Source: Polaromonas sp. (GTDB lineage: Bacteria; Pseudomonadota; Gammaproteobacteria; Burkholderiales; Burkholderiaceae_C). From it: a DNA stretch of 64,000 nucleotides. Below the pieces are notes generated by a model. That model was given only the letters and a program-made list of their open reading frames with translations, did no database searches and was not told where the DNA came from. Made by a program: the position numbers and the translations under genes. The stretch is taken from assembly GCA_043756405.1 (NCBI GenBank), contig JAYURC010000123.1, positions 3,836 through 67,835 of the forward strand, in the 5' to 3' direction. Shown piece after piece: positions 1 through 64,000 of the stretch; within the stretch, counting starts at the first letter, position 1, and each line of letters opens with the position of its first letter.

Positions 1-1044
1 CTGTTCCCTGGCGCCTTGTTGCGCTGGGCTAAGGTACCGGAGCTGATGCTGGACGACGTTGAAAATTACCTCAGGGTGTTGGCTTTCGCCTTTGCACCGT
101 CCATCTTGTTTCGCCTTTACAGCACGTTCAATCAGTCACTGGGCAAACCGCTGATGGTTACCTGGCTGCAAGTGGGTGCGCTGCTGGTCAAAATCCCGCT
201 ATCCATCTGGCTGGTAGCGGGTGGTGCAGGCCTTGAGCCCATGGGCGTTGTAGGTTGTGCCTGGGCCACACTGGTTGTTAACTACCTGCTGTTGGCGCTT
301 GGCATCGTCATGCTGCGCACGCAGAGATTTTACAAACCATTTGGCATTTGGCAACGCATGGATCGTCCGGACTGGCCGACCATAGGCAACTTTGCGCGGC
401 TGGGTATTCCGGCAGGGTTGAGTTATTTCGTGGAAGTTACTTCTTTTACCTTGATGGCGATTTTTATTGCCAAACTCGGCGTTGACGCATCAGCCAGTCA
501 TCAAATTGCTGCCAGCATGGCGGCCGTTTTATACATGCTGCCACTGTCATTGGCGATTGCGTGCAGCGCGCGCGTGTCGTTTTGGCTGGGAGCGAACAGA
601 CCCGGCGATGCAAAAAACATTATTTTATTAGGATTAAAGCTCACAACCAGCATTTCAATTGCTTTAATAGCTTCTATATTAATAGCAAAAGATGCCATAG
701 CCAGTTTTTACTCAACGAATCCAGTCATCGTCAATACAGCGGCATCGCTGCTTGTTTGGGTGGCTTTTTATCATTTGGCAGACAGCATTCAAGCTGTCTG
801 TGCATTTTTATTACGCTGTTACCGGGTGACGATAGCGCCGTTAGTGCTTTACAGCGTTTTGCTGTGGGGTTTCGGACTGTATGGAGGACACCTGCTGACC
901 TATGAAGGACTGCTCGGGCTACCTGCCATGCCAACGCCTCATGCCTTCTGGATGGCAAGTAGTTTGGCGCTGTGGTTAGTTGCCGTTTGCCTTATGGGTC
1001 TGTTGTTGTACGTCAGCAAAAAACAGCATGCTGAAAGCATCTAA
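1..1044 (+). CDS. MATE family efflux transporter (5'-truncated by window edge)
   Basis: The frame is open from base 1 to TAA at 1042-1044. It is a polytopic hydrophobic protein (…VENYLRVLAFAFAPSILFRLYSTFNQSLGKP…) resembling the C-terminal ~340 aa of NorM/DinF-type MATE pumps. Confidence 0.8.
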   Translation: MFPGALLRWAKVPELMLDDVENYLRVLAFAFAPSILFRLYSTFNQSLGKPLMVTWLQVGALLVKIPLSIWLVAGGAGLEPMGVVGCAWATLVVNYLLLALGIVMLRTQRFYKPFGIWQRMDRPDWPTIGNFARLGIPAGLSYFVEVTSFTLMAIFIAKLGVDASASHQIAASMAAVLYMLPLSLAIACSARVSFWLGANRPGDAKNIILLGLKLTTSISIALIASILIAKDAIASFYSTNPVIVNTAASLLVWVAFYHLADSIQAVCAFLLRCYRVTIAPLVLYSVLLWGFGLYGGHLLTYEGLLGLPAMPTPHAFWMASSLALWLVAVCLMGLLLYVSKKQHAESI

Positions 1045-1045
1045 G

Positions 1046-2389
1046 TTAACTTGCGCGGTGACTCCGAACGCGTGCAGACGGAAACGTGATTGAAAATCTG
1101 GAGCCTTCTCCAAGCTGGCTTTGAATATGCAGTTCGGCACCGTGACGTTGCGCCACATGTTTGACAATGGCTAGCCCCAAACCTGTTCCACCGGTCTCGC
1201 GCGAGCGACTGCGATCAATCCGGTAAAAGCGCTCCGTCAGTCGCGGCAAATGCTCAGCTGCGATACCTGGTCCACAGTCCTCCACGACAAACTCGCCTCG
1301 GCCATCATTGAGTATTTTGCAACTCACACGAACTTTACCGCCATCCGGCGTGTAGCGCACTGCGTTAGTGACCAGGTTTGATAACGCGCTGTACAGTTCG
1401 GCCTGCACACCCGCAATGTCAAACCTCACGCCCACATCAAACTTGATGTCGTGCCCGTGCGGCGCAAGCAGGGCAGACAAAGCGCATGCTTCCTGTTCGG
1501 CCTGCGCGAACAACGCGCCGGTATCCACCCAATCGTTGGCGCTTGGGTGTGGACTTCCTTCAAGCCGCGACAGTGTCAGCAAATCATTAACCAAAGTCTG
1601 CATACGCTGCGACTGCTGTGCCATCAAAGTCAAATAACGGTCACGCTCCTGCTCCTTTAACGGCAGGGTTTGCAGCGTTTCGATAAATCCAGAAAGAACC
1701 GTCAAAGGGGTGCGAATTTCGTGCGAAACATTGGCTACAAAATCCCGCCGCATCGCTTCTGCCAGTTCAATGGCCGTGATGTCACGTGACAGCAACAGCT
1801 TACGGTCTTTACCGTAAGAGTGTGCGTGTACGGACAATTTAACCGGCCTGCCGGGTACGCTGGCACTGCCCGGTATAACGACATCGTGTACGAAATCGTT
1901 GGCCGCCATATACGTTTTAAAGCCCGGTGCCCTGACCAGGTTGGAAATATGCTGCAATACATCCCGTCGTGCATCAAATCCGAAGTGCTGGGTCGCCATC
2001 TGGTTACACCATTCGATCCGGTCTTGCGAATCAAGTAAAACCACGCCGCTTGGCGACGCCTGCATGGCGGCCAAAAACTCGTCAAGCCGACCCTGACTGT
2101 CCTGAAGGAATTGATCTTGGCTACGAGAAAGCCTGCGAATACGGTCAGCAGCTTCACCCCAAAGTCCGAGCATGCGGGGCGGCAAATGGGTGGCCACAGA
2201 AGCTGATTCGCTGTTCTGCGCAAAACGTATCCAGGCCAAAAATCGGGCCGCATAAAAGCTGTCCACCAAAAACCAGATGGAAACAGCGCCCAAAAATCCA
2301 ATGATCGACCCAGTTTGTGAGGCTACTAAAAACCCCAAACTGCCACCTGCCAGCAAGCAGACGGAAAATACCAGGTAGCGGTTAATCAT
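1046..2389 (-). CDS. phoR: Phosphate regulon sensor histidine kinase PhoR
   Basis: 447 aa with N-terminal TM segments, H-box VSHEIRTPLT and ATPase motif GGTGLGLAIVKH. Its start overlaps the phoB stop by 4 bp. Confidence 0.9.
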   Translation of the reverse strand: MINRYLVFSVCLLAGGSLGFLVASQTGSIIGFLGAVSIWFLVDSFYAARFLAWIRFAQNSESASVATHLPPRMLGLWGEAADRIRRLSRSQDQFLQDSQGRLDEFLAAMQASPSGVVLLDSQDRIEWCNQMATQHFGFDARRDVLQHISNLVRAPGFKTYMAANDFVHDVVIPGSASVPGRPVKLSVHAHSYGKDRKLLLSRDITAIELAEAMRRDFVANVSHEIRTPLTVLSGFIETLQTLPLKEQERDRYLTLMAQQSQRMQTLVNDLLTLSRLEGSPHPSANDWVDTGALFAQAEQEACALSALLAPHGHDIKFDVGVRFDIAGVQAELYSALSNLVTNAVRYTPDGGKVRVSCKILNDGRGEFVVEDCGPGIAAEHLPRLTERFYRIDRSRSRETGGTGLGLAIVKHVAQRHGAELHIQSQLGEGSRFSITFPSARVRSHRAS

Positions 2390-3102
2390 GCCCTCAGCTG
2401 TGCAGTAGAGGTTACTGTCATAGCAGTCAGGCGGTAGCCGGAGCCACGCACGGTTTCAACCATGCAGCCAGCGCTGCCCAAGGCCTCTCGCAGGCGCTTG
2501 ACGTGAACGTCTACGGTGCGCTCTTCGATGAAAACGTGGTCGCCCCAAACCTTGTCTAAAAGAGAACCTCGGCTATGAACGCGTTCGGCGTGCTTCATAA
2601 AATAATGCAGCAACTTGAATTCAGTAGGACCCAATTTGAGCTCATGATGCTGGAAAGATATGCGGTGTGTAGCCGCATCCAGAACCAGCTCTCCTACTGT
2701 CACACTGTCACTGACTGATTCAGGCGAGCGCCGCCTGAGCACAGCACGTATACGTGCCAGCAATTCCTGGGTAGAAAATGGCTTGGTAATGTAGTCATCA
2801 GCGCCAGCGTCAAGTCCAGCCACTTTGTCAGGCTCATCGCCACGAGCTGTCAGCATCAAGATAGGGATACTTTTGGTTCGCGCCTGCTTACGCCAATGGC
2901 GCGCCAGTGACAAGCCGCTTTGTCCGGGCAGCATCCAGTCGAGCAAAATGGCATCGGGCAACACGGCATCAAGCTCACGCTGCGCAGTCACGCTGTCTTG
3001 CGCAATAACCGCGTCAAAGCCGCCGTGTTGAAGGTTTACCGAGATCAACTCTGCAATCGCTGGTTCATCTTCAACTACCAAAATGCGAGGTCGATTTTTC
3101 AT
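2386..3102 (-). CDS. phoB: Phosphate regulon response regulator PhoB
   Basis: Receiver domain (ILVVEDEPAI…LDWMLPG…) plus OmpR/PhoB winged helix (RTVDVHVKRLR). It lies 5 bp downstream of phoU. Confidence 0.92.
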   Translation of the reverse strand: MKNRPRILVVEDEPAIAELISVNLQHGGFDAVIAQDSVTAQRELDAVLPDAILLDWMLPGQSGLSLARHWRKQARTKSIPILMLTARGDEPDKVAGLDAGADDYITKPFSTQELLARIRAVLRRRSPESVSDSVTVGELVLDAATHRISFQHHELKLGPTEFKLLHYFMKHAERVHSRGSLLDKVWGDHVFIEERTVDVHVKRLREALGSAGCMVETVRGSGYRLTAMTVTSTAQLRA

Positions 3103-3107
3103 TTCAA

Positions 3108-3809
3108 TTACTGAATTGCAGACTCAATCTGAGCCATAGGTGTGTGCCGCACGTCCTCACCCTTGACGATGTAGATGATGAACTCCGCGATATTCTTGGC
3201 ATGGTCACCGATTCGCTCAATCGCCTTGGCAACAAACAGCAAGTCAAGACTAGCTGAAATAGTACGGGGATCCTCCATCATGTACGTGATGAGCTTGCGT
3301 ACAAAGCCGTCAAATTCCTTGTCGATCAGATCGTCCTCTTTCAGAATTGAAAGCGCAACAGCTGTGTCGAGCCTGGCAAAAGCATCTAGCGCCTTGCGCA
3401 GTAATCCAGAGGCCAATTCAGCGGCAACGCGCAAATCAGACGATGGAAGCGCGCGAGACGAGCCGCTGTCAATGATGGACTTGACCATACGCGCGATTTT
3501 GTCGGCCTCATCGCCCGCCCGTTCAAGATTGGCAGTTGTTTTTGAAATCGCAATCAACAAACGCAAGTCGCGGGCAGTCGGCTGGCGGCGCGCAATGATG
3601 GATGACAAATCTCGGTCAATATCAACTTCCATGGCGTTAACGCGCACTTCGGCTTCAAGCACCTGGTTGGCACTTTCCACACTGAACTGCGACAACGCGT
3701 AGGTGGCGAGACGTATCTGTGACTCAACCAGACCACCAAGTTCCATAACGCGCGACGACACACCATTAAGCTCACTGTCAAACTGGCTGGATAGATGTTT
3801 ATCAGACAT
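3108..3809 (-). CDS. phoU: Phosphate signalling complex protein PhoU
   Basis: 233 aa with a duplicated PhoU repeat (…LERAGDEADKIA… and …IERIGDHAKNIAE…). Confidence 0.92.
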   Translation of the reverse strand: MSDKHLSSQFDSELNGVSSRVMELGGLVESQIRLATYALSQFSVESANQVLEAEVRVNAMEVDIDRDLSSIIARRQPTARDLRLLIAISKTTANLERAGDEADKIARMVKSIIDSGSSRALPSSDLRVAAELASGLLRKALDAFARLDTAVALSILKEDDLIDKEFDGFVRKLITYMMEDPRTISASLDLLFVAKAIERIGDHAKNIAEFIIYIVKGEDVRHTPMAQIESAIQ

Positions 3810-3827
3810 TAAGTTCTTTCAAATCGT

Positions 3828-4607
3828 TCAGCCAAAACGGCCAGTAATGTAGTCTTCGGTTTCTTTGCGTTTAGGCTTAAAAAACAGGTCTTCAGTCACC
3901 CCAAATTCCACAAGATCGCCCAGGTACATGTACGCCGTGTAGTCGCTGCAACGCGCCGCTTGCTGCATGTTGTGGGTCACGATCACAACTGTGTAGTCAT
4001 TTTTCAACTCAGTAATTAACTCTTCAACTTTAGCGGTAGAAATAGGATCGAGCGCTGAGCATGGCTCATCAAGCAACAGCACTTCAGGCTTGATTGCAAT
4101 GCCGCGTGCTATGCACAAGCGCTGCTGCTGACCGCCCGAAAGGCTTGATCCATTTTGATTTAACTTATCTTTGACTTCGCCCCACAGTGCCGCCTTGCGC
4201 AATGCCCATTCAACACGCTCATCCATGTCCGAGCTGCTTAGGCTTTCAAACAGTTTGACCCCAAATGAAATGTTGTCATAGATAGACATCGGAAAGGGTG
4301 TCGGTTTTTGAAAAACCATACCGACTTTTGATCGTATCAATGCCACGTCTTTTTTTGACGTCAAAAGGTTTTCACCTTCAAACATCACCGTCCCTTCGGC
4401 GCGTTGCTCAGGGTAGAGCTCGTACATGCGATTGAAAATGCGCAACAACGTTGATTTTCCGCACCCAGACGGTCCGATAAAAGCTGTTACTTTTTTCTCT
4501 GGAATTTCTAGATTAATATTTTTTAAGGCGTGAAATTTACCATAATAAAACTCAAGATTTTTTACAGAAATTTTGGGGTTTTCGATAGTTAGAGCTGCAG
4601 GCGGCAT
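3828..4607 (-). CDS. pstB: Phosphate ABC transporter ATP-binding protein PstB
   Basis: Walker [10 protein letters not shown], signature LSGGQQQRL, Walker B LLLDEP, and a typical PstB N-terminus ([12 protein letters not shown]). Confidence 0.95.
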
Positions 4608-4659
4608 ATTGTTTTATCTTTAAACGTTGGATAAGTAGATTTGCAGTAATGCAGAAAAG

Positions 4660-5520
4660 TTAAAGCTTATTTCGTGTCAAATAACGCGCCAGAATATTCA
4701 ACGCCAGTACTGCAGTGGTAATCAGCAAAACGCCAGCCCAAGCGAGGTTTTGCCAGTTTTCATAAGGACTCATCGCGTACTTGAATATCGTCACTGGCAA
4801 GCTAGCCATAGGTTCGGTCAAACTTGAAGTCCAAAACTGGTTACTTAACGCTGTAAATAACAGCGGTGCAGTCTCACCAGAAATGCGCGCCACTGCAAGC
4901 ATCACACCGGTGACAACTCCCGCTCTGGCGGCTTTCATTGTGATACTCAAGATAACCTTCCACTTTGGTGCGCCCAGCGCATACGCCGCTTCGCGCAACG
5001 CCGAAGGTATCAACTGAAGCATATTTTCAGTGGTGCGGATGACTACCGGAATAACGATTAGCGCAAGTGCAATGACACCCGCCCATCCGGAAAACGATTT
5101 GTAGCGGGATACAACAACCGCATAGACAAATAATCCAATCACAATTGATGGCGCAGATAACAAAATATCATTTACAAATCGTACTGTTGCAGACAGCCAG
5201 CTTTTGGTGTCGAATTCAGCCAAATAAATGCCTGCCATCACACCAATTGGCGTCCCCACGAATGTCGCCAACATCACCATCAAAAACGATCCGTAAATCG
5301 CATTGGCCAGGCCACCTGGGTCGTTTGGTGGTGGCGTCATTTGCGTTAACGTAGCGACAGACAGACCACTGATACCTAAGCGCAAAGTCTCAAAAAGAAT
5401 CCAGAACAACCAAAACAAACCGAACACCATTGCTGCCATAGCAAGAATAATTGCAAGGGCATTAATTTTTTTACGCCTGGCAAATTTAGCTTCACGGTGC
5501 ATTGTCAAGACTGCGTTCAT
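4660..5520 (-). CDS. pstA: Phosphate ABC transporter permease PstA
   Basis: 286-aa polytopic permease. It overlaps the pstC stop by 4 bp and has a PstA-like C-terminus (…[10 protein letters not shown]…). Confidence 0.9.
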
Positions 5521-6551
5521 GTGCGTGCTCCCTCACTTTTTTTGAGTTGTGAGAGAAGGAGCTTTGACATCGTCAACACAGCAAACGTGATGAAAAAGAG
5601 TACCAGACCCAAATACATCAGGGCACCTTGATGCAGTCCTTCGCCCGCTTCTGCAAACTCGTTGGCCAAAGCCGAAGTAATACTGTTGGCGGCAGTAAAT
5701 AAACTGAGCGACTCAAGTTGGTTGAAATTGCCGATTACAAAGGTAATGGCCATCGTTTCACCGATAGCACGCCCCAGTCCCAACATAATTCCACCAATAA
5801 CACCAGACTTGGTGTAGGGCAAAACAACCCGTGAAACAACTTCCCACGTAGTCGCACCCAAGGCATAAGCCGACTCTTTGAGTAATACAGGTGTCACCTC
5901 AAACACATCACGCATAACTGATGCAATGAATGGGATGATCATGATGGCCAAAATAATGCCTGCTGACAATATGCCGATGCCGACAGGCGCACCCGAAAAC
6001 AGAGTTCCGAGCAATGGGACGTCACCAAATGCTTTTTGCAACGGTTGCTGCACGTACGTTGACAGCACGGGTGCGAAAACCAGTAAGCCCCACATGCCAT
6101 AAACGATTGAAGGTACCGCTGCAAGTAACTCAATTGCAGTGCCTAAAGGCCGCCGCAGCCAAGCAGGCGACAGCTCAGTCAAAAATAATGCGATTCCAAA
6201 ACTGACCGGCACAGCAATGACCAAAGCCACCAAAGATGTCATTACTGTGCCGTAAATCATGACCAACCCGCCGAAATCCTCTTTGACAGGATCCCAGGTT
6301 GTGCTCACCAAAAACCCCAAACCGAACTTTGAGATTGCAGGCCATGCACTAATGGTTAGCGACACAAGTATCGCCACCAAAATTAGCAAAGTAAATATAG
6401 CCGCTCCTTTGGCAGCGGCTGCAAACAAAATGTCAAGCATTGGGCCTGAACGCGGTTTTTGACTGGGTGGTGGCGTTTTAATCATCACACTTCCGGTAGA
6501 ACCGGCAGAATTTTTTGAAGAAATAGGATTCGCGGGAAGTGTAGAAGACAA
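5517..6551 (-). CDS. pstC: Phosphate ABC transporter permease PstC
   Basis: 344-aa polytopic permease with a PstC-like core (…[13 protein letters not shown]…). The N-terminal start is not certain. Confidence 0.88.
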
Positions 6552-6589
6552 GCAGTTACTCCAAAAGTCAGACCGATGGAACAGTCTTA

Positions 6590-7633
6590 TTACTTGATAG
6601 CTACCGGTTTGCCCGAAACATCCGTTACTTTAGCCCAAGACTTCTCGATCGCACCAATCACGTCATCAGGCATAGGAACGTAGTCAAGCGCTGTAGCGGT
6701 TGCATCACCATTTTTGAAAGCCCACGTGAAGAACTTAAAAACTTCTGTTGCGTTAGCCGGCTTTTCCTGCTTCATGTTCATCAGAATAAACGTGGCTGTA
6801 GAGATTGGCCACGCATTTTTGCCAGGTTGGTCAGTGATCAATTGGAAAAATGATTTGTTCCAATCTGCACCGGCGGCAGCAGCTTTAAACGTGGTGTCGT
6901 CTGGCGCTACAAAAACGCCATCACGGTTTTTCATCAGCGTGTAGGTCATTTTATTTTGCTTGACATAAGAGTACTCAACATAGCCAATAGAGTTCGGCAA
7001 ACGTTTGACAAACGCAGCAACACCTTCATTACCTTTACCGCCAGCGCCTACTGGCCAGTTGACAGCAGTGCCCTCACCAACCTTAGCTTTCCATTCAGCA
7101 TTGACGCGTGACAGGTAGTTCGTGAAATTAAACGTTGTCCCAGATCCATCTGCGCGGCGAACAGGCGAAATTGTTGCGTCAGGCAATGGCAAAGCTGGAT
7201 TCAAAGCTTTGATAGCCGCGTCATTCCATTTAGTAATTTTGCCGAGATAGATGTCAGCCAGAACTTGACCGTCAAGTCTCATCTGGCCCGGCTCAACGCC
7301 TTTGATGTTCACTACAGGAACTGTGCCGCCAATCACCGCAGGAAACTGAATTTGACCTTTTTTTGCCAAAACATCATCTGTTTGAGGCATGTCAGAAGCA
7401 CCAAAATCAACAGTTTTTGAGTCAATCTGTTTGATACCAGCGCCGGATCCGATCGACTGGTAGTTGATTTTTACGCCGGTTGCCTTGTTGTAGTCAGCTG
7501 CCCACTTTGCATAGATGGGTGCCGGAAACGTTGCACCAGCGCCGGTGATTTCTTGGGCGCTTGCAAGCGTTGAAAGCGTGGCTGCCGCAGCTGCGAAAAC
7601 GCAAATTGAAGAGAATTTGTAACGCAATTTCAT
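6590..7633 (-). CDS. pstS: Phosphate-binding protein PstS
   Basis: 347 aa with a signal peptide and PstS motifs ([30 protein letters not shown]). Confidence 0.92.
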
Positions 7634-7667
7634 AAAGACCTCTCAAGTTAAAAAAGAAGATAGGGCG

Positions 7668-7701
7668 ACTGTAAGTAGCTTCTGTGACAAAGGCGTGACA
7701 T
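7668..7701 (-). promoter_or_regulatory. Pho box plus -10 element of the pstS promoter
   Basis: The minus strand reads ATGTCAC-GCCT-TTGTCAC (7701-7684), then exactly 10 nt, then TACAGT (7673-7668). This sits 35-70 bp upstream of the pstS ATG. One more TTGTCAC half-site lies at 7735-7729. Confidence 0.6.
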
Positions 7702-7766
7702 ATACCCTTACTCCTAGCCGATCCAATGGTGACAAATCTCCAGCACGTTGCACCAAGTTGTCTGCT

Positions 7767-7800
7767 TTGTCACGGTTTTGTCACTGTTTTCTTTTACGCT
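7767..7800 (+). promoter_or_regulatory. Pho box plus -10 element upstream of the fasciclin gene
   Basis: The plus strand reads TTGTCAC-GGTT-TTGTCAC (7767-7784), then 10 nt, then TACGCT (7795-7800). The fasciclin ATG is at 7831. Confidence 0.55.
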
Positions 7801-7830
7801 AACGCTTGTTTTTAAACAGGAGTAATTTAC

Positions 7831-8322
7831 ATGTTGAACATTTTTTCCAATCGTCGTTTGTTGATGGCTGCTGCCGTCATTACCGTTTTGTCTGGTTGCG
7901 CCACCCAGTCCAAGCCAGTGTCTGTAGCAGACACCATTGCCATGAAACCTGAACTGAGCACGCTCAGCGGTTTGGTGGTCAAAGCGGGTTTGACTGACAC
8001 GCTTAAAGGAACTGGGCCTTTTACTGTTTTCGCGCCCACCAATGCGGCATTTGCCAAAGTACCCGCAAAGACCATGGAAGACTTGGGCAAAGACCCAGCA
8101 AAATTGAAAGCAGTTTTGACGTACCACGTCGTGCCGGGCAAGGTCATGGCTGCTGATGTTAAAAACGGTAACGCAAAAACTGTTAACGGTGCTAGCTTGG
8201 CATTGTCGAAAGCTGGGGATTTCGTCACCGTTGAAGATGGCATGGTTCAAACCGCAGATTTGTCGGCGACCAATGGCGTTGTACACATTATTGACAGCGT
8301 TTTGATTCCACCCTCACGCTAA
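7831..8322 (+). CDS. Secreted fasciclin (FAS1) domain protein
   Basis: 163 aa with a lipoprotein-like signal (…LSGC) and FAS1 motifs (GPFTVFAPTNAAF, LTYHVVPGKV, NGVVHIIDSVLIP). Confidence 0.85.
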   Translation: MLNIFSNRRLLMAAAVITVLSGCATQSKPVSVADTIAMKPELSTLSGLVVKAGLTDTLKGTGPFTVFAPTNAAFAKVPAKTMEDLGKDPAKLKAVLTYHVVPGKVMAADVKNGNAKTVNGASLALSKAGDFVTVEDGMVQTADLSATNGVVHIIDSVLIPPSR

Positions 8323-8382
8323 CATTATTTAACTCTCTGTTGGCCAATCTTTGACTTCGGTTGGTCAATAAAATTTCTCATC

Positions 8383-8422
8383 AAAAGCCAGTTCTTTTAG
8401 ACTGAGAGCACTGGCTTTTTTT
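8383..8422 (+). terminator. Candidate intrinsic terminator after the fasciclin gene
   Basis: GCCAGT (8387-8392) pairs with ACTGGC (8410-8415), followed by a T7 run. The loop is long, so it is a weak candidate. Confidence 0.45.
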
Positions 8423-8434
8423 CGTCTGCTGTTC

Positions 8435-9979
8435 ATGTACGCTGAGTTCACCACGATAAACTCAGTCATGCAAAACGGAATTTTATTAGCCGCTGCGGAC
8501 TTGGGGTCCAACAGTTTTCGCCTTGAAATCGGCCGCTACGACACAGGTCAGATCACCCGCACCGAATACCTGAAGGAGACCGTTCGCCAAGGCAACGGTC
8601 TAGACGAAAACCGCAACTTGACATTGGATGCGATGCAGCGCGGTTGGGACTGTCTGGCGCGCTTTGGTGAAAGGCTGGCAGGCTTTAAAAAGTCGCAAGT
8701 TCGTGCCGTGGCAACACAAACCTTGCGAGAGGCCAGAAACCGGGACGAATTTCTGGTGCGCGGCAGCAAGCTGCTCGGCTTTCCAATCGACGTTATTGCG
8801 GGACGTGAAGAAGCCAGGCTCATTTATCAGGGCGTGGCACACATGCTGCCGCAGTCCGACGAGCGGCGCCTGGTCGTGGATATCGGCGGGCGCTCCACTG
8901 AAATGATTGTTGGTAAGGGCTTTGAAGCGCACACCATGGAGTCGTACAGGGTTGGCAGCGTGGCGTGGTCAATGAAGTACTTTCCCGATGGCCAATTTTC
9001 TGCACGTGCATTTGAAGACGCAGAAGTTGCTGCCAAGGCGATTTTGGACGAGGCCATCAATTTGTATCGTGCAAATGCCTGGGATGTCGCTTATGGCTCG
9101 TCCGGAACGATTGGCGCTGTCAGCGACGTCCTGTCGGCATCCGGTTGGGCACCTGGTTTGGTCACTCGAGAAGGGCTCGACTGGTTGCTGGATCGCTTGA
9201 TCAAGGCGCAAAGTGCTGATCGCCTGAAAATTGAAGGTATGAAGGATGACAGACGTGCCGTCATTGGAGGCGGTGTCAGCGTACTGCGCGCCGTTTTTGA
9301 CTTGCTTGACATTCACCAAATGCAAGCCGCTGTTGGTGCGCTGCGCCATGGTGTGCTGTATGACCTGGTGGACCGCGAGCAAGGCGTCACTGATCTGCGT
9401 TCTACGAGCGTTGATCGGTTAGCGAATAAATTTGGCACTGACACCATTCAGTCGTTGCGGGTCACCAAGGTGGCTCAGCAACTGTTTTTAATGCTGACGG
9501 GTCATCAGCGCGCCATCGAGACTGACCGCTTTTTACGCAAGCTGAAGTGGGCAGCGCAGCTTCATGAAATTGGCAGCCATATTTCGCATAGCGACTATCA
9601 CAGGCACGGCGCCTATATTCTGGGCAACACAGATGCGCCCGGTTTTGCTCTGCCAGAGCTGCACCGCTTAAGCCTGTTGGTGCTCGGTCACAGGGGCAAA
9701 CTGAGAAAGCTTGAAATAGACTTTGAAGATGACTCATTTATCCAGCAGCTACTTTGCTTGCGCATAGCCGTCATCTTGTGCCATGCCCGACGCGACCCGG
9801 ATTTACAGGGCTTGCAGCTTGATGTGAACCGTGAGTCCGGAAAAATTTTTGTATTGAACTATAGATTCGGCTGGTCACAAGCATTTCCGCAATCAGCCCA
9901 TTTACTGCGTGAAGAAGTTCTGGCATGGCAAAAAACGCCTTGGACTCTGGTTGTTTCTGAGCTGCCATTTGTAGATTAA
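8435..9979 (+). CDS. ppx: Exopolyphosphatase (Ppx/GppA family)
   Basis: N-terminal actin-like ATPase motif AAADLGSNSFRLEI and DIGGRSTE, plus a C-terminal HD-like region. The true start may be the Met at 8468. Confidence 0.9.
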   Translation: MYAEFTTINSVMQNGILLAAADLGSNSFRLEIGRYDTGQITRTEYLKETVRQGNGLDENRNLTLDAMQRGWDCLARFGERLAGFKKSQVRAVATQTLREARNRDEFLVRGSKLLGFPIDVIAGREEARLIYQGVAHMLPQSDERRLVVDIGGRSTEMIVGKGFEAHTMESYRVGSVAWSMKYFPDGQFSARAFEDAEVAAKAILDEAINLYRANAWDVAYGSSGTIGAVSDVLSASGWAPGLVTREGLDWLLDRLIKAQSADRLKIEGMKDDRRAVIGGGVSVLRAVFDLLDIHQMQAAVGALRHGVLYDLVDREQGVTDLRSTSVDRLANKFGTDTIQSLRVTKVAQQLFLMLTGHQRAIETDRFLRKLKWAAQLHEIGSHISHSDYHRHGAYILGNTDAPGFALPELHRLSLLVLGHRGKLRKLEIDFEDDSFIQQLLCLRIAVILCHARRDPDLQGLQLDVNRESGKIFVLNYRFGWSQAFPQSAHLLREEVLAWQKTPWTLVVSELPFVD

Positions 9980-9986
9980 AAGTGCG

Positions 9987-10029
9987 TTGACACTTAAGTT
10001 GTAAACCGTATAAACTATATATACGGTTT
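9987..10029 (+). promoter_or_regulatory. Sigma70-like promoter overlapped by a perfect 10-bp inverted repeat
   Basis: TTGACA (9987-9992), a 16-nt spacer, then TATAAA (10009-10014). AAACCGTATA (10003-10012) and TATACGGTTT (10020-10029) form a perfect inverted repeat across the -10 and likely start site. An AAGGAA ribosome-binding site precedes the ATG at 10058. Confidence 0.4.
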
Positions 10030-10057
10030 ATCCTGCATTCAACAACAAAGGAAATTT

Positions 10058-10498
10058 ATGGCGACTGCAAAAACACCATCCCAAGCAGCAACTCCCGTAG
10101 TTGCTGCGCCTGAAAAGACTTTACCGAAAAGTGCGCCGGTAAAACCCCAACCGGCCAAAACTTCCCGATCAGTAAATGCGGGGGCAACTAAAACTGTGAC
10201 TGCGAAACCAGCACCCAAAAAAGCGCAGCCAACAACTACCCAAACTGTTGTTAAAACTGCTGCTAAAAAGCCTAAAAAAGCAAAATTGGTTCGCGACAGT
10301 TTCACTATTCCAAAACCTGAATACGTCGTTTTGGACTCGCTCAAACTGCGCGCCGCCAAGCTGGGTCGTTCAGTCAAAAAGAGCGAATTACTGCGGGCTG
10401 GCATCAAAGAATTGGCAGCCTTGGCTGATGCCGCGTTTTTGAGCTCGCTAGAAAAAGTCCCCGTCATTAAGACAGGACGTCCGACAACCGCCAAGTAG
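10058..10498 (+). CDS. Lys/Ala/Pro-rich (histone-H1-like) protein with ribbon-helix-helix-like C-terminal domain
   Basis: 146 aa. Residues ~1-75 are low-complexity A/K/P/T (…KPAPKKAQP…TAAKKPKKAK…). The C-terminal ~60 aa (DSFTIPKPEYVVLDSLKLRAAKLGRSVKKSELLRAGIKELAAL) fit a strand-helix-helix pattern. It has a good ribbon-binding site and promoter. Confidence 0.6.
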   Translation: MATAKTPSQAATPVVAAPEKTLPKSAPVKPQPAKTSRSVNAGATKTVTAKPAPKKAQPTTTQTVVKTAAKKPKKAKLVRDSFTIPKPEYVVLDSLKLRAAKLGRSVKKSELLRAGIKELAALADAAFLSSLEKVPVIKTGRPTTAK

Positions 10499-10501
10499 CC
10501 G

Positions 10502-10975
10502 CTACATCACCTCTGGTGATTGCACGGTCACGACGACTGTCTGGCTGTGTCCATCACGCTCACGGTTACGCAACCACCAGAGGGCGCCTTTTTTAACGGA
10601 GCATTCGCTTTCTTTTAATACCAAAAGTTGAGCAATGATTTGTCCCAACGTTGGCTGGTGGCCGATGACTAAAACTGGGTACTTGTTGTTTGGCCACTGG
10701 ACCAGTTCCAGCAACTGAGCCGGGGTGGCGTCCGGTGCAATTTCTGCACGAACTTTATATTTACGCCCCAAGGCCAAGGCCGTTTGCTCGCAGCGCCTTG
10801 CCGGGCTGACCAAAATGCGTGCACCTTCGGGCAGTTGTCTGTCCAGCCATGCGGCCATACGGGCGGCCTGTTTTTCACCACGCTGAGTCAGTGAGCGGTC
10901 CAGATCAAGCCCCGACACCCCGTCGTTAAAAATCCAGTCCTCAGCCTCTGCATGACGCCACAATATCAAGTCCAT
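10502..10975 (-). CDS. sixA: Phosphohistidine phosphatase SixA (histidine phosphatase superfamily)
   Basis: 157 aa with the N-terminal RHAEA catalytic motif (LILWRHAEAED) and GHQP near the C-terminus. It lies 19 bp downstream of ppk. Confidence 0.8.
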   Translation of the reverse strand: MDLILWRHAEAEDWIFNDGVSGLDLDRSLTQRGEKQAARMAAWLDRQLPEGARILVSPARRCEQTALALGRKYKVRAEIAPDATPAQLLELVQWPNNKYPVLVIGHQPTLGQIIAQLLVLKESECSVKKGALWWLRNRERDGHSQTVVVTVQSPEVM

Positions 10976-10994
10976 GGTCGGCTCTTCTGCTGTT

Positions 10995-13073
10995 TTACTT
11001 TTTATGCTTGGCTGTGGCGGCGTAACGCCTCATCAGCGCAGCCTGGGCGCCGTTACCAGCGTCGCCATTGATCCGCCTGTAGCTGCCGTTTGATTGCAGT
11101 TCCCATGCATCGACTTCGTCGTGTAGATATGGCACAAGGCATTCATCAACAATGCGTTGTCTGATCAAAGGGTCGGTAACAGGCCAGGCCAGTTCAATAC
11201 GGCGCAGCATGTTGCGATTCATCCAGTCGGCACTTGATAGAAGCAAGGTTTCTTCGTCGCCGTTTCGAAAATAAAACACCCTTGAATGCTCAAGAAAACG
11301 GCCAATCACTGATCGCACACGAATGTTGTCGGTGACGCCGGGCACCTGAGCGGGCAGCATGCAGGCACCGCGAACGATCAGGTCAATCTTGACGCCTCGC
11401 TGTCCCGCTCTGACAAGTGCAAGCATTAACGCTTCGTCAGTCAGCGCGTTCATTTTGGCGACGATGCGCGTGTCCTTTCCTTTGGCTACCGCGTCGCCTA
11501 ACGCATCAATTTTCTCAATCAATTTACGTTGTAGGTGGAACGGGGCCAACAACAGATGATGCAGCTTGGGCAAGCGACTCTGGCTGGCCAGGTGAACAAA
11601 AACGCTGTCCATGTCTGCTGTCAGCAAGGGCTCGGCTGTCAGGTAGCTGATGTCGGTGTACAGCTTGGCGGTTCGAGGGTTGTAATTGCCGGTTGACAAA
11701 TGCCCGTAGCGCACCAAGTTGCGGCCTTCACGCCGGGTGACAAGCAACATCTTGGCGTGGGTTTTCAGCCCCACCACACCGTACAGCACCTGGGCGCCCA
11801 CGGACTCCAGCATTTCAGCCCAGTTGATGTTGGCTTCCTCGTCAAATCGAGCCTTCAGCTCAACCACCACTGTCACCTCTTTGCCGCGCCTCACGGCTTC
11901 ACGCAGCAACTGCATCAGCTCTGAATCTGCGCCCGTGCGGTAAATGGTTTGCTTGATGGCCAAAACCGACGGATCGTTAACGGCCTCCCGCAAGAAAGCT
12001 AAAACACCTTCAAAACTTTCAAAAGGCTGATGAATCGACACGTCACCTTGTTTAAGACGCTCAAAAAACGACTGGCCTGAAACCAACTGCGCTGGGTAGC
12101 CCGCGTTGTAAGTTGGAAACAACAATTTCGGGTCGTTGACCAAATCCACGATTTGCGTCAACCGAGACAAATTGACCGGGCCGTGTACGCGATACAAGGC
12201 AAGCTCAGGCAAGTCAAACTGCTTGAGAAGAAAACCAGACAGATATTCGGAGCAGCCCGCTGACACCTCAAGCCGCACCGCCTGACCGTAATGACGCTGC
12301 TCTAACCCCTGGCGAAGCGCGGTACGCAGGTTCTGAACATCGTCTTCGTCAACGGCGAGGTCTGAGTGGCGCGTCACCCGAAACTGCGAGAACTGCTCCA
12401 TCACCCGTCCTGGGAACAGTTCTGCCAAGTGCGCTCTGATAACACTTGAAAGTGATACGAACAGCCTGCCTTTGTTGCTGCCCCGTGCAGGCATGTGGGT
12501 GAAGCGCGGCAGTACCCGCGGGACTTTCACAATGGCAATGTCGTTCTCACGCCCAAACGCATCGTGCCCGCTCAAACGAACAATAAAGTTAAGTGATTTA
12601 TTGGCCACCTGCGGAAAAGGATGCGACGGGTCCAAGCCAACCGGTATCAGCAACGGCCGCACTTCACGCTCAAAGTAGGCTTTGACCCAACGGCGCTGCT
12701 CGGCATTTCGTTCGCCGTGCGAGACGATGCGAATTCCCTGACGCCCGAATTCTGGCAGCAAATCGTCGTTGTAAAGTGAATACTGGCGCGCCACCAGATC
12801 ATGAGCAACCTCTGACAGTGCCCTGAACGACTCTGCCGTGTAGAGACCTTTGTTGTCATTGGCGATTGCTGCCGTCAAATGCGGCTCAGCGCGCACTTCA
12901 AAAAATTCATCCAGGTTGGATGAGACGATACACAAATATCGCAGCCGCTCTAACAGCGGTACATCAGACCTTTTGGCCCAGTCCAGTACGCGCTCATTAA
13001 ATGCCAGGATGCTGTGATCGCGATCCAAAAACTGAAAGGGTTTGACGGAAGTTAAAGCGTTTAAATTGATCAA
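10995..13073 (-). CDS. ppk: Polyphosphate kinase 1
   Basis: 692 aa with PPK1 hallmarks (FLDRDHSILAFNERVL, SNLDEFFEVR, two PLD-like HxK regions including GLKTHAKM). Confidence 0.95.
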   Translation of the reverse strand: MINLNALTSVKPFQFLDRDHSILAFNERVLDWAKRSDVPLLERLRYLCIVSSNLDEFFEVRAEPHLTAAIANDNKGLYTAESFRALSEVAHDLVARQYSLYNDDLLPEFGRQGIRIVSHGERNAEQRRWVKAYFEREVRPLLIPVGLDPSHPFPQVANKSLNFIVRLSGHDAFGRENDIAIVKVPRVLPRFTHMPARGSNKGRLFVSLSSVIRAHLAELFPGRVMEQFSQFRVTRHSDLAVDEDDVQNLRTALRQGLEQRHYGQAVRLEVSAGCSEYLSGFLLKQFDLPELALYRVHGPVNLSRLTQIVDLVNDPKLLFPTYNAGYPAQLVSGQSFFERLKQGDVSIHQPFESFEGVLAFLREAVNDPSVLAIKQTIYRTGADSELMQLLREAVRRGKEVTVVVELKARFDEEANINWAEMLESVGAQVLYGVVGLKTHAKMLLVTRREGRNLVRYGHLSTGNYNPRTAKLYTDISYLTAEPLLTADMDSVFVHLASQSRLPKLHHLLLAPFHLQRKLIEKIDALGDAVAKGKDTRIVAKMNALTDEALMLALVRAGQRGVKIDLIVRGACMLPAQVPGVTDNIRVRSVIGRFLEHSRVFYFRNGDEETLLLSSADWMNRNMLRRIELAWPVTDPLIRQRIVDECLVPYLHDEVDAWELQSNGSYRRINGDAGNGAQAALMRRYAATAKHKK

Positions 13074-13139
13074 GAACCAGACAACGGGTTAGACCGCTGT
13101 TATCCAAAGTGAACAAATAAGATACATGCAAAAAAGATT

Positions 13140-14276
13140 CTATGACAGCGGTGCAGAAGGATTTTTGGCCAAATTGACAGGGGCCAGGTTTGCTTTCACG
13201 CTCTCGGCATTTTTCACCGCCCGATCGGGGTGTGCAAACACCAGAAAACTGTCAAACAAGCGGGTAGCGTGCGCCCAACCGAAATCTAGCGCACGTAAAC
13301 GAGCCTCGTGGCGGGGCACGGCAAGCGCCTGGTAACAAGCCGTTTGCAAGTCAGCATGCATAACGCCGCCGTGATGCTGTCCGTTATCTGTGCCCCCTGC
13401 CTTGCACAACACCTCCAGCGGGCCATCGACTGGGTAAGCTGCAACCGGCGTGCCAGTGGCCATTGCCTCCAGCATCACCAGGCCAAAGGTTTCCGACCGG
13501 CTGGGAAACACAAACACATCGGCTGCGGCATACACCTTGGCCAACTGTTGCCTGGGGAGTATGCCCATCCAACGCACGTGCGGGTAACGTTGCTTCAAGC
13601 TCGCTTCGAGTGGCCCGACACCACAGACGACTTTCGTGCCAGGAATATCGAGGCTTAAAAAAGCGTCGATGTTTTTTTCATAAGAGACGCGACCGACAAA
13701 TAGCGAAATGGGCCGCAGCAGCGTGCCCATGGGCGGATTCATTACCGGTAACAAGCGAGGTTGCGGCTGGTAAACAAACAGTTCAGTGTCCACGCCATGT
13801 GTCCAGCTGCGCAGATTTTGAAAACCACGTTGTTCCAGCATGCGCAGCACACCTTGTGTCGGCACCATCACCCCAGACGATGGTTTGTGAAAGTACCTGA
13901 ACAGCGCATAACCCCATGACAACGGAACCCTTAAGGCGGCGTGCAATATTTCAGGAAATTTTGTGTGAAATGCGGTGGTAAACCTCAAACCACGCTTGCG
14001 GCAATAACCGCGCGTCGCCCAGCCCAACGGCCCTTCAGTAGCAATGTGAATCGCCTCGGGTGCAAAGGTATCGAGCTTTTCGGTCAGCACGCGCTTGGGA
14101 GAAACAGCCAGGTCAATGCCGGCATAGCCGGGACAAGGCCGGGTTTTAAACAGGCCGGGGTGAATGACTTCAATCGTGTGGCCAAGTGCCTGCAGCTCAC
14201 GAACCAGCTCGACCAGTGTGGTCACTACGCCGTTGACCTGTGGTTGCCAGGCGTCAGTAATCAGTGCAATTCTCAT
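13140..14276 (-). CDS. GT4-family glycosyltransferase (Agt-like candidate glycolipid synthase)
   Basis: 378 aa with N-terminal MRIALITDAWQPQVNGVV and a C-terminal GT1/GT4 motif (FVFPSRSETFGLVMLEAMATGTPV). It lies 13 bp downstream of the PlcP-like gene. Confidence 0.75.
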   Translation of the reverse strand: MRIALITDAWQPQVNGVVTTLVELVRELQALGHTIEVIHPGLFKTRPCPGYAGIDLAVSPKRVLTEKLDTFAPEAIHIATEGPLGWATRGYCRKRGLRFTTAFHTKFPEILHAALRVPLSWGYALFRYFHKPSSGVMVPTQGVLRMLEQRGFQNLRSWTHGVDTELFVYQPQPRLLPVMNPPMGTLLRPISLFVGRVSYEKNIDAFLSLDIPGTKVVCGVGPLEASLKQRYPHVRWMGILPRQQLAKVYAAADVFVFPSRSETFGLVMLEAMATGTPVAAYPVDGPLEVLCKAGGTDNGQHHGGVMHADLQTACYQALAVPRHEARLRALDFGWAHATRLFDSFLVFAHPDRAVKNAESVKANLAPVNLAKNPSAPLS

Positions 14277-14289
14277 ATTCGCTGTTCCA

Positions 14290-15162
14290 TCAGGCAGTCA
14301 AGGGCTGGCCAATATGTGTCCTGCTTTGTGTATCGTGTGCGGGTGCCCAGTGCAGTAACTCCAGCACACCGTCAAAATGTTCAACCAGCGCGGTGCGGCT
14401 TTCTACCCAGTCGCCATCGTTGCAGTACAGCACACCGTTGATGTCACGCATTTCAGCGCGGTGAATGTGCCCGCACACAACGCCCTGGTGGCCCCGGTTG
14501 CGCGCTTCGTTGGCCACCGCCTCTTCAAAATCGGTCACGTAATTCAAAGCACTTTTGACTTTTTGCTTCAAGTAAGCAGACAACGACCAGTACGGTAACC
14601 CCAGACGGGCGCGCAAGCTGTTCAGGTAGCGATTGAGCTTGAGCGTGAACTCATACAAGTTGTCACCCACAATCGCCAGCCAGCGGGCGCACTGCACCAC
14701 GGCATCAAAGTAGTCACCATGGATGACCCACAACTGGCGCCCGTCGGCAGTTATATGCACGGCTTCTTCCATCACCTCAATGTCGCCGAAGCGATGGCCA
14801 ATAAACTCGCGCGCAAACTCGTCGTGGTTGCCGGGTATAAAAACCACACGGCAGCCCTTGCGCGCTCGCTTGAGGAGTTTTTGCACCACATCGTTGTGGG
14901 CTTGTGGCCAATACCACTTGCGGCGCAGTTGCCAGCCGTCAATGATGTCACCCACGAGGTACAGATTGTCGCTGGGGTGCGCTTTTAAAAAGTCTAGGAG
15001 TGCATGCGCCTGGCAGCCGGGCGTACCCAAATGCAGGTCAGAAATAAAAATGGTGCGGTAACGTTTGCACTGCGATTCATCGTCCAGGTTCTGCTGTGGC
15101 TGGTCATCCGCTCCAGATATATTGCCCATCGAACCCAAAGCGTCAAACATCGTGCGCATCAC
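14290..15162 (-). CDS. LpxH-related metallophosphoesterase, PlcP-like (candidate phospholipase C)
   Basis: Calcineurin-like motifs ISDLHLG, GDIIDGW, GNHDEF and GHIH, plus the WYWPQAHNDVVQKLL segment I associate with the PlcP branch rather than true LpxH. It overlaps the upstream gene by 4 bp. Confidence 0.7.
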   Translation of the reverse strand: MMRTMFDALGSMGNISGADDQPQQNLDDESQCKRYRTIFISDLHLGTPGCQAHALLDFLKAHPSDNLYLVGDIIDGWQLRRKWYWPQAHNDVVQKLLKRARKGCRVVFIPGNHDEFAREFIGHRFGDIEVMEEAVHITADGRQLWVIHGDYFDAVVQCARWLAIVGDNLYEFTLKLNRYLNSLRARLGLPYWSLSAYLKQKVKSALNYVTDFEEAVANEARNRGHQGVVCGHIHRAEMRDINGVLYCNDGDWVESRTALVEHFDGVLELLHWAPAHDTQSRTHIGQPLTA

Positions 15163-16019
15163 ACGGCTGCAGGTTTTGCCGTGAAATGCTTTAAAAAGCG
15201 CGGCGGCAGATCGCCAATGCGCATCATCATCGGCAAATCGGCTGAATTGAAGTCAGGGTCCCAAGCTGGCGCACCCAGCACCTTTGCCCCTAGGCGCAAG
15301 TAACCGCGAATCAGTGCGGGTGGCTCGATGTTTAAAGAATCATCAAGCCTGTCTACCGGCAACGCCAGGCGCGGCGTGACGTGGTACTCAATGGGTGCCA
15401 GGTGCGTTTGCTTGACTTGCCGCCAAATGCTGGCGGCTGCCTGCCCACTGCTGGTGCCGCCAGTTTGCATCGGAATGCTGGCGCAACCAATCATGGTGTC
15501 CAACTGGTTGCGCGCCATGAATTCGGCCAGTGCGCTCCAGAGCGCCAGAATCACGCCGCCAGAGCGGTGGTCTGCATGCACACAACTGCGGCCCAACTCA
15601 ACCATTCGCTCACGCAGGCTGCGCAGGCGTGTCAGGTCAAATTCAGTATCGCTGTAAGTGCTGCCAGCGCGCTTGGCTTGTGTTGGCGTCAGTACGCGGT
15701 AGGTGCCAATCACTTCCCCACTGACTTCGTCGCGAACCAGCAAATGCTCACAATAATCGTCAAACAGGTCAATGTCGTGGCCAGGCAGGGTGTTGGGCAG
15801 CGAAGCACCCATTTCAACCGCAAAAACCTGATACCTTAAACGCTGCGCCGCCCGAACCTCGTCCTGATGCCGGGCCCAGCTGACGGAGATTTTCCCCACG
15901 GCAGGCCTTTGAACAACATCGGAAATGACAGTTTGACCGCTTGGACAAAGTGACCCCCGAATAACTTGTGGCATGGCCACCGGTGACAAGGCGAAAGTGG
16001 GATTTGGCAGTTCTTTCAT
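15159..16019 (-). CDS. OlsB-like GNAT N-acyltransferase (aminolipid N-acyl amino acid synthase)
   Basis: 286 aa. The segments AAQRLRYQVFAVEMGA…DLFDDYCEHLLV…GTYRVL…SDTEFDL…ELGRSCVHADHR match the ornithine/glutamine-lipid OlsB family pattern. An AGGAG ribosome-binding site lies 5 nt before the ATG. Confidence 0.75.
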   Translation of the reverse strand: MKELPNPTFALSPVAMPQVIRGSLCPSGQTVISDVVQRPAVGKISVSWARHQDEVRAAQRLRYQVFAVEMGASLPNTLPGHDIDLFDDYCEHLLVRDEVSGEVIGTYRVLTPTQAKRAGSTYSDTEFDLTRLRSLRERMVELGRSCVHADHRSGGVILALWSALAEFMARNQLDTMIGCASIPMQTGGTSSGQAAASIWRQVKQTHLAPIEYHVTPRLALPVDRLDDSLNIEPPALIRGYLRLGAKVLGAPAWDPDFNSADLPMMMRIGDLPPRFLKHFTAKPAAV

Positions 16020-16073
16020 GGCAGCTCCTGGCGTTTGTAGTTAGCTATTGAGTCAGTCGGCAAAATTTGCTGT

Positions 16074-16097
16074 AAAAAAAGCCCTGGGGTCGGGGCT
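16074..16097 (-). terminator. Terminator-like hairpin upstream of the olsB-like gene
   Basis: The minus strand reads AGCCC-cgacccca-GGGCT followed by a T run (A74-A80 on the plus strand). It lies 55 nt upstream of the olsB-like ATG. Confidence 0.4.
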
Positions 16098-16298
16098 GCT
16101 TGAGAAAGGTCACTTGATGGTCATTGGATAAACGGGCTGCATGCTGTGGAGCCCTTCGAGCCAGGGCCTGGCTCCGGGCTTGAATCGCAACCCGCCCGGG
16201 CTATTGGCTAACGACAAGGCGGTGCAACGCAAGATGCGAAGACATTGCTGGTTAAAGGTACTGACCACGGCGGGGATTGTGTTTTCTCTCATGACCAA

Positions 16299-16354
16299 AT
16301 TATGGGCACTTGAGGTGACACGCTTGTGTCAGTTGCGTTGCAGTTATGTGACAG
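16299..16354 (-). promoter_or_regulatory. Tandem Pho boxes plus -10 hexamer
   Basis: The minus strand reads CTGTCAC-ATAA-CTGCAAC-GCAA-CTGACAC-AAGC-GTGTCAC (16354-16315), four 7-mers in 11-bp phase. Exactly 10 nt later comes CATAAT (16304-16299). Confidence 0.6.
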
Positions 16355-16391
16355 GACAGAGGCTTGCTTGCCTGTCTGCAGGGCTGCTGAG

Positions 16392-16441
16392 TGCTATAAA
16401 TTAAGGAGCAGTGCGCACAACAATATGTTGAGCTGGAGACC
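16392..16441. repeat. Dispersed ~50-bp intergenic repeat, copy B
   Basis: TGCTATAAATTAAGGAGCAGTGCGCACAACAATATGTTGAGCTGGAGACC aligns by hand with copies at 38701, 51963 and (partially) 44296-44346. It shares the GCTAT-AT-rich-AGGAGC and GCGC…GCT(A/G)(C/G)AG(G/A)C modules. Confidence 0.6.
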
Positions 16442-16476
16442 AAAAATGTATATGAAAAAGCCTGTTTAGGACTTTC

Positions 16477-17280
16477 TCAAGCCCGTTTTGATGCCCAAAT
16501 CCACATCCAGACGCCGCCCAGCATCATCGGCACGCACAGCCATTGGCCCATGCTCATGCCCAACTGCAAGATACCGAGGTGCGCGTCGGGTTCGCGGAAA
16601 AATTCGGCAATAAACCGGAACACGCCATAGCCGAATAAAAACGCGCCGGAGACTTGACCCATTTTTCGCGGTTTGCGGGCGTACAGCCATAACAAGATGA
16701 ACAGCAGCAAGCCTTCCAGCAAAAACTGATAAATTTGTGAAGGGTGGCGCGGCAATGGGCCACCGTCTCTGAACAGCATGCCCCACGGTAGCGACGGGTC
16801 AGCCACCCGGCCCCACAGCTCGCCATTGATGAAGTTCCCTGCGCGGCCTGCCGCCAGCCCGGTAGGCACACAGGGCGCAATAAAGTCCATCACCTGCAGC
16901 CACGGCCGCTGGCGCGTACGGGCAAACCACCACTGCGACACCAGCACGCCAATCAAACCGCCATGAAAACTCATGCCCCCTTGCCAGATGTAAAAAATTT
17001 CCAGGGGGTGACTGGCGTAGTAAGCGGGTTTGTAAAACAGGCAGTAGCCTATGCGCCCACCAATAATCACACCCATCACGCCCAAAAACAAAATATCTTC
17101 AATGTCCCGCTTGCGCCACGCACCGGCGCCCTGGATGGATGCAAAGGGCTGATGCTTCAGTCGCAGCGTGGCCAGAAAGAAAAACAAGCCGAACGCGGCA
17201 AGATATGTCAGGCCATACCAATGAATGGCCAGGGGGCCAAGTTGCAGGGCAACGGGATGAATTTCTGGATGGATAAGCAT
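16477..17280 (-). CDS. lgt: Prolipoprotein diacylglyceryl transferase
   Basis: Lgt motifs are present ([24 protein letters not shown], [13 protein letters not shown]). The ATG at 17280 is preferred over the longer ORF start at 17322. Confidence 0.9.
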
Positions 17281-17348
17281 GGCGACATTTTGCACGCATC
17301 GTGGTTGAACAAATACAATCAAATTTGAACAAACTCACGAGATACGCC

Positions 17349-19043
17349 ATGGACATCAAAACAATCACTTTGAACCCCCGCAGCAAAAACATCACCGAAG
17401 GTAAATCACGCGCGCCCAACCGCTCGATGTATTACGCCATGGGTTACGAGACGGCTGACTTTAAAAAGCCGATGATTGGTGTGGCCAACGGGCACAGCAC
17501 CATCACGCCGTGCAACAGCGGCCTGCAAAAGCTGGCAGATGCCGCGATTGCCGCGATTGAGGCTGCGGGCGGCAATGCGCAAGTGTTTGGCACGCCGACC
17601 ATTTCAGACGGCATGGCCATGGGTACGGAGGGCATGAAATATTCGCTGGTGTCGCGAGAAGTCATCAGCGACTGCATTGAAACCTGCGTGCAAGGCCAGT
17701 GGATGGACGGCGTGCTGGTGGTCGGTGGTTGCGACAAAAATATGCCCGGCGGCCTGATGGGCATGCTACGCGCCAATGTGCCAGCGATTTATGTCTATGG
17801 CGGCACCATTTTGCCGGGTCATTACAAAGGCAAAGACCTGAATATTGTCAGCGTGTTTGAAGCGGTGGGAGAAAATTCAGCCGGACGCATGAGCGACGAA
17901 GACCTAGAGCAAATAGAACGCCGCGCCGTGCCGGGCACCGGCAGTTGCGGCGGCATGTACACCGCCAACACCATGTCCAGCTCGTTTGAAGCACTGGGCA
18001 TATCACTGCCGTATTCGAGCACCATGGCTAACCCACATGACGAAAAGATGAACTCGGCCGCTGAATCAGCACGCGTGTTGATTGAAGCGGTTAAAAAGGA
18101 CATCAAACCGCGCGACATCGTGACCAAAAAAGCCATTGAAAATGCTGTGGCAGTCATCATGGCTACCGGCGGCTCAACCAACGCCGTGCTGCACTTCTTA
18201 GCCATTGCCCACACCGCGGGCGTGGACTGGACGATTGATGATTTTGAGCGTATTCGTGTCAAGACGCCTGTGCTATGTGACTTGAAGCCATCAGGCAAAT
18301 ACCTGGCAGTTGACCTGCATAAGGCAGGCGGTATTCCGCAAGTTATGAAGACGCTGCTGGTTGCTGGTTTGCTGCATGGCGACTGCCTGACGATTAGCGG
18401 CCAGACCATCGCGGAAGTGTTGAAAGACATCCCTGACGTGCCGCGTGCCGACCAGGATGTTATTCGCGCGATTGATAAGCCGATTTACAAACAAGGCCAC
18501 CTCGCAATATTGAAAGGCAACTTGTCGCCTGAAGGCGCAGTTGCCAAAATTACCGGCTTGAAAAACCCCGTAATGACCGGCCCTGCGCGCGTTTTTGACG
18601 ACGAGCAATCTGGTCTGGCTGCCATTTTGGCTGGGAAAATCGTAGCTGGGGATGTGATGGTTCTGCGCTACCTCGGTCCCAAAGGTGGCCCAGGTATGCC
18701 AGAAATGCTGGCACCTACCGGCGCCCTGATTGGCACAGGTTTGGGTGAAAGTGTTGGCCTGATTACGGATGGCCGCTTTTCTGGCGGCACCTGGGGCATG
18801 GTGGTTGGCCACGTGGCCCCAGAAGCGGCAGCGGGCGGCAATATCGCGTTTATCCGCGAAGGCGATTTAATCACCATTGATGCAAAACAGCTGCTGCTTC
18901 AACTCAACATCAGCGACGACGAACTGGCTAAACGCAAAGTGGGCTGGGTTGCGCCAAAGCCGCGTTACACGCGCGGCGTACAGGCCAAATTTGCGTACAA
19001 CGCATCAAGCGCCAGCAAAGGTGCTGTGCTGGACGATTATTGA
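17349..19043 (+). CDS. ilvD: Dihydroxy-acid dehydratase
   Basis: IlvD/Edd family motifs are present ([45 protein letters not shown]). The start was chosen at MDIKT. Confidence 0.95.
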
Positions 19044-19044
19044 T

Positions 19045-19290
19045 TTACTTTTTACGCTTGGTGGGCAGCATGCCCATGTGAGCGCGCTGCTTTTCAAGTC
19101 GGTCTTGCTTGCGCTTGTCCATTTTGTCCATCTCCCTGCGTTTGGTATAGCCCGAGCTGTCTGCCCAGGCCCACCAAAGCACAGCCATGCCAAATGGCGA
19201 CAAAACGACCCACCATGACCATAGTGCAACAGGGCCAAAGGCCATGTATTTCATGATCAGTGCAGCAATGCCTAAAAGTAAAAAATACAT
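19045..19290 (-). CDS. Small Trp-rich membrane protein
   Basis: 81 aa with two hydrophobic segments rich in Trp (VALWSWWVVLSPFGMAVLWWAWAD) and a basic tail. It resembles the conserved betaproteobacterial 'small Trp-rich protein' family. Confidence 0.65.
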   Translation of the reverse strand: MYFLLLGIAALIMKYMAFGPVALWSWWVVLSPFGMAVLWWAWADSSGYTKRREMDKMDKRKQDRLEKQRAHMGMLPTKRKK

Positions 19291-19431
19291 GAGATTTCTG
19301 CTTTCAATGAATTCGTGTGGGATGTGTCGTAAGTAGGGTCAAACATGGGGACAGCGCTCGTCAACCCGACTCACTACAATCACGTTAAACCAATGTAACC
19401 CAACTTGTTACGCACTTACAAGGACAATCCC

Positions 19432-19749
19432 ATGAAACGCATTCTTGTCGCAATCGCCGCAGTGGTCACTGTATTTGGAGTGTCAACACCTGCACTGGCC
19501 GACATGGCTTTGGCCACGTCTAAAAACTGCATGGCGTGCCACGCGGTTGATAAAAAATTGGTCGGCCCGTCTTACAAAGACATTGCTACCAAGTATGCAG
19601 GCCAAGCCGACGCTGTTGACAAGCTGGCTGGCAAGGTGGTTAAAGGTGGCTCGGGCGCTTGGGGGCCAGTGCCCATGCCCGCCAATGCGCAAATCAATGA
19701 GGCTGATGCCAAAAAATTGGTTGCGTGGATTTTGGCGGGATCCAAGTAA
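19432..19749 (+). CDS. Class I cytochrome c (c551/c552-like)
   Basis: Signal peptide, haem motif CMACH, and a distal Met region (GAWGPVPMPAN). AAGGA precedes the ATG at 19432. Confidence 0.85.
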   Translation: MKRILVAIAAVVTVFGVSTPALADMALATSKNCMACHAVDKKLVGPSYKDIATKYAGQADAVDKLAGKVVKGGSGAWGPVPMPANAQINEADAKKLVAWILAGSK

Positions 19750-19768
19750 TTTTTTCAGCTTTCCAATT

Positions 19769-19798
19769 AAAAAAAGCCCGCTGCTTGCGGGCTTTTTT
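19769..19798. terminator. Bidirectional intrinsic terminator between cytochrome c and acs
   Basis: A7-GCCCGC-tgctt-GCGGGC-T6: a 6-bp GC stem flanked by an A run and a T run. Confidence 0.7.
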
Positions 19799-19810
19799 AC
19801 GTTTGATGGT

Positions 19811-21802
19811 TTAAATATTTTCAGCCAATTGGTCAAGAATGGCCGGGTTTTCCAACGTGGACGTGTCTTGCGTGATCGCTTCACCCTTGGCAATACCGCG
19901 CAGCAGGCGGCGCATGATCTTGCCACTGCGGGTTTTGGGCAAATTGTCGCCAAAACGGATGTCTTTTGGTTTTGCAATAGGACCAATTTGTTTGGCCACC
20001 CAGTCACGCAATTCTTTGGCAATGGCTTTGGCTTCGCCGCCGGTGGGGCGTGAGCGCTTGAGCACCACGAACGCAACAATTGCCTCCCCAGTCAAGTCGT
20101 CTGGCCTGCCCACCACGGCTGCCTCAGCCACCAGGTGCGAGCAAGACACCAGTGCTGATTCAATTTCCATCGTGCCCATGCGGTGGCCAGACACGTTCAG
20201 TACGTCGTCGATACGGCCAGTGATGCGAAAGTATCCGTTGTCCTTGTTTCTGACTGCACCATCACCTGCCAGGTAAATCGTGCCGCCCATCTCAGCCGGG
20301 AAGTAGGCCTTCTTGAAGCGCTCAGGGTCGCCCCAAATGGTGCGAATCATTGACGGCCAAGGGCGTTTGACAACCAGCATGCCGCCAGCGCCATTGGGTA
20401 AATCGTGGCCGGTTTCGTCCACAATTGCCGCCATGATGCCGGGCAACGGCAGCGTGCAGCTGCCCGGCACCAGCGGCGTAGCGCCGGGCAGCGGCGTGAT
20501 CATGTGGCCGCCGGTTTCGGTTTGCCAAAAAGTGTCCAACACCGGGCAGCGCTCGCCACCGACGTTTTTGTAGTACCACATCCAGGCTTCCGGGTTGATG
20601 GGTTCACCCACTGAACCCAGAATGCGCAAGCTGCTCAGGTCTGAGCGCGCCGGGTGCACTTTTTCATCGGCCTCAGCCGCTTTAATGAGCGAGCGGATCG
20701 CGGTCGGTGCTGTGTAAAAAATCGACACCTTGTGACGCTCTATCATCTGCCAAAACCTGCCAGCGTTCGGGAAAGTAGGAATGCCCTCAAAAATGACTTG
20801 CGTTGCACCCGCCGCCAGCGGGCCGTACGCGACGTAGGTGTGCCCCGTGATCCAGCCAATGTCTGCAGTACACCAGAACACATCAGACGGTTGCAAGTCA
20901 AACGTCCAGTCCATCGTCAGCTTGGCCCAGAGCAAATAACCGCCCGTGCTGTGTTGAACACCTTTGGGTTTGCCAGTTGAGCCCGAGGTGTACAACACGA
21001 ACAAGGGATGCTCCGCGCCAACGAATTCTGGCTCGCACACCAGCGCTGCCTTGGCCGTAACCTCGTGCATCAGGCTGTCGCGCCCAGCCACCATGTTGCA
21101 GGCTGTAGCTGTGCGCTGGTACACGACGACGTTCTTGATCGACTCGCAGCCGCCCATTGCCAAGCCTTCGTCAACAATGGCTTTGAGTGGCAGCTCCTTG
21201 CCGCCGCGCAACTGATAGTTAGCGGTAATGACTGCCACAGCACCCGCGTCCATGATGCGCTCTTGCAAACTCTTGGCTGAAAAGCCGCCAAACACCACCG
21301 AATGCGTTGCGCCAATACGTGCGCAGGCTTGCATCGCTACTACGCCCTCAACGGTCATTGGCATGTAGATGACCACACGGTCACCTCTGGTGATTCCCAT
21401 GTCTTTGAGAGCGCTGGCGAACTGGCTAACTTTGGCGTGCAGTTCTTTGTAGGTAACGTTGAAGATGCTGCCGTCATCACCTTCAAAAATAATGGCTTTT
21501 TTGCTTTCTGTGGGGGTGCCCAGGTGGCGGTCCAGGCAGTTGTACGACGCATTAAGCTGGCCATCAGCAAACCATGTGTAAAACGGTGCGTTGGACTCGT
21601 TGAGCACTTCAGTAAACGGCTTCTTCCAACTCAAATTGTCACGTGCCAGCTTGGCCCAAAAACCCTCGAAATCGCTTTCTGCTTCAAGACATAGCGCGTT
21701 GTAGGCATCCATTCCTGAAATACGGGCTGCTTTAGCGATGGCGGCGCTTGGCGGGAAGATGCGATCCTCTACCAGCAATGATTCGATGTTTGTGTTGCTC
21801 AT
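19811..21802 (-). CDS. acs: Acetyl-CoA synthetase
   Basis: 663 aa with the AMP-binding motif [11 protein letters not shown] and a characteristic Acs N- and C-terminus (…[14 protein letters not shown]). Confidence 0.95.
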
Positions 21803-21915
21803 GTTGTCTCCTGGTTGTCGTTGGCATGTCTCAGATCCATGCTACTGTCCGGTAATGCTCTTACAAAGCACTGACTGGCATGAACCTTACAAAAATCGAC
21901 CATTAAATTAATCCA

Positions 21916-22518
21916 ATGAACGAGCCCAATCCTGAAAAATCCCCCGCTCTCAGCCCGCTGGCTAATTTTATTTTTGCCAGTCGCTGGCTGCAGCTGCCTT
22001 TGTATCTTGGCCTGATTGCTGCGCAGGCGGTGTATGTTGTTCACTTTTTGGTGGAGCTTAAGCACCTGATCGGCGCAGCCTTCGGCAATCAACCGGACTT
22101 GCAAGCACTGGTAACAAGCATTGGCTACAAGACTACTGTGCCAATCACCATGCTGAATGAAACAGTCATCATGCTCGTGGTGCTGGCTCTAATTGACGTC
22201 GTCATGATTTCCAACCTGCTCATCATGGTCATTGTGGGTGGTTACGCCACCTTCGTCAGCCGCATGAATCTGGACGGCCACCCGGACCAGCCTGAATGGC
22301 TAAGCCACGTCAACGCCAGCGTGCTGAAAGTCAAGCTGGCCACTGCCATTATTGGCATCAGTTCCATTCATTTGCTGAAAACATTCATCAACGCCGACAA
22401 CTACACCGATCGGGTACTGATTGCACAAACCGTGATTCACATTGCATTTTTACTGTCGGCCATGGCAATTGCGTACACCGACAAAATGATGTCAGGCATG
22501 GCAGCGCAAAAGCATTGA
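21916..22518 (+). CDS. UPF0114/YqhA-like membrane protein
   Basis: 200 aa. The N-terminal FIFASRWLQLPLYLGLI is typical of the YqhA (TIGR00645-like) family. Confidence 0.7.
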   Translation: MNEPNPEKSPALSPLANFIFASRWLQLPLYLGLIAAQAVYVVHFLVELKHLIGAAFGNQPDLQALVTSIGYKTTVPITMLNETVIMLVVLALIDVVMISNLLIMVIVGGYATFVSRMNLDGHPDQPEWLSHVNASVLKVKLATAIIGISSIHLLKTFINADNYTDRVLIAQTVIHIAFLLSAMAIAYTDKMMSGMAAQKH

Positions 22519-22558
22519 CTTTTTAAAATAATCACACCAGACTTTTGATGGATTCAAC

Positions 22559-23647
22559 ATGACGATATTGATGTTTGTTGGCGGCCTGATTGGCCTGATT
22601 ATTGGTGCTGAACTTTTGGTGCGGGGCGCTTCCAAGCTGGCGTTGTCTTTCGGAATCTCGCCGCTGGTGGTGGGCCTGACCATCGTTGCGTTTGGTACCA
22701 GCGCGCCTGAGGTGGCTGTATCGGTGGGTGCCGTGCTGGACGGCAACCCGGATATCGCCATTGGCAATGTGGTGGGCAGCAATATCTTCAATGTGCTGTT
22801 TATTTTGGGTGTGTCTGCGCTCATCGTCCCGCTGGTGGTCAACATTCAGTTAATACGGCAGGAAGTACCCACCATGATTGGCGCGTCAGTGCTGTTGCTG
22901 GCCCTTACGCTGGATGGAAATTTGAGCGTTTGGGACGGTGCATTTTTGTTTGTGCTGTTGATTGCCTACACAGTGTTTTTAATCGTGCAGTCGCGCAAGG
23001 AAACCAAGGCAGCCAAAGACGAATACGCAGCAGAGATCAAGCCCGCTGAAAAAGGCAGCTGGGACTCAAAACTGCCGGTTCAGATTGTGCTTATCGTTGT
23101 TGGCCTGGGCTTTTTGGTTCTGGGCTCAGAGTGGCTGGTTAATGCGTCAATTATTTTTGCAAAAGCCTTGGGTGTGAGCGATCTGATTATTGGTTTGACC
23201 ATCGTTGCGGCGGGCACCTCCATGCCCGAAGTAGCGACTTCAATTACCGCAGCCGTTAAAGGCGAGCGTGACATTGCTGTGGGCAACGTGGTGGGCAGCA
23301 ACACTTTCAACATTTTGGGTTGCCTGGGCTTGTCAGGGCTGATTTCAGGAGACATGGGACTGGTGATGGCACCATCATTGCTGGCTTTCGATATTTGGGT
23401 CATGCTGGCTGTGGCACTGGCTTGCTTGCCGATTTTCATGACGGGGCGTGAAATAGCGCGCTGGGAAGGTGGCGTTTTTCTCGGCTATTACGTTGCTTAT
23501 GTGGCTTACCTGATTTTGGCCACCCAACAGCACGATGCGCTTGGCGCGTTTTCAACAACCATGATGACTTTTGTAGTACCCATCACGGTCGTTACCTTGA
23601 TTGTGGTGCTGCTGCGGCGCGGCAAATCGCCTGACAAATCAGCATGA
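22559..23647 (+). CDS. Ca2+/Na+ antiporter (CaCA family, YrbG-like)
   Basis: Two alpha-repeats are present (GTSAPEVAVS and GTSMPEVATS, each followed by GNVVGSN). Confidence 0.85.
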   Translation: MTILMFVGGLIGLIIGAELLVRGASKLALSFGISPLVVGLTIVAFGTSAPEVAVSVGAVLDGNPDIAIGNVVGSNIFNVLFILGVSALIVPLVVNIQLIRQEVPTMIGASVLLLALTLDGNLSVWDGAFLFVLLIAYTVFLIVQSRKETKAAKDEYAAEIKPAEKGSWDSKLPVQIVLIVVGLGFLVLGSEWLVNASIIFAKALGVSDLIIGLTIVAAGTSMPEVATSITAAVKGERDIAVGNVVGSNTFNILGCLGLSGLISGDMGLVMAPSLLAFDIWVMLAVALACLPIFMTGREIARWEGGVFLGYYVAYVAYLILATQQHDALGAFSTTMMTFVVPITVVTLIVVLLRRGKSPDKSA

Positions 23648-26520
23648 CCGCTAGCTACCTTCTGCCATTGTTGGCTGCGCTGCCTTGGTTGGCTGCGTTT
23701 GCCCTGGCGGGAGTGAGCAACACCAAACCGAAACCGTCCGCGTGGCTAGCTGGCTTGGTTGCACTGGCTGGCTGCGCCGGGCTGGCTATGCTGGCACCAG
23801 CGGTTTTTGCAGGCGAAGTTATTCGTTGGTCGATTGAGTGGCTGCCCGCGCTGGGCCTGAGGCTGGGCTTTCGGATGGACGGCTTGACCTGGATGTTTGC
23901 ACTGCTGGTGCTCGGCATAGGCGCTCTGGTGGTGCTGTATGCCGCTTACTACCTGGACCGCAAAGACCCGCCCGCCCGTTTCTTTATGTTTTTTATGCTC
24001 TTCATGGGTGCCATGCTGGGTGTGGTGCTGGCGGACAACCTGATTTTGCTGGTCGTGTTTTGGGAACTGACCAGCCTGTCATCATTTTTGTTGATTGGCT
24101 TTTGGCACGGCGATGCGCACAAGGGCAAAGACGCACGCGAGGGCGCCCGCATGGCGCTGTCAGTTACCGGGGCGGGTGGATTGTGCTTGCTGGCCGGGGT
24201 GCTGCTAATTGGCCAAATCGTTGGCAGCACCGATCTGGATCGCGTACTCGCGTCAGGCGACATCATTCGTCAGCATGCGCTGTATGAAGTGGCGCTGGTG
24301 CTGGTGCTGCTCGGCTGCTTTACCAAAAGCGCGCAGTTTCCGTTTCACTTTTGGCTGCCCCACGCCATGGCCGCGCCTACGCCCGTGTCGGCTTATCTGC
24401 ATTCAGCGACCATGGTCAAGGCGGGTGTGTTTTTGCTGGCGCGGCTGTACCCGGCATTGGGCGGGTCTGAGCCGTGGTTCTGGATTGTGTCGCTGACCGG
24501 GCTAACGACGCTGGTGTTTGGTGCCTACATGGCGCTGTTCAAGCATGATCTGAAAAGCTTGCTGGCTTATTCCACCATCAGTCATTTGGGTTTGATCACG
24601 CTGCTCTTTGGGCTGGACGAGCCGCTGGCCGTGGTGGCTGGTGTGTTTCACATTCTTAACCATGCAACGTTCAAGGCCTCGCTTTTTATGGCGGCGGGCA
24701 TCATTGAGCATGAAACCGGTTCCCGCGACATGCGCGAGCTGAGCGGCTTGTGGAAGTACATGCCAATCACTGGAGCGCTGGCAATGGTTGCCGCAGCGGC
24801 CATGGCGGGCGTGCCGTTACTCAATGGTTTTTTGAGCAAAGAGATGTTTTTTGTTGAAGCCGTTGCCAAAGAAGGTCATGCGGCCATGCAGTGGATACTG
24901 CCTGTCGGGGCGACTGTGGCTGGTGCTCTTGGAGTCGCCTACAGTTTGCGTTTTATCCATGATGTGTTCTTTCGGGGCCCCGCCGTCGACCTGGCACGCA
25001 CACCGCATGAGCCGCCTCATTTCATGCGGGTACCGGTCGAACTACTGGTGCTGCTGTGCCTGGTGGTCGGGTTGATACCGGCATTAACAGTGGGGCCATT
25101 GCTGGCTGTGGCCGCAAAAGCTGCCTTGCTGGGGCCAAACGTCGGCAGCTTGCCTGAGTACAAACTGGCGCTCTGGCATGGCTTTAATTTGCCGTTGCTC
25201 ATGAGCGTGTTGGCGCTGGTGCTGGGCACGGCCATTTATTTTGGCCTGCAGCGCCGGGTTGACCTGCACAGGCTTGACAAGGTACCAGCGGTACCCAACA
25301 CCGGCGGGCGCGAATTGTTCGCATCGGCCTTAAGTCGCGCTACCCGGCAGGCTGCGCGGTTGTCTGCGTCGCTACAAACCGGCAGCCTGCAAAATTATTT
25401 GTTGCTGCTGGTCGTCATGGCCACGCTGGCGGGCGCATTGCCGTTCTTGCAAGGGCAAGGCCAGGCAGACCCAACGCAAACCTCGCCGCCCGCAGGTTTT
25501 GCGTTTGTCGCCATCTGGGCCATTGGCATGGCGGCCATTGCAGCTTGCGTGATTTTTCACCGTCAGCGGCTGACAGCGCTGCTGTTGTTGGGCGCAGTTG
25601 GGCTGGCAGTCAGCTTGGTTTTTGTGTATTTTTCAGCGCCGGATTTGGCGCTAACGCAGCTGCTGGTTGAGGTAGCAACCATTATTCTGATGATGCTGGC
25701 TTTGAACTGGTTGCCTGAAACGTCTGAGCTTGACGCCAGCGACACCCGTGGACGGCGCGTGCGTGATGCCGTTATTGCGCTGGCTGCAGGCAGTGGTGTG
25801 GCGGCACTGGCTTGGATGGTGCTGGGCCGACCATTTGACTCCATCTCTCCTTTTTTCCTGGAAACCACGCTGGCGCTGGGCGGTGGTGCCAATGCGGTGA
25901 ATGTCATCATCGTGGACTACCGCGGCTTTGACACGCTGGGCGAAATCACCGTCATGGCCATTGCGGCACTGGTGATTCACGCGTTGCTGGCCGACTGGCA
26001 GCCGACGCACCGCCTTCCAGTTTTGCTAAATTCTTCAGACGGCCACCCGCTGATGCTCGCTGTGGTCAGTCAATTGCTGCTGCCACTGACCATGGTTGTT
26101 GCGTTGTATCTGCTGCTACGCGGCCACAACTTGCCAGGCGGTGGTTTCATTGCCGGGCTGGTGCTGGCCATTGGTTTGCTGCTGCAATTTGTGGCTAACG
26201 GCCAGCGTTTTGTGGGCCAGCGCATGAGCACTGATTATCAGCCGATGCTGGCTTGGGGCTTGTTGATTGCAGGCGCTAGCGGTATGGGCAGCTGGTTTTT
26301 CGGTGCACCATTTTTAACCAGCACGTATGACTATCCGGTTTGGCCGCTGGTCGGCGAAGTGCCGCTGGCCAGTGCTGCTCTGTTTGACCTGGGCGTGTTT
26401 TTTACAGTGGTGGGTGCCACCATGGTGGCGCTGTTGTCTGTGGCGAGGCTTACTGCAGCGGGCGTAATCACCACGCAACTTGCCACGCCAGTCAGTAATA
26501 CAAATAAGGTAGCCCCATGA
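23644..26520 (+). CDS. mrpA: Monovalent cation/H+ antiporter subunit A (fused MrpA/B type)
   Basis: 958-aa polytopic NuoL-like protein. It is the first gene of six translationally coupled genes. Confidence 0.9.
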   Translation: MTASYLLPLLAALPWLAAFALAGVSNTKPKPSAWLAGLVALAGCAGLAMLAPAVFAGEVIRWSIEWLPALGLRLGFRMDGLTWMFALLVLGIGALVVLYAAYYLDRKDPPARFFMFFMLFMGAMLGVVLADNLILLVVFWELTSLSSFLLIGFWHGDAHKGKDAREGARMALSVTGAGGLCLLAGVLLIGQIVGSTDLDRVLASGDIIRQHALYEVALVLVLLGCFTKSAQFPFHFWLPHAMAAPTPVSAYLHSATMVKAGVFLLARLYPALGGSEPWFWIVSLTGLTTLVFGAYMALFKHDLKSLLAYSTISHLGLITLLFGLDEPLAVVAGVFHILNHATFKASLFMAAGIIEHETGSRDMRELSGLWKYMPITGALAMVAAAAMAGVPLLNGFLSKEMFFVEAVAKEGHAAMQWILPVGATVAGALGVAYSLRFIHDVFFRGPAVDLARTPHEPPHFMRVPVELLVLLCLVVGLIPALTVGPLLAVAAKAALLGPNVGSLPEYKLALWHGFNLPLLMSVLALVLGTAIYFGLQRRVDLHRLDKVPAVPNTGGRELFASALSRATRQAARLSASLQTGSLQNYLLLLVVMATLAGALPFLQGQGQADPTQTSPPAGFAFVAIWAIGMAAIAACVIFHRQRLTALLLLGAVGLAVSLVFVYFSAPDLALTQLLVEVATIILMMLALNWLPETSELDASDTRGRRVRDAVIALAAGSGVAALAWMVLGRPFDSISPFFLETTLALGGGANAVNVIIVDYRGFDTLGEITVMAIAALVIHALLADWQPTHRLPVLLNSSDGHPLMLAVVSQLLLPLTMVVALYLLLRGHNLPGGGFIAGLVLAIGLLLQFVANGQRFVGQRMSTDYQPMLAWGLLIAGASGMGSWFFGAPFLTSTYDYPVWPLVGEVPLASAALFDLGVFFTVVGATMVALLSVARLTAAGVITTQLATPVSNTNKVAP

Positions 26521-26882
26521 CCGCCCTGCTCATGTCCGTTGCGCTCGGGGCTTTGGCAGCCGGCGGCATTTATCTCATGCTCAGGCCACGCACTTTTGAT
26601 GTGGTGCTAGGGCTGACGCTGCTGTCCTATTCGGTCAATTTATTCATCTTTTTTATGGGCAGGTTAAAAGTCAATGCGGCTCCAATTGTTGACGGCAAGA
26701 AAATTGCCACGTTGGCAACATATGCCGACCCCTTGCCGCAGGCGCTGGTGTTGACGGCCATCGTCATCAGCTTTGCCATGACTGCGGTGTTGCTGGTGAT
26801 TGCTTTGCGGGCCCGGGCAGAAACCGGGTCTGACCACGTTGACGGTGCTGACACCAAAGCCATTGAAAATCTGCACCCATGA
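26517..26882 (+). CDS. mrpC: Cation/H+ antiporter subunit C
   Basis: 121-aa NuoK-like protein with 4-bp overlaps to both neighbours. Confidence 0.85.
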   Translation: MTALLMSVALGALAAGGIYLMLRPRTFDVVLGLTLLSYSVNLFIFFMGRLKVNAAPIVDGKKIATLATYADPLPQALVLTAIVISFAMTAVLLVIALRARAETGSDHVDGADTKAIENLHP

Positions 26883-28522
26883 GCTGGCCCGACTTGATTG
26901 TTTTACCCATCTTGCTGCCGCTAATGGCCGGGGCGTTGTTGGTTTTGCTTGAGAAAAAAGGCGGCAGACTGCCCTCGGTTTTGGCGGCGGTAGCCTCAAT
27001 TGCCGGGCTCGTGATAGCGCTGTTGCTGCTAAACCGCGCCCTTACCGGTAACGTACAAGCCTACCTGCTGGGCAATTGGGCCGCACCGTTTGGCATTGCC
27101 CTGGCGCTAGACCGCTTGTCAGCGCTGATGGTGCTGCTGACTTCAGTGATTGGCTGCATCACCTTGCTGTACGCAATGGGCGGGGACGCCAGGCGCGGTC
27201 GGCACTTTTACAGCTTGCTGCAGTTTCAATTGATGGGACTGAACGGCGCATTTTTAACAGCAGACCTGTTTAACCTGTTTGTGTTTTTTGAAGTGCTGTT
27301 AATTGCTTCTTATGGTTTGCTGCTGCACGGCGCAGGCGCGGCGCGACTGAAGGCGTCTGTTCATTACGTCAGTTTTAACCTGGCCGGGTCGGCCTTGTTT
27401 TTGATAGCGGCCAGCCTGCTTTACGGGCTGACAGGCACGCTTAATCTGGCTGACCTGGCGCAGCGGGTGCCGCTGGTGCCAAGTGACCGCACGCTGCTGG
27501 TGCAAAGCGCCGGCCTATTGCTGGTGGTGGTGTTCAGCGTGAAGGCGGCGCTGCTGCCGTTGTATTTCTGGTTGCCTGCTGCGTACAGCGCGGCGTCTGC
27601 ACCGTCAGCTGCGCTGTTTGCCATCATGACCAAAGTGGGCATTTATGCCATCTTGCGGGTTACCACACTGATTTTTGGTGAAACAGGTGGCCCAGCAGCT
27701 TTTCTTACTTCACCGTGGCTTGAGTTTTTAGCGCTGGGCACGCTGCTGCTGGGCGCAATTGGTGCTGTGGCCGCGACAAGCCTGCGCGTCATGATTGGCA
27801 ATGTGGTGGTTGCTTCAGCTGGCACGCTGCTACTGGCGGTGGCGCTGGGGCGGCCTGACACGGTGGCTGCCGGTATTTTTTACCTGGTCAACAGCACGCT
27901 GGTGGCTGCCGCGCTGTTTTTGCTGGCGGACCGCCTGCGGGCCAGCCGCGGTGCGGCAGATGATGATTTTCAAGCTGTCAGGGCTGATGCTGCTGGTCAG
28001 ACCGGAGCTGCAGCAAAAACCCGAGCGTTGCTGGGCGTGCTCTTTTTTATCTTTGCCATCGGTGCAGCGGGCCTGCCGCCACTGGCTGGTTTTTTGGGCA
28101 AAGCCATGCTGTTGCAAGCTGCCGGACAAACGCCTTGGGCCGGCTGGATTGTGGCGGTAATTCTGGCCAGCAGCCTCTTGACACTCGTCGCGTTTGCCCA
28201 ATCGGGAAGCATCCTGTTTTGGAAGCCTCCGCAAAGCCTCGCTGCATCATGTACCACTGCACCTATTGACCCACCAATTCCGGCAATGCCGAGCCATGCA
28301 GCACATCACGCCAGCCTGGGTTTGTTACTGGCCTTGCTGGTCGCTTGCTCGGTGTTTGCAGGGCCACTGTCTCGTTTCGCGCAGGCGGCATCTGCCCAGT
28401 TGTTTGAGCGGCAGGCTTACATTGGCGCGGTGTTGGGGGCAAAAGCTCTACCCGCTGCTATTGATGTGCGGCGCGAGATGCGTGAACGTAAAAACCCGGC
28501 GCTTGAGAAGGCCAAGCCATGA
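26879..28522 (+). CDS. mrpD: Cation/H+ antiporter subunit D
   Basis: 547-aa NuoN/M-like polytopic protein. Confidence 0.9.
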   Translation: MSWPDLIVLPILLPLMAGALLVLLEKKGGRLPSVLAAVASIAGLVIALLLLNRALTGNVQAYLLGNWAAPFGIALALDRLSALMVLLTSVIGCITLLYAMGGDARRGRHFYSLLQFQLMGLNGAFLTADLFNLFVFFEVLLIASYGLLLHGAGAARLKASVHYVSFNLAGSALFLIAASLLYGLTGTLNLADLAQRVPLVPSDRTLLVQSAGLLLVVVFSVKAALLPLYFWLPAAYSAASAPSAALFAIMTKVGIYAILRVTTLIFGETGGPAAFLTSPWLEFLALGTLLLGAIGAVAATSLRVMIGNVVVASAGTLLLAVALGRPDTVAAGIFYLVNSTLVAAALFLLADRLRASRGAADDDFQAVRADAAGQTGAAAKTRALLGVLFFIFAIGAAGLPPLAGFLGKAMLLQAAGQTPWAGWIVAVILASSLLTLVAFAQSGSILFWKPPQSLAASCTTAPIDPPIPAMPSHAAHHASLGLLLALLVACSVFAGPLSRFAQAASAQLFERQAYIGAVLGAKALPAAIDVRREMRERKNPALEKAKP

Positions 28523-29028
28523 CCAAACCCATGACCGAAAGCTACAACCGCCTGCTGCCGTCGCCACTGCTGTCGCTGGTTCTTGCTGTGATTTGGCCCG
28601 TACTTAACCAGTCGTGGTCTGTGGGGCATCTGGTTTTAGGCTCGGTACTGGCAATTCTGATTCCCTTGTTTACCGAGCGGCTGCGGGCTGACCGCCCGGT
28701 CATGAAGCGCCCCGGTGTGATGGTGCGGCTGCTTTTCATTGTGCTCAAGGACATCATCACGTCCAACATCGACGTGGCCCGGCTGATTTTGGGTCGTGAG
28801 TCAGCCATTCGGCCCGGTTTTGTCTGGGTGCCTTTGTCCATTACCGACCCGAACGGCATCGTGCTGCTGGCGGGCATCATCACCATGACACCTGGCACGC
28901 TGTCTGCCGACGTATCCGCAGACCGGCGGCATCTGCTCGTCCACGCGTTCAATATCAGCGATGAAGCCGAGCTGGTTGCCAGCATCAAGACCCGGTACGA
29001 GAACCCGCTGATGGAGATATTCCAATGA
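28519..29028 (+). CDS. mrpE: Cation/H+ antiporter subunit E
   Basis: 169 aa, assigned by operon position and MrpE-like sequence (…NIDVARLILG…). Confidence 0.8.
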   Translation: MTKPMTESYNRLLPSPLLSLVLAVIWPVLNQSWSVGHLVLGSVLAILIPLFTERLRADRPVMKRPGVMVRLLFIVLKDIITSNIDVARLILGRESAIRPGFVWVPLSITDPNGIVLLAGIITMTPGTLSADVSADRRHLLVHAFNISDEAELVASIKTRYENPLMEIFQ

Positions 29029-29300
29029 ATCTGCTTGCTACCGTATTGCCGTGGGCCATCGGTGCTTTTGCGCTGGCTCTGCTGCTGAATGCATGGCGGC
29101 TGCTCCGCGGCCCCAGCATGCCTGACCGCATTCTGGCGCTCGACACGCTGTACATCAACACCCTGGCACTGCTGGTGCTGCTCGGCATCTGGTTTGGCAC
29201 CGATGTTTATTTTGAGGTTGCCTTGCTGATTGCCATGCTGGGCTTTATCAGCACCGTTGTGCTGTCCAAATACCTGCTTCGCGGCGAGATTGTGGAGTAA
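29025..29300 (+). CDS. mrpF: Cation/H+ antiporter subunit F
   Basis: 91-aa membrane protein with three TM segments (…GPSMPDRILALDTL…). Confidence 0.8.
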   Translation: MNLLATVLPWAIGAFALALLLNAWRLLRGPSMPDRILALDTLYINTLALLVLLGIWFGTDVYFEVALLIAMLGFISTVVLSKYLLRGEIVE

Positions 29301-29307
29301 GCCAGTC

Positions 29308-29670
29308 ATGAACCCAAGCCTGCTTGAACTACCTGCCTTGCTGGACGCTCTGCTGTCGCTGCTGGTCGTGATGGGTGCAGCCTTTGCGCTGATTGGTTCC
29401 TGGGGCCTGGCCCGGCTGTCAGATTTTTTAAAGCGCCTGCACGGCCCCACCAAAGCCACAACGCTGGGCGTGGGCAGTGTTTTGCTAGCCTCTGCCATCT
29501 GGTTTAGTTTGGCGCGCGAGACCGGCAGTTTGCATGAGTTGCTGATCACACTGTTCTTGTTTATGACGGCACCCATATCAGCGCACTTGTTGATCAAGGC
29601 TGCGATAAAGCTTGACCCGACAATCGGGCCGCCTCCGCCGCCAACTTTGAACAACAAGCCGCCCGCCTGA
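29308..29670 (+). CDS. mrpG: Cation/H+ antiporter subunit G
   Basis: The start was chosen at MNPSLLE (29308). It carries the MrpG motif RLHGPTKATTLG. Confidence 0.8.
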   Translation: MNPSLLELPALLDALLSLLVVMGAAFALIGSWGLARLSDFLKRLHGPTKATTLGVGSVLLASAIWFSLARETGSLHELLITLFLFMTAPISAHLLIKAAIKLDPTIGPPPPPTLNNKPPA

Positions 29671-29710
29671 TCAGGTTTATCAACCCCTGTAGACGGTTGT
29701 AGTGAGCAAT

Positions 29711-31117
29711 TTAAGGGTGCGTCATCCTGGCTGGAACCACCCACGCGTCAAACTGCTCCGCTGTCAGGTAGCCCGAAGCAACTGCCGCTGAACGCAGATT
29801 GCTTCCTTCTTTATGCGCTTTTTTGGCAATAAAAGCTGCCTTGTCATAGCCAATGTGCGGGTTGAGCACGGTAACCAACATCAACGAGCTGGCCACCAGA
29901 TGCGCGATGCGTTCGCGATTTGGCTCAATGCCAACTGCGCAGTGATCATTAAAGCTGACCATGCCATCAGCCAGCAGCCTCACGCTTTGCAGAAAGTTAT
30001 GCGCGATCATCGGGCGGAAAACATTCAATTCAAAGTTGCCCGATGCGCCGCCGAAATTGATGGCCACATCGTTACCAAATACCTGCGCGCACAGCATCGT
30101 CATCGCTTCGCACTGCGTCGGGTTGACCTTGCCAGGCATGATGGACGACCCGGGCTCATTTTCAGGCAGGCTCAGCTCGCCAATGCCGCTGCGGGGACCA
30201 CTGGCCAGCCAGCGGATGTCATTGGCGATTTTCATCAGGCTTGACGCTATTGTTTTAAGAGCGCCATGCGCGCATACCAAGCCGTCTACACATGCCAAAG
30301 CTTCAAACTTATTGGGTGCAGTGATAAAAGGCAGGCCTGTCAACGCCGCCAACTCAGATGCCACCGCTACCGCATAGCCTTTCGGCGCATTAAGTCCTGT
30401 GCCGACTGCCGTGCCGCCCAATGCCAGCTCGTACAGGTGTGGCAGCGCTGCATGAATATGTTTTTGCCCATGCTCGAGTTGCGCCACGTAGCCTGAGAAC
30501 TCTTGCCCCAGCGTGAGCGGCGTAGCATCTTGCAGATGGGTACGGCCAATTTTGACGATGCTATCGAATTGTTTTGACTTGTGCGCCAGCGTTGTGCGCA
30601 ACTTTTCAATAGCTGGCAACAGCTTTTCAGTCATGCCGACAACCGCTGCAATGTGCATGGCAGAGGGGAACACATCGTTTGACGACTGGCTGCGGTTCAC
30701 GTCGTCGTTCGGGTGCACCAAGCGCCCCGCCCCACGCTTGCCACCCATCAACTCGCTGGCGCGATTGGCCAGCACTTCATTGACGTTCATGTTGGTTTGC
30801 GTGCCCGAGCCGGTTTGCCACACCACCAGCGGGAATTGGCCCGCATGCTGTCCGGCTATTACCTCGTCAGCCGCAGCCAAGATGGCGTTTGTGACCGCGT
30901 CATTTTGCAAACCCAATGCGTGATTGACGACGCTGGACGAACGCTTGATTTGCGCTAACGCCCGAATGATCTCAGGCGGCATTAACTCGCCAGAAATGTC
31001 AAAGTTTTGCAGCGAGCGCTGGGTTTGCGCGCCCCACAGCTTGTCTGCGGGCACATCAATCGGGCCGAGTGTGTCGTGCTCAACGCGTGTTCTCTTGGCG
31101 GTTTCGCGTGTCGTCAT
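29711..31117 (-). CDS. fumC: Class II fumarate hydratase
   Basis: [15 protein letters not shown] and the [15 protein letters not shown] signature are present. The start was chosen at MTTRE (31117). Confidence 0.93.
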
Positions 31118-31177
31118 GGTTTTTTGACCTGTCAAAATGGAAGGCATCAACACCACTTATCCCACGAATCACTACCC

Positions 31178-32740
31178 ATGACCATCATCAAACAAGCCGA
31201 CCTGATTGAGTCCATCGCCGCTGCGCTGCAGTACATCAGCTACTACCACCCGGCCGACTACATTGCCCACCTGGCACGCGCCTACGAGGCCGAGCAAAGC
31301 CCGGCTGCCAAAGATGCCATCGCGCAAATTTTGACCAACAGCAAGATGAGTGCAACCGGCCAGCGCCCGATTTGCCAGGACACGGGCATCGTCAATGTGT
31401 TTTTAAAAATTGGCATGGGTGTGCGCTGGGAAGGCTTTACAGGGTCGGTTGATGACGCCGTCAACGAAGGCGTGCGCCGTGGCTATAACCACGAGGGCAA
31501 CACGCTGCGCGCGTCCGTCGTGGCCGACCCGCAATTCGACCGAAAAAACACCAAAGACAACACACCCGCCGTGATCTTTACCGAACTCGTCACAGGCAAC
31601 ACGATTGAAGTAACCGTGGCAGCCAAGGGCGGTGGCAGTGAAAACAAAAGCAAGCTGGCCATGCTGAACCCCGGCGACAGCATTGTTGACTGGGTATTGA
31701 AGACCGTGCCCACCATGGGCGCAGGGTGGTGCCCGCCGGGCATGCTGGGCATCGGCATTGGCGGCACGGCTGAAAAAGCCATGTTGCTGGCCAAGGAAAG
31801 CCTGATGCAAGACCTGGACATGTACGAATTACAGGCCAAGGCCAAAAACGTGACGAAAGGGGGTGCAGCATTAACAAAGGTTGAAGCCCTGCGCATTGAG
31901 CTGTATGAAAAAGTTAACGCGCTGGGCATAGGCGCGCAAGGCCTGGGCGGCCTGACAACGGTGCTGGACGTCAAGATCAATATGTATCCTACCCATGCCG
32001 CCGGCAAACCGGTGGCAATGATCCCCAACTGCGCCGCCACGCGCCATGCCCACTTTGTGATGGATGGCAGCGGCCCGGTGTACCTGACGCCGCCTGCACT
32101 GAGCACTTGGCCAGACGTGAACTGGACACCCGATTACGTCAAAAGCAAAGCCGTGAACCTGAACACGCTGAGCAAAGCCGAGGTAGCCAGCTGGAAGCCC
32201 GGCGACACGCTGCTGCTGAGCGGCAAAATGCTGACGGGTCGCGACGCCGCCCACAAACGCATTCAAACCATGCTGGCCGCAGGCGAGGCGCTGCCGGTTG
32301 ACTTCACCAACCGCGTGATTTACTACGTAGGCCCAGTTGACCCGGTCAAAGATGAAGCCGTCGGCCCGGCCGGCCCCACTACAGCCACGCGCATGGACGG
32401 CTTTACCGAAATGATGCTGGCTCAAACCGGCCTGATCAGCATGATCGGCAAAGCCGAGCGCGGACCAGAGGGCATTGCTGCCATCAAAAAACACCAAAGC
32501 GCCTACCTGATGGCCGTCGGCGGCGCGGCGTATCTGGTGTCCAAAGCCATCAAACATGCCACAGTCGTAGGCTTTGCCGACCTGGGCATGGAGGCGATTT
32601 ATGAGTTTGATGTGGTCGATATGCCGGTGACAGTAGCGGTTGATTCAGGCGGCACAAGCGCGCACATTACCGGGCCAGCTGAATGGCAAAAGCGGATAGC
32701 GACTGGAGAATTTAAAGGGATTGCGGTAGCTGCAGGTTAG
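31178..32740 (+). CDS. fumA: Class I (Fe-S) fumarate hydratase
   Basis: The start was chosen at MTIIKQADL (31178). The protein is ~520 aa and carries class I fumarase / tartrate dehydratase alpha and beta regions (ICQDTGIVNVF, GGGSENKS, …GPAGPTTATRMD…). Confidence 0.88.
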   Translation: MTIIKQADLIESIAAALQYISYYHPADYIAHLARAYEAEQSPAAKDAIAQILTNSKMSATGQRPICQDTGIVNVFLKIGMGVRWEGFTGSVDDAVNEGVRRGYNHEGNTLRASVVADPQFDRKNTKDNTPAVIFTELVTGNTIEVTVAAKGGGSENKSKLAMLNPGDSIVDWVLKTVPTMGAGWCPPGMLGIGIGGTAEKAMLLAKESLMQDLDMYELQAKAKNVTKGGAALTKVEALRIELYEKVNALGIGAQGLGGLTTVLDVKINMYPTHAAGKPVAMIPNCAATRHAHFVMDGSGPVYLTPPALSTWPDVNWTPDYVKSKAVNLNTLSKAEVASWKPGDTLLLSGKMLTGRDAAHKRIQTMLAAGEALPVDFTNRVIYYVGPVDPVKDEAVGPAGPTTATRMDGFTEMMLAQTGLISMIGKAERGPEGIAAIKKHQSAYLMAVGGAAYLVSKAIKHATVVGFADLGMEAIYEFDVVDMPVTVAVDSGGTSAHITGPAEWQKRIATGEFKGIAVAAG

Positions 32741-32824
32741 CTTGATATTGACTGTGTCTGGTTTTGCACCATTCACGCGTTAAATCACGTATCAATGGTG
32801 TAAAACTAATAAAATTAATGGCTT

Positions 32825-33726
32825 ATGGTTTATGAAAAATCTGATTTCACGCCATTTTCAAGCGACGCCCAGCGCATCAGCACAAATTTTGAGCAAATTT
32901 ACAAAGCGTGGCTAGATGCGCGCAGGCAATTTGACGAACTGCTCGTATCAAAGTACTGGGTCGCCAAAGACAGTACCGACTACCTGTACGTTAAATCGTC
33001 ATCGATTGACAACGGCGCAAGTGTTGGGCCCCGAGGTCCGAATACGGAAAAGCAGTTGTCCGAATTTACGCAAACAAAAAAAGAACTCAAGATGCGCATC
33101 CAGTCATTTGATGCAGTGATTCAGAAACGCGCGGGCTTGTACCGCCGCCTGCGCTTGCCGTCACTGCCTGACAAATTTGACTTGGCATGGTGCCGGGGCA
33201 GCAATGTATCGCTTGCAACGCTGTTGGGCAACCAGCCCGCTAATGCAAAACTCTCTTTGGCGTGCTCAAAAGCATCGACAGCTCTTACCGTATTTCGCCG
33301 CGCAAGCCTTGCCAGGCTGTCAGCAGTGACGGCTACGAGGTTGAGTTGCTAGCCGCACCCAGCACGCACCCGTTGCCTAAAAACGAAGCCTTTGACCCCA
33401 TGGCATCCTTGATAGTGCAAGAGTGGCTGTTAAAAGGCACTGCAGTCAGTGTTGTCGCAACCCTTAAAGGTTGTGCTGCGCCGTTGGTTGTGCCCGACCC
33501 GCGCTGGATGGCGTTGCACAAACTTTGGCTGGCTGACAAACCGGAACGACGCGCAGACAAAATGGGCAAAGACCGCCGTCAGGCAAACGTGCTGTTGGAC
33601 GCCACTCGGTATTTTTTAGAAAATTCATACCCATTAAATATTGATTTTTTGATGGCATTGCCTGAACAGTTACGCAGTCACTTTGGCCAGTGGTGCACGT
33701 CCAGCGGTTTCATACCTGCACAATGA
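32825..33726 (+). pseudogene. Degraded nucleotidyltransferase-fold (GSU2403-like) gene split over overlapping frames
   Basis: Two ORFs (32825-33352 and 33262-33726) overlap by ~90 bp in different frames. Read together they resemble one ~300-aa conserved hypothetical family. The C-terminal ~55 aa of ORF1 are low-complexity and look out of frame. The flank is AT-rich. Confidence 0.45.
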
Positions 33727-34538
33727 AAGCCCCCATCGGTATCTTTGACTCCGGTATAGGTGGCCTGAGCGTTTTAAGAGCGTTACGCGCCGAACTGCCC
33801 AACGAGCACTTCATCTACGTCGCAGACAGCGGCCATGCGCCTTATGGCGAGCGGGACAATGCTCATGTTGTTGCGCGGTCGATGGCTATTGCAGCGTATC
33901 TGGTGGCGCAAAACATCAAGGCACTGGTCGTGGCGTGCAATACAGCTACCGCAGCGGCAATTGACCTGCTCCGCGCAGCCCACCCTGGCCTGCCAATCAT
34001 TGGTGTGGAGCCCGCTTTAAAACCCGCCGTGATCCTCAGCCAGACCCAACACATTGCCGTGATGGCCACGCGCAGCACGCTGGCTAGTGCACGCTTTTCG
34101 GCGCTGCTAGCAGCGCAGGACAGCCGGGCACGCTTTACATTGCTGCCATGTGACGGGCTGGCAGAAGCTGTTGAGCAATTCACACAAAATACCGACGCTA
34201 CTAAATTAATAGCTGCTTGCGCAAGAGTAATAAACGCAAAAGCCACTTTTGATGCCTTAAATGAGCCAAAAAACCCTGTTGATGTCATCGTTTTGGGCTG
34301 CACACACTACCTATTTGCTGCAATACACATAGCAGCGCAAGTCGACAAAAGGGTACGTCTCATCGACACCAGCAATGCTGTGGCACGCCAGACCAGACAG
34401 CGCTTAGGCCGTCAACTGTCCATGCAGCATGAAGTGGTGCCCACCGGATTCATCACCACTGGCGACCCTGCGGCCTTACGCAGCGCTGTAAGCGCCTGGC
34501 TGGGACTGAATTCAGACGTTGAACGGGTATTTATTTAG
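33723..34538 (+). CDS. murI: Glutamate racemase
   Basis: IGIFDSGIGGLSV, VVACNTAT and VLGCTHY motifs are present. The start was chosen at MKAPIG. Confidence 0.9.
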   Translation: MKAPIGIFDSGIGGLSVLRALRAELPNEHFIYVADSGHAPYGERDNAHVVARSMAIAAYLVAQNIKALVVACNTATAAAIDLLRAAHPGLPIIGVEPALKPAVILSQTQHIAVMATRSTLASARFSALLAAQDSRARFTLLPCDGLAEAVEQFTQNTDATKLIAACARVINAKATFDALNEPKNPVDVIVLGCTHYLFAAIHIAAQVDKRVRLIDTSNAVARQTRQRLGRQLSMQHEVVPTGFITTGDPAALRSAVSAWLGLNSDVERVFI

Positions 34539-34591
34539 TCGCTGTTTGCGCTTTTTTGTGTGCAAGGTTCACGGCAATGATGGAATTAACG

Positions 34592-34607
34592 GCCACTTGC
34601 AAGTGGC
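34592..34607. promoter_or_regulatory. Perfect 16-bp palindrome upstream of the molybdoenzyme operon
   Basis: GCCACTTG|CAAGTGGC lies 143 bp upstream of the ATG at 34750, within a 210-bp non-coding gap. Confidence 0.3.
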
Positions 34608-34749
34608 TGCACTGGATTCGCCATTGATGTGACCCGCACCTGATTCGGGCAGTTAACTGACGAGGCCTGCGTTGACAAACCTACGCCGTGCTTTTTCGGA
34701 CGATGTGAAGATAAATTGAAAGTTACCTCACATTTGAAAAAGGATCCCC

Positions 34750-35439
34750 ATGATCAGGCTCGTCAATGATTCGACCCTTTCAGCCGAGCCGTCCACGGGC
34801 CTTTCGCGCCGCGCCATGGTGCAGGTCAGTACCGCCATAGCAGCTGTTCCGCTCGTGGGTTGTGCAACAGAACCACCGACCAATATGGCGGGTTCGGTCG
34901 CCACGTCAAGGGAACCGAATCCGGTGATGATGCGCATGAACCTGCAAGTTAATGGCCAAACGTATCCGCTGACCATTGACGGCCGTACCAGTTTGCTGGA
35001 CGCGCTGCGCGAACACATGAATTTAAAAGGTTCTAAAAAAGGGTGTGATCATGGCCAGTGCGGTGCCTGTACCGTACTAATTGACGGCAGGCGAATCAAC
35101 TCTTGCCTGAGCCTTGCCGTGATGCATGAGGGCCAGGCCATCACTACCATTGAGGGCTTGTCCAGCGGCGACACTTTGCACCCGATGCAGGCTGCATTCA
35201 TCAAGCACGACGGATTTCAGTGCGGTTACTGCACGCCGGGGCAAATCTGTTCGTCAGTGGGTATGCTGGCAGAGGCCAAAGCAGGCATGCCAAGCCATGT
35301 TACTCAAGACCTGGCCAGCGCCGCTGGTGCGCTGAACGATGAAGAAATACGCGAACGCATGAGTGGCAATATTTGTCGCTGCAGCGCCTACCCCAATATC
35401 GTGGCGGCTATTCGCGATGTAGCAGGAGCGGTTGCATGA
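34750..35439 (+). CDS. Aldehyde oxidoreductase-type [2Fe-2S] subunit with Tat signal (PaoA-like)
   Basis: 229 aa with a twin-arginine motif (LSRRAMV) and two 2Fe-2S cysteine clusters ([11 protein letters not shown]; CGYCTPGQ…CRCSAY). Confidence 0.85.
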
Positions 35440-36410
35440 AGTCCTTTACTTACGAACGCGCCACGTCGCCTGCAGGGGCTGCTGCAGCGGCTGCAGCCAA
35501 ACCCGACGCAAAATTTATTGCTGGCGGCACCAATTTGCTGGACTTGATGAAGCTGCAAATCGAAACGCCGCTGCATTTAGTTGACATCACCCGCTTGGGA
35601 CTGGACAAAACCGAGCTGACTGCAGACGGTGGGGTACGCATTGGTGCCATGGTGAGCAATTCTGACCTGGCCGCAGACCCGCGTATCCGCAAAGACTACG
35701 CGGTGTTAAGCCGCGCTTTGCTCAGCGGTGCATCAGGCCAGCTGCGCAACAAGGCCACAACGGGCGGCAACCTGTTGCAGCGCACCCGCTGCTATTATTT
35801 TTATGACACCGCACAAGCTTGCAACAAGCGTACGCCAGGCACGGGCTGCTCGGCGCTGCAGGGTTACAACCGCCTGCACGCCGTGCTGGGCACCAGCGAT
35901 CAATGCATTGCGACGCACCCGTCAGACATGGCCGTTGCCATGCGCGTGCTTGATGCGCAGGTTGAAACGGTGCTACCCAGCGGCGCAAAACGCGTCATAC
36001 CGATTGCCGATTTCCACCGCCTGCCCGGTAACACGCCGCACATTGAAACCAATCTGCAGGCCGGTGAAATGATCACCGCTGTCACGCTACCGCCGCCGCT
36101 GCCTGGCAAACACATTTACCGCAAGGTTCGCGACCGGGCATCGTACGCATTTGCTACAGTTTCAGTAGCCGCCATCATCGACTCTTCGGGCGGTATTGTT
36201 CGGTCTGCCAAATTGGCTTTTGGCGGGCTGGCACACCAACCGTGGCGTGTGCTGGGCGCTGAAACATTGTTGGCAGCTGTGGGCGTCAACCCGGCAACCG
36301 CTGATGCTGCAGCCGACCAGGTGCTGCAAGGTGCGCGTGGTTTTGGCCACAACGATTTCAAAATTCCGTTGGTGCGCAGTACCTTGCGGGCAGTGCTGGC
36401 TGAAGCCTAA
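35436..36410 (+). CDS. FAD-binding subunit of xanthine dehydrogenase-family molybdoenzyme (PaoB-like)
   Basis: ATGA overlap with the upstream gene. It has the FAD-binding CO-dehydrogenase-flavoprotein pattern ([13 protein letters not shown]…ATTGGNL). Confidence 0.85.
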
Positions 36411-36434
36411 AAACACCCATTTCTGGAGCCACAC

Positions 36435-38687
36435 ATGCAGATGAACACACCCGCCCCTCGCAACGCGCTGGATGACAACCGCCAGGGTTTGATGGGCAAG
36501 CCTCTGGACCGCGTGGAAGGGCGTCTGAAAGTGATGGGCCAAGCGCCCTACGCGCATGAAATTATTGAAGGCGAAGGAGGTCTAGCCGCAGCCCACGGCT
36601 ACCTGGTGCAGGCCACCATTTCTAAAGGGCGAATCAGCGCTATCAATACCAGTGCAGCTGAACGTGCACCCGGCGTGTTGCTGGTACTGACGCACCTGAA
36701 TGCACCCAAACAAGCACCCTGGGGGCCGATTGAGTTGCCTGACCGCTATGCGCGCGCTATTCCGCAGCTGGGCTCTGCCGCTGTTGACTATTACGGCCAG
36801 CCGATTGCTTTTGTTGTGGCCACCACGTTCGAGCAGGCCCGATCAGCGTCAAAACTGGTTTCAGTGACTTACGCCAAAGCGGCCGGTGAGCACGAGATGA
36901 AAAGCCATTTGGCGCGCGGTGAGTTGCAAGAAAAAATCTTTGGAGAACCCGCGGTTAACGGCTCCAAAGAAGAGTTTGACAAAGCGTTCGCAAATTCAGC
37001 GGTCACGGTGAACGCGCACTTCACCACAGCAGCCCATGCGGCCGCACCCATGGAGCCACCGGCAACCCTGGCCTATTGGCAGGGCAACAAATTAACGGTG
37101 CATTGCTCGGCTCAGCTCATCAACAGCGCACAAAAGGGCGTGGCGTCAACCCTTGGTTTGCCCCTGGCTGATGTGCGATTGGTCAGCCGTTACATTGGTG
37201 GCGGTTTTGGCAGCAAACTGCCCATTTACGGCGATGTGATCTTGACAGCGCTTGCTGCCCTAGCGTTAAAAAGGCCCGTTAAAACCGCCCTCACCCGCCA
37301 GCAGATGTTTCACATCACGTCGCACCGCAGCGACACCGTTCAGCACCTGCGTCTGGGCTCGTCAACTGACGGCAAACTCAATGCTGTGAGCCATGAAGCA
37401 TGGTCAAACACCGCCCGGTATGACGACTTTCTGGAACCATCCGCCGTGCAAACGCGCACGCTGTACGCGGCGCCCGCACGCTACACGCCGCATTACCTTG
37501 TCAAACTTGATTTGCCGGTGTCGGACTCCACCCGCGCCCCCGGCGAAGCGGTCGGCATGATAGCGCTTGAAGTGGCCATGGACGAGCTGGCTGAAAAACT
37601 CAAGCTTGACCCGATTGAGCTGCGCCTGCGCAACGAGCCCACCCAAGAGCAGGACAAGAAAATCCCGTTTTCAAGCCGTAACCTGGTGGCCTGCATGAAA
37701 GAAGGCGCTAGCCGCTTTGGCTGGAGCCAAAGACGCGCCGTGCCAGCGCAGCAGCGTGAAGGCCGCTGGCTTATTGGCATGGGCATGGCCGCTGCCATTC
37801 GCTCCAACCTCATCATGCCGTCCAAATGTGATGTGGCGCTAAACCGCGAAGGTATCTTGACCGTAAAAATGGCCATGACAGATATTGGTACCGGCAGCTA
37901 CACCGTGCTAACGCAGATCGCCGCTGAAATGATGGGGTTGCCGATTGAGCGTGTGCGCATGGCGCTGGGCGATAGCGACTTTCCTGCTACACCGGGTTCA
38001 GGCGGCTCGTGGGGTGCGGCCAGCTCAGGCTCGGGCCTGTTTGATGCGTGTACCAACCTGCGAGCCAAGCTGGCTGAAAAGATGGGGATCAATGTTGCCG
38101 ATGCCACGTTTGCAAATGGCAGCCTGTCAGGCGCAGGCAAAGCTGAAACACTGGGCACGATGGCTGGCACGCTTGGCATGCAGGCCAGTGGCGAGATCAA
38201 ACCAGGTGCCATGGCCAAAGAGTTTGCACAACATGCCTACGGCGCACACTTTGCCGAAACTGCTGTCAATATCGACACGGGCGAGATCCGCGTGCGCCGA
38301 CTGTTGGGCGTGTTTGCGGCTGGGCGAATTTTGAATGAAAAGACCGCAAAAAGCCAGATCAGTGGTGCCATGATCTGGGCCGTTGGTACCGCCCTGCATG
38401 AGGATGCCGTCATCGACCCACGCGACGGACACTTTGTTAACCACGACTTGGCCGAGTACCACGTGCCATCGCATGCCGACATTCCAAAAATTGACGTGTT
38501 TTTTTTGAACGAAGTGGACGACAAAACCAACCCACTCAAAATCAAAGGCGTGGGAGAGTTGGGCATTTGCGGCGCAGGTGCTGCCGTGGCCAACGCGGTC
38601 TACAACGCCACCGGGGTGCGGGTGCGTGATTTTCCGATCACCCTGGACAAGGTACGTGCGGGGCTTGAGGCCAATCGAATGGTTTGA
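36435..38687 (+). CDS. Molybdopterin-binding large subunit (PaoC-like)
   Basis: 750-aa aldehyde oxidase / xanthine dehydrogenase a/b-hammerhead plus Mo-binding domains (…GGGFGSK…, …GVGELG…). Confidence 0.85.
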   Translation: MQMNTPAPRNALDDNRQGLMGKPLDRVEGRLKVMGQAPYAHEIIEGEGGLAAAHGYLVQATISKGRISAINTSAAERAPGVLLVLTHLNAPKQAPWGPIELPDRYARAIPQLGSAAVDYYGQPIAFVVATTFEQARSASKLVSVTYAKAAGEHEMKSHLARGELQEKIFGEPAVNGSKEEFDKAFANSAVTVNAHFTTAAHAAAPMEPPATLAYWQGNKLTVHCSAQLINSAQKGVASTLGLPLADVRLVSRYIGGGFGSKLPIYGDVILTALAALALKRPVKTALTRQQMFHITSHRSDTVQHLRLGSSTDGKLNAVSHEAWSNTARYDDFLEPSAVQTRTLYAAPARYTPHYLVKLDLPVSDSTRAPGEAVGMIALEVAMDELAEKLKLDPIELRLRNEPTQEQDKKIPFSSRNLVACMKEGASRFGWSQRRAVPAQQREGRWLIGMGMAAAIRSNLIMPSKCDVALNREGILTVKMAMTDIGTGSYTVLTQIAAEMMGLPIERVRMALGDSDFPATPGSGGSWGAASSGSGLFDACTNLRAKLAEKMGINVADATFANGSLSGAGKAETLGTMAGTLGMQASGEIKPGAMAKEFAQHAYGAHFAETAVNIDTGEIRVRRLLGVFAAGRILNEKTAKSQISGAMIWAVGTALHEDAVIDPRDGHFVNHDLAEYHVPSHADIPKIDVFFLNEVDDKTNPLKIKGVGELGICGAGAAVANAVYNATGVRVRDFPITLDKVRAGLEANRMV

Positions 38688-38700
38688 TAAATTGCAGTAA

Positions 38701-38750
38701 TTGCTATTAATTTAGGAGCTTTTTACGCACGTATTTGTTGCGCTACAGGC
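38701..38750. repeat. Dispersed ~50-bp repeat, copy A
   Basis: TTGCTATTAATTTAGGAGCTTTTTACGCACGTATTTGTTGCGCTACAGGC. By hand, 40 of 50 positions are identical without gaps to 51963-52012. Confidence 0.7.
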
Positions 38751-38780
38751 ATAAAACGTATTAAAAACTTATCGAAATCG

Positions 38781-38808
38781 GCCCATTTCAGCCCATTTCA
38801 GCCCATTC
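38781..38808. repeat. Short tandem decamer repeat
   Basis: GCCCATTTCA GCCCATTTCA GCCCATTC (about 2.8 units) in the paoC-orn intergenic region. Confidence 0.8.
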
Positions 38809-38864
38809 AATCTATTTAAAACAGTTTGACCTTGTTGGCGGCTAAGCCAAAGCGGACAACGGAT

Positions 38865-39428
38865 TTACTTCAAAAAATGCGTCCGGTAATGCTCCAGTTC
38901 GTCAATCGACTCATGCACATCGGCCAGTGCGGTGTGCTTTTGTTGCTTTTTAAACGCGTTGTAGACCTCTGGCCGCCAGCGTTTGGCCAGCTCCTTGAAG
39001 GTGCTGACGTCGATGTTGCGGTAGTGCAGGTACGCTTCTAGCTTGGGCATGTACTTGACCAAAAAGCGCCGGTCCTGGCTGATGGTGTTGCCGCACAGCG
39101 GGGACACGCTTTTGGGCACGTATTGGGCAATAAAGGCCAGGATTTGCGCTTCTGCATCCGCCTCAGTCAGGGTTGAGGCTTTGACCTTGTCAATCAGCCC
39201 GCTTTTGCCGTGCGTGCCCTTGTTCCACTTGTCCATCTGGTCTAAAACTTCGTCAGGCTGATGAATGACCAGCACCGGGCCTTCAATACGCGGCACGAGC
39301 TGGGGGCCAGTAACAATGATGGCGATTTCAATCAGGCGCTCTTTTTCAGGGTCAAGCCCGGTCATTTCGCAGTCCAGCCAGACCAGGTTTTGGTCAGATT
39401 TTTTGAGTTGGGTATCGGGTTCAGTCAT
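38865..39428 (-). CDS. orn: Oligoribonuclease
   Basis: DEDDh exonuclease motifs are present ([11 protein letters not shown]…, …[11 protein letters not shown]). Confidence 0.93.
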
Positions 39429-39463
39429 GTTGTGATTCTCGCTGATGGCCTAAACTTCCCCGT

Positions 39464-40747
39464 ATGCAAAATTATTCTCTGATTTTTACGTCGGTGTTCG
39501 CAGCCGTGCTGGTTATTGGCTTGCTGGTTCGGTTTTATCTGGCGTCGCGGCAGATTCGCCATGTGGCGAAAAACCGCAATACCGTCCCTGCTGCATTTGC
39601 TGCCACCATTTCGCTTTCATCGCACCAAAAAGCAGCTGACTACACCATCACCAAAGCACGTTTTGGCCTGCTGGAGATGGCTTTTGGCGCGGCGTTGTTA
39701 CTGGGTTGGACATTACTCGGCGGTATTGATGCTCTAAACCAGGCCATCAACGAGGCGGGCTTAGCAAGCTACGGTAGCTTGGTGCCACAGCTTGCGCTGC
39801 TGGCCGCGTTTGCAGTCATCAGCGGCGTGCTGGACTTGCCCTTCACGCTTTACAGCACCTTCAAAATTGAAGAGCGCTTTGGCTTTAACAAAATGACGTT
39901 CAAGTTGTGGCTGGCGGACATGATCAAAGGCCTGGCAGTTGGCGCGGTGATTGGCTTGCCGATTGTGGCGTTGATTTTGTGGCTGATGAGCAGCAGTGGC
40001 GCCTTGTGGTGGCTGTGGGCGTGGAGTGCGTGGATGGCTTTCAATTTACTGATTCTGGTGTTGTATCCGACCGTGATTGCGCCACTGTTTAACAAATTCA
40101 AACCACTGGACGATGAAACTCTCAAGGCGCGCGTCACAGCGCTGATGCAGCGCTGCGGCTTTGCAGCCAAAGGCTTGTTTGTGATGGACGGCAGCAAGCG
40201 GTCAGCTCACGCCAATGCCTACTTCACCGGCTTTGGCGCAGCCAAGCGGGTGGTGTTTTACGACACATTGCTCAAGCAGCTCAGCCCGGCTGAAGTAGAT
40301 GCCGTGCTGGCGCATGAGCTGGGGCATTTCAAGCACAAACACATTATCAAACGCATCATTGGCATGTTTGCCATGAGCCTGGTGGGGTTTGCCTTGCTGG
40401 GCTGGCTGTCAGCGCAGGTCTGGTTTTATACCGGGCTGGGCATTACGCCCAGTTTGAGCGGCAGTAACGATGCGCTGGCGCTGCTGCTGTTCATGTTGGT
40501 GGTGCCACTGTTCAGTTTTTTTATCTCGCCCATTTTTGCGCAGTTCTCACGCAAGCACGAGTTTGAAGCGGATGCCTACGCCGTGCTGCAAACTGATGGC
40601 AAAGACCTGAAAAGCGCCCTGCTCAAGCTGTACCAGGACAACGCCAGCACGCTGACACCTGACCCGGTATTCGTCAAATTTTATTACTCGCACCCACCTG
40701 CTTCAGAGCGCTTGGCCCGTATGAATATCGCCGGGAGCGCCGCATGA
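39464..40747 (+). CDS. M48-family (Ste24-like) zinc metallopeptidase
   Basis: 427-aa polytopic protein with HELGH zinc motif (LAHELGHFKH). Confidence 0.85.
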   Translation: MQNYSLIFTSVFAAVLVIGLLVRFYLASRQIRHVAKNRNTVPAAFAATISLSSHQKAADYTITKARFGLLEMAFGAALLLGWTLLGGIDALNQAINEAGLASYGSLVPQLALLAAFAVISGVLDLPFTLYSTFKIEERFGFNKMTFKLWLADMIKGLAVGAVIGLPIVALILWLMSSSGALWWLWAWSAWMAFNLLILVLYPTVIAPLFNKFKPLDDETLKARVTALMQRCGFAAKGLFVMDGSKRSAHANAYFTGFGAAKRVVFYDTLLKQLSPAEVDAVLAHELGHFKHKHIIKRIIGMFAMSLVGFALLGWLSAQVWFYTGLGITPSLSGSNDALALLLFMLVVPLFSFFISPIFAQFSRKHEFEADAYAVLQTDGKDLKSALLKLYQDNASTLTPDPVFVKFYYSHPPASERLARMNIAGSAA

Positions 40748-41064
40748 CCAACCCGATTCACAACAACCGCAAAGCCCTGAGCGCGACTGAAATCGTCACG
40801 CAGCTGAGCAAGCTCAATGGCGAGCAGCCATCGGGCTGGCGGCTGATAGACGGCGCGCTTGAGAAAACATACACCTTTAAAAACTACCACGAGACGATTG
40901 GGTTTGTGAACGCCTTGGCCTTTATTGCCAATGCCGAAGATCACCACCCCGACCTCGCTGTCAGCTACAGCAAATGCACCGTTCGCTTTAACACCCATGA
41001 TGTGAACGGCATCTCTGTCAGTGATTTTTTCTGCGCGTCAAAAGCTGACGCGTTACTTGTTTGA
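40744..41064 (+). CDS. phhB: Pterin-4-alpha-carbinolamine dehydratase
   Basis: 106 aa with the EDHHPD motif (AEDHHPDLAVSY). Confidence 0.85.
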   Translation: MTNPIHNNRKALSATEIVTQLSKLNGEQPSGWRLIDGALEKTYTFKNYHETIGFVNALAFIANAEDHHPDLAVSYSKCTVRFNTHDVNGISVSDFFCASKADALLV

Positions 41065-42020
41065 GCAAACCACAACGCGCGGCAAGTCCAGGGGCAGCCG
41101 GGACAAAGCAAGGCCTGGTCGTGGCTGGTTTTGGCCGCCATGTGCTGGTTGAAACAGCTGACGGCCAACGCATTATTTGCCACCCGCGCGGTAAAAAGGG
41201 CCAGGCGCTGGTAGGTGACAACGTGCGCTGGCTGCCCAGCGAAGACGAAGGCACGATAGAAAAAATTGACGAGCGCAGTAATGTGTTTTACCGGCAAGAC
41301 GAGCTGCGAACCAAGTCGTTTGCAGCTAACCTCGACCAAATATTGATTTTGATAGCCGCAGAGCCTGAGTTTTCAGAAAGCCAGTTGACGCGCGCGCTGA
41401 TTGCGGCCGAAGCTGCAGGCATCACGCCCGTCATTGCCCTGAATAAAAGCGACTTGACCGAGCCCTTTGGCAGAGCCTGGACCCGGCTGCAGCCGTACCG
41501 CGCCATGGGCTACAAAATGCTGCCGCTGGCCATCAAACCAAAAACAGACGCGCCTGAAAACGCCGCTCAAACTGATGAATTGATGGCGCTGCTCAAGGGC
41601 AAAAAAACACTGGTGCTCGGCCCGTCAGGCTCAGGCAAAAGCAGTCTGACTAATTTGCTCATACCCTCAGCCAAGGTGCTAACGGCTGAAATCTCGCAGG
41701 CGCTTAATTCAGGCAAACACACCACGACCAGCACCACACTGTACTGGATTGATGCGCTGCGCACCACAGCACTGATTGATTCGCCAGGCTTCCAGGAATT
41801 TGGTTTGCACCACATTGAACCCATGCAATTGGCGCAGTTGATGCCGGACTTTAAAACCCATGCGCAGGACTGCAAGTTTTATAACTGCACCCACTTGCAT
41901 GAGCCGGGTTGTGGCGTTATTTTAAGCATGAAATCGGGCTCTAGCCCAATCAATATAGGCGCTAACCGCTATCGTTTATATAGCGAATTGTTTGCTGAAT
42001 TGTCGCAAACGCGGTATTAG
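41061..42020 (+). CDS. rsgA: Ribosome small-subunit-dependent GTPase A
   Basis: Circularly permuted GTPase (NKSDL…GPSGSGKSSL) with a C-terminal zinc motif (CKFYNCTHLHEPGC). Confidence 0.9.
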   Translation: MSKPQRAASPGAAGTKQGLVVAGFGRHVLVETADGQRIICHPRGKKGQALVGDNVRWLPSEDEGTIEKIDERSNVFYRQDELRTKSFAANLDQILILIAAEPEFSESQLTRALIAAEAAGITPVIALNKSDLTEPFGRAWTRLQPYRAMGYKMLPLAIKPKTDAPENAAQTDELMALLKGKKTLVLGPSGSGKSSLTNLLIPSAKVLTAEISQALNSGKHTTTSTTLYWIDALRTTALIDSPGFQEFGLHHIEPMQLAQLMPDFKTHAQDCKFYNCTHLHEPGCGVILSMKSGSSPINIGANRYRLYSELFAELSQTRY

Positions 42021-43051
42021 CCCAACAGTCTGGCCAGCGTCAAAAGCGCCAGCAGCACCATCCACAGCACAACTGAACGCCACACGAGGCCCACAATGCT
42101 GCGCAAGTGGGCTACTTCCGGCTCACGGCCGGGTGTGGCCTGCGTCGATACATCAGGCGTCGCTGTGTTGGCTACTAAAAATCCTGCCGATGCATTCGGG
42201 TCAAACGCGGGTTGCAAGGCCCGCCCACCCAAGCGCACATTCACTGCGCCCGAAGTCGCCGCCAAAATAATGCCGTCGTTACGGGTTTCCAGCGCCACAG
42301 CGTCGTCATTTGAAAAGCGCTGTGCACCACTGTTTTTATAGCTACGCCAGGCATCAATCGCGTCTTCAAAACTGCCGACCACGGCAAACCCCAGCGACGT
42401 GACGCGAACCGGTAAATAGTCCAGCACGCCCCAAGCCTGACTGGCAGCGGTTTGCAACGCCGGACTTGCGCCCTCGCCGGCTTCGAGCGATTTGCTTTTG
42501 AAGCGCCAATAGCGCGCAACAAATTCACTCATGCGGTATAGCACTGCACCCATCGGCCCCAGCCCAAATGCGGCAAGCAGCGAGAACCAGCCCAGTACAC
42601 CAAACACATGGCGGTGTGCGGCCAAGACTGAATATTCAATCACATGTCGAACAATTTCGCTACGCGGCAGCTCGCTGGCATCGACTTGCCGCCACTCGGC
42701 CAAGAGCTCACGCGCAGTGTCTTCGTCGCCATCATCGAGCGCGTCGCGTATGTCAGTAAAGTAATGGCTGAACTGGCGAAAGCCCAGTGTCACGTACAAA
42801 ATGCCAACACTCCAGGCGAAAGCCAGTAACGGGTGCACATACCAAAGCGCCCAATGCATCGCCAAAGCGCACAAACTGGGCAATGCAACGGCAACGGCCC
42901 AGGCTATCCAGCCGTGATGCGCCTGTCCGGCGTCCAGGTGGCGGCTCGCCCAGCGCGCCCACTGCCTGAAACCCGCATGAATCCAGTTGCCGCGCGCCAA
43001 TGGGCGGGCTTGTTCAATCAGCAAGGCAAACAGTACAGCGAAAAAACTCAT
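42017..43051 (-). CDS. CobD/CbiB-family (AmpE-like) membrane protein
   Basis: 344 aa. The N-terminal FFAVLFALLIEQARPL pattern and TM topology resemble the CobD/CbiB/AmpE family. Function is uncertain. Confidence 0.55.
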   Translation of the reverse strand: MSFFAVLFALLIEQARPLARGNWIHAGFRQWARWASRHLDAGQAHHGWIAWAVAVALPSLCALAMHWALWYVHPLLAFAWSVGILYVTLGFRQFSHYFTDIRDALDDGDEDTARELLAEWRQVDASELPRSEIVRHVIEYSVLAAHRHVFGVLGWFSLLAAFGLGPMGAVLYRMSEFVARYWRFKSKSLEAGEGASPALQTAASQAWGVLDYLPVRVTSLGFAVVGSFEDAIDAWRSYKNSGAQRFSNDDAVALETRNDGIILAATSGAVNVRLGGRALQPAFDPNASAGFLVANTATPDVSTQATPGREPEVAHLRSIVGLVWRSVVLWMVLLALLTLARLLG

Positions 43052-43066
43052 TCTGAATGATAACGG

Positions 43067-43774
43067 TCAAGCAGATAAAAACCGATACAGATTGCGCAAC
43101 ATGCCAGCCGTTGCGCCCCAGATAAAGCGCTCGGGCGACTGACCGTTATCTTGCAAGATACTGTGGTCTAGATAAGGCATAGACAGCCATTCGCGCGTGA
43201 TACCGTCAAACTCTACCGCGTGGCGGCGGTGATTGGCGGGTTTCATCAGGTAGGCCAGCGGCACTTCAAACACATCAGCCACCTCACCCGGATTAGGTTG
43301 CAGCACAAACCCCGGCGTCACCAGCGCAACCACCGGCGTGACGCTGTAGGCCGTACCTGTGACGTAAATCGGCAGCGTTCCCAGCACCTCGACATGCTCA
43401 CGCGGCAAGCCGATTTCCTCTGTGGCCTCGCGCAACGCGGTGTCAACCGCATCAATATCGGTAGCGTCAGTGCGGCCACCGGGAAATGCAACCTGGCCTG
43501 CATGAGACGACAAATGGGTTGTACGCTGGGTGAGGAGCAGCATCAACTCATCGCGCGTGACCAGCGCTATCAAAACCGCAGCGGCAGCCGGCTCGCGGTT
43601 CTCAAATTTCTTTTCAACGCTGTGTTCAGGTGTCCAAACTGGTGGCTTGGCAAACCGCAGCCTGAGCGATGCAGGCGTCAAACGGTCAGGCGCAATGCCC
43701 TCAAGGTGGTCGTCGATTCCTTGTACAGGAATCGTGCGCGGGTCGAACTTGGGTAAAGGTTTACTGAATTGCAT
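43067..43774 (-). CDS. NUDIX hydrolase, CoA pyrophosphatase-like
   Basis: Nudix box GGRTDATDIDAVDTALREATEEIGL. ATG 43774 is preferred, because the GTG at 43786 lies inside the rplS terminator stem. Confidence 0.8.
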   Translation of the reverse strand: MQFSKPLPKFDPRTIPVQGIDDHLEGIAPDRLTPASLRLRFAKPPVWTPEHSVEKKFENREPAAAAVLIALVTRDELMLLLTQRTTHLSSHAGQVAFPGGRTDATDIDAVDTALREATEEIGLPREHVEVLGTLPIYVTGTAYSVTPVVALVTPGFVLQPNPGEVADVFEVPLAYLMKPANHRRHAVEFDGITREWLSMPYLDHSILQDNGQSPERFIWGATAGMLRNLYRFLSA

Positions 43775-43799
43775 AAAAAAAGCCACTCCGGGGAGTGGC
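43775..43799 (-). terminator. Intrinsic terminator of the rpsP-rimM-trmD-rplS operon
   Basis: The minus strand reads GCCACTCC-cc-GGAGTGGC followed by T7. Confidence 0.7.
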
Positions 43800-43845
43800 T
43801 TTGCTGTTGGCCTGTTTAAAACACAAGGGGCAATTAAGCCGTGAG

Positions 43846-44211
43846 TTAAGCGGCCTTGACGCCCAGCTTTTCCTTGATACGTGCTGACTTGCCGCTGCGG
43901 CTGCGCAGGTAGTACAACTTGGCACGGCGGACATCACCGCGGCGCTTGACTTCGATCTTGGCAATCAATGGGCTGTAAACCTGGAAAGTACGCTCGACAC
44001 CTTCGCCGTTCGAAATTTTACGAACGATAAAGCTGGAGTTCAGGCCGCGATTGCGCTTGGCAATCACCACACCTTCAAAAGCCTGCATACGTTTGCGGGT
44101 GCCTTCAACCACATTGACGCTGACGATCACGGTGTCGCCAGGTGAATAAACAGGAACAGTTTTGTTCAGACGAGCAATTTCTTCTTGCTCAAGGATTTGA
44201 ATCAGATTCAT
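43846..44211 (-). CDS. rplS: 50S ribosomal protein L19
   Basis: Starts [11 protein letters not shown]… and matches the L19 sequence pattern throughout. Confidence 0.95.
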
Positions 44212-44295
44212 AAAAATTCCAGAAAACAATTTCGGTCATTCACGCGCTACGCTAAAGACCGCAATTCTGAGCCGTTAACTTGTTTAGTTGTTTGC

Positions 44296-44346
44296 TTCAG
44301 TTGCAGTGGCCGCCAGAGGATCGAAAAGCTCCTGATTATAGCAATT
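44296..44346 (-). repeat. Dispersed repeat, partial copy D
   Basis: The minus strand reads TAAATTGCTATAATCAGGAGCTTTT… starting at the trmD stop codon. The 5' module matches copy A (AATTGCTATTAATTTAGGAGCTTTTT); the 3' module is diverged. Confidence 0.5.
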
Positions 44347-45116
44347 TACATATTCCGGCCAGGGCCGATTTCAGCCGCCGCTAAAAACGCCTCGTCTTTA
44401 GCCGTCAACTGGCCACCAACACGTGCTAGTTCGACCAGCTCTGGCCGCTGTTGCTGGGTTAACGCCAGGCGCTGCTCGCGCCGCCAGCATTCAATATGGG
44501 CGTGGTTGCCCGACATCAGCACATCTGGCACCACATGCCCTTGCCAGTCAACAGGGCGGGTGTAATGCGGGCAGTCGAGCAGACCATCAAGTGCTGGGTT
44601 GAAGCTGTCTAATTGGTGGCTTCCCTCATCATTAAGCACGCCAGGCTGCAGCCGGGCCACAGCATCGAGCATGGCCATCGCAGCAATTTCACCGCCTGAC
44701 AGCACAAAGTCACCCAGGCTGATTTGATGCGTCACGTATTTGTTAATAAAGCGCTGGTCAATGCCTTCGTAGCGGCCGCAAATCAACACGGCGCCCTGGC
44801 TTGCGGACCACTCTTCAATACTGCTGTGATTTAAAGTTTTGCCGATGGGTGAAAACAGCGCAACGGGGTCAACATCAGAGCCTCGTTCGGCGCGGATGGC
44901 TGCCAGGCACTGCGCCAGCGGTTCAGCCAGCATCACCATGCCGGGCCCGCCGCCAAACGGTCTGTCATCGATTCTTTTGTAAGTTCCAACCGCAAAGTCG
45001 CGTGGATTCCAGAGCTTGACATCGACCAAACCGGACTCGTACGCGCGCCGCGTGACGCCGCTGATTAAGAACGGTGCAAAAAGCTCAGGGAATAAGGTAA
45101 TGACATCAAAGCGCAT
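44346..45116 (-). CDS. trmD: tRNA (guanine37-N1)-methyltransferase
   Basis: MRFDVITLFPE… at the N-terminus and GRYEGIDQR…SLGDFVLSGGE motifs. Confidence 0.95.
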   Translation of the reverse strand: MRFDVITLFPELFAPFLISGVTRRAYESGLVDVKLWNPRDFAVGTYKRIDDRPFGGGPGMVMLAEPLAQCLAAIRAERGSDVDPVALFSPIGKTLNHSSIEEWSASQGAVLICGRYEGIDQRFINKYVTHQISLGDFVLSGGEIAAMAMLDAVARLQPGVLNDEGSHQLDSFNPALDGLLDCPHYTRPVDWQGHVVPDVLMSGNHAHIECWRREQRLALTQQQRPELVELARVGGQLTAKDEAFLAAAEIGPGRNM

Positions 45117-45160
45117 GAACGTGCCAGTGCGTTGTCAATGCGTTGTTAAAGCGAGGCGAC

Positions 45161-45751
45161 TCAGTAATCGGGCTGCCAGTCAACCGCGATCAATTTGCCC
45201 GCAATATCAACCGAATCAACATAAGCCGAGACAAACGGAATCAAACGCTCGTCTGGTTTGCTACTACCGTCTTCTTGCACAGCCGGGTATTCAATGCACA
45301 GAACCGAATGCGGGCCAGTAGCCATCAAGTCGCGTACACAGCCTAAAGCCAGGCCTTCACGATTAATGACATTCAAACCAATCAGGTCAACCCAGTAATA
45401 CTCGTCTTTCGACGCTTTTGGAAAGGCGCTGCGCGGCAAAAATATGCGGCAACCACGCAGGGATTCGGCGTCGTTGCGATCATCGAGGCCGTCAAATTTG
45501 GCAACGACAGAATCAGAGTGGATCTTGGCCTCGTCAACCGCGATGGTGACTGTTCCCGTGAAGGCATTAAAGCCCGGACGAAATTTGGCATCAGGAGCTT
45601 GCAAAAACCAGGACTTGGCTAAGAACAAGGCCTCAGGATCAGAATTGTGGGGCAGGATTTTGAGCCATCCTTTGACACCCCACGCATCCAAAACGCGTCC
45701 GACTTCAATCGAATCGTCTGGCAGTGCAGACGGTTTTAAGTCGAACGCCAT
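45161..45751 (-). CDS. rimM: 16S rRNA processing protein RimM
   Basis: 196 aa, assigned by RimM pattern and operon position. Confidence 0.9.
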   Translation of the reverse strand: MAFDLKPSALPDDSIEVGRVLDAWGVKGWLKILPHNSDPEALFLAKSWFLQAPDAKFRPGFNAFTGTVTIAVDEAKIHSDSVVAKFDGLDDRNDAESLRGCRIFLPRSAFPKASKDEYYWVDLIGLNVINREGLALGCVRDLMATGPHSVLCIEYPAVQEDGSSKPDERLIPFVSAYVDSVDIAGKLIAVDWQPDY

Positions 45752-45760
45752 TTTTTGAAA

Positions 45761-46021
45761 TTAAGCGGCCTTGGCGGCAGCGGCTGCGCCTTGCTTGATC
45801 AGGCGCTCAACGGTGGGGGACGCTTGTGCACCAACACCAACCCAGTGGGTCAAGCGGTCTTGCATGATGCGCAAACCCTCTTCGCCGCCCTTGGCAATCG
45901 GATTGTAAAAACCGATACGCTCGATGAAACGGCCATCGCGGCGAACGCGCTTGTCAGCCACAACGATGTTAAAAAATGGACGGTGCTTAGAACCGCCGCG
46001 TGCAAGCCGGATAACGACCAT
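45761..46021 (-). CDS. rpsP: 30S ribosomal protein S16
   Basis: [23 protein letters not shown]…. Confidence 0.95.
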
Positions 46022-46139
46022 GATGTATTCCCAGGGTGGAGGGCATACCTAAAAAAAGTAATGCATGCCCAAAAAGTTCTTGCAACGGTTGAGACACTCG
46101 ACATGACCACCCGGCCAGCGAACTGCTGCAAAGCCTTTG

Positions 46140-46168
46140 ATTATAGCGCGCCAGTCAGTATCATTGAA
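46140..46168 (-). promoter_or_regulatory. Candidate sigma70 promoter of the rpsP operon
   Basis: The minus strand reads TTCAAT (46168-46163), a 17-nt spacer, then TATAAT (46145-46140). This is about 120 nt upstream of the rpsP ATG. Confidence 0.45.
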
Positions 46169-46203
46169 GTTTTAACCACGCCCATTCACCACACCTAATT
46201 CCT

Positions 46204-46734
46204 ATGCCGATTATTCGCCCAAGCATTGATGCTGACATTACCCAAGTGACCGCCATTTATGCGCACCACGTTTTAAACAGCACTGGCACGTTTGAAACCG
46301 AGGCACCTAGCCTAGAGGATATGACCAACCGCCGCGCCGATGTACTGGGCAAAGGGCTGCCGTATCTTGTGGCGGTGGATGATGGCAAGGTAGTCGGCTT
46401 TGCGTACGGTAACTGGTTCAAGCCCCGGCCGGCCTACCGCTATTCGGTTGAAGATTCAATCTACCTGGCACCTGACCAGCAGGGCAAAGGCCTGGGCCGC
46501 GCCCTGCTGGCTGAGCTGATGGCGTGCTGCGAGGCGGTCGGGATTCGCAAAATGATGGCGATCATTGGGGATTCAGCCAACGCCGGATCTGTCGGTTTGC
46601 ATGTGGCACTGGGCTTTGAGCATGTCGGCAAAATTGATGCCTGCGGCTGGAAGTTTGGCGCCTGGCGCGATATTGTCATCATGCAGAAAACGCTGGGATT
46701 AGGTGACACTCAAGCGCCCAGCGACCTAACCTGA
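46204..46734 (+). CDS. GNAT N-acetyltransferase (phosphinothricin/methionine-sulfoximine acetyltransferase-like)
   Basis: 176 aa with a PAT-family pattern (IYAHHVLNSTGTFETEAPS…, QGKGLGRALLAEL). Confidence 0.8.
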   Translation: MPIIRPSIDADITQVTAIYAHHVLNSTGTFETEAPSLEDMTNRRADVLGKGLPYLVAVDDGKVVGFAYGNWFKPRPAYRYSVEDSIYLAPDQQGKGLGRALLAELMACCEAVGIRKMMAIIGDSANAGSVGLHVALGFEHVGKIDACGWKFGAWRDIVIMQKTLGLGDTQAPSDLT

Positions 46735-46755
46735 AAAGTTGCCGCTGATAATTAA

Positions 46756-47208
46756 ATGATGGCACTTAAAAACAAAACACTCGCCACCTGGTTGGCGTTT
46801 ATCTTCGGTCAGTTGGGTCTGCACCGCTTTTATCTGTTCGGGCTGAAAGACCTGCTGGGCTGGCTGCACCCGTTACTGGCAGCCATTGGCTGGTACGGCG
46901 TCTACCGCGTTCGCACGCTGGGGCAAGATGACCAATTGGCGTGGCTGCTGGTGCCCATTTTGGGATTTACGCTGGCCGCTACCGCTATCACAGCGATTTA
47001 TTACGGGTTGTCGTCGCTTGAAAAGTGGAACGCCACACACAACCCCCACCAGCCGGATGCGCTGGCAGGGCAAACCAATTGGCTGGTGATTGGTGCGGTA
47101 GTTTTCTCGGTACTGATGGGTGCTACCGCGCTGATGTCCAGCATTGCGTTCAGCTTTCAGCGCTACTTTGAATACCAAATCGAAGAAGCGAAAAAAATAT
47201 CGCAGTAG
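46756..47208 (+). CDS. TM2-domain-like membrane protein
   Basis: 150 aa. The N-terminal TWLAFIFGQLGLHRFYL resembles a TM2 domain, followed by further TM segments. Confidence 0.6.
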   Translation: MMALKNKTLATWLAFIFGQLGLHRFYLFGLKDLLGWLHPLLAAIGWYGVYRVRTLGQDDQLAWLLVPILGFTLAATAITAIYYGLSSLEKWNATHNPHQPDALAGQTNWLVIGAVVFSVLMGATALMSSIAFSFQRYFEYQIEEAKKISQ

Positions 47209-47234
47209 CGCCGAAACACCGGTTTAAGGCACGC

Positions 47235-49334
47235 TTAGAAGCTGGCTTGTAAGCCCACTTTCAAGCTGCGTCCCGGCAGCGGAGGTGCGTTAGGAAAAGC
47301 AGTCGACGTCAAAATTGACGTGGCACTGTAGGCCAAAGCGTTTGTCAGATTGTCCAAACGCGCATAAAGCAGTGTGCTGACTGGCCCTGCTTTCACCCGG
47401 TAATTGACGCCCGCGTTCCAACGCGTGCTGGCCGCCACAGTTTGGTCGCCAGCCGGAACACGATCTTGAGCTGCCGCGTAATCAAAGCCAATATTGGCAC
47501 CAAACGGGCCACTTGAATATTTCAGTGTGGCTCCCAAACGCATGGGCGTAATGCGGGGCAAGGGCTGCCCCGTCGTCAGGTTGCTTGCCCTGACCATATC
47601 TGCACGCAAGCCCAAATCGAGCGGAGACGCGCCTTCCATCAAGCGGATATTGCCACTCACCTCGAAGCCTGTAAAACGCGCTCGAATCTGCTGGTAGCGA
47701 AACTCGTTGAGCGGATCAAACGCCACACCTGCCTGCGTAAAACCTGGGTTGGCCGGGTCGTCGACCGGGTTCACTTCGCCGTCTTCCTTGTTGCGGGTGA
47801 CGCCAGCAGATTGCACCAAACCAATGTAATTGCTAAAGCGGCTGGTGTAAGCGTTCACGGCAAACGCATGGGCACCGGATTTCCACGCCGCCCCGATATC
47901 GACTTGCAAGGCGCGCTCTTTGTTGAACGATGCGTCGCCCACCTCGTAGGCACGGGTGGCAATGTGCGGGCCATCAGCAAACAGCTCATAGTCGTTGGGC
48001 GCACGCTCGGTATGTGCAAGATTGGTGGTTAATTGCCATGCGGGCGAGACATTCCACAGTGCGCCTAGTGCGTAGCTGTTTGGTTTGAAGTCACGCTTGC
48101 CGGGTACAAATTTGGCCAGCGCCGGGTTGGGGTTGCCCAGTGATTCCACCTTGACTGATTCGACCCGGCCGCCAAAGGTCAACTTGCCCCAATCCGTTTT
48201 GTATTCTTCGTAGGCAAACAAGGCGCTTTGCTGTGTTGTGCTGTATGGCGCAAACGCTTCATCGCCATCGGCTGAAAAGCGCGCGTTATCAAGCTGTACG
48301 CCGACCAGACCTTCAAAACCGCCTAACTTGGCATGGCGCGCTTCTAACCTGAAGTCACTGCCTTTCGTTTTGAAAACGGTACCCACAGCGCCATCGTCAA
48401 ATTCGGTATGGGCATAGTCAGTTTGGCTGTACTGGCCTTTGATGCTTTGAAGAAAACCACCGAGGTTACGAATCTCGCCTTCAAGCGCATAGCGATCCGA
48501 CTTCATGCCAATGGTCACATCTGCTTCTGCCACGGTGCCGTAGTTGCTACGGTAAGTGCTGGCCGATGCGCCCAAATATCCGTTGGCAAACAATAATGAA
48601 CCGCCCACCCCGCTACCATTGACCCGGCTTTGAGAATTGCAAATACGCTGGGCAGTGAATGCACCAGAAGCCTTGTTGCAAGCCATGTCAGCAGGCACGA
48701 CAACATCGCCTGTTTGGCGTTCAAAAGCATCGACATGCAAGGCAAAACGATCCGTCCCGGCTTCTAGCAACACGCCCGTACCGCGTTCACGGTTGCCACT
48801 GGCAAAGCCTGAATCAAGCTTGCCCATTACCCCGCCGTTGCTGTCAAATTGCGCTTCTTTACCGATTCGGTTGTCAATCACATTGACCACACCGCCGATG
48901 GCACTGCCACCGTACTGCAGCGCGCCCGGGCCGCGCAACACCTCGATGCGTTCAATGCTGATCGGGTCTGCGGTGACGGAATGGTCATAACTGAGTGACG
49001 ACACATCCAGCAAGCCGCCGCCATTGTTCAGGATACGAATGCGGTCACCGTCTTGCCCGCGAATGATGGGGCGGCTGGCATTGGGACCAAAGTAGGTGCT
49101 GCTGACGCCAGGGGTGCCGTCAAGCGTTTCGCCCAACGTGGTTTTAGAACGTAATAACAGTCCATCGCCCGAATAACTTGCGCTAGGCGCTATTAAATCT
49201 GAAGCACCCAGGGGGTTGCCGGTGATGGTGACTTCTTTGAGCTGCGGCGTTTGAGCTACGGCGGCTTGCGCGTAAAGCGCGCAGACTGACAGCACCGCCA
49301 GCCGGACGGCACGGTTTGAAAATAATGTTGGCAT
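47235..49334 (-). CDS. TonB-dependent outer-membrane receptor, ZnuD-like
   Basis: Signal peptide, a plug with RPIIRGQDGDRIRILNNGG…SYDHSV…IEVLRGPGALQYG, and a C-terminal beta-barrel ending in F. The start was chosen at MPTLFSN (49334). It is the last gene of the zur-led gene string. Confidence 0.8.
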   Translation of the reverse strand: MPTLFSNRAVRLAVLSVCALYAQAAVAQTPQLKEVTITGNPLGASDLIAPSASYSGDGLLLRSKTTLGETLDGTPGVSSTYFGPNASRPIIRGQDGDRIRILNNGGGLLDVSSLSYDHSVTADPISIERIEVLRGPGALQYGGSAIGGVVNVIDNRIGKEAQFDSNGGVMGKLDSGFASGNRERGTGVLLEAGTDRFALHVDAFERQTGDVVVPADMACNKASGAFTAQRICNSQSRVNGSGVGGSLLFANGYLGASASTYRSNYGTVAEADVTIGMKSDRYALEGEIRNLGGFLQSIKGQYSQTDYAHTEFDDGAVGTVFKTKGSDFRLEARHAKLGGFEGLVGVQLDNARFSADGDEAFAPYSTTQQSALFAYEEYKTDWGKLTFGGRVESVKVESLGNPNPALAKFVPGKRDFKPNSYALGALWNVSPAWQLTTNLAHTERAPNDYELFADGPHIATRAYEVGDASFNKERALQVDIGAAWKSGAHAFAVNAYTSRFSNYIGLVQSAGVTRNKEDGEVNPVDDPANPGFTQAGVAFDPLNEFRYQQIRARFTGFEVSGNIRLMEGASPLDLGLRADMVRASNLTTGQPLPRITPMRLGATLKYSSGPFGANIGFDYAAAQDRVPAGDQTVAASTRWNAGVNYRVKAGPVSTLLYARLDNLTNALAYSATSILTSTAFPNAPPLPGRSLKVGLQASF

Positions 49335-49354
49335 GAATTGACCTGAATGAATCT

Positions 49355-49396
49355 GAAGAAAGCAAAAACCACTCGCTGGCCACACAGGCCAGCGAG
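49355..49396 (-). terminator. Strong hairpin with T-rich tail between the His-rich gene and the TBDR gene
   Basis: CTCGCTGGCC (49372-49381) and GGCCAGCGAG (49387-49396) form a 10-bp perfect stem with a 5-nt loop. On the minus strand it is followed by TGGTTTTTGCTTTCTT. Confidence 0.5.
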
Positions 49397-49421
49397 CAAC
49401 AACAAAGAATGAAAGGGAGAT

Positions 49422-49853
49422 TCAGACGGTCAAAGGTGGGCCGCGCGCGTTAAACAGTGCTGCCCAACGGGCGAGTGCTTCGCCCTGAAAAATCGCCACG
49501 GTTGAAAGTGGCAGAACTACGGGCAATGTCGATAGCATCACCGCTACCAGCCCGCCATCATGGCTGGCCTGGTCATATAAACGGCAATCAGACAAGTCCT
49601 GGTGCGTTGAAAAAAGTAAAGCTAAAAAATGACGAGTTTCAGGCTCCTCGACTTCAGCATGGTCGTGACCATGACCATGACCATGACCATGATCATGATC
49701 ATGATCATGATCCTGCCGAGCATCCTGCGAATGCAGAGCCGAACCCGACGAGCCATGCGTGATGATATGAACCATACCCAGCGTTTGCGTCATCACCAGC
49801 ACAGCCGCCAGCAGCAAAGCGAGCAAGGTCGTGAGGCGAGGCAATACAAACAT
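49422..49853 (-). CDS. Membrane-anchored/secreted His-rich protein (DUF2946-like C-terminus)
   Basis: 143 aa with an N-terminal hydrophobic segment, a DHDHDHDHGHGHGHGHDH tract, and a C-terminal …ARGPP ending reminiscent of DUF2946 proteins found next to metal TBDRs. Confidence 0.6.
   Translation of the reverse strand: MFVLPRLTTLLALLLAAVLVMTQTLGMVHIITHGSSGSALHSQDARQDHDHDHDHGHGHGHGHDHAEVEEPETRHFLALLFSTHQDLSDCRLYDQASHDGGLVAVMLSTLPVVLPLSTVAIFQGEALARWAALFNARGPPLTV
49665..49712. repeat. Hexanucleotide tandem repeat inside the His-rich CDS
   Basis: GTGACC (ATGACC)x3 (ATGATC)x4, eight in-frame 6-bp units encoding (DH)4(GH)4DH on the minus strand. Confidence 0.9.
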
Positions 49854-49873
49854 GCGAAGCAGTCAGAAGATGT

Positions 49874-50407
49874 TTACTTGACGCTGGTAGCGTCCGTCAT
49901 GCGGTAGTACAAACCGTAAGAGTCATCATTCAGCACTGAAAACTTGCCCTCGACAACCACCGGCTCCATGCCGTATTTGACGGGGGTTTTGGTGCGCACC
50001 TCGACCATACTCTCAGGCCCGCCTGCGGTACAAAACGAGCAGGTCAGCGGCACAGACGACAGCAAAAAATGGCGCTGGCTGGTGCCAGGTTCGAGCGGCA
50101 TCATGAAGCCCTGAATGCGCTGGGTTTTCTGGTTCAGCGATGTCTGGCTGGTGCTGAAAACCGGCAAGATGCGATTTTTTTCTACCCTGGTTTTAACATC
50201 GGTCAACACAGACCACGGGATCACGTCATTGCGCGGCTGCAAGGGTGCAAACGGGCTGCCTGCACCGTGCGTGCCCGCACCGGTACCTGCGGCCAGCCCC
50301 GCCGGCGGCGCGCCCAGGGGCGACGACAAAACCTGAGCCGTTGCCGCACTGCCCAGGCAAAGCGCCAGGCCCGCTGCAGTAGCCCATGCTTTAAAACGAT
50401 GCTTCAT
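49874..50407 (-). CDS. DUF3299-like secreted protein
   Basis: 177 aa with a signal peptide, the motif GFMMPLE…HFLLSSVPLTCSFC, and a C-terminal …GLYYRMTDA. An AGGAG ribosome-binding site is present. Confidence 0.65.
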   Translation of the reverse strand: MKHRFKAWATAAGLALCLGSAATAQVLSSPLGAPPAGLAAGTGAGTHGAGSPFAPLQPRNDVIPWSVLTDVKTRVEKNRILPVFSTSQTSLNQKTQRIQGFMMPLEPGTSQRHFLLSSVPLTCSFCTAGGPESMVEVRTKTPVKYGMEPVVVEGKFSVLNDDSYGLYYRMTDATSVK

Positions 50408-50475
50408 TGGGTACTCCTGAAATCGAATGGTCTGCCAGATTTTGCGTCAGTTGTACAGTCAATGCGTTGAAAAAC

Positions 50476-50724
50476 TCAATGCACGTGCTTCATGCCGCAG
50501 TACTTGCCAACAGCCAGGCCTTTGCAGGCCGCTTGCAATTCTTTTTCACACATTTCCAGCTTTTTGCCTGACTCAAGGCATTTGGCAGCGCTTTCATGGG
50601 CGGCTGCCATGGCGCGGTGACGGGTGATGTCTTCTTTAAGCTCTTTGGCGGTGTGGGCTTGCGCAAACACGCTGCCACTGGCAACAAGAGCGAGCGCGGC
50701 AAGAATTGAGGTGTATTTTTTCAT
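50476..50724 (-). CDS. Small secreted helical Cys/His-containing protein (putative periplasmic metal-binding)
   Basis: 82 aa with a signal peptide (…SVFAQA), four Cys, and a His-containing C-terminus (CGMKHVH). An AAGGAA ribosome-binding site is present. I recognise no family. Confidence 0.55.
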   Translation of the reverse strand: MKKYTSILAALALVASGSVFAQAHTAKELKEDITRHRAMAAAHESAAKCLESGKKLEMCEKELQAACKGLAVGKYCGMKHVH

Positions 50725-50738
50725 GATGATTCCTTGAT

Positions 50739-51941
50739 TTAACGGGACTGGAGAAGTTCAAAAACACTGACACGGTAGGCCTCCCACGCGGGCAAAGCGC
50801 TGGCAACCAGCGCCACGCCCAAAGCCAGCACGGGGACGACCATCAGTTCAATCGGCCAGGCAAACGCGCCGATAAAAACAGATTTTTCAGCCTCTAGCGC
50901 CCAGGCAGCGGCGGCCAGCGCGCCCTGCCCCGCCAGCAAGCCTAAAGCACAGGCCAGCACGGCCAGCCACAGCGCTTCACACAGCAGCAGGCCAGCAATT
51001 TTGCGCGGTGGCGCACCCAGCATGCGCAGCAGGGCCAGGTCGGCACGGCGCTCCCGCACGGCGCTCCACAGGGCAATAAAAACGCTTAATCCGGCTGTAA
51101 GCAGCAACACGCCAGCCAGCGCCTTGAGCACATCTGTACCCACACCCATCATGCTGAGCAAACGGGTTATTTCAAGCGCAGGTGCGGCTGCCTGCATCTC
51201 GGTGGCGCTATTGACATAACGCGGAAAAGTAACCGCTGCCAGCGGCGACGTGTATTGAATCAACGCCAGCGTCAGCTCGCGTTCTTCTTCAAGAATTTTT
51301 TGATCCTCGGCGTCCAGTGCGGTGTCTGTTTCATGCACCTTCCAGACCGATTCAGTTGAGGTCAGAATCAGGCGGTCAAGAACTGATCCGCTGGCTGCCA
51401 GCACCCCTACCACCGTGTAGGGCGTTTGCGCATGGCTTTCGCCACCGCCGCCCAGCCCGTGACTGCCGGCAAAGGTGTCGCCTGCCTTGAGCCCGGTTTG
51501 CCGTGCCACCTGGCTGCCCACCACAGCTTGCATCGGTTGGGCCCAGAGCCCGCCGCTACCAAGCTGCGCGCCGTAGTGTTTGATGTAGTCAAGCGACGTA
51601 CCGACGATCCGGAAACCCCGAAAGCTGTCGCCCAGGCTGATGGGAATCACTTTGGCGACCTGCGGGTTTTTAGCCAGCTCTTTGACTGCCGCCAGGGGCA
51701 CATTGCCCGTGGGCGAGTCAATGTGAAACACGCCCGACAAAATCAGCTGCATCGGGCTGCCTTTGGCACCTACCACCACATCAATGCCTGCCAAGTCGCG
51801 CTCAAAGGCTTTGTTGAGCTGGTGACTGGCTAGCATCACCAGCGTGATGGCCGCCAGACCCAGCGTTAGCAACAGCAGGTTGAGGCCAGCAGCCAATGGC
51901 CGTGACCACAGGTAGCGCCATGAAAGCAGAATGGTTTTCAT
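50739..51941 (-). CDS. FtsX/MacB-type ABC transporter permease
   Basis: 400 aa with one N-terminal TM, a large periplasmic domain, and a C-terminal FtsX-like three-TM bundle. It has an ATGA overlap with the upstream ATPase gene. Confidence 0.85.
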   Translation of the reverse strand: MKTILLSWRYLWSRPLAAGLNLLLLTLGLAAITLVMLASHQLNKAFERDLAGIDVVVGAKGSPMQLILSGVFHIDSPTGNVPLAAVKELAKNPQVAKVIPISLGDSFRGFRIVGTSLDYIKHYGAQLGSGGLWAQPMQAVVGSQVARQTGLKAGDTFAGSHGLGGGGESHAQTPYTVVGVLAASGSVLDRLILTSTESVWKVHETDTALDAEDQKILEEERELTLALIQYTSPLAAVTFPRYVNSATEMQAAAPALEITRLLSMMGVGTDVLKALAGVLLLTAGLSVFIALWSAVRERRADLALLRMLGAPPRKIAGLLLCEALWLAVLACALGLLAGQGALAAAAWALEAEKSVFIGAFAWPIELMVVPVLALGVALVASALPAWEAYRVSVFELLQSR

Positions 51942-52654
51942 GCGTGCAAGCTGCCTGTCAAGTTGCTATTATTTTTATAGCTGTTTGCGCCCGTATTAAT
52001 TGGGCTACAGGCCAATTTGATACTGAAAAACGGCTTTGAAATGGCTTCAAACTGCTGTTTTACCCGCGAATCGTGGGTGGCGATTACCAGCGTGGCCTGC
52101 AAGCGCTGCGCGGTCTCGCTTAATAAACTTAAGGCCGCTTGGCAGGCAGCGCTGTCCAGGCTGGCGGTTGGCTCGTCGGCCAATACCACCTGGGGCTGCA
52201 GCAATACCGCACGCGCCAGCGCTACACGCTGCGCCTGCCCGCCCGACAGCTGCGCGGGTTTGCGGTTTGACAGTGCTTGCACACCCAGTGCGGCCAGCGC
52301 ATTGGCAATACGCTGGCTGTCAGTCTTTTGCCCAGCCGCCCATTGCGCCAGCTCCAGGTTGTCATGCACCGTTAACGCGGCGCTTAAATGCAGTTTTTGC
52401 GGCAAAAAGCCAATGGTCCGGGCGCGCCATGCATCGCCGTCAAGCTTGCTCAGTTGGCCCATCACTTGCCCCGCCACTGTCAGCTGCCCACTGCTGGCAG
52501 GCAGCAAACCGGCCGCCATGGCCAACCAGGTTGACTTGCCAGAGCCCGATGCGCCAGTCAGCAGCAACGTTGCACCCTGCGCCACACTGAAGTCAGCAAA
52601 CGCTAACTCCGGCCCATTCGCATAGCGGTAGGTGAGCTGGCGGCAACTGATCAA
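51938..52654 (-). CDS. ABC transporter ATP-binding protein (MacB/LolD-like)
   Basis: Walker A GASGSGKST, signature LSGGQAQRV, Walker B VLADEP. A probable TTG start at 52654 overlaps the zur stop (TTGA). The last ~20 codons run through repeat copy C. Confidence 0.85.
   Translation of the reverse strand: MISCRQLTYRYANGPELAFADFSVAQGATLLLTGASGSGKSTWLAMAAGLLPASSGQLTVAGQVMGQLSKLDGDAWRARTIGFLPQKLHLSAALTVHDNLELAQWAAGQKTDSQRIANALAALGVQALSNRKPAQLSGGQAQRVALARAVLLQPQVVLADEPTASLDSAACQAALSLLSETAQRLQATLVIATHDSRVKQQFEAISKPFFSIKLACSPINTGANSYKNNSNLTGSLHA
51963..52013. repeat. Dispersed ~50-bp repeat, copy C (inside CDS)
   Basis: TTGCTATTATTTTTATAGCTGTTTGCGCCCGTATTAATTGGGCTACAGGCC. By hand, 40 of 50 positions are identical to copy A. 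Confidence 0.7.
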
Positions 52655-53151
52655 ACCGGTGCCCCGGTTGCGCAGTCGGCGCACACACCGCGCACGGCAA
52701 AGTCCATGCTCATGCCCTGGTAGCCAAGTGCTTTGAGCGCTTCAAGCGCCGTTTGGGCGGCACGTTCGAGGTCATTTGCGTTGGCTTGCAGCGCACCCGA
52801 CAAAGGGCTGTCTTTGTGGCAGCTCTGGCATTCAAAGTGCGGAATGGCATGTATTTCAGCCGGCATGGCCTGGTAGCGGCGGGTGCGGCTGGCGTCTACC
52901 CGGCACAGCAACAGGCCAACTTGCGTCAAGCGGTCAATCAGGCGGTAAAGCGTCACGCGGTCAAGGTCGCCCGACTCAGCCTGCCTGTCGTCAGCTAGCG
53001 CCGCCTGCAACTGCGCATGGGTGTAGCTGGTGTCAGCGTGCGCCAGCAAAAAGCCCAGCACCAAGCGCGCGGCGCTGGTACGGCGAAGACCGTGGGCAGT
53101 AAGCAAGTCGTTGATGGGGTCAATCATTAAGGTGGTTGGCGAGGTCTGCAT
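52651..53151 (-). CDS. zur: Fur-family metalloregulator, probable Zur
   Basis: 166 aa with a winged-helix N-terminus (RRTSAARLVLGFLL…) and two CxxC pairs (FECQSC, GVCADC). The context is COG0523 genes plus metal transporters. Confidence 0.7.
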   Translation of the reverse strand: MQTSPTTLMIDPINDLLTAHGLRRTSAARLVLGFLLAHADTSYTHAQLQAALADDRQAESGDLDRVTLYRLIDRLTQVGLLLCRVDASRTRRYQAMPAEIHAIPHFECQSCHKDSPLSGALQANANDLERAAQTALEALKALGYQGMSMDFAVRGVCADCATGAPV

Positions 53152-53200
53152 GGTGAATATTTGTTGAAGCGGATCAGTCCTTTCCCGACCAGTCGACTAT

Positions 53201-53241
53201 TGCAATTCAGTTGCATTACAATTTAGTGCAATCAGGTTGCA
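53201..53241. promoter_or_regulatory. Three overlapping palindromes in the zur/COG0523 divergent region (candidate Zur operator)
   Basis: TGCAATTCAGTTGCA (53201-53215), TTGCATTACAATTTAGTGCAA (53211-53231) and TGCAATCAGGTTGCA (53227-53241). All are built from TGCAA/TTGCA arms. The site is centred between the two divergent start codons. Confidence 0.5.
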
Positions 53242-53286
53242 TTATCTCAGATCAGCAAAACAATCACCGATTATCTGGACTTCAAT

Positions 53287-54534
53287 ATGACAAAAAAAAA
53301 CACTCGCTTGCCTGTCACCGTCTTGTCCGGCTTTCTGGGCGCGGGTAAAACCACCTTGCTTAACCACATTTTGGCCAACCGTGAAGGCCTGCGCGTAGCG
53401 GTCATCGTGAACGATATGAGCGAGGTCAATATCGACGCGTCGCTGGTCGATAAAAACGCAACAAATGCGGGGGCTGCACTGTCGCGCACTGAAGAAAAAA
53501 TGGTCGAAATGAGCAATGGCTGCATTTGCTGCTCACTGCGCGAGGACTTGCTGCTGGAAGTGCGCAAGCTGGCAGCTGAAGGCCGGTTTGATTGCCTGCT
53601 GATTGAGTCAACCGGCATAGGTGAACCATTGCCCGTAGCAGCCACATTTGACTTCTGCGATGAAGAAGGCAACAGCCTGAATGATGTGGCCGCCATAGAC
53701 ACGATGGTGACGGTGGTCGATGCTTTCAATTTGCTTAATGACTACAGCAGCAAAGATTTGCTGGCGCACCGGGGGCAAGTAGCAGGCGACGAAGACAACC
53801 GCACACTTGCTGCGCTGCTCATGGAGCAGATTGAATTTGCCGACGTCATTGTGGTTAACAAAATTGACCGGGTCGACATAGCAAGGCGCAATGAAGTTAC
53901 GGGCGTTATCAAGGCATTGAACCCAACGGCTGAAATTGTGTACGCCGAGCACGGCCGCGTACCACTGGCCAAGGTGCTGGCCACTGGCAAATTTGACATG
54001 GAAAAAGCCGCTGCCATGCCTGGCTGGGCACGCGAACTTGAAGGCCATCACACCCCTGAAACCGAGGCTTACGGTATCAGCAGCTTTGTTCTGCGCAGCC
54101 ACGACCCACTGCACCCCAAGCGTTTTTCAGAATTTATGGAGCTGCCGCTGCCCGGCCTGCTGCGTGCCAAAGGGTACGTGTGGCTGGCCAGCAAGCCTGA
54201 GTGGGTAGTGTCGTACTCGCGTGCCGGCAACACCGCCACGCACGAACCCGTGGGCCGCTGGTGGGCACACCAGAGCGACAAAAGCCGCTGGCCACCCAAG
54301 GGCGACCCGCAGCGTGATGCGATTGATGCGCGGTGGAAAGAACCATACGGCGACCGTTTGAATGAAGTCGTTTTTATTGGCCAGAACATGGACCGAGCCT
54401 TAATTGAAGCCGCATGGAAAGCCACCCACCTGACATATACCGAAACCCGGAAGGGTATGAAAGGTTGGCGGGATTTAGCCGACCCGTTTCCAAATTGGGC
54501 CGCAACGCCTGTGCTGGAAGCTGAGCCTGCCTGA
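53287..54534 (+). CDS. COG0523 GTPase metallochaperone (ZigA-like long form)
   Basis: 415 aa with P-loop GFLGAGKTT, metal motif [10 protein letters not shown], and a CobW C-terminal domain. Confidence 0.85.
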
Positions 54535-54570
54535 TTGCCATTGATTGCTAACTTAACCACGGGAAATCAG

Positions 54571-54948
54571 ATGAAAGTTGCTTACGTCTTTGCCACCAGT
54601 ATGGCTTCAACCTTTAAATTGGCGACCATGATCCTGCCGCAGCTTGAACGTGGAAATCACGGCGCAGGTGTGGCGGGCATGATGTTTTTCGATGACAACA
54701 TTTTCTGCCTTCGGCAAGGCGATCCCGTCGGTGAACGGCTGGCTAAAGTTGCCGAAGACCAGGGTATCTTGCTGATGGTGTGCGACCAGTGTGCTGTGAG
54801 GCGAAATCTGGCAGACGGCACGTACGAGCAGTGCGGCACCGGACAGGTCGTGGCACGGGGCCTGGTTAAAGGCGTCGTGGCAGGCTGCTTTCCGCAGCTG
54901 TACGGCGCACTGGCAGCCAGCCCGCCCAACTATGTCATCAGCTTGTAG
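54571..54948 (+). CDS. DsrE/DsrF-like family protein
   Basis: 125 aa starting MKVAYVFATS…, with an alpha/beta DsrE-like pattern and a CDQC motif. The ATG at 54571 is preferred. Confidence 0.6.
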   Translation: MKVAYVFATSMASTFKLATMILPQLERGNHGAGVAGMMFFDDNIFCLRQGDPVGERLAKVAEDQGILLMVCDQCAVRRNLADGTYEQCGTGQVVARGLVKGVVAGCFPQLYGALAASPPNYVISL

Positions 54949-55172
54949 ATCGCACCCTTCCAGACGGGTGCTTGATCAAACCGCTTTGCATGGTCACCGA
55001 AATTCTGGTTTGTGTACGTTGTCGCTCGCCCGGCGCATCGGCAGATCATCCAGGAGAAGGTCAGGCGCGAATGGAATCATGTCATGCGAATCGCGGCCCG
55101 CGTGTCTGCGGGCTGACACTTTGGCGCGAAACCCTGTGTTGAATCAACAGCAACTGTGAACAGGAACTACCT

Positions 55173-56162
55173 ATGAGCCTCATCCCCGTCACCATCCTTA
55201 CTGGCTTTCTAGGCAGCGGTAAGACCACGCTGCTCAACCGCATTTTGAAAGCTGATCACGGCTACAAAATTGCGGTCATTGAAAACGAATTTGGCGAAGC
55301 TGGTATCGATAACGAACTGCTGGTGCAAGACCGTGATGAACAAATCATCGAAATGAACAACGGCTGCATTTGTTGCACAGTGCGCGGCGATCTGGTGCGC
55401 ATTTTGTCTGAGCTGGCGTTAAAAAGAAAATTAGGCGTACTTAGCTTTGATCATGTGGTGATTGAAACCACAGGTCTTGCAGACCCGGCACCTGTGGCGC
55501 AAACATTTTTTGTGGACGAAGCTGTTCAGATGAACTACCTGCTGGACGCCATCGTTACGCTGGTGGATGCCGTACACGCACCGCAGCAACTCGACGCGCA
55601 TCATGAAGCACAGGAGCAAGTCGGTTTTGCGGATCGTATCCTGATCAGCAAGACTGACCTGGTTGATACACCCACGCTGGCTGCCTTGCGCCAACGCCTG
55701 GGCCGCATCAACCCGCGCGCAAAAATCGGCGTCGCCCATCACGGCGTTGCAGCGAAAGACGATCTTATGGACGTTCGCGGCTTTAACCTAAGCGCCATTC
55801 TGGACATTGAACCCGAATTTTTAACAGATGTTGACCATGAGCACGATGACGATGTGACTTCGTTTGTGTTTCGTGAAGACCGCGCACTTGATCTGGAGCG
55901 CGTCGAAGACTTTCTGGGCGGGATGATTCAGGTCTACGGCCCGCAAATGATGCGCTACAAGGGCGTGCTCAACATCAAAGGCGAAACCCAGCGGGTGGTA
56001 TTTCAGGGCGTACACATGCTGATGGGCGCTGAGCGTGCAGGCCAATGGCAGGCCGGAGAAAAACGGTCTTCAAAGATGGTATTTATTGGGCGTGATTTGC
56101 CCAAAAAGTTGTTACTGGATGGTCTGGCTGGCTGTGCAGTAGCAGCCAAATCCGCCAACTAG
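55173..56162 (+). CDS. COG0523 GTPase metallochaperone (CobW/YjiA-like short form)
   Basis: 329 aa with P-loop GFLGSGKTT, GCICCTVRGD, and an acidic/His linker DVDHEHDDDV. Confidence 0.85.
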   Translation: MSLIPVTILTGFLGSGKTTLLNRILKADHGYKIAVIENEFGEAGIDNELLVQDRDEQIIEMNNGCICCTVRGDLVRILSELALKRKLGVLSFDHVVIETTGLADPAPVAQTFFVDEAVQMNYLLDAIVTLVDAVHAPQQLDAHHEAQEQVGFADRILISKTDLVDTPTLAALRQRLGRINPRAKIGVAHHGVAAKDDLMDVRGFNLSAILDIEPEFLTDVDHEHDDDVTSFVFREDRALDLERVEDFLGGMIQVYGPQMMRYKGVLNIKGETQRVVFQGVHMLMGAERAGQWQAGEKRSSKMVFIGRDLPKKLLLDGLAGCAVAAKSAN

Positions 56163-56186
56163 ATTACTCAAAAACCAGGTACACCC

Positions 56187-56891
56187 ATGTTGCAAGCAAG
56201 TCATTTAAGCAAAAACTTTGGCGACGTACGCGCACTCGACGCAGTCAGCCTGTCAGTCGCACCAGGGGACATTTATTGTCTGCTGGGTGCCAACGGCGCG
56301 GGCAAAACCACGCTCATCAATGTGTTTCTCAACTTTTTGCAGCCCACATCGGGCATAGCAGCTGTCAATGGCTGCGACGTTACTACCGATCCGCTTCAAA
56401 CCAAACGCGACATTGCCTACATCCCTGAACAGGTCATGCTGTACGGCGTATTGTCGGGTCTGGAGAACCTGGACTACTTTGCCACGCTTGCAACAGGTAC
56501 GAAGCAAAACAAACAACAGCTGCTCAAGTTACTTACAAATGTAGGACTGGACGAATTGGCTACCGCACGACGGGTTGCCACTTATTCCAAAGGCATGCGA
56601 CAAAAAGTAGGGATCGCCATCGCCATGGCTAAAAATGCCAAAGCGTTATTACTTGACGAGCCAACATCCGGCCTGGACCCATCCGCCGCCAACGAGTTTT
56701 CGCATTTGCTGAAGAAAGCCAGCCAACGAGGGGTTGCCGTTCTCACCACGACCCATGACCTGTTTCATGCCAAGCAAACAGCGAGTCGTATCGGCATCAT
56801 GAAGCGCGGCCAGATGGTGGCAGAGCTCAGCAGCGCAGACATCACGCACACCGACCTTGAAGCGCTGTACCTGCAGCACATGAGGTCGTGA
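56187..56891 (+). CDS. ABC-2-type exporter ATP-binding protein
   Basis: Walker A GANGAGKTT, signature YSKGMRQKV, Walker B LLLDEPTSGLD. Confidence 0.85.
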   Translation: MLQASHLSKNFGDVRALDAVSLSVAPGDIYCLLGANGAGKTTLINVFLNFLQPTSGIAAVNGCDVTTDPLQTKRDIAYIPEQVMLYGVLSGLENLDYFATLATGTKQNKQQLLKLLTNVGLDELATARRVATYSKGMRQKVGIAIAMAKNAKALLLDEPTSGLDPSAANEFSHLLKKASQRGVAVLTTTHDLFHAKQTASRIGIMKRGQMVAELSSADITHTDLEALYLQHMRS

Positions 56892-58312
56892 CCATGAATC
56901 AACTTAGCCGATTTGCCACGCTGCTGTGGATCGCACGCAAAGACTTTAAAGAATACCTGCGCGATGGCCGCCTGCATTGGGCGGGGGGCATGGTACTGGT
57001 TTTGATGTTGACGGCGCTGGCTGTGGGCTGGCAAAACCAGCGCGCCATCAGCGGTGAACGAACCGTTGCACAAAAGCTTGATTACAAAGATTGGGTGAGC
57101 CAAAACACGCGCCACCCGCATGACGCAGCGCACCAGGGCATGCATGTCTTCAAGCCTGAACCGCCGCTGTCGGTGATCGACCCAGGCATCACGCCGTATG
57201 TTGGATCAACCTTGTGGTTGCAGGCGCACCGACAAAGCGAAGTTAAATTTCGCCCGGCACAAGATGCCACCGGCTTACAGCGGCTGGGGCAACTCAGCGC
57301 TGCGTGGGTGCTGCAGGTACTAGGGCCGCTGCTGATTGTGGTGCTGGGATTTAATTCGTTTGCGGGTGAGCGTGAGAGCGGCACACTTCGGCAAACCTTG
57401 AGTTTGGGCATCACGCCACGTCAGCTGCTGTGGGGCAAGGCGCTTGGCCTGGGCGCTTGCCTGGCAGTGCTGCTGATACCTGCCGGATTGGCCACACTGG
57501 TTGCCAGCTTATGGGGACTAGAGCCGTCACTACAGGCTGACGCCGCCTGGCGGTTGTTGGGCTTGAGCTTGGGATACGCCGTGTATTTGCTGATTGCAGT
57601 GTTTGTGGTGCTGGCCGTATCAGGCTGGGCACGCAACGCACGCATTTCACTTGTTGTGTTGCTAGGACTCTGGATTGTCGGCACGCTGATGGTGCCGCGC
57701 GCCGCTTCAGACCTAGCGCGTACGCTCAACCCCAGCCCCACACGACTGGCATTCAGCCAAAAAATGAATGCTGACCTAGGAGCAAGTTACCAGCAGGCGT
57801 GGAAGGAGAAGTTGGGCTCTGACAAGCGCTGGGGTGCCGATGTTCCGCTGAACAAATGGGGCATTGCCTTGCAGATAGACGACCAGGCAGGTTATGGTGT
57901 GACTGACAAGCATTTTGGCCGCCTGTGGGACGCTTTTGAAGAGCAGCAGCGCAGCCAGGTTTGGGCCGGTCTGGTTGTGCCCTTGCTCGCGCTGCGGTCC
58001 TACTCAATGGGCATGGCGAGTACCGACTTTGCCAATCACCGGGATTTTTCGGTCGCAGCAGAGCAGCACCGCCGTTTAATGCAAGACCTGATGAGCGCCG
58101 ACTTGGTCAAACACGCAGACAAATTGCACAACCAGCACTTTGCTTACCAGGCCGATGCAAAACTGTGGGCTACCGTGCCGCGCTTCAGTTATCAGTTACC
58201 TAGCGCTGGCGTGTCGTTTCAAAACAATCTTGCAAGCCTTCTGGTTCTGCTAGCCGTGTTGGCAGCAAGCATTCAGGTAGCGCGTGTGGCTTGTACGCGC
58301 CCTTTGCAGTAA
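56888..58312 (+). CDS. ABC-2 permease, DUF3526-like
   Basis: 474 aa. It overlaps the ATPase stop. It has an N-terminal TM, a large extracytoplasmic segment, an ABC-2 TM bundle (…FAGERESGTLRQTL…), and a C-terminal extra domain plus TM. Confidence 0.7.
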   Translation: MTMNQLSRFATLLWIARKDFKEYLRDGRLHWAGGMVLVLMLTALAVGWQNQRAISGERTVAQKLDYKDWVSQNTRHPHDAAHQGMHVFKPEPPLSVIDPGITPYVGSTLWLQAHRQSEVKFRPAQDATGLQRLGQLSAAWVLQVLGPLLIVVLGFNSFAGERESGTLRQTLSLGITPRQLLWGKALGLGACLAVLLIPAGLATLVASLWGLEPSLQADAAWRLLGLSLGYAVYLLIAVFVVLAVSGWARNARISLVVLLGLWIVGTLMVPRAASDLARTLNPSPTRLAFSQKMNADLGASYQQAWKEKLGSDKRWGADVPLNKWGIALQIDDQAGYGVTDKHFGRLWDAFEEQQRSQVWAGLVVPLLALRSYSMGMASTDFANHRDFSVAAEQHRRLMQDLMSADLVKHADKLHNQHFAYQADAKLWATVPRFSYQLPSAGVSFQNNLASLLVLLAVLAASIQVARVACTRPLQ

Positions 58313-58319
58313 AGGTTTT

Positions 58320-59792
58320 ATGCGCACATTTCTAACCTCATGGCAGCTTTTTTGTACGGTATTCAAGCACGAAGGCAAGGTACTTTTTGCAGACCGAACG
58401 CTGTGGCTGGTGGGCGGCTTGCTTTCAGCACTGTTGGCATACGCGCTTGTAAATGGCATGCAACATACGCAGGCACGCACAGACGCTGCGTCGGTAGTGT
58501 TAAAGCGCCAGGCTGATCAACAGGTCAGCAATCTTGACCTGCTCAACCGCATGATGGCTGGCAAGGCCACACCTGAGCCGTTTGCCAACCCGGCTGACCC
58601 GGCGTCGGTGGGCAGCGGTATGGGCGGGCGCTACGCCGTGTTGCCGACGACGGTGTTGGCTCCCGTAGCTGTTGGTCAGTCAGACATGTTCAGCCACTAC
58701 TACCAGGTGACTTACCGCAGCAAGCTCAATTTCATGTACGACAGTGAAATTGAAAACCCCTGGAACCTGCTGTCGGGGCATTTCGACTTGGCCTTTGTCG
58801 TGGTTTACCTGTTGCCTCTGCTGATTTTTGCATTGAGCTACAACCTGCTGTCTGCCGAGCGTGAACAAGGCACGCTGCGCATGCTGTTGTCGCAACCGCT
58901 GGGCTTGCCCGTTTTGGTTACAGCCAAGCTGGCTGTGCGCGCTACGGCTGTAATTGGTATCGCTGTTATGTTGCCACTGCTGATATTGACTCTGCACCGG
59001 CCAGAAGTCCGGCAAATGGCAGCACTGCCCTTGCTCTTGACCTGGTCAAGCCTGGTGGCCAGCTATGCGCTGTTCTGGTTTGTTCTTTGCGCAGCTGTCA
59101 ACGCCATCGGACGGTCATCGGCAGCCAACGCACTGATGCTGATTGGTGGCTGGGTCGTGTTGGTGTTGGTGGTACCCGTGCTGCTTAATCTGGTGGTGGG
59201 GCTGGTCAGCCCCGCTCCATCGCGTACAGAGCTAGCCACAAGTACACGGCTGATCACGATTGAAGGCCTGAACCGCTATAACAAACTGCTCAGCACCGAC
59301 TATCGTTACATCGACAAACCAGAAGTACTGATACCCAAAAACGGCAAGATCGAAGTCCCTCCGCGCAGGCAGGGCGCGTACATGTTGCAACGCGACGTAG
59401 ACAAGGCGATACAGCCAGTGCTGGACCAGTTTGATGCCCAACTCGCGGAGCAACAGGCGCTGGTCGAGCGTTTCGGCTTTCTGTCACCAGCCATCGTGGC
59501 GCATGAAGGCATGGCCGCGCTGGCGGGCAATGGGTCACGCCGCTACCTGGAGTTTCAAAGCCAGGTCAGTAATTTTCATGCGTTATGGAAGCAGTTTTTT
59601 GAACCTCGCATGTTGACGGGTACAGCGATTGTTGAAGCTGACTTTGAACGCATGCCCCGCTTTGAATGGCAAGAAGCACCTGCCAGTGACCTGCGTGCTG
59701 ACAGTTTGCTGCGACTGGTACAGCTGCTAGCCTTGACATTGTTGCTGGCCGGATCTACCGCCTGGCGCCTACGCCGCTACCCGGTTGTTTAA
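58320..59792 (+). CDS. ABC-2 permease, DUF3526-like (paralogue)
   Basis: ~490 aa with the same architecture (…LSAEREQGTLRMLL…). The start was chosen at MRTFLTS. Confidence 0.7.
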   Translation: MRTFLTSWQLFCTVFKHEGKVLFADRTLWLVGGLLSALLAYALVNGMQHTQARTDAASVVLKRQADQQVSNLDLLNRMMAGKATPEPFANPADPASVGSGMGGRYAVLPTTVLAPVAVGQSDMFSHYYQVTYRSKLNFMYDSEIENPWNLLSGHFDLAFVVVYLLPLLIFALSYNLLSAEREQGTLRMLLSQPLGLPVLVTAKLAVRATAVIGIAVMLPLLILTLHRPEVRQMAALPLLLTWSSLVASYALFWFVLCAAVNAIGRSSAANALMLIGGWVVLVLVVPVLLNLVVGLVSPAPSRTELATSTRLITIEGLNRYNKLLSTDYRYIDKPEVLIPKNGKIEVPPRRQGAYMLQRDVDKAIQPVLDQFDAQLAEQQALVERFGFLSPAIVAHEGMAALAGNGSRRYLEFQSQVSNFHALWKQFFEPRMLTGTAIVEADFERMPRFEWQEAPASDLRADSLLRLVQLLALTLLLAGSTAWRLRRYPVV

Positions 59793-59835
59793 ATTTTTTC
59801 TGTTTTCTTTTTTTACTCATACCTAAAAATTACCT

Positions 59836-62028
59836 ATGAAACTTCAAAAACTATCGCTCGTCATGGTGGGTGTACAAGCCCTTCTGCTGGCCACGGCTGT
59901 GCAGTCACAAACCACGTTGAAACAAGTCGATGTGCGCGAAAGCCAGCAAGACCTGTCGCCCAACCTGACTGAAAAAACCGGGGCTGCTTCGCGACTGGGT
60001 TTGAGCATCAAAGACACGCCTGCATCGGTGGATGTCATCACGCAGGAGCAAATGGAGCAGCGCGGTGCGCGTACCTTTGAAGAAGCGCTGCGCGGTGGCG
60101 TTGGCATGTCTGCAGGCGGCAACCCGGGTTCGCCATCGATTGGGTCAACACGCGGTTTTACCGGCGGTTTTATTTCGTACCTGTATGACGGCAGCCGTAT
60201 CTCCAGCGCAGGCATGGCCAGCCGCCCGCAAGATACTTTTAACTACGAGCGCATTGCGATACTGAAAGGACCAGCTTCGGTGCTGTACGGCGAGGGCGCC
60301 ATTGGCGGTGTGGTCAATTTTGTGACCAAACGGCCTGACCGCAACAACCCGTCAAAAGAAGCGATGATTTCTTATGGCAGTTTCAACACCCTGCGCGCAG
60401 GTGCTGGTCTCGGCGTGAACATCGGTCAGGACAGCGCCCTGCGGGTTGACTTTAGCCACATGCAAACTGATGGCCACATTGAGCGCAACAAACAGCGATT
60501 GAACAACCTGACGCTAGGCTTTGCAACCAGGCTGGCGCGTGATGTGAAGCTTGATTTGTCGGTGGACTACCTGAGCGACAGCGCATCGTCGTACTGGGGC
60601 AGCGTGCTGGTGCCCGCCACCTTTGCACTTCAGCCAACGAGTGCAGTCACAGACTCTGCAGGCCGCGTCATTGACCGCCGCCTTGCCTTTAAAAACTACA
60701 ACGTTGACGATGGCATCATGCGCAACGACAGTCTGTGGACACGCGCCAAGCTGCAATGGGACATAAACCCCGACTGGACATTGCGCAACGAACTGTCGTA
60801 CTACACCGCAGACAGGCTGTGGCGCAATTCTGAAACCTACAGCTTTGCTGCGCCTAATCTGCTGAACCGCAGCCTGACTAGCATTAGCCATGACCACCAG
60901 GTGCTCAGTAACCGGCTGGACTTGACCAACACCAGCAGCATTGGCGGCATAAAAAACAAGTTTGTTGCCGGTCTGGAATACACCAGCACCACCTTTAGCA
61001 GCGAGCGGCGCTTTTCAAATGGCTCAGCCGCCACCAATGCAGCGTTAAGGGTAGATATTTTGAATCCGGTTTACGGCAATTACAGCGAAAACCCCGCGTT
61101 TTTTACTGGCGCTGGTAACCGGACCAATTTCGCCACCGAAATTCCGGTGTTGTCGCTGTTTGCTGAAGATGCGTTATCTGTCACTGACAAGTTGACCTTG
61201 GTGGCAGGCATACGCATCGACTCAGGCGAAATTGAACGCAAAAATTTTGACCTGAATACCAACGCTACAACAGCGTTTAGCCAAAGCTACAACGCCACAT
61301 CAACACGCCTGGGTGCTGTTTATGCATTTGACAAAGACAGTTCTGTGTATGCCCAGTACACCGACGCTGTTGCCCCGGTTGGCGGCAGCAATTTGCTATT
61401 GCTGTCAGCAATCAATTCTGCCTTCAAGTTATCCAAGGGCGTACAGACTGAAATTGGCTTCAAGCAATCGGCACTCGGTGGCCAGCTTGATTACACGGTA
61501 TCGGTTTACAGCATCAAGCTGTCCAACATTTTGTCGCGCGACACGACCTTGCCTGCCTTGGTGGTCAATACCGGTTCGCAGTCCTCTAACGGTGTTGAGC
61601 TGGCTGCGGCCTGGCGCGCCACCAGACAGTTGAGCGTGAGCGGCAACTACGCACGTGTTAACGCAAAGTTTGACAGTCTGCTGGAGGCGGGCGGCGTGTC
61701 CCGCGCGGGCAACAAGCCTCCCAACGTGCCCAACGTGGTGGCCAACCTGTGGGTGGACTACAAACTCAGCAATTCACCCCTCAAGGTTGGCATGGGTCTG
61801 AACCGCACTGGCGAAGCCTTCACGGGTAACGACAACCGGGTCAAGCTCAATGCCCGCACCACGGCAGATGCCTACGCCAACTGGGACTTCAAACCAGGTG
61901 TCGTCAGCGTTCGGGTGCGCAACCTGACTAACAAACTGTATGCAACATGGGGTGGCTCAAGTGCTGCCAATCAGGTAATGGTTGCCGCACCGCGCAGTGT
62001 GGATGTCAGTTACCGGGTTGCTTTTTAA
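59836..62028 (+). CDS. TonB-dependent siderophore-type receptor
   Basis: 730 aa with a signal peptide, a plug (DTPASVDVITQEQMEQRG…ILKGPASVLYGEGAIGGVVNFVTKRP), and a barrel ending in YRVAF. Confidence 0.85.
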   Translation: MKLQKLSLVMVGVQALLLATAVQSQTTLKQVDVRESQQDLSPNLTEKTGAASRLGLSIKDTPASVDVITQEQMEQRGARTFEEALRGGVGMSAGGNPGSPSIGSTRGFTGGFISYLYDGSRISSAGMASRPQDTFNYERIAILKGPASVLYGEGAIGGVVNFVTKRPDRNNPSKEAMISYGSFNTLRAGAGLGVNIGQDSALRVDFSHMQTDGHIERNKQRLNNLTLGFATRLARDVKLDLSVDYLSDSASSYWGSVLVPATFALQPTSAVTDSAGRVIDRRLAFKNYNVDDGIMRNDSLWTRAKLQWDINPDWTLRNELSYYTADRLWRNSETYSFAAPNLLNRSLTSISHDHQVLSNRLDLTNTSSIGGIKNKFVAGLEYTSTTFSSERRFSNGSAATNAALRVDILNPVYGNYSENPAFFTGAGNRTNFATEIPVLSLFAEDALSVTDKLTLVAGIRIDSGEIERKNFDLNTNATTAFSQSYNATSTRLGAVYAFDKDSSVYAQYTDAVAPVGGSNLLLLSAINSAFKLSKGVQTEIGFKQSALGGQLDYTVSVYSIKLSNILSRDTTLPALVVNTGSQSSNGVELAAAWRATRQLSVSGNYARVNAKFDSLLEAGGVSRAGNKPPNVPNVVANLWVDYKLSNSPLKVGMGLNRTGEAFTGNDNRVKLNARTTADAYANWDFKPGVVSVRVRNLTNKLYATWGGSSAANQVMVAAPRSVDVSYRVAF

Positions 62029-62047
62029 GAACGGTTAGTCGCGCCCC

Positions 62048-63595
62048 ATGAGCACCAGCGCGAGCACTCCCATAAAAAAGCTGACACACAAAACTCTGGT
62101 CTTTCTTCACAAGTGGCTGGGTGTTGTTCTTGCGCTGTTGTTCCTGTTCTGGTTTGTCAGCGGTGTGGTGTTGTACTTTGTACCGTTTCCGGGTTTAACT
62201 CAGACCGAGCGGCTGGCTGGACTTACAACGCTAACCTTGCCCACAGGCTGCTGCCTGACAGCCGACCAAGCCGCCACTAGCGCAGGTTTAAAAGTCAATG
62301 ATGCACGACTTGGCATGCACGATCGCAAACCTGTTTGGCGACTGCTGGGCAAGCCAGTTGGTGACGCGCAAGCTACCCCACAATGGCGGGCAGTTGATGC
62401 GCAGAATGGGCAAATCCTGCCGACCTTGTCTGCAGGCGATGCCCACCAGGTAGCCGAAGCTTTCAGCGGCAAGAAAGCCCTTGCGTCCGAGCTGCTGGAG
62501 CGAGACCAGTGGACAGTTCCACAGGGCCTGAACCCTTACCGTCCCCTGCAGCGCATCGAAATAGGTGGGCCTGACGGGCTGGAGTTGTATGTGTCAGCCA
62601 ACTCCGCCGAGGTGGTACGCGACACCCGGCGCGCCGAGCGTTTCTGGAACTGGCTGGGCGCAGTACCTCACTGGATTTACTTCACCGAACTGCGCCGCTA
62701 CCCGGACGCCTGGCACAACGTAGTCGTGTGGCTGTAAATACCTGGCGTGATTTTGGCCGTTACCGGCATCGTGCTGGGTACTTGGCATTTGTTTATCAAT
62801 CGCATGCGCTGGATTCCCTACCGCCAATGGTGGATGCGCTGGCATCACATCATGGGTTTGACTGCAGCTATCGTGACGCTGACCTGGATATTTTCTGGTC
62901 TGCTTTCGATGAACCCGTTCAAGGTATTTTCGCCACGCTCGGCGCTGCACAGCGAGCATCTGCAGTGGCAGGGACCCAAAGCGGCTGTGATGCTTACACC
63001 AGCGCAGGCACTGATGTTATCGGACGCAACAGACATCAAGGAAATGGATGTCGTTCAGGTGGCTGGGCAAAGCTGGTATCGGCTTTGGGGTGTTAACGGG
63101 CAAACTTTGGTACGTGCCGACAGGCCGATTTCGAATGTTGCGTCACAAGTCCTAAACGCCCTGCCAGATGAAACCATACAAGTCGGCCTGCTGGGTTTGC
63201 GGCCAGGCGCAGGGACTTCGGGCTCTGTGGCTTTAACAAAATTGTCAGCCTATGACAACCAATACTATGCCCGCGAAGTGACTGAAAACACCCGTTACAC
63301 CAGGCCGCTGCCGGTGTGGCGTGCGCAGTGGCCCGATGGTGTGGCCATGTATGCCGACCCGACATCTGGCAAGCTGCTTTTGCGCGCTGATGAGTCCAAC
63401 CGCTGGCAGCGCGTGCTGTACAACGGACTGCACAGCTTTGATTTTGCACCGCTGCTAAGTCGTCCTTGGTTGAGAGACGCGTTGATTCTGATTTTTTCAA
63501 TGCTTGGCACGGCGCTGTGCGTCACGTCTTGCGTCATTGCATGGCGGGTGTTGGTGCCGCGCAAACGCAGGTCTGCCGAGGTGAAGCCGCATTAA
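62048..63595 (+). pseudogene. PepSY-associated TM (PiuB-like) protein interrupted by an in-frame TAA
   Basis: The ORFs 62048-62737 and 62747-63595 are in the same frame, separated only by TAA at 62735-62737 (…WHNVVVWL*IPGVILAVTGIV…). Read together they give a typical ~515-aa PepSY-TM protein. Confidence 0.6.
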
Positions 63596-63634
63596 CCGTT
63601 CTACCCTACGCTGTCGGTGCGGTATAAACAAACC

Positions 63635-64000
63635 ATGACTGAAAAGCAAAGCATCCCTACCCACCTGCGTACCCACACCTTTCACGGCCTGGCCCCCGGC
63701 CCGGCGCTGCTGGTACTCGGCGCGGTGCACGGCAACGAGATATGCGGCACGCGCGCCATCATGCAGCTGCTGCAAGACGTTGACGCTGGCTCGCTGGCAA
63801 TTGAGCGCGGCTCGGTGACGTTTGTGCCCATCACCAACCCGCTGGCGCATCAGCTCAAACGGCGCGTTGGCGACCGCAATTTAAACCGCAACATGGCGCC
63901 CAGCGCTATACCGCAAGACTTTGAAGACCGCATTGCCAACGTGCTGTGCCCACTGCTGGACGCGCATGACGTGCTGCTGGATTTGCATTCGTTTCACACA
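63635..64000 (+). CDS. Succinylglutamate desuccinylase/aspartoacylase (AstE/AspA, M14-like) family protein, 3'-truncated
   Basis: My own translation from ATG 63635 gives MTEKQSIPTHLRTHTFHGLAPGPALLVLGAVHGNEICG…DRNLNRN…LLDLHSFH. It contains the HGNE zinc-ligand motif and runs off the window end. Confidence 0.7.
   Translation, partial: MTEKQSIPTHLRTHTFHGLAPGPALLVLGAVHGNEICGTRAIMQLLQDVDAGSLAIERGSVTFVPITNPLAHQLKRRVGDRNLNRNMAPSAIPQDFEDRIANVLCPLLDAHDVLLDLHSFHT

What the first reader, a model, noticed from the sequence alone, without database searches (positions are those of the whole stretch)
16074..16354. Tandem Pho boxes drive a structured ~215-nt transcript ending in a terminator-like hairpin just before the lipid-remodelling operon
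Four 7-mers in 11-bp phase (CTGTCAC-ATAA-CTGCAAC-GCAA-CTGACAC-AAGC-GTGTCAC) are followed after exactly 10 nt by CATAAT. This places a start site near 16292, about 270 nt upstream of the olsB-like ATG. The intervening RNA contains a perfect GAGCCAGG-G-CCTGGCTC hairpin (16158-16174), a CCGGGC/GCCCGG stem (16174-16199), and AGCCC-N8-GGGCT plus a T run (16097-16074). This could be a Pho-regulated small RNA, a transcription-attenuating leader for the operon, or a leaderless mRNA for a 60-aa ORF (ATG at 16292). None of these is a described element that I recognise.
Basis: partly seen in the sequence, partly recalled or inferred. Interest (0 to 1): 0.65.

Follow-up and report, generated by a model that had tools for sequence, protein, structure and literature searches.

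The report
Phosphate-regulated leaderless small-protein gene before olsB
The "structured 215-nt RNA" is really the messenger for a conserved but uncharacterised 60-amino-acid protein, switched on by a phosphate-starvation promoter and followed by a leaky terminator in front of the membrane-lipid remodelling genes; the promoter and terminator are ordinary, and the small protein is the only new part.

Summary
The four-repeat Pho-box array is unique in the 64-kb window, scores above all 100 randomisations, and is conserved in about 65 related loci.

The interpretation needs sorting:
- **Coding, not structured RNA.** The region between promoter and terminator is the 60-aa ORF on the minus strand (16292..16110). 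In 52 orthologues the third codon position varies most, and pN/pS is 0.27 in this frame.
- **Leaderless start.** The ATG lies exactly 7 nt (or 8) after the -10 hexamer in 38 of 51 loci. Where a 22-27-nt leader exists, a Shine-Dalgarno-like motif appears.
- **Linkage to olsB.** In distant relatives the ORF overlaps the olsB-like start by ATGA.
- **Internal hairpins are by-products** of Pro/Gly/Arg/Trp codons. All pairs survive in only 2 of 52 and 4 of 52 loci, with no excess stability.
- **The 3' hairpin is a real, conserved intrinsic terminator.** The window copy is weakened by one mismatch. It sits between the small ORF (or phoX in other Polaromonas) and olsB.

The protein family (about 280 clusters, all "hypothetical", no Pfam, NCBIfam or PDB match) always sits upstream of an olsB-like gene. 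Its function is unknown, and no transcript data exist for this organism.

The parts
16315..16354 (-). Four Pho-box 7-mers in 11-bp phase (CTGTCAC, CTGCAAC, CTGACAC, GTGTCAC). Predicted PhoB binding site that replaces the -35 element.
   Evidence: Read. Scores 24/28, unique in the window and above all 100 randomisations. Conserved in about 50 small-ORF loci and 13 phoX-type loci.
16299..16304 (-). -10 hexamer CATAAT, 10 nt downstream of the last Pho-box repeat.
   Evidence: The consensus CAnAAT/CAnACT sits at the same spacing in the related loci.
16110..16292 (-). Leaderless small-protein gene (60 codons plus TGA): MRENTIPAVVSTFNQQCLRILRCTALSLANSPGGLRFKPGARPWLEGLHSMQPVYPMTIK. The conserved core is residues 18-48.
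   Evidence: Orthologous ORFs in 52 loci. Entropy by codon position 0.55/0.33/1.22. pN/pS 0.27. ATG at the predicted +1 or +2 in 38 of 51 loci. 281 database homologues.
16158..16199 (-). They lie in codons for SPGGLRFKPGARPWL and are a by-product of coding.
   Evidence: All pairs are kept in only 2 of 52 and 4 of 52 orthologues. MFE z against synonymous-codon resampling is -0.44.
16074..16097 (-). Intrinsic terminator (AGCCC CGACCCCA GGGCT plus T7), 12 nt after the small ORF stop codon. It is a weakened copy of the conserved AGCCCCG-ACCC-CGGGGCT-T6 terminator.
   Evidence: The stem is kept and the loops vary in about 45 loci, with dG of -10.6 to -15.6 kcal/mol. The window copy is -7.4 kcal/mol because of one C.A mismatch.
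16017..16029 (-). Shine-Dalgarno AGGAG (16029-16025) and ATG (16019-16017) of the olsB-like N-acyltransferase gene, the first enzyme gene of the lipid-remodelling operon.
   Evidence: AAGGAG/CAGGAG is conserved in nearly all loci. Pfam Acetyltransf_5 and NCBIfam OlsB models, the latter below cut-off.
13140..16019 (-). Downstream operon: olsB-like GNAT (16019..15159), metallophosphoesterase that is PlcP-like by context (15162..14290), and GT4 glycosyltransferase (14276..13140). ppk1 follows at 13073..10995.
   Evidence: Pfam and NCBIfam scans.

Best explanation
A PhoB-type promoter starts transcription at or within 1 nt of the A of ATG 16292. The promoter consists of four Pho-box repeats in place of a -35 element, 10 nt, and CATAAT.

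The resulting leaderless mRNA encodes a 60-aa protein of an uncharacterised family. Its conserved core is L-R-I-L-R-C-T-A-x-A-[LM]-A-x-S-P-G-G-L-R-F-x-[PA]-G-x-R-P-W-L-E-G-L, which is predicted to be a cationic helix followed by a Pro/Gly-rich segment.

Twelve nt after its stop codon lies a conserved intrinsic terminator, so two products are expected:
- an abundant RNA of about 220 nt, the monocistronic small-protein mRNA;
- a read-through transcript that carries Pho control into the olsB-like, phosphoesterase and glycosyltransferase genes, and possibly ppk.

The small protein is therefore the first cistron of the phosphate-starvation lipid-remodelling operon. It most likely acts in trans together with the OlsB-like acyltransferase, as partner, regulator or membrane tether.

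**Shown by comparison:** the promoter module, the coding status, the linkage to olsB, and the terminator.

**Inferred:** the transcription start, PhoB dependence, the extent of read-through, and the protein's function.
For: **Promoter**
- establish the array and its significance.
- It is conserved with fixed spacing in the related loci.
- phoR, phoB, phoU, pstBACS, ppx and ppk lie in the same window.
- The pstS promoter has the same box type and the same 10-nt spacing to its -10.
- Pho boxes upstream of olsB and plcP are established in other bacteria (PMC7814305; PMC4796936 and PMC8528852, listed).

**Coding status**
- 52 orthologous ORFs keep the frame at lengths of about 60-105 aa.
- Third-position entropy is 1.22 against 0.55 and 0.33 for positions 1 and 2.
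- pN/pS is 0.27 in the sense frame, the lowest of six frames.
- The wobble-sharing antisense frame is interrupted in 45 of 52 loci.
- 281 homologous clusters at 90% identity and about 135 at 50% identity are all small proteins.

**Leaderless start**
- An in-frame ATG (never GTG or TTG) lies 7 or 8 nt after the -10 hexamer in 38 of 51 loci.
- Where the ATG is 22-27 nt downstream, a GGAG-like motif precedes it.

**Linkage to olsB**
- The ORF lies immediately upstream of the olsB-like gene in all 52 loci.
- The two genes overlap by ATGA in independently retrieved distant members L081, L082/83, L084 and L086/87. The downstream gene is confirmed olsB-like by Pfam in L081, L082 and L086.

**Terminator and read-through**
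- The stem is conserved with variable loops.
- The scan finds no sigma-70-like promoter between terminator and olsB.
- No Pho box lies there either.
- In 13 Polaromonas loci the same promoter and the same terminator flank phoX instead of the small ORF. There the only Pho boxes are 2.1 kb upstream of olsB.
Against: - There is no transcript evidence for this organism.
- The one usable metatranscriptome, laid on the JS666-like locus L023, is ambiguous. Its contig ends 2 nt after the terminator U-tract but begins 23 nt upstream of the ATG. Depth is about 3, and the companion run covers the promoter, so DNA or read-through from lgt may be present.
- In 13 of 51 loci the first in-frame ATG is 8-27 nt downstream of the predicted start, so leaderless initiation is not universal.
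- The conserved terminators have dG of -10.6 to -15.6 kcal/mol. If they are efficient, olsB would need another promoter that I did not detect.
- The ORF has been lost, truncated or replaced in some close relatives: L010/L011, L041 and the phoX-type loci. It is therefore not essential for olsB function.
- The AlphaFold model is of low confidence (pLDDT 64) and gives no functional clue.
Confidence: 0.72

Rival explanations
1. The ORF is translated, but its role is in cis. It would be a regulatory leader peptide whose translation or nascent chain tunes terminator read-through or translational coupling into olsB. Examples of such action are ribosome pausing or arrest on the conserved 31-aa core, possibly in response to a metabolite such as ornithine. 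No free protein function would be needed.
For: - The ORF is always directly upstream of olsB. It is followed by a terminator 7-18 nt after the stop codon or is coupled to olsB by an ATGA overlap.
- The N- and C-terminal parts vary in length and sequence, while a block of about 31 aa is conserved. That block is rich in Pro, Gly, Arg and Trp and is about the length of the ribosomal exit tunnel.
- Precedents exist from established knowledge and the literature. Leaderless short ORFs act as attenuators in mycobacteria (bioRxiv 10.1101/834739, listed). TnaC is listed, and ornithine-sensing SpeFL is known to me from memory.
Against: - The distance from the conserved core to the stop codon, the terminator or the olsB start varies from 11 to about 45 codons. 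That is hard to reconcile with a stalled ribosome acting on a fixed downstream RNA element.
- I saw no conserved alternative (antiterminator) pairing. The only candidate, GGGCT in the E-G-L codons, varies at third positions.
- The same terminator functions behind phoX, where no leader peptide is involved.
- At 60-105 aa the ORF is long for a leader peptide.
Confidence: 0.15
2. The region is a Pho-regulated non-coding small RNA or structured cis-regulatory leader whose hairpins are the functional parts.
For: - A discrete RNA of about 220 nt is indeed expected between the promoter and the terminator.
- The window sequence contains two inverted repeats.
Against: - No Rfam match has an E-value below 0.9.
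- Folding is no better than shuffles, z = +0.37. It is also no better than synonymous-codon resampling, mean z = -0.44.
- The 8-pair hairpin is fully kept in 2 of 52 orthologues and the 6-pair stem in 4 of 52.
- The substitution pattern is that of a protein.
- Relatives carry Shine-Dalgarno-led or ATGA-coupled versions of the ORF.
Confidence: 0.03
3. The conservation reflects a gene on the opposite strand (the plus-strand ORF 16141..16404, 87 aa), or simply a chance open frame in GC-rich DNA.
For: - The plus-strand ORF shares wobble positions with the minus-strand ORF, so it also shows a lowish pN/pS of 0.37.
- It is open across the core in 47 of 52 loci.
Against: - Over the span of the sense ORF, the antisense frame carries at least one stop in 45 of 52 loci.
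- It would run through the Pho boxes and has no conserved start.
- The sense frame has the lowest pN/pS. Its second codon position is more conserved than its first.
- Promoter-aligned ATGs, Shine-Dalgarno motifs and ATGA coupling all belong to the sense frame.
Confidence: 0.02

Closest known systems
PhoB-activated (Pho-box) promoters, e.g. E. coli pstS/phoA, and the Pho boxes described upstream of olsB and plcP (PMC7814305, PMC4796936, PMC8528852)
   Same: - Direct 7-bp repeats of the CTGTCAT type lie in 11-bp phase, replace the -35 element and end 10 bp before the -10.
- The promoter drives phosphorus-free lipid synthesis genes.
- phoBR is encoded nearby.
   Different: - There are four repeats (two full boxes).
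- The promoter does not abut olsB. It first drives a leaderless small ORF and a terminator.
- PhoB binding and induction have not been tested.
Leaderless mRNAs that encode a short first cistron of a polycistronic transcript, e.g. mycobacterial leaderless sORFs (PMC4633059; bioRxiv 10.1101/834739)
   Same: - An AUG sits at the predicted transcription start with no Shine-Dalgarno sequence.
- A short ORF is the first gene of an operon.
   Different: - The host is a betaproteobacterium, where leaderless mRNAs are uncommon (my own knowledge).
- The peptide has a conserved 31-aa core rather than a run of regulatory codons.
- The start site is inferred, not mapped.
Intra-operon intrinsic terminators that set differential expression (partial read-through)
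   Same: A GC-rich stem plus U-tract lies between a promoter-proximal gene (the small ORF, or phoX in relatives) and distal genes that have no detectable promoter of their own.
   Different: - Read-through efficiency is unknown.
- The window copy carries a destabilising G-to-A change (-7.4 against about -13.5 kcal/mol).
Regulatory nascent peptides (TnaC, SecM, SpeFL)
   Same: A conserved Trp/Pro/Gly/Arg-containing peptide block is encoded directly upstream of a regulated gene, with variable flanks.
   Different: - There is no sequence similarity to these peptides.
- The distance from the core to downstream signals is variable.
- No stalling data exist.
- The comparison is a resemblance recalled from memory, not a membership.

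Membership tests
PhoB-dependent (Pho-box) promoter | Two or more direct 7-bp repeats resembling CTGTCAT, separated by 4 bp (11-bp phase) | tested here: met
   Four repeats match 7, 5, 6 and 6 of 7 positions. The total of 24/28 is unique in the window and above the maximum of 21 in 100 randomisations.
PhoB-dependent (Pho-box) promoter | The boxes take the place of the -35 element and end about 10 bp upstream of a -10 hexamer | tested here: met
   Exactly 10 nt separate GTGTCAC from CATAAT. The spacing is the same in about 65 related loci and at the pstS promoter of this window.
PhoB-dependent (Pho-box) promoter | The organism encodes PhoB/PhoR | tested here: met
   A histidine kinase, an OmpR-type response regulator, phoU and pstBACS lie at window 1046-7633.
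PhoB-dependent (Pho-box) promoter | PhoB binding and induction under phosphate limitation | not testable with these tools
   No expression data exist for this organism.
Leaderless mRNA | The transcription start coincides with the A of the start codon | not testable with these tools
   This is only inferred. The ATG begins 7 nt after the -10 hexamer here. It lies 7 or 8 nt after it in 38 of 51 orthologous loci. The metatranscriptome contig on L023 neither confirms nor excludes it.
Leaderless mRNA | The start codon is AUG, as required for 5'-terminal initiation according to established knowledge | tested here: met
   In all 38 loci with a promoter-aligned start the codon is ATG, never GTG or TTG.
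Protein-coding gene (small protein) | Substitution pattern with codon periodicity and purifying selection in one frame | tested here: met
   Entropy by codon position is 0.55/0.33/1.22. pN/pS is 0.27 in the sense frame, against 0.37 in the wobble-sharing antisense frame and more than 1.2 in the other four.
Protein-coding gene (small protein) | Conserved open frame with translation-initiation signals across relatives | tested here: met
   The frame is open in 52 of 52 loci. The start is either promoter-aligned or Shine-Dalgarno-led. Distant members overlap olsB by ATGA.
Protein-coding gene (small protein) | Detected translation product | not testable with these tools
   No ribosome profiling or proteomics data are available.
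Intrinsic (Rho-independent) terminator | A GC-rich stem-loop immediately followed by a U-tract, conserved in position | tested here: met
   The stem AGCCCC(G)/(C)GGGGCT plus T5-7 occurs in about 45 loci with variable loops. The window copy has 5 pairs plus T7, dG -7.4 kcal/mol.
Intrinsic (Rho-independent) terminator | RNA 3' ends at the U-tract | tested here: inconclusive
   One low-depth metatranscriptome contig on L023 ends 2 nt after the U-tract. This is anecdotal.
Structured non-coding RNA (sRNA, riboswitch or structured leader) | Match to a described RNA family | tested here: not met
   The best Rfam E-value is 0.97, to an unrelated eukaryotic lncRNA model.
Structured non-coding RNA (sRNA, riboswitch or structured leader) | Helices conserved or covarying among relatives, with stability above background | tested here: not met
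   All pairs are kept in 2 of 52 and 4 of 52 loci. The z-score is +0.37 against shuffles and -0.44 against synonymous resampling.
Leader-peptide transcription attenuator (trp/his type) | Mutually exclusive antiterminator and terminator pairings, and regulatory codons in the leader ORF | tested here: inconclusive
   I saw no conserved antiterminator segment and no codon run. I did not run a systematic search for alternative structures.

The most novel reading that the evidence does not exclude
The conserved 31-aa core would be a nascent-chain sensor: a ribosome arrest or pause peptide that responds to a metabolite of the aminolipid pathway, such as ornithine, or to phosphate status. By stalling, it would set how much transcription or translation passes from the Pho promoter into the olsB-like operon. 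That would be a new class of regulatory peptide for membrane-lipid remodelling.
Probability: 0.1. Interest if true: 0.8.

Novelty: new member of a known kind. Interest (0 to 1): 0.4.

Why it matters
Replacing phospholipids with ornithine or other amino lipids and glycolipids is a major bacterial response to phosphorus scarcity. Its enzymes (OlsB, PlcP, Agt) and its PhoB control are known, but no small accessory protein has been described.

In this case a conserved small protein is encoded between the Pho promoter and olsB throughout a clade of freshwater, soil and ice Comamonadaceae, mostly Polaromonas. In distant members it is translationally coupled to olsB. It is therefore a concrete and cheap-to-test candidate for a missing partner or regulator of aminolipid synthesis.

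The locus is also a clean natural example of a PhoB-type promoter that apparently fires directly onto an AUG. A terminator in the same cassette would split output between the first gene (the small ORF or phoX) and the lipid genes.

For genome scanning, the case shows that hairpins in GC-rich intergenic-looking DNA can simply be Pro/Gly/Arg codons of an unannotated small gene.

Tried and rejected
- **Rfam.** A scan of 15800-16700 at a permissive threshold gave only chance-level hits.
- **Folding.** The whole leader is no more stable than shuffles.
- **Transcript evidence.** No RNA run holds the window sequence. A root metatranscriptome laid on the related locus L023 had a depth of about 3 and ambiguous 5' ends.
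- **Function by homology.** Pfam, NCBIfam and PDB sequence searches found nothing. A profile search of 1.84 billion representatives found only small proteins of the same family, plus two giant repetitive proteins that match a low-complexity stretch.
- **Structure.** AlphaFold2 with 45 sequences gave pLDDT 64, one long helix and a short one. I judged this too poor for a meaningful fold search, so none was run.
- **Antisense-gene hypothesis.** Examined and rejected.
- **A promoter between terminator and olsB.** The consensus scan found none. By eye, the conserved TTTACA in the terminator tail has no conserved -10 partner.
- **Literature.** Searches for Bpro_2242, and for olsB combined with leader peptide, uORF or leaderless, found no description of this ORF.
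Full report
**1. What is in the sequence**

I read the minus strand of 15700-16700.
- Four 7-mers, CTGTCAC / CTGCAAC / CTGACAC / GTGTCAC, lie at 16354-16315 in 11-bp phase.
- Exactly 10 nt follow, then CATAAT (16304-16299), then 6 nt, then ATG (16292).
- The inverted repeats lie at 16174-16158 and at 16199-16194 / 16179-16174.
- AGCCC-N8-GGGCT plus a 7-T run lies at 16097-16074.
- AGGAG and the ATG of the next gene lie at 16029-16017.

The flanking genes on the minus strand, in order, are lgt (17322..16477), an OlsB-like GNAT N-acyltransferase (16019..15159), a calcineurin-like phosphoesterase (15162..14290), a GT4 glycosyltransferase (14276..13140) and ppk1 (13073..10995).

Further along, the same window holds ppx, an unassigned 190-aa ORF, pstSCAB, phoU, phoB and phoR. 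The locus therefore sits at the edge of a complete Pho island.

OlsB-based retrieval of 80 loci from GTDB genomes places the window in Polaromonas / Comamonadaceae.

**2. Is the Pho-box array more than chance?**

Yes.
- Against CTGTCA[CT] in four phased positions it scores 24 of 28. It is the only site of 22 or more on either strand of the 64 kb. The best of 100 Markov-1 randomisations reached 21.
- The module (four boxes, 10 nt, CAnAAT) recurs upstream of the olsB-like gene in nearly every related locus.
- The pstS promoter of this window has the same box type, with the same 10-nt gap to its -10.
- Pho boxes upstream of olsB and plcP are established in other bacteria (PMC7814305, read; PMC4796936 and PMC8528852, listed).

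The promoter part of the finding is therefore real, but it is an ordinary kind of element.

**3. What lies between promoter and terminator**

BLASTN of the intergenic region against the 80 loci showed that its middle part (window about 16257-16150) is conserved much further out than its flanks.

TBLASTN with the 60-aa ORF then found a conserved peptide core, LRILRCTAxAxAxSPGGLRFKPGxRPWLEGL, in 51 of the related loci. That makes 52 orthologous cores when the window is counted.

Four tests show that this is coding sequence in the minus-strand frame:
- **(i) Codon periodicity.** In 52 distinct 93-nt cores, column entropy by codon position is 0.55 / 0.33 / 1.22, and all 31 third positions vary.
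- **(ii) Selection by frame.** Nei-Gojobori pN/pS is 0.27 in this frame. It is 0.37 in the one antisense frame that shares its wobble positions, and above 1.2 in the other four.
- **(iii) The antisense frame is broken.** That frame corresponds to the plus-strand ORF 16141..16404. It carries stops in 45 of 52 loci over the span of the sense ORF.
- **(iv) Frame maintenance.** The sense frame stays open although the proteins range from about 60 to 105 aa, with unrelated N- and C-terminal tails.

**4. Leaderless start**

The ATG position is promoter-aligned in most relatives:
- 29 loci have the in-frame ATG exactly 7 nt after the -10 hexamer. That count comprises 26 scored directly, two with an additional ATG 6 nt upstream, and L069 by inspection.
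- 9 loci have it at 8 nt.
- Together these make 38 of the 51 loci with a clear Pho array.
- The codon there is always ATG. That fits the known AUG requirement of 5'-terminal initiation (my own knowledge).

In the remaining 13 loci the first in-frame ATG lies 8-27 nt downstream.
- Where the leader is 22-27 nt, a GGAG-like motif sits at Shine-Dalgarno distance. Examples are GAAGGAG in L060, AAGGA in L062/65/66, GGGAG in L074, AGGTGGA in L081 and GAGGAG in L082.
- Two alternative ways of recruiting ribosomes to the same ORF is strong comparative evidence that it is translated.

**5. The internal hairpins**

Both lie inside the codons for S-P-G-G-L-R-F-K-P-G-A-R-P-W-L.
- The 8-pair repeat (which cannot form with a 1-nt loop anyway) keeps all pairs in 2 of 52 orthologues.
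- The 6-pair CCGGGC/GCCCGG stem keeps all pairs in 4 of 52. The residual 4-5 pairs arise because Pro-Gly codons (CCN GGN) are nearly self-complementary.
- The core folds no better than the same peptides re-encoded with synonymous codons (mean z -0.44).
- The whole 273-nt leader folds no better than dinucleotide shuffles (z +0.37).
- Rfam has no match.

The structured-RNA reading is not supported.

**6. The 3' hairpin is a genuine, conserved terminator**

- About 45 loci carry AGCCCC(G)-loop-(C)GGGGCT followed by T5-7 and usually ACAG. The stem is kept and the loops vary freely from 4 to 16 nt, one lineage having an inner helix. The dG ranges from -10.6 to -15.6 kcal/mol.
- The window copy has one G-to-A change, which produces a C.A mismatch and lowers the stability to -7.4 kcal/mol.
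- The terminator starts 12-13 nt after the small-ORF stop codon in the closest relatives, and 7-18 nt after it in others.
- Between the terminator and the olsB ATG (about 55 nt) there is no Pho box and no sigma-70-like promoter by the scan's criteria.

**7. Natural variants that inform the mechanism**

- **(a) No terminator.** Two freshwater Comamonadaceae / Rhodoferax clades lack it: L050/53/54/58/59/61/63/67 and L062/64/65/66. There the small ORF ends 9 or 46 nt before olsB.
- **(b) Translational coupling.** In more distant, independently retrieved family members the small ORF overlaps the next gene by ATGA. These are L081, L082/83, L084 and L086/87. Pfam confirms that next gene as Acetyltransf_5 (OlsB-like) in L081, L082 and L086.
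- **(c) phoX in the same slot.** In 13 Polaromonas loci the same promoter drives phoX. The match runs right down to CAGAAT-CACGCC-AT, with ATG changed to ATC. The same terminator and olsB follow, and there are no other Pho boxes within 2.1 kb. The unit is thus a cassette of Pho promoter, first gene, terminator and olsB operon. Pho control of the lipid genes must pass through the terminator.
- **(d) Ancestral-looking arrangement.** More distant genera have the Pho boxes 85-95 nt upstream of olsB with no small ORF. These are Ottowia, Ramlibacter, Limnohabitans and others: L070-73, L075, L076, L078-80.
- **(e) Loss.** The ORF is deleted in L010/L011 and truncated in L041, so it can be dispensed with.

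**8. The protein**

- The search for homologous proteins returned 281 clusters at 90% identity. All are 'hypothetical protein' or unnamed, and none has a Pfam domain. An example is Bpro_2242 of Polaromonas sp. JS666.
- A profile search of 1.84 billion representatives found 137 hits. 135 are small proteins of 51-184 aa. The other two are giant repetitive proteins that match a short Pro/Gly stretch many times, presumably spuriously.
- Distant members keep T-A-x3-L-A-x2-P-G-G-L-R-F-x-P-G-S-R-P-W-L. The Cys is not invariant.
- NCBIfam and PDB sequence searches are empty.
- AlphaFold2 predicts a helix over residues 8-30 (pLDDT about 81) and a short helix over 43-49, at low overall confidence (pLDDT 64, pTM 0.35). 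Read directly, LRILRCTAKAMA is an amphipathic, cationic helix.
- There is no signal peptide and no transmembrane segment.
- One database entry, P0236, fuses the N-terminal half of the core to an OlsB fragment. It looks like a deletion or assembly artefact, and I give it little weight.

**9. Transcript evidence**

- No RNA run holds the window sequence.
- On the related locus L023, a root metatranscriptome gave a 330-nt contig covering 3591-3920. It ends 2 nt past the terminator U-tract but begins 23 nt upstream of the ATG.
- A second contig starts 23 nt before the olsB ATG.
- Depth is about 3, and the companion run covers the promoter region. DNA carry-over or read-through from lgt therefore cannot be excluded.
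- I treat this evidence as inconclusive.

**10. Mechanism proposed**

Under phosphate limitation, PhoB~P binds the four repeats and recruits RNA polymerase to the CATAAT -10. Transcription starts on the AUG. 70S ribosomes translate the 60-aa protein without a Shine-Dalgarno sequence.

Most transcripts end at the terminator, giving an mRNA of about 220 nt. A fraction reads through and expresses the OlsB-like acyltransferase, the phosphoesterase and the glycosyltransferase. That fraction is probably larger here because the stem is weakened.

The small protein's invariable position, and its translational coupling to olsB in distant members, point to a function with that enzyme. That function is inferred and has not been shown.

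The main rival is a cis-acting regulatory peptide. I rate it at about 0.15, mainly because the distance from the conserved core to any downstream signal is so variable.

**11. Comparison with known systems, and novelty**

- The promoter is a standard Pho-box promoter, and the terminator is a standard intrinsic terminator.
- A leaderless mRNA whose short first cistron precedes an operon is known from mycobacteria and others (PMC4633059; bioRxiv 10.1101/834739).
- The new element is the family itself. It is a conserved, unnamed small protein tied to aminolipid synthesis genes and to the Pho regulon. No model or paper describes it.
- I therefore file the finding as a new member of a known kind: a small-protein gene in a Pho operon.
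- It is of moderate interest. The structured-RNA claim that motivated the original score does not hold.

Noticed in passing
window 1046-13073: A complete Pho island lies next to the finding. It comprises phoR (1046-2389, -), phoB (2386-3102, -), phoU (3108-3809, -), pstB/A/C/S (3828-7633, -), an unassigned 190-aa ORF with a probable signal sequence (7714-8286, -), ppx (8435-9979, +) and ppk1 (10995-13073, -).
   Followed up: partly
window about 7695-7660 (minus strand): The pstS promoter reads ATGTCAC-GCCT-TTGTCAC, then 10 nt, then TACAGT. That is the same box type and spacing as at 16354-16299. Further upstream, at about 7785-7765, inverted GTGACA repeats occur.
   Followed up: partly
L020, L027, L028, L035, L037, L039, L040, L042, L044, L045, L049, L052, L057 (about 2.1 kb upstream of olsB): In these Polaromonas loci the homologous Pho-box promoter and the same terminator flank phoX (alkaline phosphatase) instead of the small ORF. 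The small-ORF ATG position reads ATC, and phoX has its own Shine-Dalgarno sequence. This is a gene swap within one promoter-terminator cassette.
   Followed up: yes
L010/L011 (169 nt upstream of olsB); L041 (about 335 nt upstream): The small ORF is lost in close relatives. L010/L011 keep the Pho boxes but lack both the ORF and the terminator. In L041 the ORF is truncated after ...AMASSP by an internal deletion.
   Followed up: partly
protein P0236 (184 aa, metagenomic): This is an in-frame fusion of the N-terminal half of the small-protein core to an OlsB fragment, with a garbled C-terminus. It is probably a deletion or assembly artefact rather than a true domain fusion.
   Followed up: no
proteins P0188 (5738 aa) and P0191 (7149 aa): Two giant proteins match profile positions 37-54 (the PGGLRF..PG stretch) 12-13 times each. 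They are presumably repetitive, low-complexity matches unrelated to the family.
   Followed up: no
L023 3591-3920 and 3978-4246: One root-metatranscriptome contig ends 2 nt after the terminator U-tract. Another begins 23 nt upstream of the olsB ATG, with no coverage in between. Depth is about 3, so this is only a hint of termination and of a possible separate 5' end.
   Followed up: partly
window 16141-16404 (+): An 87-aa plus-strand 'shadow' ORF lies opposite the small gene and the Pho promoter. It shares wobble positions with the real gene but is interrupted in most relatives.
   Followed up: yes
window 15159-16019 (-) and the operon: The OlsB-like protein scores well below the NCBIfam OlsB equivalog cut-offs (159 against 350 bits), and no olsA-type acyltransferase is in the operon. 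The lipid it makes may not be a canonical ornithine lipid.
   Followed up: no
window 16453-16479 (-): A weak terminator-like hairpin overlaps the lgt stop codon (10 pairs, 3 of them G-C, poor T-run). Read-through from lgt into the Pho promoter region is therefore possible.
   Followed up: no

Follow-up and report, generated by a model that had tools for sequence, protein, structure and literature searches.

Seven genes and their candidate operator region

We analysed a window of 64,000 nt, in which seven ORFs, all on the minus strand, occupy positions 47235-53151 (Table 1). The TGA of the regulator gene overlaps the TTG start of the ATPase gene (TTTGA), the ATPase and permease genes overlap by ATGA, and the successive gaps downstream of the permease gene are 14, 68, 20, and 87 nt. 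A previous sequence-only reading had described seven minus-strand genes with two overlaps and four gaps. All of these were confirmed, both overlaps were re-read directly from the sequence, and the proposed gene identities were borne out by Pfam, NCBIfam, and PDB comparisons.

Table 1. Features of the seven-gene string and its divergent neighbour, in window coordinates
Feature	Position	Strand	Basis
zigA (COG0523 zinc metallochaperone GTPase), context only	53287-54534	+	NF038288
Two 15-bp palindromes, TGCAATTCAGTTGCA (53201-53215) and TGCAATCAGGTTGCA (53227-53241), 26 nt apart; candidate Zur operators	53201-53241	.	
Fur-family regulator, Zur-like, 166 aa, two conserved CxxC pairs	52651-53151	-	profile against structures
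ABC ATPase, LolD/MacB/FtsE type, TTG start overlapping the regulator stop	51938-52654	-	ABC_tran, E = 2e-30
FtsX/MacB_PCD permease, 400 aa, periplasmic core domain and C-terminal FtsX domain	50739-51941	-	
p82, 82-aa exported (periplasmic) Cys4/His protein	50476-50724	-	without Pfam or NCBIfam match
DUF3299-like exported protein, 177 aa, in the ZrgE/PA4066 position	49874-50407	-	borderline Pfam
p143, 143-aa (DH/GH)n ORF, proposed leader	49422-49853	-	motif conservation
p143 N-terminal signal/anchor helix, ending in HxxxH	HxxxH 49769-49755	-	
p143 hypervariable His-rich tract	49733-49656	-	
p143 DCRLYDQ motif	49589-49569	-	
p143 RGPP, then three codons and TGA	RGPP 49445-49434	-	
Helix P1, 5' strand TTGACCGTCTGAATCT: Leu-Thr-Val codons, TGA stop, and ATCT	49418-49433	-	MFE fold, covariation
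Hairpin P2, 14-bp stem and 5-nt loop, then TTTTTGCTTTC; inside P1	49368-49400	-	terminator scan
Helix P1, 3' strand AGATTCATTCAGGTCAA: holds the receptor Shine-Dalgarno-like AGG, ends 3 nt before ATG	49338-49354	-	MFE fold, covariation
ZnuD-like TonB-dependent receptor, 699 aa, plug and barrel domains	47235-49334	-	NCBIfam, PDB

As a single sequence, the regulator fell under the cutoff of Pfam FUR (E = 0.0078); a profile of its homologues matched Fur/Zur structures over the full length (best 7dh7, E = 1.1e-7). Of 56 related loci, about 50 carry one to three copies of the palindrome YGCAAYNNNRTTGCR ahead of the regulator gene, and the 64-kb window holds only two exact copies, both in the zur/zigA divergent promoter region. 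These palindromes are candidate Zur operators, to which the regulator would bind. The zigA product matched NF038288 (ZigA) with E = 3e-171 and 570 bits, slightly below the 600-bit cutoff. Both zigA and the gene of a second COG0523 GTPase diverge from this operator region. The zinc context assigned earlier is therefore upheld by the full-length alignment with Fur-family structures, the upstream palindrome, and the two divergent GTPase genes, and this context suggests zinc specificity for the regulator.

The best NCBIfam families for the ATPase were LolD, DevA, FtsE, and MacB. In the permease, MacB_PCD covered residues 19-199 (E = 2e-11) and FtsX residues 275-392 (E = 5e-15), and its alignment with the ZrgC-like permease of a canonical Aeromonas zrgA-B-C-E cluster showed 32% identity over the full length (E = 2e-46). 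p82 matched nothing in Pfam or NCBIfam and belongs to no family described there. Its four Cys residues are invariant, H36, H43, H80, and H82 are conserved, and the C-terminus carries a CGMKHxH motif; the roughly 4001 homologues are all unannotated, and some are tandem-duplicated. The AlphaFold model of p82 is a two-helix hairpin (pLDDT 71) with no significant match among PDB folds. The DUF3299-like protein scored 21.5 bits against a Pfam cutoff of 22 (E = 2.7e-4). All 32 of its tested homologues matched Pfam DUF3299 weakly (best E = 1.2e-6), and a search of PDB chains, including PA4066 (4hsp), gave no sequence-level match.

The receptor starts at the ATG at 49334, not at the upstream GTG. Its best NCBIfam family was ZnuD (E = 2.8e-86), with 291 bits against a curated cutoff of 950 bits. 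In the PDB, Neisseria meningitidis ZnuD (4rdr) was by far the best match (E = 3.6e-54; next match 1e-8), with the highest similarity in the plug and towards the N-terminal end of the barrel. Neisseria ZnuD is a zinc receptor, and both proteins have a zinc-regulon context.

Two separable modules

Gene order was counted in 80 species-level genome loci, the denominators differing per gene pair. The p82 gene stands directly behind the permease gene at 72 of 74 loci, a zur-like gene adjoins the core at 49 of 68, and the p143 gene and receptor lie downstream of the core at 36 of 58 related loci (~60%). Because gene order recurs among these loci, the arrangement is not due to chance. At about 17 of 68 core loci, neither a zur gene nor the palindrome was detected upstream. 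On a Bacteroidota plasmid, the same core of ATPase, Fur-like, permease, and DUF3299 genes has folE and a COG0523 gene as neighbours.

The string splits into two separable modules. The pair of leader and receptor is missing at 22 of 58 core loci, and at many metagenome loci it occurs without the ABC core, which speaks against the proposal that the seven genes form one complete envelope-spanning system.

Module 1 consists of zur and the ATPase, permease, p82, and DUF3299-like genes. It looks like a diverged relative, without ZrgA, of ZrgABCDE (Vibrio cholerae) and PA4063-PA4066 (Pseudomonas aeruginosa), and we propose that it is autoregulated, being repressed by the Zur-type regulator. Like those clusters, it is Zur-linked and combines a separate ATPase and MacB/FtsX-type permease with a downstream DUF3299-type periplasmic protein. 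In contrast to them, it lacks a ZrgA/PA4063 (PF10986) gene, its DUF3299 member is very diverged, the unrelated Cys4/His protein p82 intervenes between the permease and DUF3299 genes, the regulator gene stands at the operon head, and a leader and ZnuD-like receptor are appended in about 60% of relatives. The resemblance to PA4063-PA4066 noted earlier held for the permease, but the His-rich protein is not the equivalent of PA4063/ZrgA.

The ABC core might export a metallophore or a metal-metallophore complex, with the ZnuD-like receptor re-importing the loaded compound. The permease has the MacB architecture, and no MacB-type transporter is known to carry substrates inward across the inner membrane, which would favour export. 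However, genes for metallophore biosynthesis, a membrane-fusion adaptor, or a TolC-like protein were found neither in the seven-gene string nor among the scanned divergent genes, the receptor module is facultative, and the closest receptor structure is that of a zinc receptor. The mechanism of the P. aeruginosa cluster had been called unresolved, which is partly outdated: PA4064/65 has been proposed as a cobalt-pyochelin exporter (PMC11481552), a precedent for export, whereas in V. cholerae Zrg function requires ZrgA and the genetics point to zinc uptake by Zrg (PMC9820375). Taken together, we regard an exporter as improbable.

Module 2 comprises the p143 gene and the receptor gene, and the evidence points to a leader-controlled receptor unit. 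Every leader homologue with sufficient downstream sequence has a receptor directly behind it, 55-77% identical to that of the window, whether or not an ABC core is present. Stand-alone pairs occur behind msrA and beside a divergent TetR gene; no Zur-type palindrome was found at these pairs, and zinc is not implied by their context. At one locus, a leader paralogue lies upstream of a haem-type receptor.

The p143 peptide and helices P1 and P2

All 48 genome homologues of p143 end in R[G/A]PP, three further residues, and the stop. Among 150 diverse representatives, clustered at 50% identity from a family of 964 representative clusters (E<=1e-3), R[G/A]PP was present in 146 and the complete ending in 134-146. 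The invariant Cys precedes the Arg of R[G/A]PP by 47 residues in 48/48 genome homologues and 123/145 representatives. No part of the protein is less conserved than the His-rich tract, whose length varies freely. Each invariant residue is encoded by two to four synonymous codons, showing that selection on p143 acts at the peptide level. Past the first helix, AlphaFold gave a pLDDT of about 50 and no confident fold. RGPP was the most stable among the RAPP-like arrest motifs tested, and upstream ORFs with RAPP/RGPP are enriched ahead of TonB receptor genes (PMC12992588). Judged from these sequence features, p143 is most likely an arrest-peptide leader controlling the receptor gene. Descent from PA4063/ZrgA was considered and rejected, the matches to the ZrgA Pfam family (E = 0.065) and to PA4063 in the PDB (E = 0.18) both running via the His-rich tract.

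The MFE fold contains P1 (z = -3.64), whose strands covary across 54 distinct sequences. The mean duplex energy was -16.1 kcal/mol for native partners, -12.4 kcal/mol for non-native partners, and -5.6 kcal/mol for shuffled strands; 81.9% of positions paired, against 16-39% with the partner slid. Double-sided changes numbered 53 versus 20.6 in shuffles, a value exceeded in 0 of 500. Compensatory changes occur in the pairs on either side of the invariant P1 core, TGAATC::GATTCA. The Shine-Dalgarno-like elements of the receptor (AGG and GAG) are weak. The scan for terminator-like sites ranked P2 first; 8 of its 14 bp are G-C, and a hairpin of differing sequence occupies this position in nearly all related loci. 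Its pairing reached 87%, versus 71% in shuffles (0/500) and 32-50% when slid. Both helices therefore covary.

P2 resembles an intrinsic terminator and, with its T-run, could terminate transcription, in which case control would be transcriptional. The leader might thus act by attenuation and not by unmasking of the ribosome-binding site (RBS), with the ribosome position deciding read-through at P2 or at the C-rich stretch past the stop, which would be a Rho entry site as for the Bordetella pertussis leader CruR, which acts via Rho-dependent termination (PMC9426467). We consider this somewhat unlikely. P2 is the strongest site of its kind in the region, runs into TTTTTGCTTTC, and is conserved with compensatory changes; however, many relatives have a mediocre T-run (median 4-5 T in the 10 nt past the stem), P2 begins 11-24 nt past the stop, outside the footprint of an RGPP-stalled ribosome, and attenuation leaves the covarying pairing of tail codons with the Shine-Dalgarno region unexplained. 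The two modes are compatible and not mutually exclusive.

The same features bear on the idea that all seven products form a single envelope-spanning zinc acquisition machine, in which p143, acting as a zinc chaperone in the periplasm or membrane and functionally analogous to ZrgA/PA4063, would pass zinc from the receptor on to the ABC system. In its favour, the genes lie close together, p143 combines a His-rich tract with an export signal, and the ZrgA role is vacant in the cluster because ZrgA is missing, while Zrg function in V. cholerae needs ZrgA (PMC9820375). Nevertheless, conservation is lowest in the His-rich tract, whereas the arrest-type motif at the C-terminus is invariant in sequence and spacing; the tail codons covary with the receptor RBS even though the residues they encode vary. 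The p143 gene also accompanies the receptor rather than the ABC core, and the protein shows no homology to ZrgA and no confident fold past the first helix. These observations make a chaperone role quite unlikely.

A proposed metal-responsive leader and known counterparts

We conclude that the string is probably a two-module operon serving zinc starvation in a Polaromonas-like betaproteobacterium, with p143 as a stalling leader for the receptor. During p143 translation, the ribosome would stall at RGPP, Pro139 occupying the P site and Pro140 the A site, and would sit over the three final sense codons and the stop. The same codons otherwise pair with the receptor Shine-Dalgarno region as P1, clamped by P2; a ribosome covering the 5' strand of P1 would therefore expose the receptor RBS and allow the receptor to be made. 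A metal, most likely Zn(II), would bind nascent p143 and release the arrest, the candidate ligands being the invariant His29, His33, His84, Cys90, and Asp94, whose distance from the arrest site is fixed. After release, termination would let P1 and P2 re-form and switch the receptor off, possibly also via termination at P2. Zur repression and leader stalling would thus provide two layers of control.

This arrangement appears, by analogy, to follow the design of CruR, CutF, and SecM. CruR (Bp2923), the DUF2946 upstream ORF of BfrG, senses copper, which relieves its stall (PMC9426467). In the CutF-CutO system of Rhodobacter capsulatus, also of DUF2946 type, copper induces the stall and switches on a detoxifying oxidase (10.1101/2025.02.05.636593). 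Because copper acts in opposite directions in these two systems, the sign of the metal response cannot be read from sequence; relief of the p143 stall is expected because the target is an uptake receptor. If this is correct, p143 would be the zinc-linked counterpart of a switch demonstrated to date for copper alone.

CruR and p143 are both small exported proteins, and each is encoded by the gene immediately ahead of one for a TonB-dependent transporter. In each, a constant interval (45 intervening residues in CruR; 43-46 in p143, depending on counting) separates a conserved metal-ligand motif from a C-terminal R-A/G-P-P that lies three residues ahead of the stop, and the logic of both suits an uptake receptor that is off with metal present. 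CruR uses CXXC and RAPP, whereas p143 has a single Cys in D-C-R-L/V-Y/F-D-Q plus invariant His residues, and RGPP. The cruR ORF is the first gene of its transcription unit, while p143 is operon-internal; a long unstructured Rho-dependent region follows CruR, in contrast to the short (~50-90 nt), structured intergenic region with an RBS-sequestering helix between p143 and the receptor. CutF differs in its CXXXC and PPP motifs and in targeting a detoxifying oxidase instead of an uptake receptor, and SecM (SecM-SecA) monitors secretion, unlike the metal sensing proposed for p143. In neither CutF nor SecM is the 5' strand of the stem formed, as in p143, by the last codons and the stop of the leader itself. 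The literature searched contained no report of upstream-ORF control of ZnuD. CruR belongs to DUF2946, whereas the p143 family remained below the Pfam DUF2946 threshold (5 of 39 members matched, best E = 1.6e-3), and hhalign of the family against a single DUF2946-like ORF gave no match. Common descent with CruR/CutF is therefore unproven; the similarity may reflect convergence.

CruR has a copper context, and p143 a ZnuD-like receptor and a Zur/zinc context. In another reading, the cluster, the leader, or both would sense another metal (Cu, Co, Ni, or Fe/haem), with the regulator a Fur-family paralogue of other specificity. We give this little credence. The known DUF2946-type leaders sense copper, the stand-alone pairs have no zinc context, the leader paralogue precedes a haem-type receptor, and the regulator is a divergent family member. 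On the other side, ZigA, the second COG0523 gene, and the ZnuD-like receptor share one operator region, and a DUF3299 and MacB-type core with folE and COG0523 as neighbours is a signature typical of Zur regulons. In place of the CXXC typical of Cu(I), the leader offers a His3/Cys/Asp ligand set and His-rich tracts.

Two modules in the zinc gene string

All seven ORFs of the zinc string, which belongs to a Polaromonas-like bacterium of the family Comamonadaceae, were present on the minus strand at the positions assigned to them in the sequence-only reading, and their junctions were as that reading had described. The regulator TGA overlaps the ATPase TTG start, seen in the sequence as TTTGA, the ATPase and permease overlap by ATGA, and the remaining gaps are 14, 68, 20 and 87 nt, the last counted with the receptor start taken as the ATG at 49334. 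The gene labels also agreed with the family scans (Pfam, NCBIfam). The ATPase matched ABC_tran and was assigned to the LolD/MacB/FtsE kind, and the permease matched both the MacB_PCD and FtsX domains in Pfam. Tested for membership of the Zrg type of cluster, the string thus contains a split MacB-type ABC system, with the ATPase separate from the permease.

Features of the zinc locus, with window positions or pairing strands
Feature	Position or strands	Strand	Type or basis
Regulator gene	52651-53151	-	
ATPase gene	51938-52654	-	ABC_tran
ATPase C-terminal extension	51938-52040	-	A+T-rich
Permease gene	50739-51941	-	MacB_PCD, FtsX
82-aa gene	50476-50724	-	
DUF3299-like gene	49874-50407	-	
143-aa gene (leader)	49422-49853	-	
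Helix P1	TTGACCGTCTGAATCT with AGATTCATTCAGGTCAA	-	fold and covariation
Hairpin P2	49400-49368	-	14 bp, then T-run; terminator-like
Receptor gene	47235-49334	-	
150-aa membrane protein gene	46756-47208	+	
Divergent operon, same operator region	53287-63595	+	family scans
Siderophore-type TonB receptor in divergent operon	59836-62028	+	family scan

The proposal that the seven genes form one complete envelope-spanning machine was not supported by the comparison of loci, in which synteny separated the string into two modules. The permease served to recover 80 species-level genome loci. In these, the 82-aa gene lay directly behind the permease in 72/74 and a zur-like gene was adjacent in 49/68, while only 36/58 had the 143-aa gene and the receptor behind the DUF3299 gene. 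The 143-aa (DH/GH)n ORF is termed the leader here, as a proposed arrest peptide controlling the ZnuD-like receptor gene behind it. In a metagenome scan with the 143-aa family, every leader homologue with enough downstream sequence had a receptor behind it, 55–77% identical to that of the window, and many of these pairs occurred in metagenome loci without any ABC core. The constant association with the receptor, often without the ABC core, indicates that the 143-aa gene belongs functionally to the receptor.

Stand-alone pairs of a leader and a ZnuD-like receptor had msrA 20–45 nt in front of them, together with a divergent TetR gene (loci L116, 5376-8523, and L156, 1940-8562), and a search for Zur-type palindromes upstream of such pairs found none. 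Two tandem leader–receptor units occur in L156, the first with a receptor of the haem/haemoglobin type. At one further locus (L080), msrA likewise lies in front of the entire ABC operon, upstream of the ATPase.

The 143-aa leader as a candidate arrest peptide

In 48/48 genome homologues, the C-terminus consisted of R[G/A]PP, three residues and the stop codon, and the single invariant Cys (D-C-R-L/V-Y/F-D-Q) lay 47 residues from the motif Arg. The RGPP of the window leader corresponds to residues 137–140 of 143. An exhaustive profile search yielded 964 representative clusters of the family (~1000 clusters at 50% identity). Among the best 150 of these 964 representatives, R[G/A]PP was present in 146 and the three-residue tail in 134, and the Cys-to-Arg distance was 47 in 123, 46 in 16 and 48 in 5. 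The His-rich tract upstream of the Cys varies freely in length and sequence. The residues invariant among 40 diverse members (His29, His33, Phe81, Cys90, Asp94, Arg129, Ala136, Arg137, Pro139 and Pro140) are encoded by several synonymous codons, indicating selection on the peptide. Besides the Cys, the invariant candidate metal ligands of the family are His29, His33, His84 and Asp94. The sole confident part of the AlphaFold model is a hydrophobic helix at residues 4–33, an N-terminal export signal or anchor, and the model therefore gives no information on the metal site. Taken together, the conserved features match those of a regulatory arrest peptide.

The sequence-only reading had counted the (DH/GH)n protein in a core resembling PA4063-PA4066. 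We rejected its identification with PA4063/ZrgA, as Pfam and PDB searches revealed no homology: PF10986 was reached only at E 0.065 and PA4063 in the PDB only at E 0.18, both through the His-rich tract. The remaining PDB sequence matches of the 143-aa protein were chance or low-complexity matches only. Membership of DUF2946, the family of the copper leaders CruR (Bordetella pertussis) and CutF (Rhodobacter capsulatus), was also rejected, with the Pfam PF11162 match (E 0.0023; 19.1 bits vs a cutoff of 23.7) confined to the N-terminal part. Weak DUF2946 matches were obtained for 5/39 leader family members (best E 1.6e-3), and an hhalign comparison of the family with one Aeromonas DUF2946-like ORF gave nothing (probability 0.4%).

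The leader family nevertheless resembles CruR and CutF in its RAPP-like motif, which ends a few residues short of the C-terminus, its fixed spacing between the metal and arrest motifs, its export signal, its location directly upstream of a metal-homeostasis gene, and the regulatory intergenic region that follows. It differs from the DUF2946 leaders in having a single Cys, with CXXC or CXXXC metal motifs absent from the family, and in failing to reach the PF11162 gathering score. We therefore treat the leader as probably working like CruR and CutF, without filing it as a DUF2946 member. The Bordetella CruR is exported and contains a CXXC motif, with RAPP three residues before its end (PMC9426467). 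RGPP was the most stable arrest sequence among the RAPP-like motifs tested in a 2025 study, which also found RAPP/RGPP upstream ORFs to be enriched before TonB receptor genes (PMC12992588). The leader is thus not a new category. Our literature search found no zinc or ZnuD link for DUF2946-type leaders or upstream ORFs.

The best family match of the receptor was ZnuD (NF038289; 290.7 bits vs a curated cutoff of 950), and its best solved structure was Neisseria ZnuD (E 3.6e-54; next match 1e-8). On the basis of these scores, the receptor is ZnuD-like, not a certified ZnuD.

We detected a possible parallel in Aeromonas caviae (NZ_AP026896.1, 2190-2560), where a 104-aa DUF2946-like ORF (Pfam DUF2946, E 8e-4) with a signal peptide, a CTLC sequence and RAPP close to its end lies directly upstream of zrgA-zrgB-zrgC-zrgE. 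The 3' end of this ORF, comprising its final codons and the stop, is predicted to base-pair with the zrgA Shine-Dalgarno sequence and start codon (z -2.4). This single example suggests that Zrg genes in gammaproteobacteria may be under leader control, and it gives a hint that such control extends more widely among zinc-uptake genes.

RNA pairing behind the leader and the proposed mechanism

The 87-nt spacer between the leader and the receptor folds as two nested helices (z = -3.64; 0/200 shuffles as stable). P1 joins the leader tail and stop codons to the receptor ribosome-binding site, and the hairpin P2 is nested inside it. One P1 strand, TTGACCGTCTGAATCT, comprises the last three sense codons of the leader, TGA and ATCT, and the other, AGATTCATTCAGGTCAA, contains the Shine-Dalgarno-like AGG of the receptor and ends 3 nt short of the ATG. 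The two strands were complementary in the 90 distinct units drawn from the two locus sets, with mean duplex energies of -16.1 kcal/mol for native pairs, compared with -12.4 for non-native partners and -5.6 for shuffled sequences. On an ungapped alignment anchored at the stop codon and a GATTCA motif, 81.9% of cells paired in P1 vs 16–39% when slid, and 53 double-sided changes were counted vs 20.6 in shuffles (exceeded in 0/500). The tail codons and the Shine-Dalgarno region changed together, as in TTTTT::AAAAA, CTCGC::GCGAG, CTCGT::ACGAG and CTTCC::GTGAAG. The MFE z-scores for the whole intergenic region showed a modest shift (median -1.6 vs -0.8 in the coding control); as this measure is too crude, the covariation counts were used in its place. 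An Rfam scan of the leader–receptor region returned nothing significant.

A hairpin occupies the P2 position in nearly all relatives, with differing sequences, and P2 pairing on a structure-blind alignment was 87% vs 71% in shuffles (0/500) and 32–50% with the partner slid. A plain operon-internal terminator would fit the shape of P2 and would leave P1 unexplained; we rejected it as the full account and kept termination as a possible extra layer only.

In the mechanism that we propose, Zur would derepress the operon when zinc is low, and the ribosome translating the leader would stall at RGPP while Pro139 occupies the P site and Pro140 the A site. The arrested ribosome would cover roughly +6 to +15 nt, exactly the tail codons, and would keep P1 open according to the SecM/CutF principle, leaving the ribosome-binding site free for translation of the ZnuD-like receptor. 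Upon the return of zinc, its binding to the nascent chain, with His29/His33/His84/Cys90/Asp94 as candidate ligands, would release the arrest; the peptidyl-transferase centre would lie ~49 residues from Cys90, which would sit just beyond the exit tunnel. The ribosome would terminate, P1 and P2 would close, and the receptor would be turned off before Zur is fully reloaded, with P2 termination possibly adding to the shut-off. Coverage of the P1 5' strand by a ribosome stalled at RGPP would make sense of three features that are otherwise puzzling, namely the rule of three codons followed by a stop, the near-universal TGA-ATC and a tail whose residues are poorly conserved as protein.

Copper relieves the stall in CruR (PMC9426467) but induces it in CutF (10.1101/2025.02.05.636593). 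That the metal would relieve, and not induce, the stall of the present leader is a choice made here, not one read from the data. Zinc is the probable leader metal, given the resemblance of the receptor to ZnuD, the Zur context and the set of candidate ligands; the stand-alone leader–receptor pairs have no zinc context. In engineered constructs, Nilsson et al. in 2015 reportedly released SecM arrest with a small domain that folds at the tunnel exit in a zinc-dependent manner.

The more notable result is the leader, representing a large unannotated RGPP family with a non-CXXC ligand set and a covariation-supported RNA switch, found here within a putative Zur operon. To our knowledge, metal-sensing arrest peptides have so far been documented for copper only (CruR, CutF). 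We tentatively suggest, with slightly more doubt than belief, that the family comprises unannotated nascent-peptide metal sensors outside Pfam, distinct from DUF2946, and provides the first zinc-responsive arrest peptide, gating ZnuD-type receptors by unmasking of the ribosome-binding site. If so, the leader nested in the Zur operon of Polaromonas would place Zur and nascent-chain sensing in series, which would explain the tuning of ZnuD-type zinc receptors beyond Zur. Nascent-chain metal sensing would then be a general design, extended to a zinc-linked family with a different ligand set, RGPP as the strongest arrest motif known and a simple RNA switch supported by covariation, and structural biology would gain a natural system in which arrest is released by metal binding near the exit tunnel. 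For annotation, an easy error would also be corrected, as small His-rich ORFs in zinc clusters would not necessarily be metallochaperones.

The ABC core, its regulator and the divergent genes

The likeness to the Zur-linked Zrg/PA4063-66 clusters, drawn in the sequence-only reading, held for the permease, which aligned along its entire length with that of the canonical Aeromonas zrgA-B-C-E cluster (32% identity, E 2e-46) and, by this alignment, is clearly related to the ZrgC-like permease. It held less well for ZrgA and the DUF3299 protein. PF10986 (formerly DUF2796; ZrgA/PA4063) had no match at E<=0.01 among the seven products, and ZrgA is absent from the cluster, in which an 82-aa exported protein sits between the permease and the DUF3299 gene. 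DUF3299 was matched by 32/32 homologues, weakly (best E 1.2e-6), and by the window protein at E 2.7e-4 (21.5 bits vs a cutoff of 22). Against Aeromonas ZrgE, the window protein gave a local pairwise match only (E 0.002), and PDB searches with the single sequence and the profile returned chance or low-complexity matches only; 4hsp was not retrieved by the profile. From these scores, the DUF3299-like protein is probably a very diverged ZrgE relative. As a whole, the cluster combines a new version of the Zrg/PA4063-66 theme with a ZnuD-type receptor.

The 82-aa protein has four invariant Cys, conserved His residues and a C-terminal CGMKHxH motif. It matched no family in Pfam or NCBIfam, and its PDB sequence search gave chance or low-complexity matches only. 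The AlphaFold model is a helical hairpin (pLDDT 71), for which Foldseek found no PDB match at E<=0.001; a CsoR/FrmR-like identity was rejected, the helical resemblance being weak and not significant. The Cys4/His domain is tandem-duplicated in 136-aa homologues (P0244, P0245, P0288 and P0293), which suggests an autonomous small periplasmic domain.

No membrane-fusion (HlyD/MacA) adaptor was found among the seven products or the flanking genes scanned, and the absence of adaptor and TolC-like genes makes a MacAB-TolC-type pump unlikely. The literature on this type of system is divided: V. cholerae genetics point to zinc uptake (PMC9820375), and work in P. aeruginosa proposes cobalt-pyochelin export (PMC11481552). 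A Chondrinema litorale plasmid (Bacteroidota; NZ_CP111051.1, 1-6774) encodes an ABC ATPase, folE, a Fur-like repressor, a permease 43% identical to that of the window and a DUF3299 gene, with MerC, a COG0523 gene, an ABC ATPase and a TonB receptor as divergent genes. As neither the 82-aa gene nor the leader is present, this locus shows the minimal conserved core. The still enigmatic Zrg/PA4063-66-type system would thereby be reduced to the ATPase, permease and DUF3299 protein, with partners such as ZrgA or the 82-aa Cys4/His protein as lineage-specific add-ons, which would narrow the search for the core mechanism. The window ATPase ends in a C-terminal extension of ~35 residues (…ACSPINTGANSYKNNSNLTGSLHA); tblastn alignments to relatives end before it, so the extension appears variable.

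The single regulator sequence scored under the Pfam FUR cutoff; a profile built from its homologues covered Fur/Zur/PerR structures from end to end (best 7dh7, E 1.1e-7), and its two CxxC pairs are invariant among homologues. Two perfect 15-bp palindromes (TGCAAYNNNRTTGCA), 26 nt apart, lie between the regulator gene and the divergent zigA, with no other exact copies in the 64-kb window. The motif occurs in 1–3 copies upstream of the regulator gene in ~50/56 related loci, a good phylogenetic footprint for a candidate operator, and we infer from the neighbouring genes that it is a Zur box. In ~17/68 loci, neither a zur-like gene in front of the ABC operon nor a palindrome within 700 nt was found (L003, L004, L006, L013, L029, L055, L059, L062, L065, L070, L077 and L079 among them).

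The divergent operon contains, in order, zigA, a SaoD/DsrE-like gene, a second COG0523 GTPase, an ABC-2 ATPase, two unannotated permeases (474 and 502 aa), the TonB receptor and two ORFs that matched no family. This operon is similar to the Caulobacter znuGHI/znuK zinc cluster (PMC4176598). At the other end of the locus, the 150-aa membrane protein gene, without an NCBIfam match, is convergent to the receptor and adjoins a GNAT gene. This GNAT/150-aa flank is kept across the Polaromonas loci, placing the zinc cluster at a fixed chromosomal site near rpsP-rimM-trmD-rplS.

What the first reader, a model, noticed from the sequence alone, without database searches (positions are those of the whole stretch)
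56187..63595. ABC-2 exporter with two DUF3526-like permeases linked to a TonB-dependent receptor and a PepSY protein, downstream of the Zur-controlled COG0523 genes
Five genes follow the second COG0523 gene with gaps of 24, -4, 7, 43 and 19 bp and no visible terminator or promoter. The string may therefore be co-transcribed from the Zur-box region. An ABC-2-type ATPase with two large paralogous permeases carrying extra extracytoplasmic domains looks like an exporter. It is paired with a siderophore-type outer-membrane importer and a PiuB-like PepSY protein. No metallophore biosynthesis genes are present. As far as I know, the function of such DUF3526 ABC systems next to TBDRs has not been established. 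Possibilities include recycling or export of a metallophore, or removal of a co-imported metal or ligand.
Basis: partly seen in the sequence, partly recalled or inferred. Interest (0 to 1): 0.65.

Follow-up and report, generated by a model that had tools for sequence, protein, structure and literature searches.

The report
Zinc-regulated ABC-2 and TonB receptor module
This is a widespread but biochemically uncharacterised zinc-starvation gene set: an outer-membrane receptor for chelated metal is paired with an unusual ATP-driven inner-membrane machine carrying three invariant periplasmic histidines, and a system with the same layout was named ZnuGHI/ZnuK in Caulobacter.

Summary
The gene string is real. 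It comprises an ATPase, two paralogous ABC-2/DUF3526 permeases, a TonB-dependent receptor and a PepSY_TM gene, with the stated gaps.

Across 80 genomes the ATPase-P1-P2 trio sits next to a TonB receptor in 74. The module usually lies behind a Zur-type operator, or behind zur plus rpmJ2. PepSY_TM and COG0523 are each nearby in only 15 loci.

Both permeases are predicted with high confidence and resemble only NosY, the membrane part of the copper-handling NosDFY machine. P1 has an invariant periplasmic motif (PHxAAHxG…H…D…R). P1 has no conserved metal-binding residue inside the membrane.

The receptor is closest to CrtA, a copper-chelate importer, and keeps CrtA's essential histidine.

The closest published system is Caulobacter ZnuGHI/ZnuK, which is Zur-repressed and whose transport was never tested. 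I could not confirm sequence homology to it.

My best reading is a zinc-acquisition module that acts in the uptake direction. Export or recycling of a ligand remains possible. I rate it a new member of a named but mechanistically unknown kind, with moderately high interest.

The parts
53193..53245 (+). Promoter-like site (TCGACT-18-TACAAT) overlapped by two palindromes, TGCAATTCAGTTGCA (53201-53215) and TGCAATCAGGTTGCA (53227-53241). These are the putative Zur operators for the divergent operons.
   Evidence: They are the only two exact matches in the 64-kb window. The same motif lies 76-142 bp upstream of the ATPase gene in L010, L024 and L058.
52651..53151 (-). Divergent Fur-family regulator, the putative Zur. 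It has CxxC...CxxC motifs.
   Evidence: Pfam FUR is only 16.8 bits, below the cutoff. The best PDB hits are Fur-family regulators at E about 0.005. It is 81% identical to the gene at the same position in L001 and 36-46% identical to parts of the Fur-family genes near the module in Variovorax L011 and L021; L007's upstream gene matches Pfam FUR at 63.7 bits.
53287..54534 (+). COG0523 GTPase, ZigA-like.
   Evidence: NF038288 at 569.6 bits (cutoff 600), plus cobW and CobW_C.
54568..54948 (+). SaoD/DsrE-family protein.
   Evidence: NF040913 at 194.7 bits, above the cutoff of 152.
55173..56162 (+). Second COG0523 GTPase. Its best NCBIfam match is the PRK11537 GTPase model.
   Evidence: NF008578 at 315 bits, below the cutoff of 361, plus cobW and CobW_C.
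56187..56891 (+). ABC-2-type ATPase (ZnuG-like). By eye it has Walker A GANGAGKT, signature YSKGMRQ, Walker B LLLDE and an H-loop.
   Evidence: ABC_tran at 102 bits; the best NCBIfam match is DrrA, TIGR01188. The motifs were read from the translation. It is 62-85% identical across nearly all of the 80 loci.
56888..58312 (+). Permease P1: an ABC2_membrane_2 core of six TM helices, a periplasmic loop 1 (residues ~65-135) and a helical DUF3526 insert (~281-447) between TM5 and TM6.
   Evidence: Pfam. AF2 model with pLDDT 90 and pTM 0.89. Foldseek best hit is NosY 7o0y_D, TM 0.72 normalised to the target.
57101..57283 (+). The part of P1 that encodes the invariant periplasmic motif: Q72, P77, H78, A80, A81, H82, G84, H114, D126, R132. 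The Zur-linked subgroup also has H76, D79 and H86.
   Evidence: H78 is kept in 134 of 135, H82 in 134 of 135 and H114 in 133 of 135 diverse representatives.
58320..59792 (+). Permease P2, a paralogue of P1 with the same architecture. It lacks the His motif.
   Evidence: Pfam. 28% identity to P1. AF2 model with pLDDT 88.4; best Foldseek hits are NosY chains. Conservation.
59836..62028 (+). TonB-dependent receptor, CrtA-like. It keeps E333, H352 and R391, the counterparts of CrtA E337, H358 and R395.
   Evidence: phmmer against 9rvq_A gives E = 7.5e-84. H352 is the only H/C/M/W residue conserved at 90% or more among 64 module-adjacent receptors.
62048..63595 (+). PepSY_TM inner-membrane protein gene, disrupted by a TAA at 62735-62737.

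Best explanation
This is a zinc-starvation (Zur-controlled) metal-acquisition module with the layout of the system named ZnuGHI/ZnuK in Caulobacter.

Proposed sequence of events:
1. The CrtA-like TonB-dependent receptor brings zinc into the periplasm as a complex with a small chelator.
2. The ATPase-P1-P2 complex is a heterodimeric, NosY-like ABC-2 machine in the inner membrane.
3. It takes the metal at the invariant three-histidine site in P1's periplasmic loop.
4. It uses ATP to move the metal inward. It either carries the metal across the membrane itself, or strips it from the chelator and hands it to another importer.
5. The two COG0523 GTPases then allocate zinc inside the cell.
6. PepSY_TM is an optional accessory, and it is inactivated in this genome.

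Shown here: the gene content, the conserved pairing with a TonB receptor, Zur-type operators in relatives, the predicted fold, and the invariant residues.

Inferred: the metal is zinc, the histidine site binds it, the direction is inward, and the window's nine genes form one transcript.
For: **Conserved unit.** In 80 genome loci the ATPase-P1-P2 trio is always together where the contig extends far enough. A TonB receptor is adjacent in 74: 54 downstream, 8 upstream, 11 divergent.

**Zinc regulation in relatives.**
- Classic Zur boxes lie upstream in Achromobacter, Bordetella, Bradyrhizobium and Limnobacter.
- The window's palindrome type lies 76-142 bp upstream of the ATPase in L010, L024 and L058. 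That accounts for 3 of only 5 such sites in 1.52 Mb.
- In Variovorax the module follows zur, a long palindrome and rpmJ2.

**No alternative importer.** No periplasmic-binding-protein importer and no biosynthesis gene recurs at these loci. In most of them the ABC-2 is the only inner-membrane transporter beside the receptor.

**Permease P1.**
- The most conserved part of P1 is periplasmic loop 1.
- H78, H82 and H114 are kept in 133-134 of 135 representatives that are 32-56% identical to it.
- P1/P2 asymmetry and natural P1-P2 fusions indicate a heterodimer.

**Fold.** The best matches for both permeases are NosY chains of NosDFY, NosDFYL and NosDFY-NosZ complexes.

**Receptor.** It is closest to CrtA (E = 7.5e-84) and keeps CrtA's essential His. 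CrtA imports chelated metal (PMC12914433).

**Published precedent.** In Caulobacter, znuGHI and znuK are derepressed 12- to 41-fold in a zur mutant. Zur binds their shared promoter region, and a znuK mutant fails to grow under EDTA (PMC4176598).

**Distant relatives.** They sit beside other metal-uptake genes:
- CobN, ExbB and a TonB receptor.
- FecIR, a TonB receptor, PepSY_TM and DUF4198.
- RcnB.

Against: - All characterised bacterial ABC-2 (type V) systems are exporters or non-transporting machines, as far as I know. No metal importer with this fold is known.
- P1 has no conserved His, Cys, Asp, Glu or Met inside its membrane helices. A zinc path through the membrane is therefore not visible.
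- In the window the Zur-type palindromes lie about 3 kb upstream of the ATPase gene. A 224-bp gap at 54949-55172 could hold an unseen promoter.
- No expression data exist for this organism.
- Some relatives carry Fur-like palindromes instead of Zur boxes (Acidovorax, Janthinobacterium). The family therefore may not be zinc-specific.
- Caulobacter Tn-seq at 300 uM EDTA showed no notable defect for single Zur-regulon genes other than zrpW (PMC12004947).
- Homology of Caulobacter ZnuH and ZnuI to P1 and P2 was not verified by sequence.
Confidence: 0.5

Rival explanations
1. One reading: an exporter or recycler. The ABC-2 pump expels a zinc-binding small molecule or the emptied chelator from the cell or the periplasm, and the TonB receptor re-imports the loaded form.
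For: The ABC-2 fold is typical of exporters. After NosY, the next structural matches are ABCG-type exporters such as ABCG25. The best NCBIfam match of the ATPase is DrrA, the ATPase of the daunorubicin-resistance ABC transporter. CrtA-type receptors are thought to use simple carboxylate chelators that need no dedicated biosynthesis genes (PMC12914433).
Against: No biosynthesis, membrane-fusion or outer-membrane channel gene recurs with the module. An exporter of an organic ligand would not obviously need three invariant periplasmic histidines on one subunit. The module is also found with receptors of two different subfamilies.
Confidence: 0.2
2. A pure periplasmic machine like NosFY. Nothing crosses the membrane through it. 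ATP hydrolysis drives movements of the DUF3526 and loop-1 domains, which strip zinc from the imported chelate and pass it to a separate importer or to periplasmic proteins. This overlaps with the second branch of the best explanation.
For: Only NosY matches the fold. The PDB entries show NosFY working with periplasmic NosD, NosL and NosZ. P1 has no conserved intramembrane metal ligand. Zinc cannot be released by reduction, so another energy source would be needed (inference).
Against: No conserved periplasmic acceptor or second importer is encoded with the module. By my recollection Caulobacter has no ZnuABC; the 2014 paper lists ZnuGHI as its only Zur-repressed ABC system. No hand-off partner is evident there.
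Confidence: 0.2
3. It is an iron or copper system that merely lies next to the Zur genes, and is driven by its own Fur- or copper-responsive promoter.
For: The receptor passes the siderophore-receptor model TIGR01783, and its closest solved relative imports copper. PepSY_TM proteins include the ferric-siderophore reductase FoxB (cited in PMC12914433). Fur-like palindromes occur in a few relatives.
Against: There is no room for a promoter in the 24-bp gap before the ATPase gene, and no Fur box in the window region. Most relatives have Zur boxes, or zur with rpmJ2, directly upstream. CrtA loci carry DUF2946/CruR and no ABC-2. Two of CrtA's six site residues differ.
Confidence: 0.08

Closest known systems
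Caulobacter crescentus ZnuGHI (CC1518-1520) with the TonB receptor ZnuK (CC1517); Mazzon et al. 2014, PMC4176598
   Same: An 'ABC-2 type' ATPase plus two ABC-2 permeases next to a TonB receptor. There is a Zur box in the shared promoter region (ATTGTTATGATATAACATC), almost the same as the Achromobacter box found here. No binding-protein gene was reported among its Zur-repressed genes. It is proposed to act in zinc uptake.
   Different: Sequence homology to P1 and P2 was not verified here. The Caulobacter unit has the receptor divergent and no PepSY_TM or COG0523 in the operon. ZnuGHI itself was never mutated or assayed, so it supplies a name and a regulation pattern, not a mechanism.
NosFY of the NosDFY(L) copper-delivery machine (PDB 7o0y, 7znq, 7qba)
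   Same: It is the best and only significant structural match for both permeases. It has the same Pfam family (ABC2_membrane_2) and a small ABC-2 ATPase partner. It handles metal in the periplasm.
   Different: NosY is a homodimer of about 270 aa without DUF3526 and without the His loop. Its periplasmic work is done by the separate proteins NosD and NosL. It serves N2O reductase assembly and copper, not zinc uptake. Sequence identity is only 13-20%.
CrtA (BfrG) TonB-dependent copper-chelate transporter of Bordetella pertussis and its PepSY_TM partner BP2921 (PMC12914433; PDB 9rvq)
   Same: It is the closest solved receptor (E = 7.5e-84). The essential His358, Glu337, Arg395 and Trp265 are conserved in the window's receptor. 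A PepSY_TM gene follows the receptor gene. No metallophore biosynthesis genes are present.
   Different: CrtA loci carry DUF2946/CruR and respond to copper, and they have no ABC-2 genes. Two of the six site residues differ here (Y130 becomes S, Q356 becomes I). The context here is Zur and COG0523.
ZnuABC and ZnuD zinc uptake
   Same: Zur control and a role in zinc starvation. A ZnuD-like receptor lies in the neighbouring minus-strand operon.
   Different: There is no ZnuA binding protein and no ABC-3 permease. The fold is a different ABC class. This receptor is not ZnuD-like (30.9 bits against the ZnuD model).

Membership tests
ABC-2 (type V) transporters, ABC2_membrane_2 / NosY-like | Pfam PF12679 match above the gathering score in the permeases | tested here: met
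   P1 scores 90.8 bits and P2 61.7 bits; the cutoff is 27.2.
ABC-2 (type V) transporters, ABC2_membrane_2 / NosY-like | Six-helix membrane core with an N-terminal amphipathic helix, structurally similar to a solved member | tested here: met
   The AF2 models have pLDDT 90 and 88. The best Foldseek hits are NosY chains, with probability 1.00 and a best target-normalised TM-score of 0.72 for P1 and 0.54 for P2.
ABC-2 (type V) transporters, ABC2_membrane_2 / NosY-like | Cognate soluble ATPase with Walker A, signature and Walker B motifs | tested here: met
   ABC_tran at 102 bits; the motifs were read from the translation.
DUF3526 (PF12040) | Match above the gathering score, placed between TM5 and TM6 | tested here: met
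   67.2 and 89.2 bits against a cutoff of 25. The position follows from the secondary structure of the models.
ZnuGHI/ZnuK (Caulobacter) | One ATPase plus two ABC-2 permeases adjacent to a TonB receptor | tested here: met
   compared with PMC4176598.
ZnuGHI/ZnuK (Caulobacter) | Zur operator controlling the unit | tested here: inconclusive
   In the window the palindromes lie about 3 kb upstream, at the head of the putative operon. In relatives, Zur-type boxes lie directly upstream of the ATPase gene. No binding or expression data exist.
ZnuGHI/ZnuK (Caulobacter) | Sequence homology to CC1518, CC1519 and CC1520 | not tested
   No Caulobacter protein appeared in the top-120 lists or among the named cluster members. 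A metagenome scan with the published Zur box recovered no such locus.
[quoted passage not shown] | Six conserved ligand-site residues (Y130, W265, E337, Q356, H358, R395) | tested here: not met
   Four of six are kept (W254, E333, H352, R391). Y130 becomes S124 and Q356 becomes I350.
[quoted passage not shown] | Locus type DUF2946/CruR - receptor - PepSY_TM, with copper regulation | tested here: not met
   PepSY_TM follows the receptor, but no DUF2946 or CruR was found among the genes scanned at this locus. ABC-2 genes are absent from CrtA loci.
PepSY_TM (PF03929; FoxB / BP2921-like) | Full-length match and an intact reading frame | tested here: not met
   The match is 40.5 bits only after the stop is read through. 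The TAA at 62735-62737 breaks the frame.
ZnuABC-type importers | ZnuA binding protein and ABC-3 permease | tested here: not met
   No ZnuA or ABC-3 match among the proteins scanned between 36435 and 64000.
Siderophore export or recycling pumps (such as MacB-type PvdRT-OpmQ) | Membrane-fusion and outer-membrane partners, or linked biosynthesis genes | tested here: not met
   None recurs in the 80 loci.

The most novel reading that the evidence does not exclude
DUF3526 ABC-2 heterodimers may be a new class of receptor-coupled metal-handling ABC machine that needs no binding protein. They would be relatives of NosFY that carry their own periplasmic three-histidine site. They would use ATP either to import zinc (and, in other lineages, other metals) through an exporter-type fold, or to strip the redox-inert metal from chelates delivered by CrtA-like TonB receptors.
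Probability: 0.3. Interest if true: 0.8.

Novelty: new member of a known kind. Interest (0 to 1): 0.58.

Why it matters
**The open question.** How zinc that enters through TonB-dependent receptors reaches the cytoplasm is unresolved. This is especially so in bacteria without ZnuABC.

**Scale.** This module is widespread. It forms 687 clusters at 50% identity with E of 1e-30 or better. It occurs in Proteobacteria, Acidobacteria, Verrucomicrobia, Planctomycetes and other phyla. It is usually placed under Zur, yet it has no described mechanism and its defining domain is still a DUF.

**If it imports zinc,** it would be the first metal importer with a type V (exporter-like) ABC fold.

**If it is a NosFY-like relay,** it would show how a redox-inert metal is released from chelators.

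**What makes this testable.** The invariant His motif, the natural P1-P2 fusions and cultivable hosts (Variovorax, Achromobacter, Bradyrhizobium, Caulobacter) give direct experimental handles.

Tried and rejected
**Literature.** A search for 'DUF3526' gave no paper. Combinations of ABC-2, zinc, Zur and TonB gave only the Caulobacter paper.

**Attempts to verify Caulobacter ZnuH/ZnuI homology.**
- A second homologue search seeded with a Sphingomonas orthologue.
- Names of 30 cluster representatives.
- The supplement of the 2014 paper.
- A metagenome scan with the published 19-bp Zur box.

None recovered a Caulobacter sequence. One box hit turned out to be an ordinary znuA/zur-znuCB locus.

**Expression.** Only two DNA runs from a sediment metagenome hold the sequence, so operon mapping was impossible.

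**Structure searches.**
- PepSY_TM has no detectable sequence relative in the PDB.
- The DUF3526 insert found no structural match beyond the NosY core.

**Readings rejected.**
- A zincin protease reading of H-D-A-A-H. Position 79 is Ser, Ala or Gly in most family members.
- Membership of the CrtA family proper. Two site residues and the locus type fail.
- A ZnuABC-like importer. There is no binding protein and no ABC-3 permease.

**Unhelpful alignment.** Aligning the gap at 54949-55172 with the Polaromonas relative was uninformative.


Full report
**1. The observation**

The + strand carries, after the COG0523 gene at 55173-56162, five ORFs at 56187-56891, 56888-58312, 58320-59792, 59836-62028 and 62048-63595. 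The gaps are 24, -4, 7, 43 and 19 bp.

The domain assignments are as follows:
- The first ORF is an ABC ATPase (ABC_tran, 102 bits).
- The next two are permeases, each with ABC2_membrane_2 and DUF3526 above the Pfam thresholds.
- The fourth is a TonB-dependent receptor that passes TIGR01783.
- The fifth is a PepSY_TM protein.

The two permeases are paralogues, with 28% identity and E = 2e-9. The consensus scan finds one promoter-like site, at 53193-53222, and no convincing terminator on the + strand down to 63595.

One point was missed. The PepSY_TM gene carries an in-frame TAA at 62735-62737.
- The 92%-identical Polaromonas locus L001 has TCA at that codon.
- Two sediment-metagenome runs reproduce the window sequence exactly.
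- Read through, the product matches PepSY_TM end to end.

The gene is therefore a recent pseudogene, or at best split in two.

**2. Surroundings**

The divergent intergenic region at 53152-53286 holds two exact TGCAA-N5-TTGCA palindromes that overlap the promoter-like site. They are the only exact copies in the window.

On the minus strand lies a second operon:
- a divergent Fur-family regulator, the putative Zur, which scores below the Pfam threshold;
- a LolD/MacB-type ATPase;
- an FtsX/MacB_PCD permease;
- a DUF3299 protein;
- a ZnuD-like TonB receptor.

On the plus strand, the ABC-2 genes are preceded by a ZigA-like COG0523 gene, a SaoD/DsrE-family gene and a second COG0523 gene. The region is a zinc-starvation island.

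**3. Comparative evidence**

I retrieved 80 genome loci that encode P1 relatives of 52-92% identity. They come from Comamonadaceae, Achromobacter and Bordetella, Bradyrhizobium, sphingomonads, Methylobacillus, Acidobacteria, Thermodesulfobacteriota and Prosthecochloris.

ATPase, P1 and P2 are together wherever the contig extends far enough. A TonB receptor is adjacent in 74 of the 80 loci: 54 downstream, 8 upstream, 11 divergent. PepSY_TM is nearby in 15 loci and COG0523 in 15. Clustering all neighbouring ORFs revealed no other universal partner. There was no binding protein and no biosynthesis gene.

The upstream regions are informative:
- Achromobacter, Bordetella, Bradyrhizobium and Limnobacter have classic Zur boxes.
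- Rhodoferax, Methylobacillus and a Burkholderiales MAG have the window's palindrome type 76-142 bp before the ATPase gene. These are 3 of only 5 such sites in 1.52 Mb.
- In Variovorax the module follows zur, a long palindrome and rpmJ2, a hallmark of Zur regulons.
- A few lineages carry Fur-like palindromes instead.

In Polaromonas L001, folE and a homocysteine methyltransferase separate the COG0523 gene from the ATPase gene, and the ATPase gene has its own palindrome. The window's tight fusion to the COG0523 genes is therefore a local rearrangement. It is consistent with the ABC-2 unit itself being the regulated entity.

**4. The permeases**

AlphaFold2 models are confident: P1 has pLDDT 90 and pTM 0.89, and P2 has pLDDT 88.4 and pTM 0.85. 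The only significant PDB matches for either are NosY chains of the NosDFY, NosDFYL and NosDFY-NosZ complexes. ABCG-type exporters follow far behind. The helical DUF3526 insert between TM5 and TM6 has no match.

From the helix order and the positive-inside rule, both loop 1 (about 70 aa) and DUF3526 (about 165 aa) face the periplasm. This topology is inferred.

An exhaustive search finds 3009 clusters at 50% identity, 687 of them with E of 1e-30 or better. It also finds natural P1-P2 fusions of 966 aa.

Across 135 representatives that are 32-56% identical to P1, the most conserved feature is in loop 1:
- H78 is kept in 134 of 135.
- H82 is kept in 134 of 135.
- H114 is kept in 133 of 135.
- Q72, P77, G84, D126 and R132 are also conserved.

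The Zur-linked subgroup adds H76, D79 and H86. P2 lacks the motif. No His, Cys, Asp, Glu or Met is conserved inside P1's membrane helices.

**5. The receptor and PepSY_TM**

The closest solved structure is CrtA (BfrG) of Bordetella pertussis, with E = 7.5e-84. According to PMC12914433:
- CrtA imports chelated copper.
- CrtA needs His358.
- In more than 75% of loci the crtA gene is followed by a PepSY_TM gene.
- Those loci have no ABC-2 genes.

The window's receptor keeps four of CrtA's six site residues, including the essential histidine. That histidine (H352) is the only His, Cys, Met or Trp conserved at 90% or more among 64 module-adjacent receptors. I read it as a sister of CrtA that takes a metal-chelate complex, not a member of the CrtA family proper.

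**6. What is known**

The one published system with this layout is Caulobacter ZnuGHI/ZnuK. It has an 'ABC-2 type' ATPase and two permeases, divergent from a TonB receptor. The findings in PMC4176598 are:
- The genes are derepressed 12- to 41-fold in a zur mutant.
- Zur binds the shared promoter region.
- A znuK mutant fails to grow under EDTA.

ZnuGHI itself was neither mutated nor assayed. A later Tn-seq study at 300 uM EDTA saw no notable single-gene defect in the Zur regulon other than zrpW (PMC12004947). I could not obtain the Caulobacter sequences, so homology is likely but unverified.

**7. Distant members**

More distant relatives of P1 sit beside other metal-uptake genes:
- CobN, ExbB and a TonB receptor.
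- FecIR, a TonB receptor, PepSY_TM and DUF4198.
- TonB receptors in Acidobacteria-like contigs.
- DUF4198 in a planctomycete.
- RcnB.

The family as a whole therefore belongs to metal traffic at the envelope.

**8. Interpretation**

The best-supported reading is a Zur-controlled zinc-acquisition module. The CrtA-like receptor delivers chelated zinc. The NosY-like heterodimer captures the metal at P1's histidine site and uses ATP to move it inward.

Whether the metal crosses the membrane through this complex or is handed to another importer cannot be decided from sequence. Two points favour a relay: the absence of conserved intramembrane ligands in P1, and the NosFY precedent. Two points favour import: the lack of any partner gene at these loci, and the ABC-2 being the only inner-membrane transporter in most of them.

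**9. Verdict**

The zinc link is supported by comparative evidence. The 'exporter' label is not established.

The system is a new member of a kind that has a name (pending the homology check) but no mechanism. The family-level features found here make it a good target for experiment. These are the invariant His motif, the NosY-like fold, the pairing with CrtA-like receptors and the natural fusions.

Noticed in passing
window 62735-62737: An in-frame TAA lies inside the PepSY_TM gene. The closest relative has TCA (Ser). The stop is reproduced in contigs from two metagenome runs.
   Followed up: yes
window 47235-53151 (minus strand): A second putative Zur operon: a divergent Fur-family regulator, a LolD/MacB-type ATPase, an FtsX/MacB_PCD permease, an 81-aa ORF, a DUF3299 protein and a ZnuD-like TonB receptor (290 bits against the ZnuD model, below its cutoff). 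From memory it resembles the Pseudomonas aeruginosa PA4063-4066 cluster.
   Followed up: partly
window 54568-54948: A SaoD/DsrE-family gene (NF040913, 194.7 bits) sits between the two COG0523 GTPase genes. Its role in a zinc-starvation operon is unexplained.
   Followed up: no
window 54949-55172: A 224-bp gap inside the putative operon holds a 42-codon Cys-rich ORF at 54991-55119 (MVTEILVCVRCRS...). It has no Pfam match. An internal promoter here cannot be excluded.
   Followed up: partly
L001 7035-9300: In the 92%-identical Polaromonas locus, folE (GTP cyclohydrolase I) and a homocysteine S-methyltransferase lie between the second COG0523 gene and the ATPase gene. The ATPase gene has its own palindrome, TAACGCAACTAAATTGCGTTA. 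The window's layout therefore looks like a deletion or fusion variant.
   Followed up: partly
proteins P0172 and P0173: These are natural single-chain fusions of a P1-like and a P2-like permease (966-967 aa). They support a P1-P2 heterodimer.
   Followed up: no
L007 8457-9285: In Variovorax the order is zur, then the palindrome GTTATTGAGAATGAATTCTCAATAAC, then rpmJ2 (a paralogue of ribosomal protein L36), then the ATPase gene.
   Followed up: partly
L065, L068, L070, L036, L075 (about 100-170 bp upstream of the ATPase gene): Acidovorax, Janthinobacterium and an Oxalobacteraceae MAG carry GATAATGCATTATC-type palindromes, which look Fur-like, instead of Zur boxes. The family may serve iron in some lineages.
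   Followed up: no
L020 and L048 (the same Bradyrhizobium chromosome): There are two copies of the whole locus in one genome. In L020, P2 is split into four tblastn pieces, which suggests decay. L048 also carries a partial third ATPase-P1 copy on the opposite strand.
   Followed up: no
window 63635-64000: The next gene, cut by the window end, is aspartoacylase / succinylglutamate desuccinylase-like. It starts 40 bp after the PepSY_TM stop, with no terminator-like site between.
   Followed up: no
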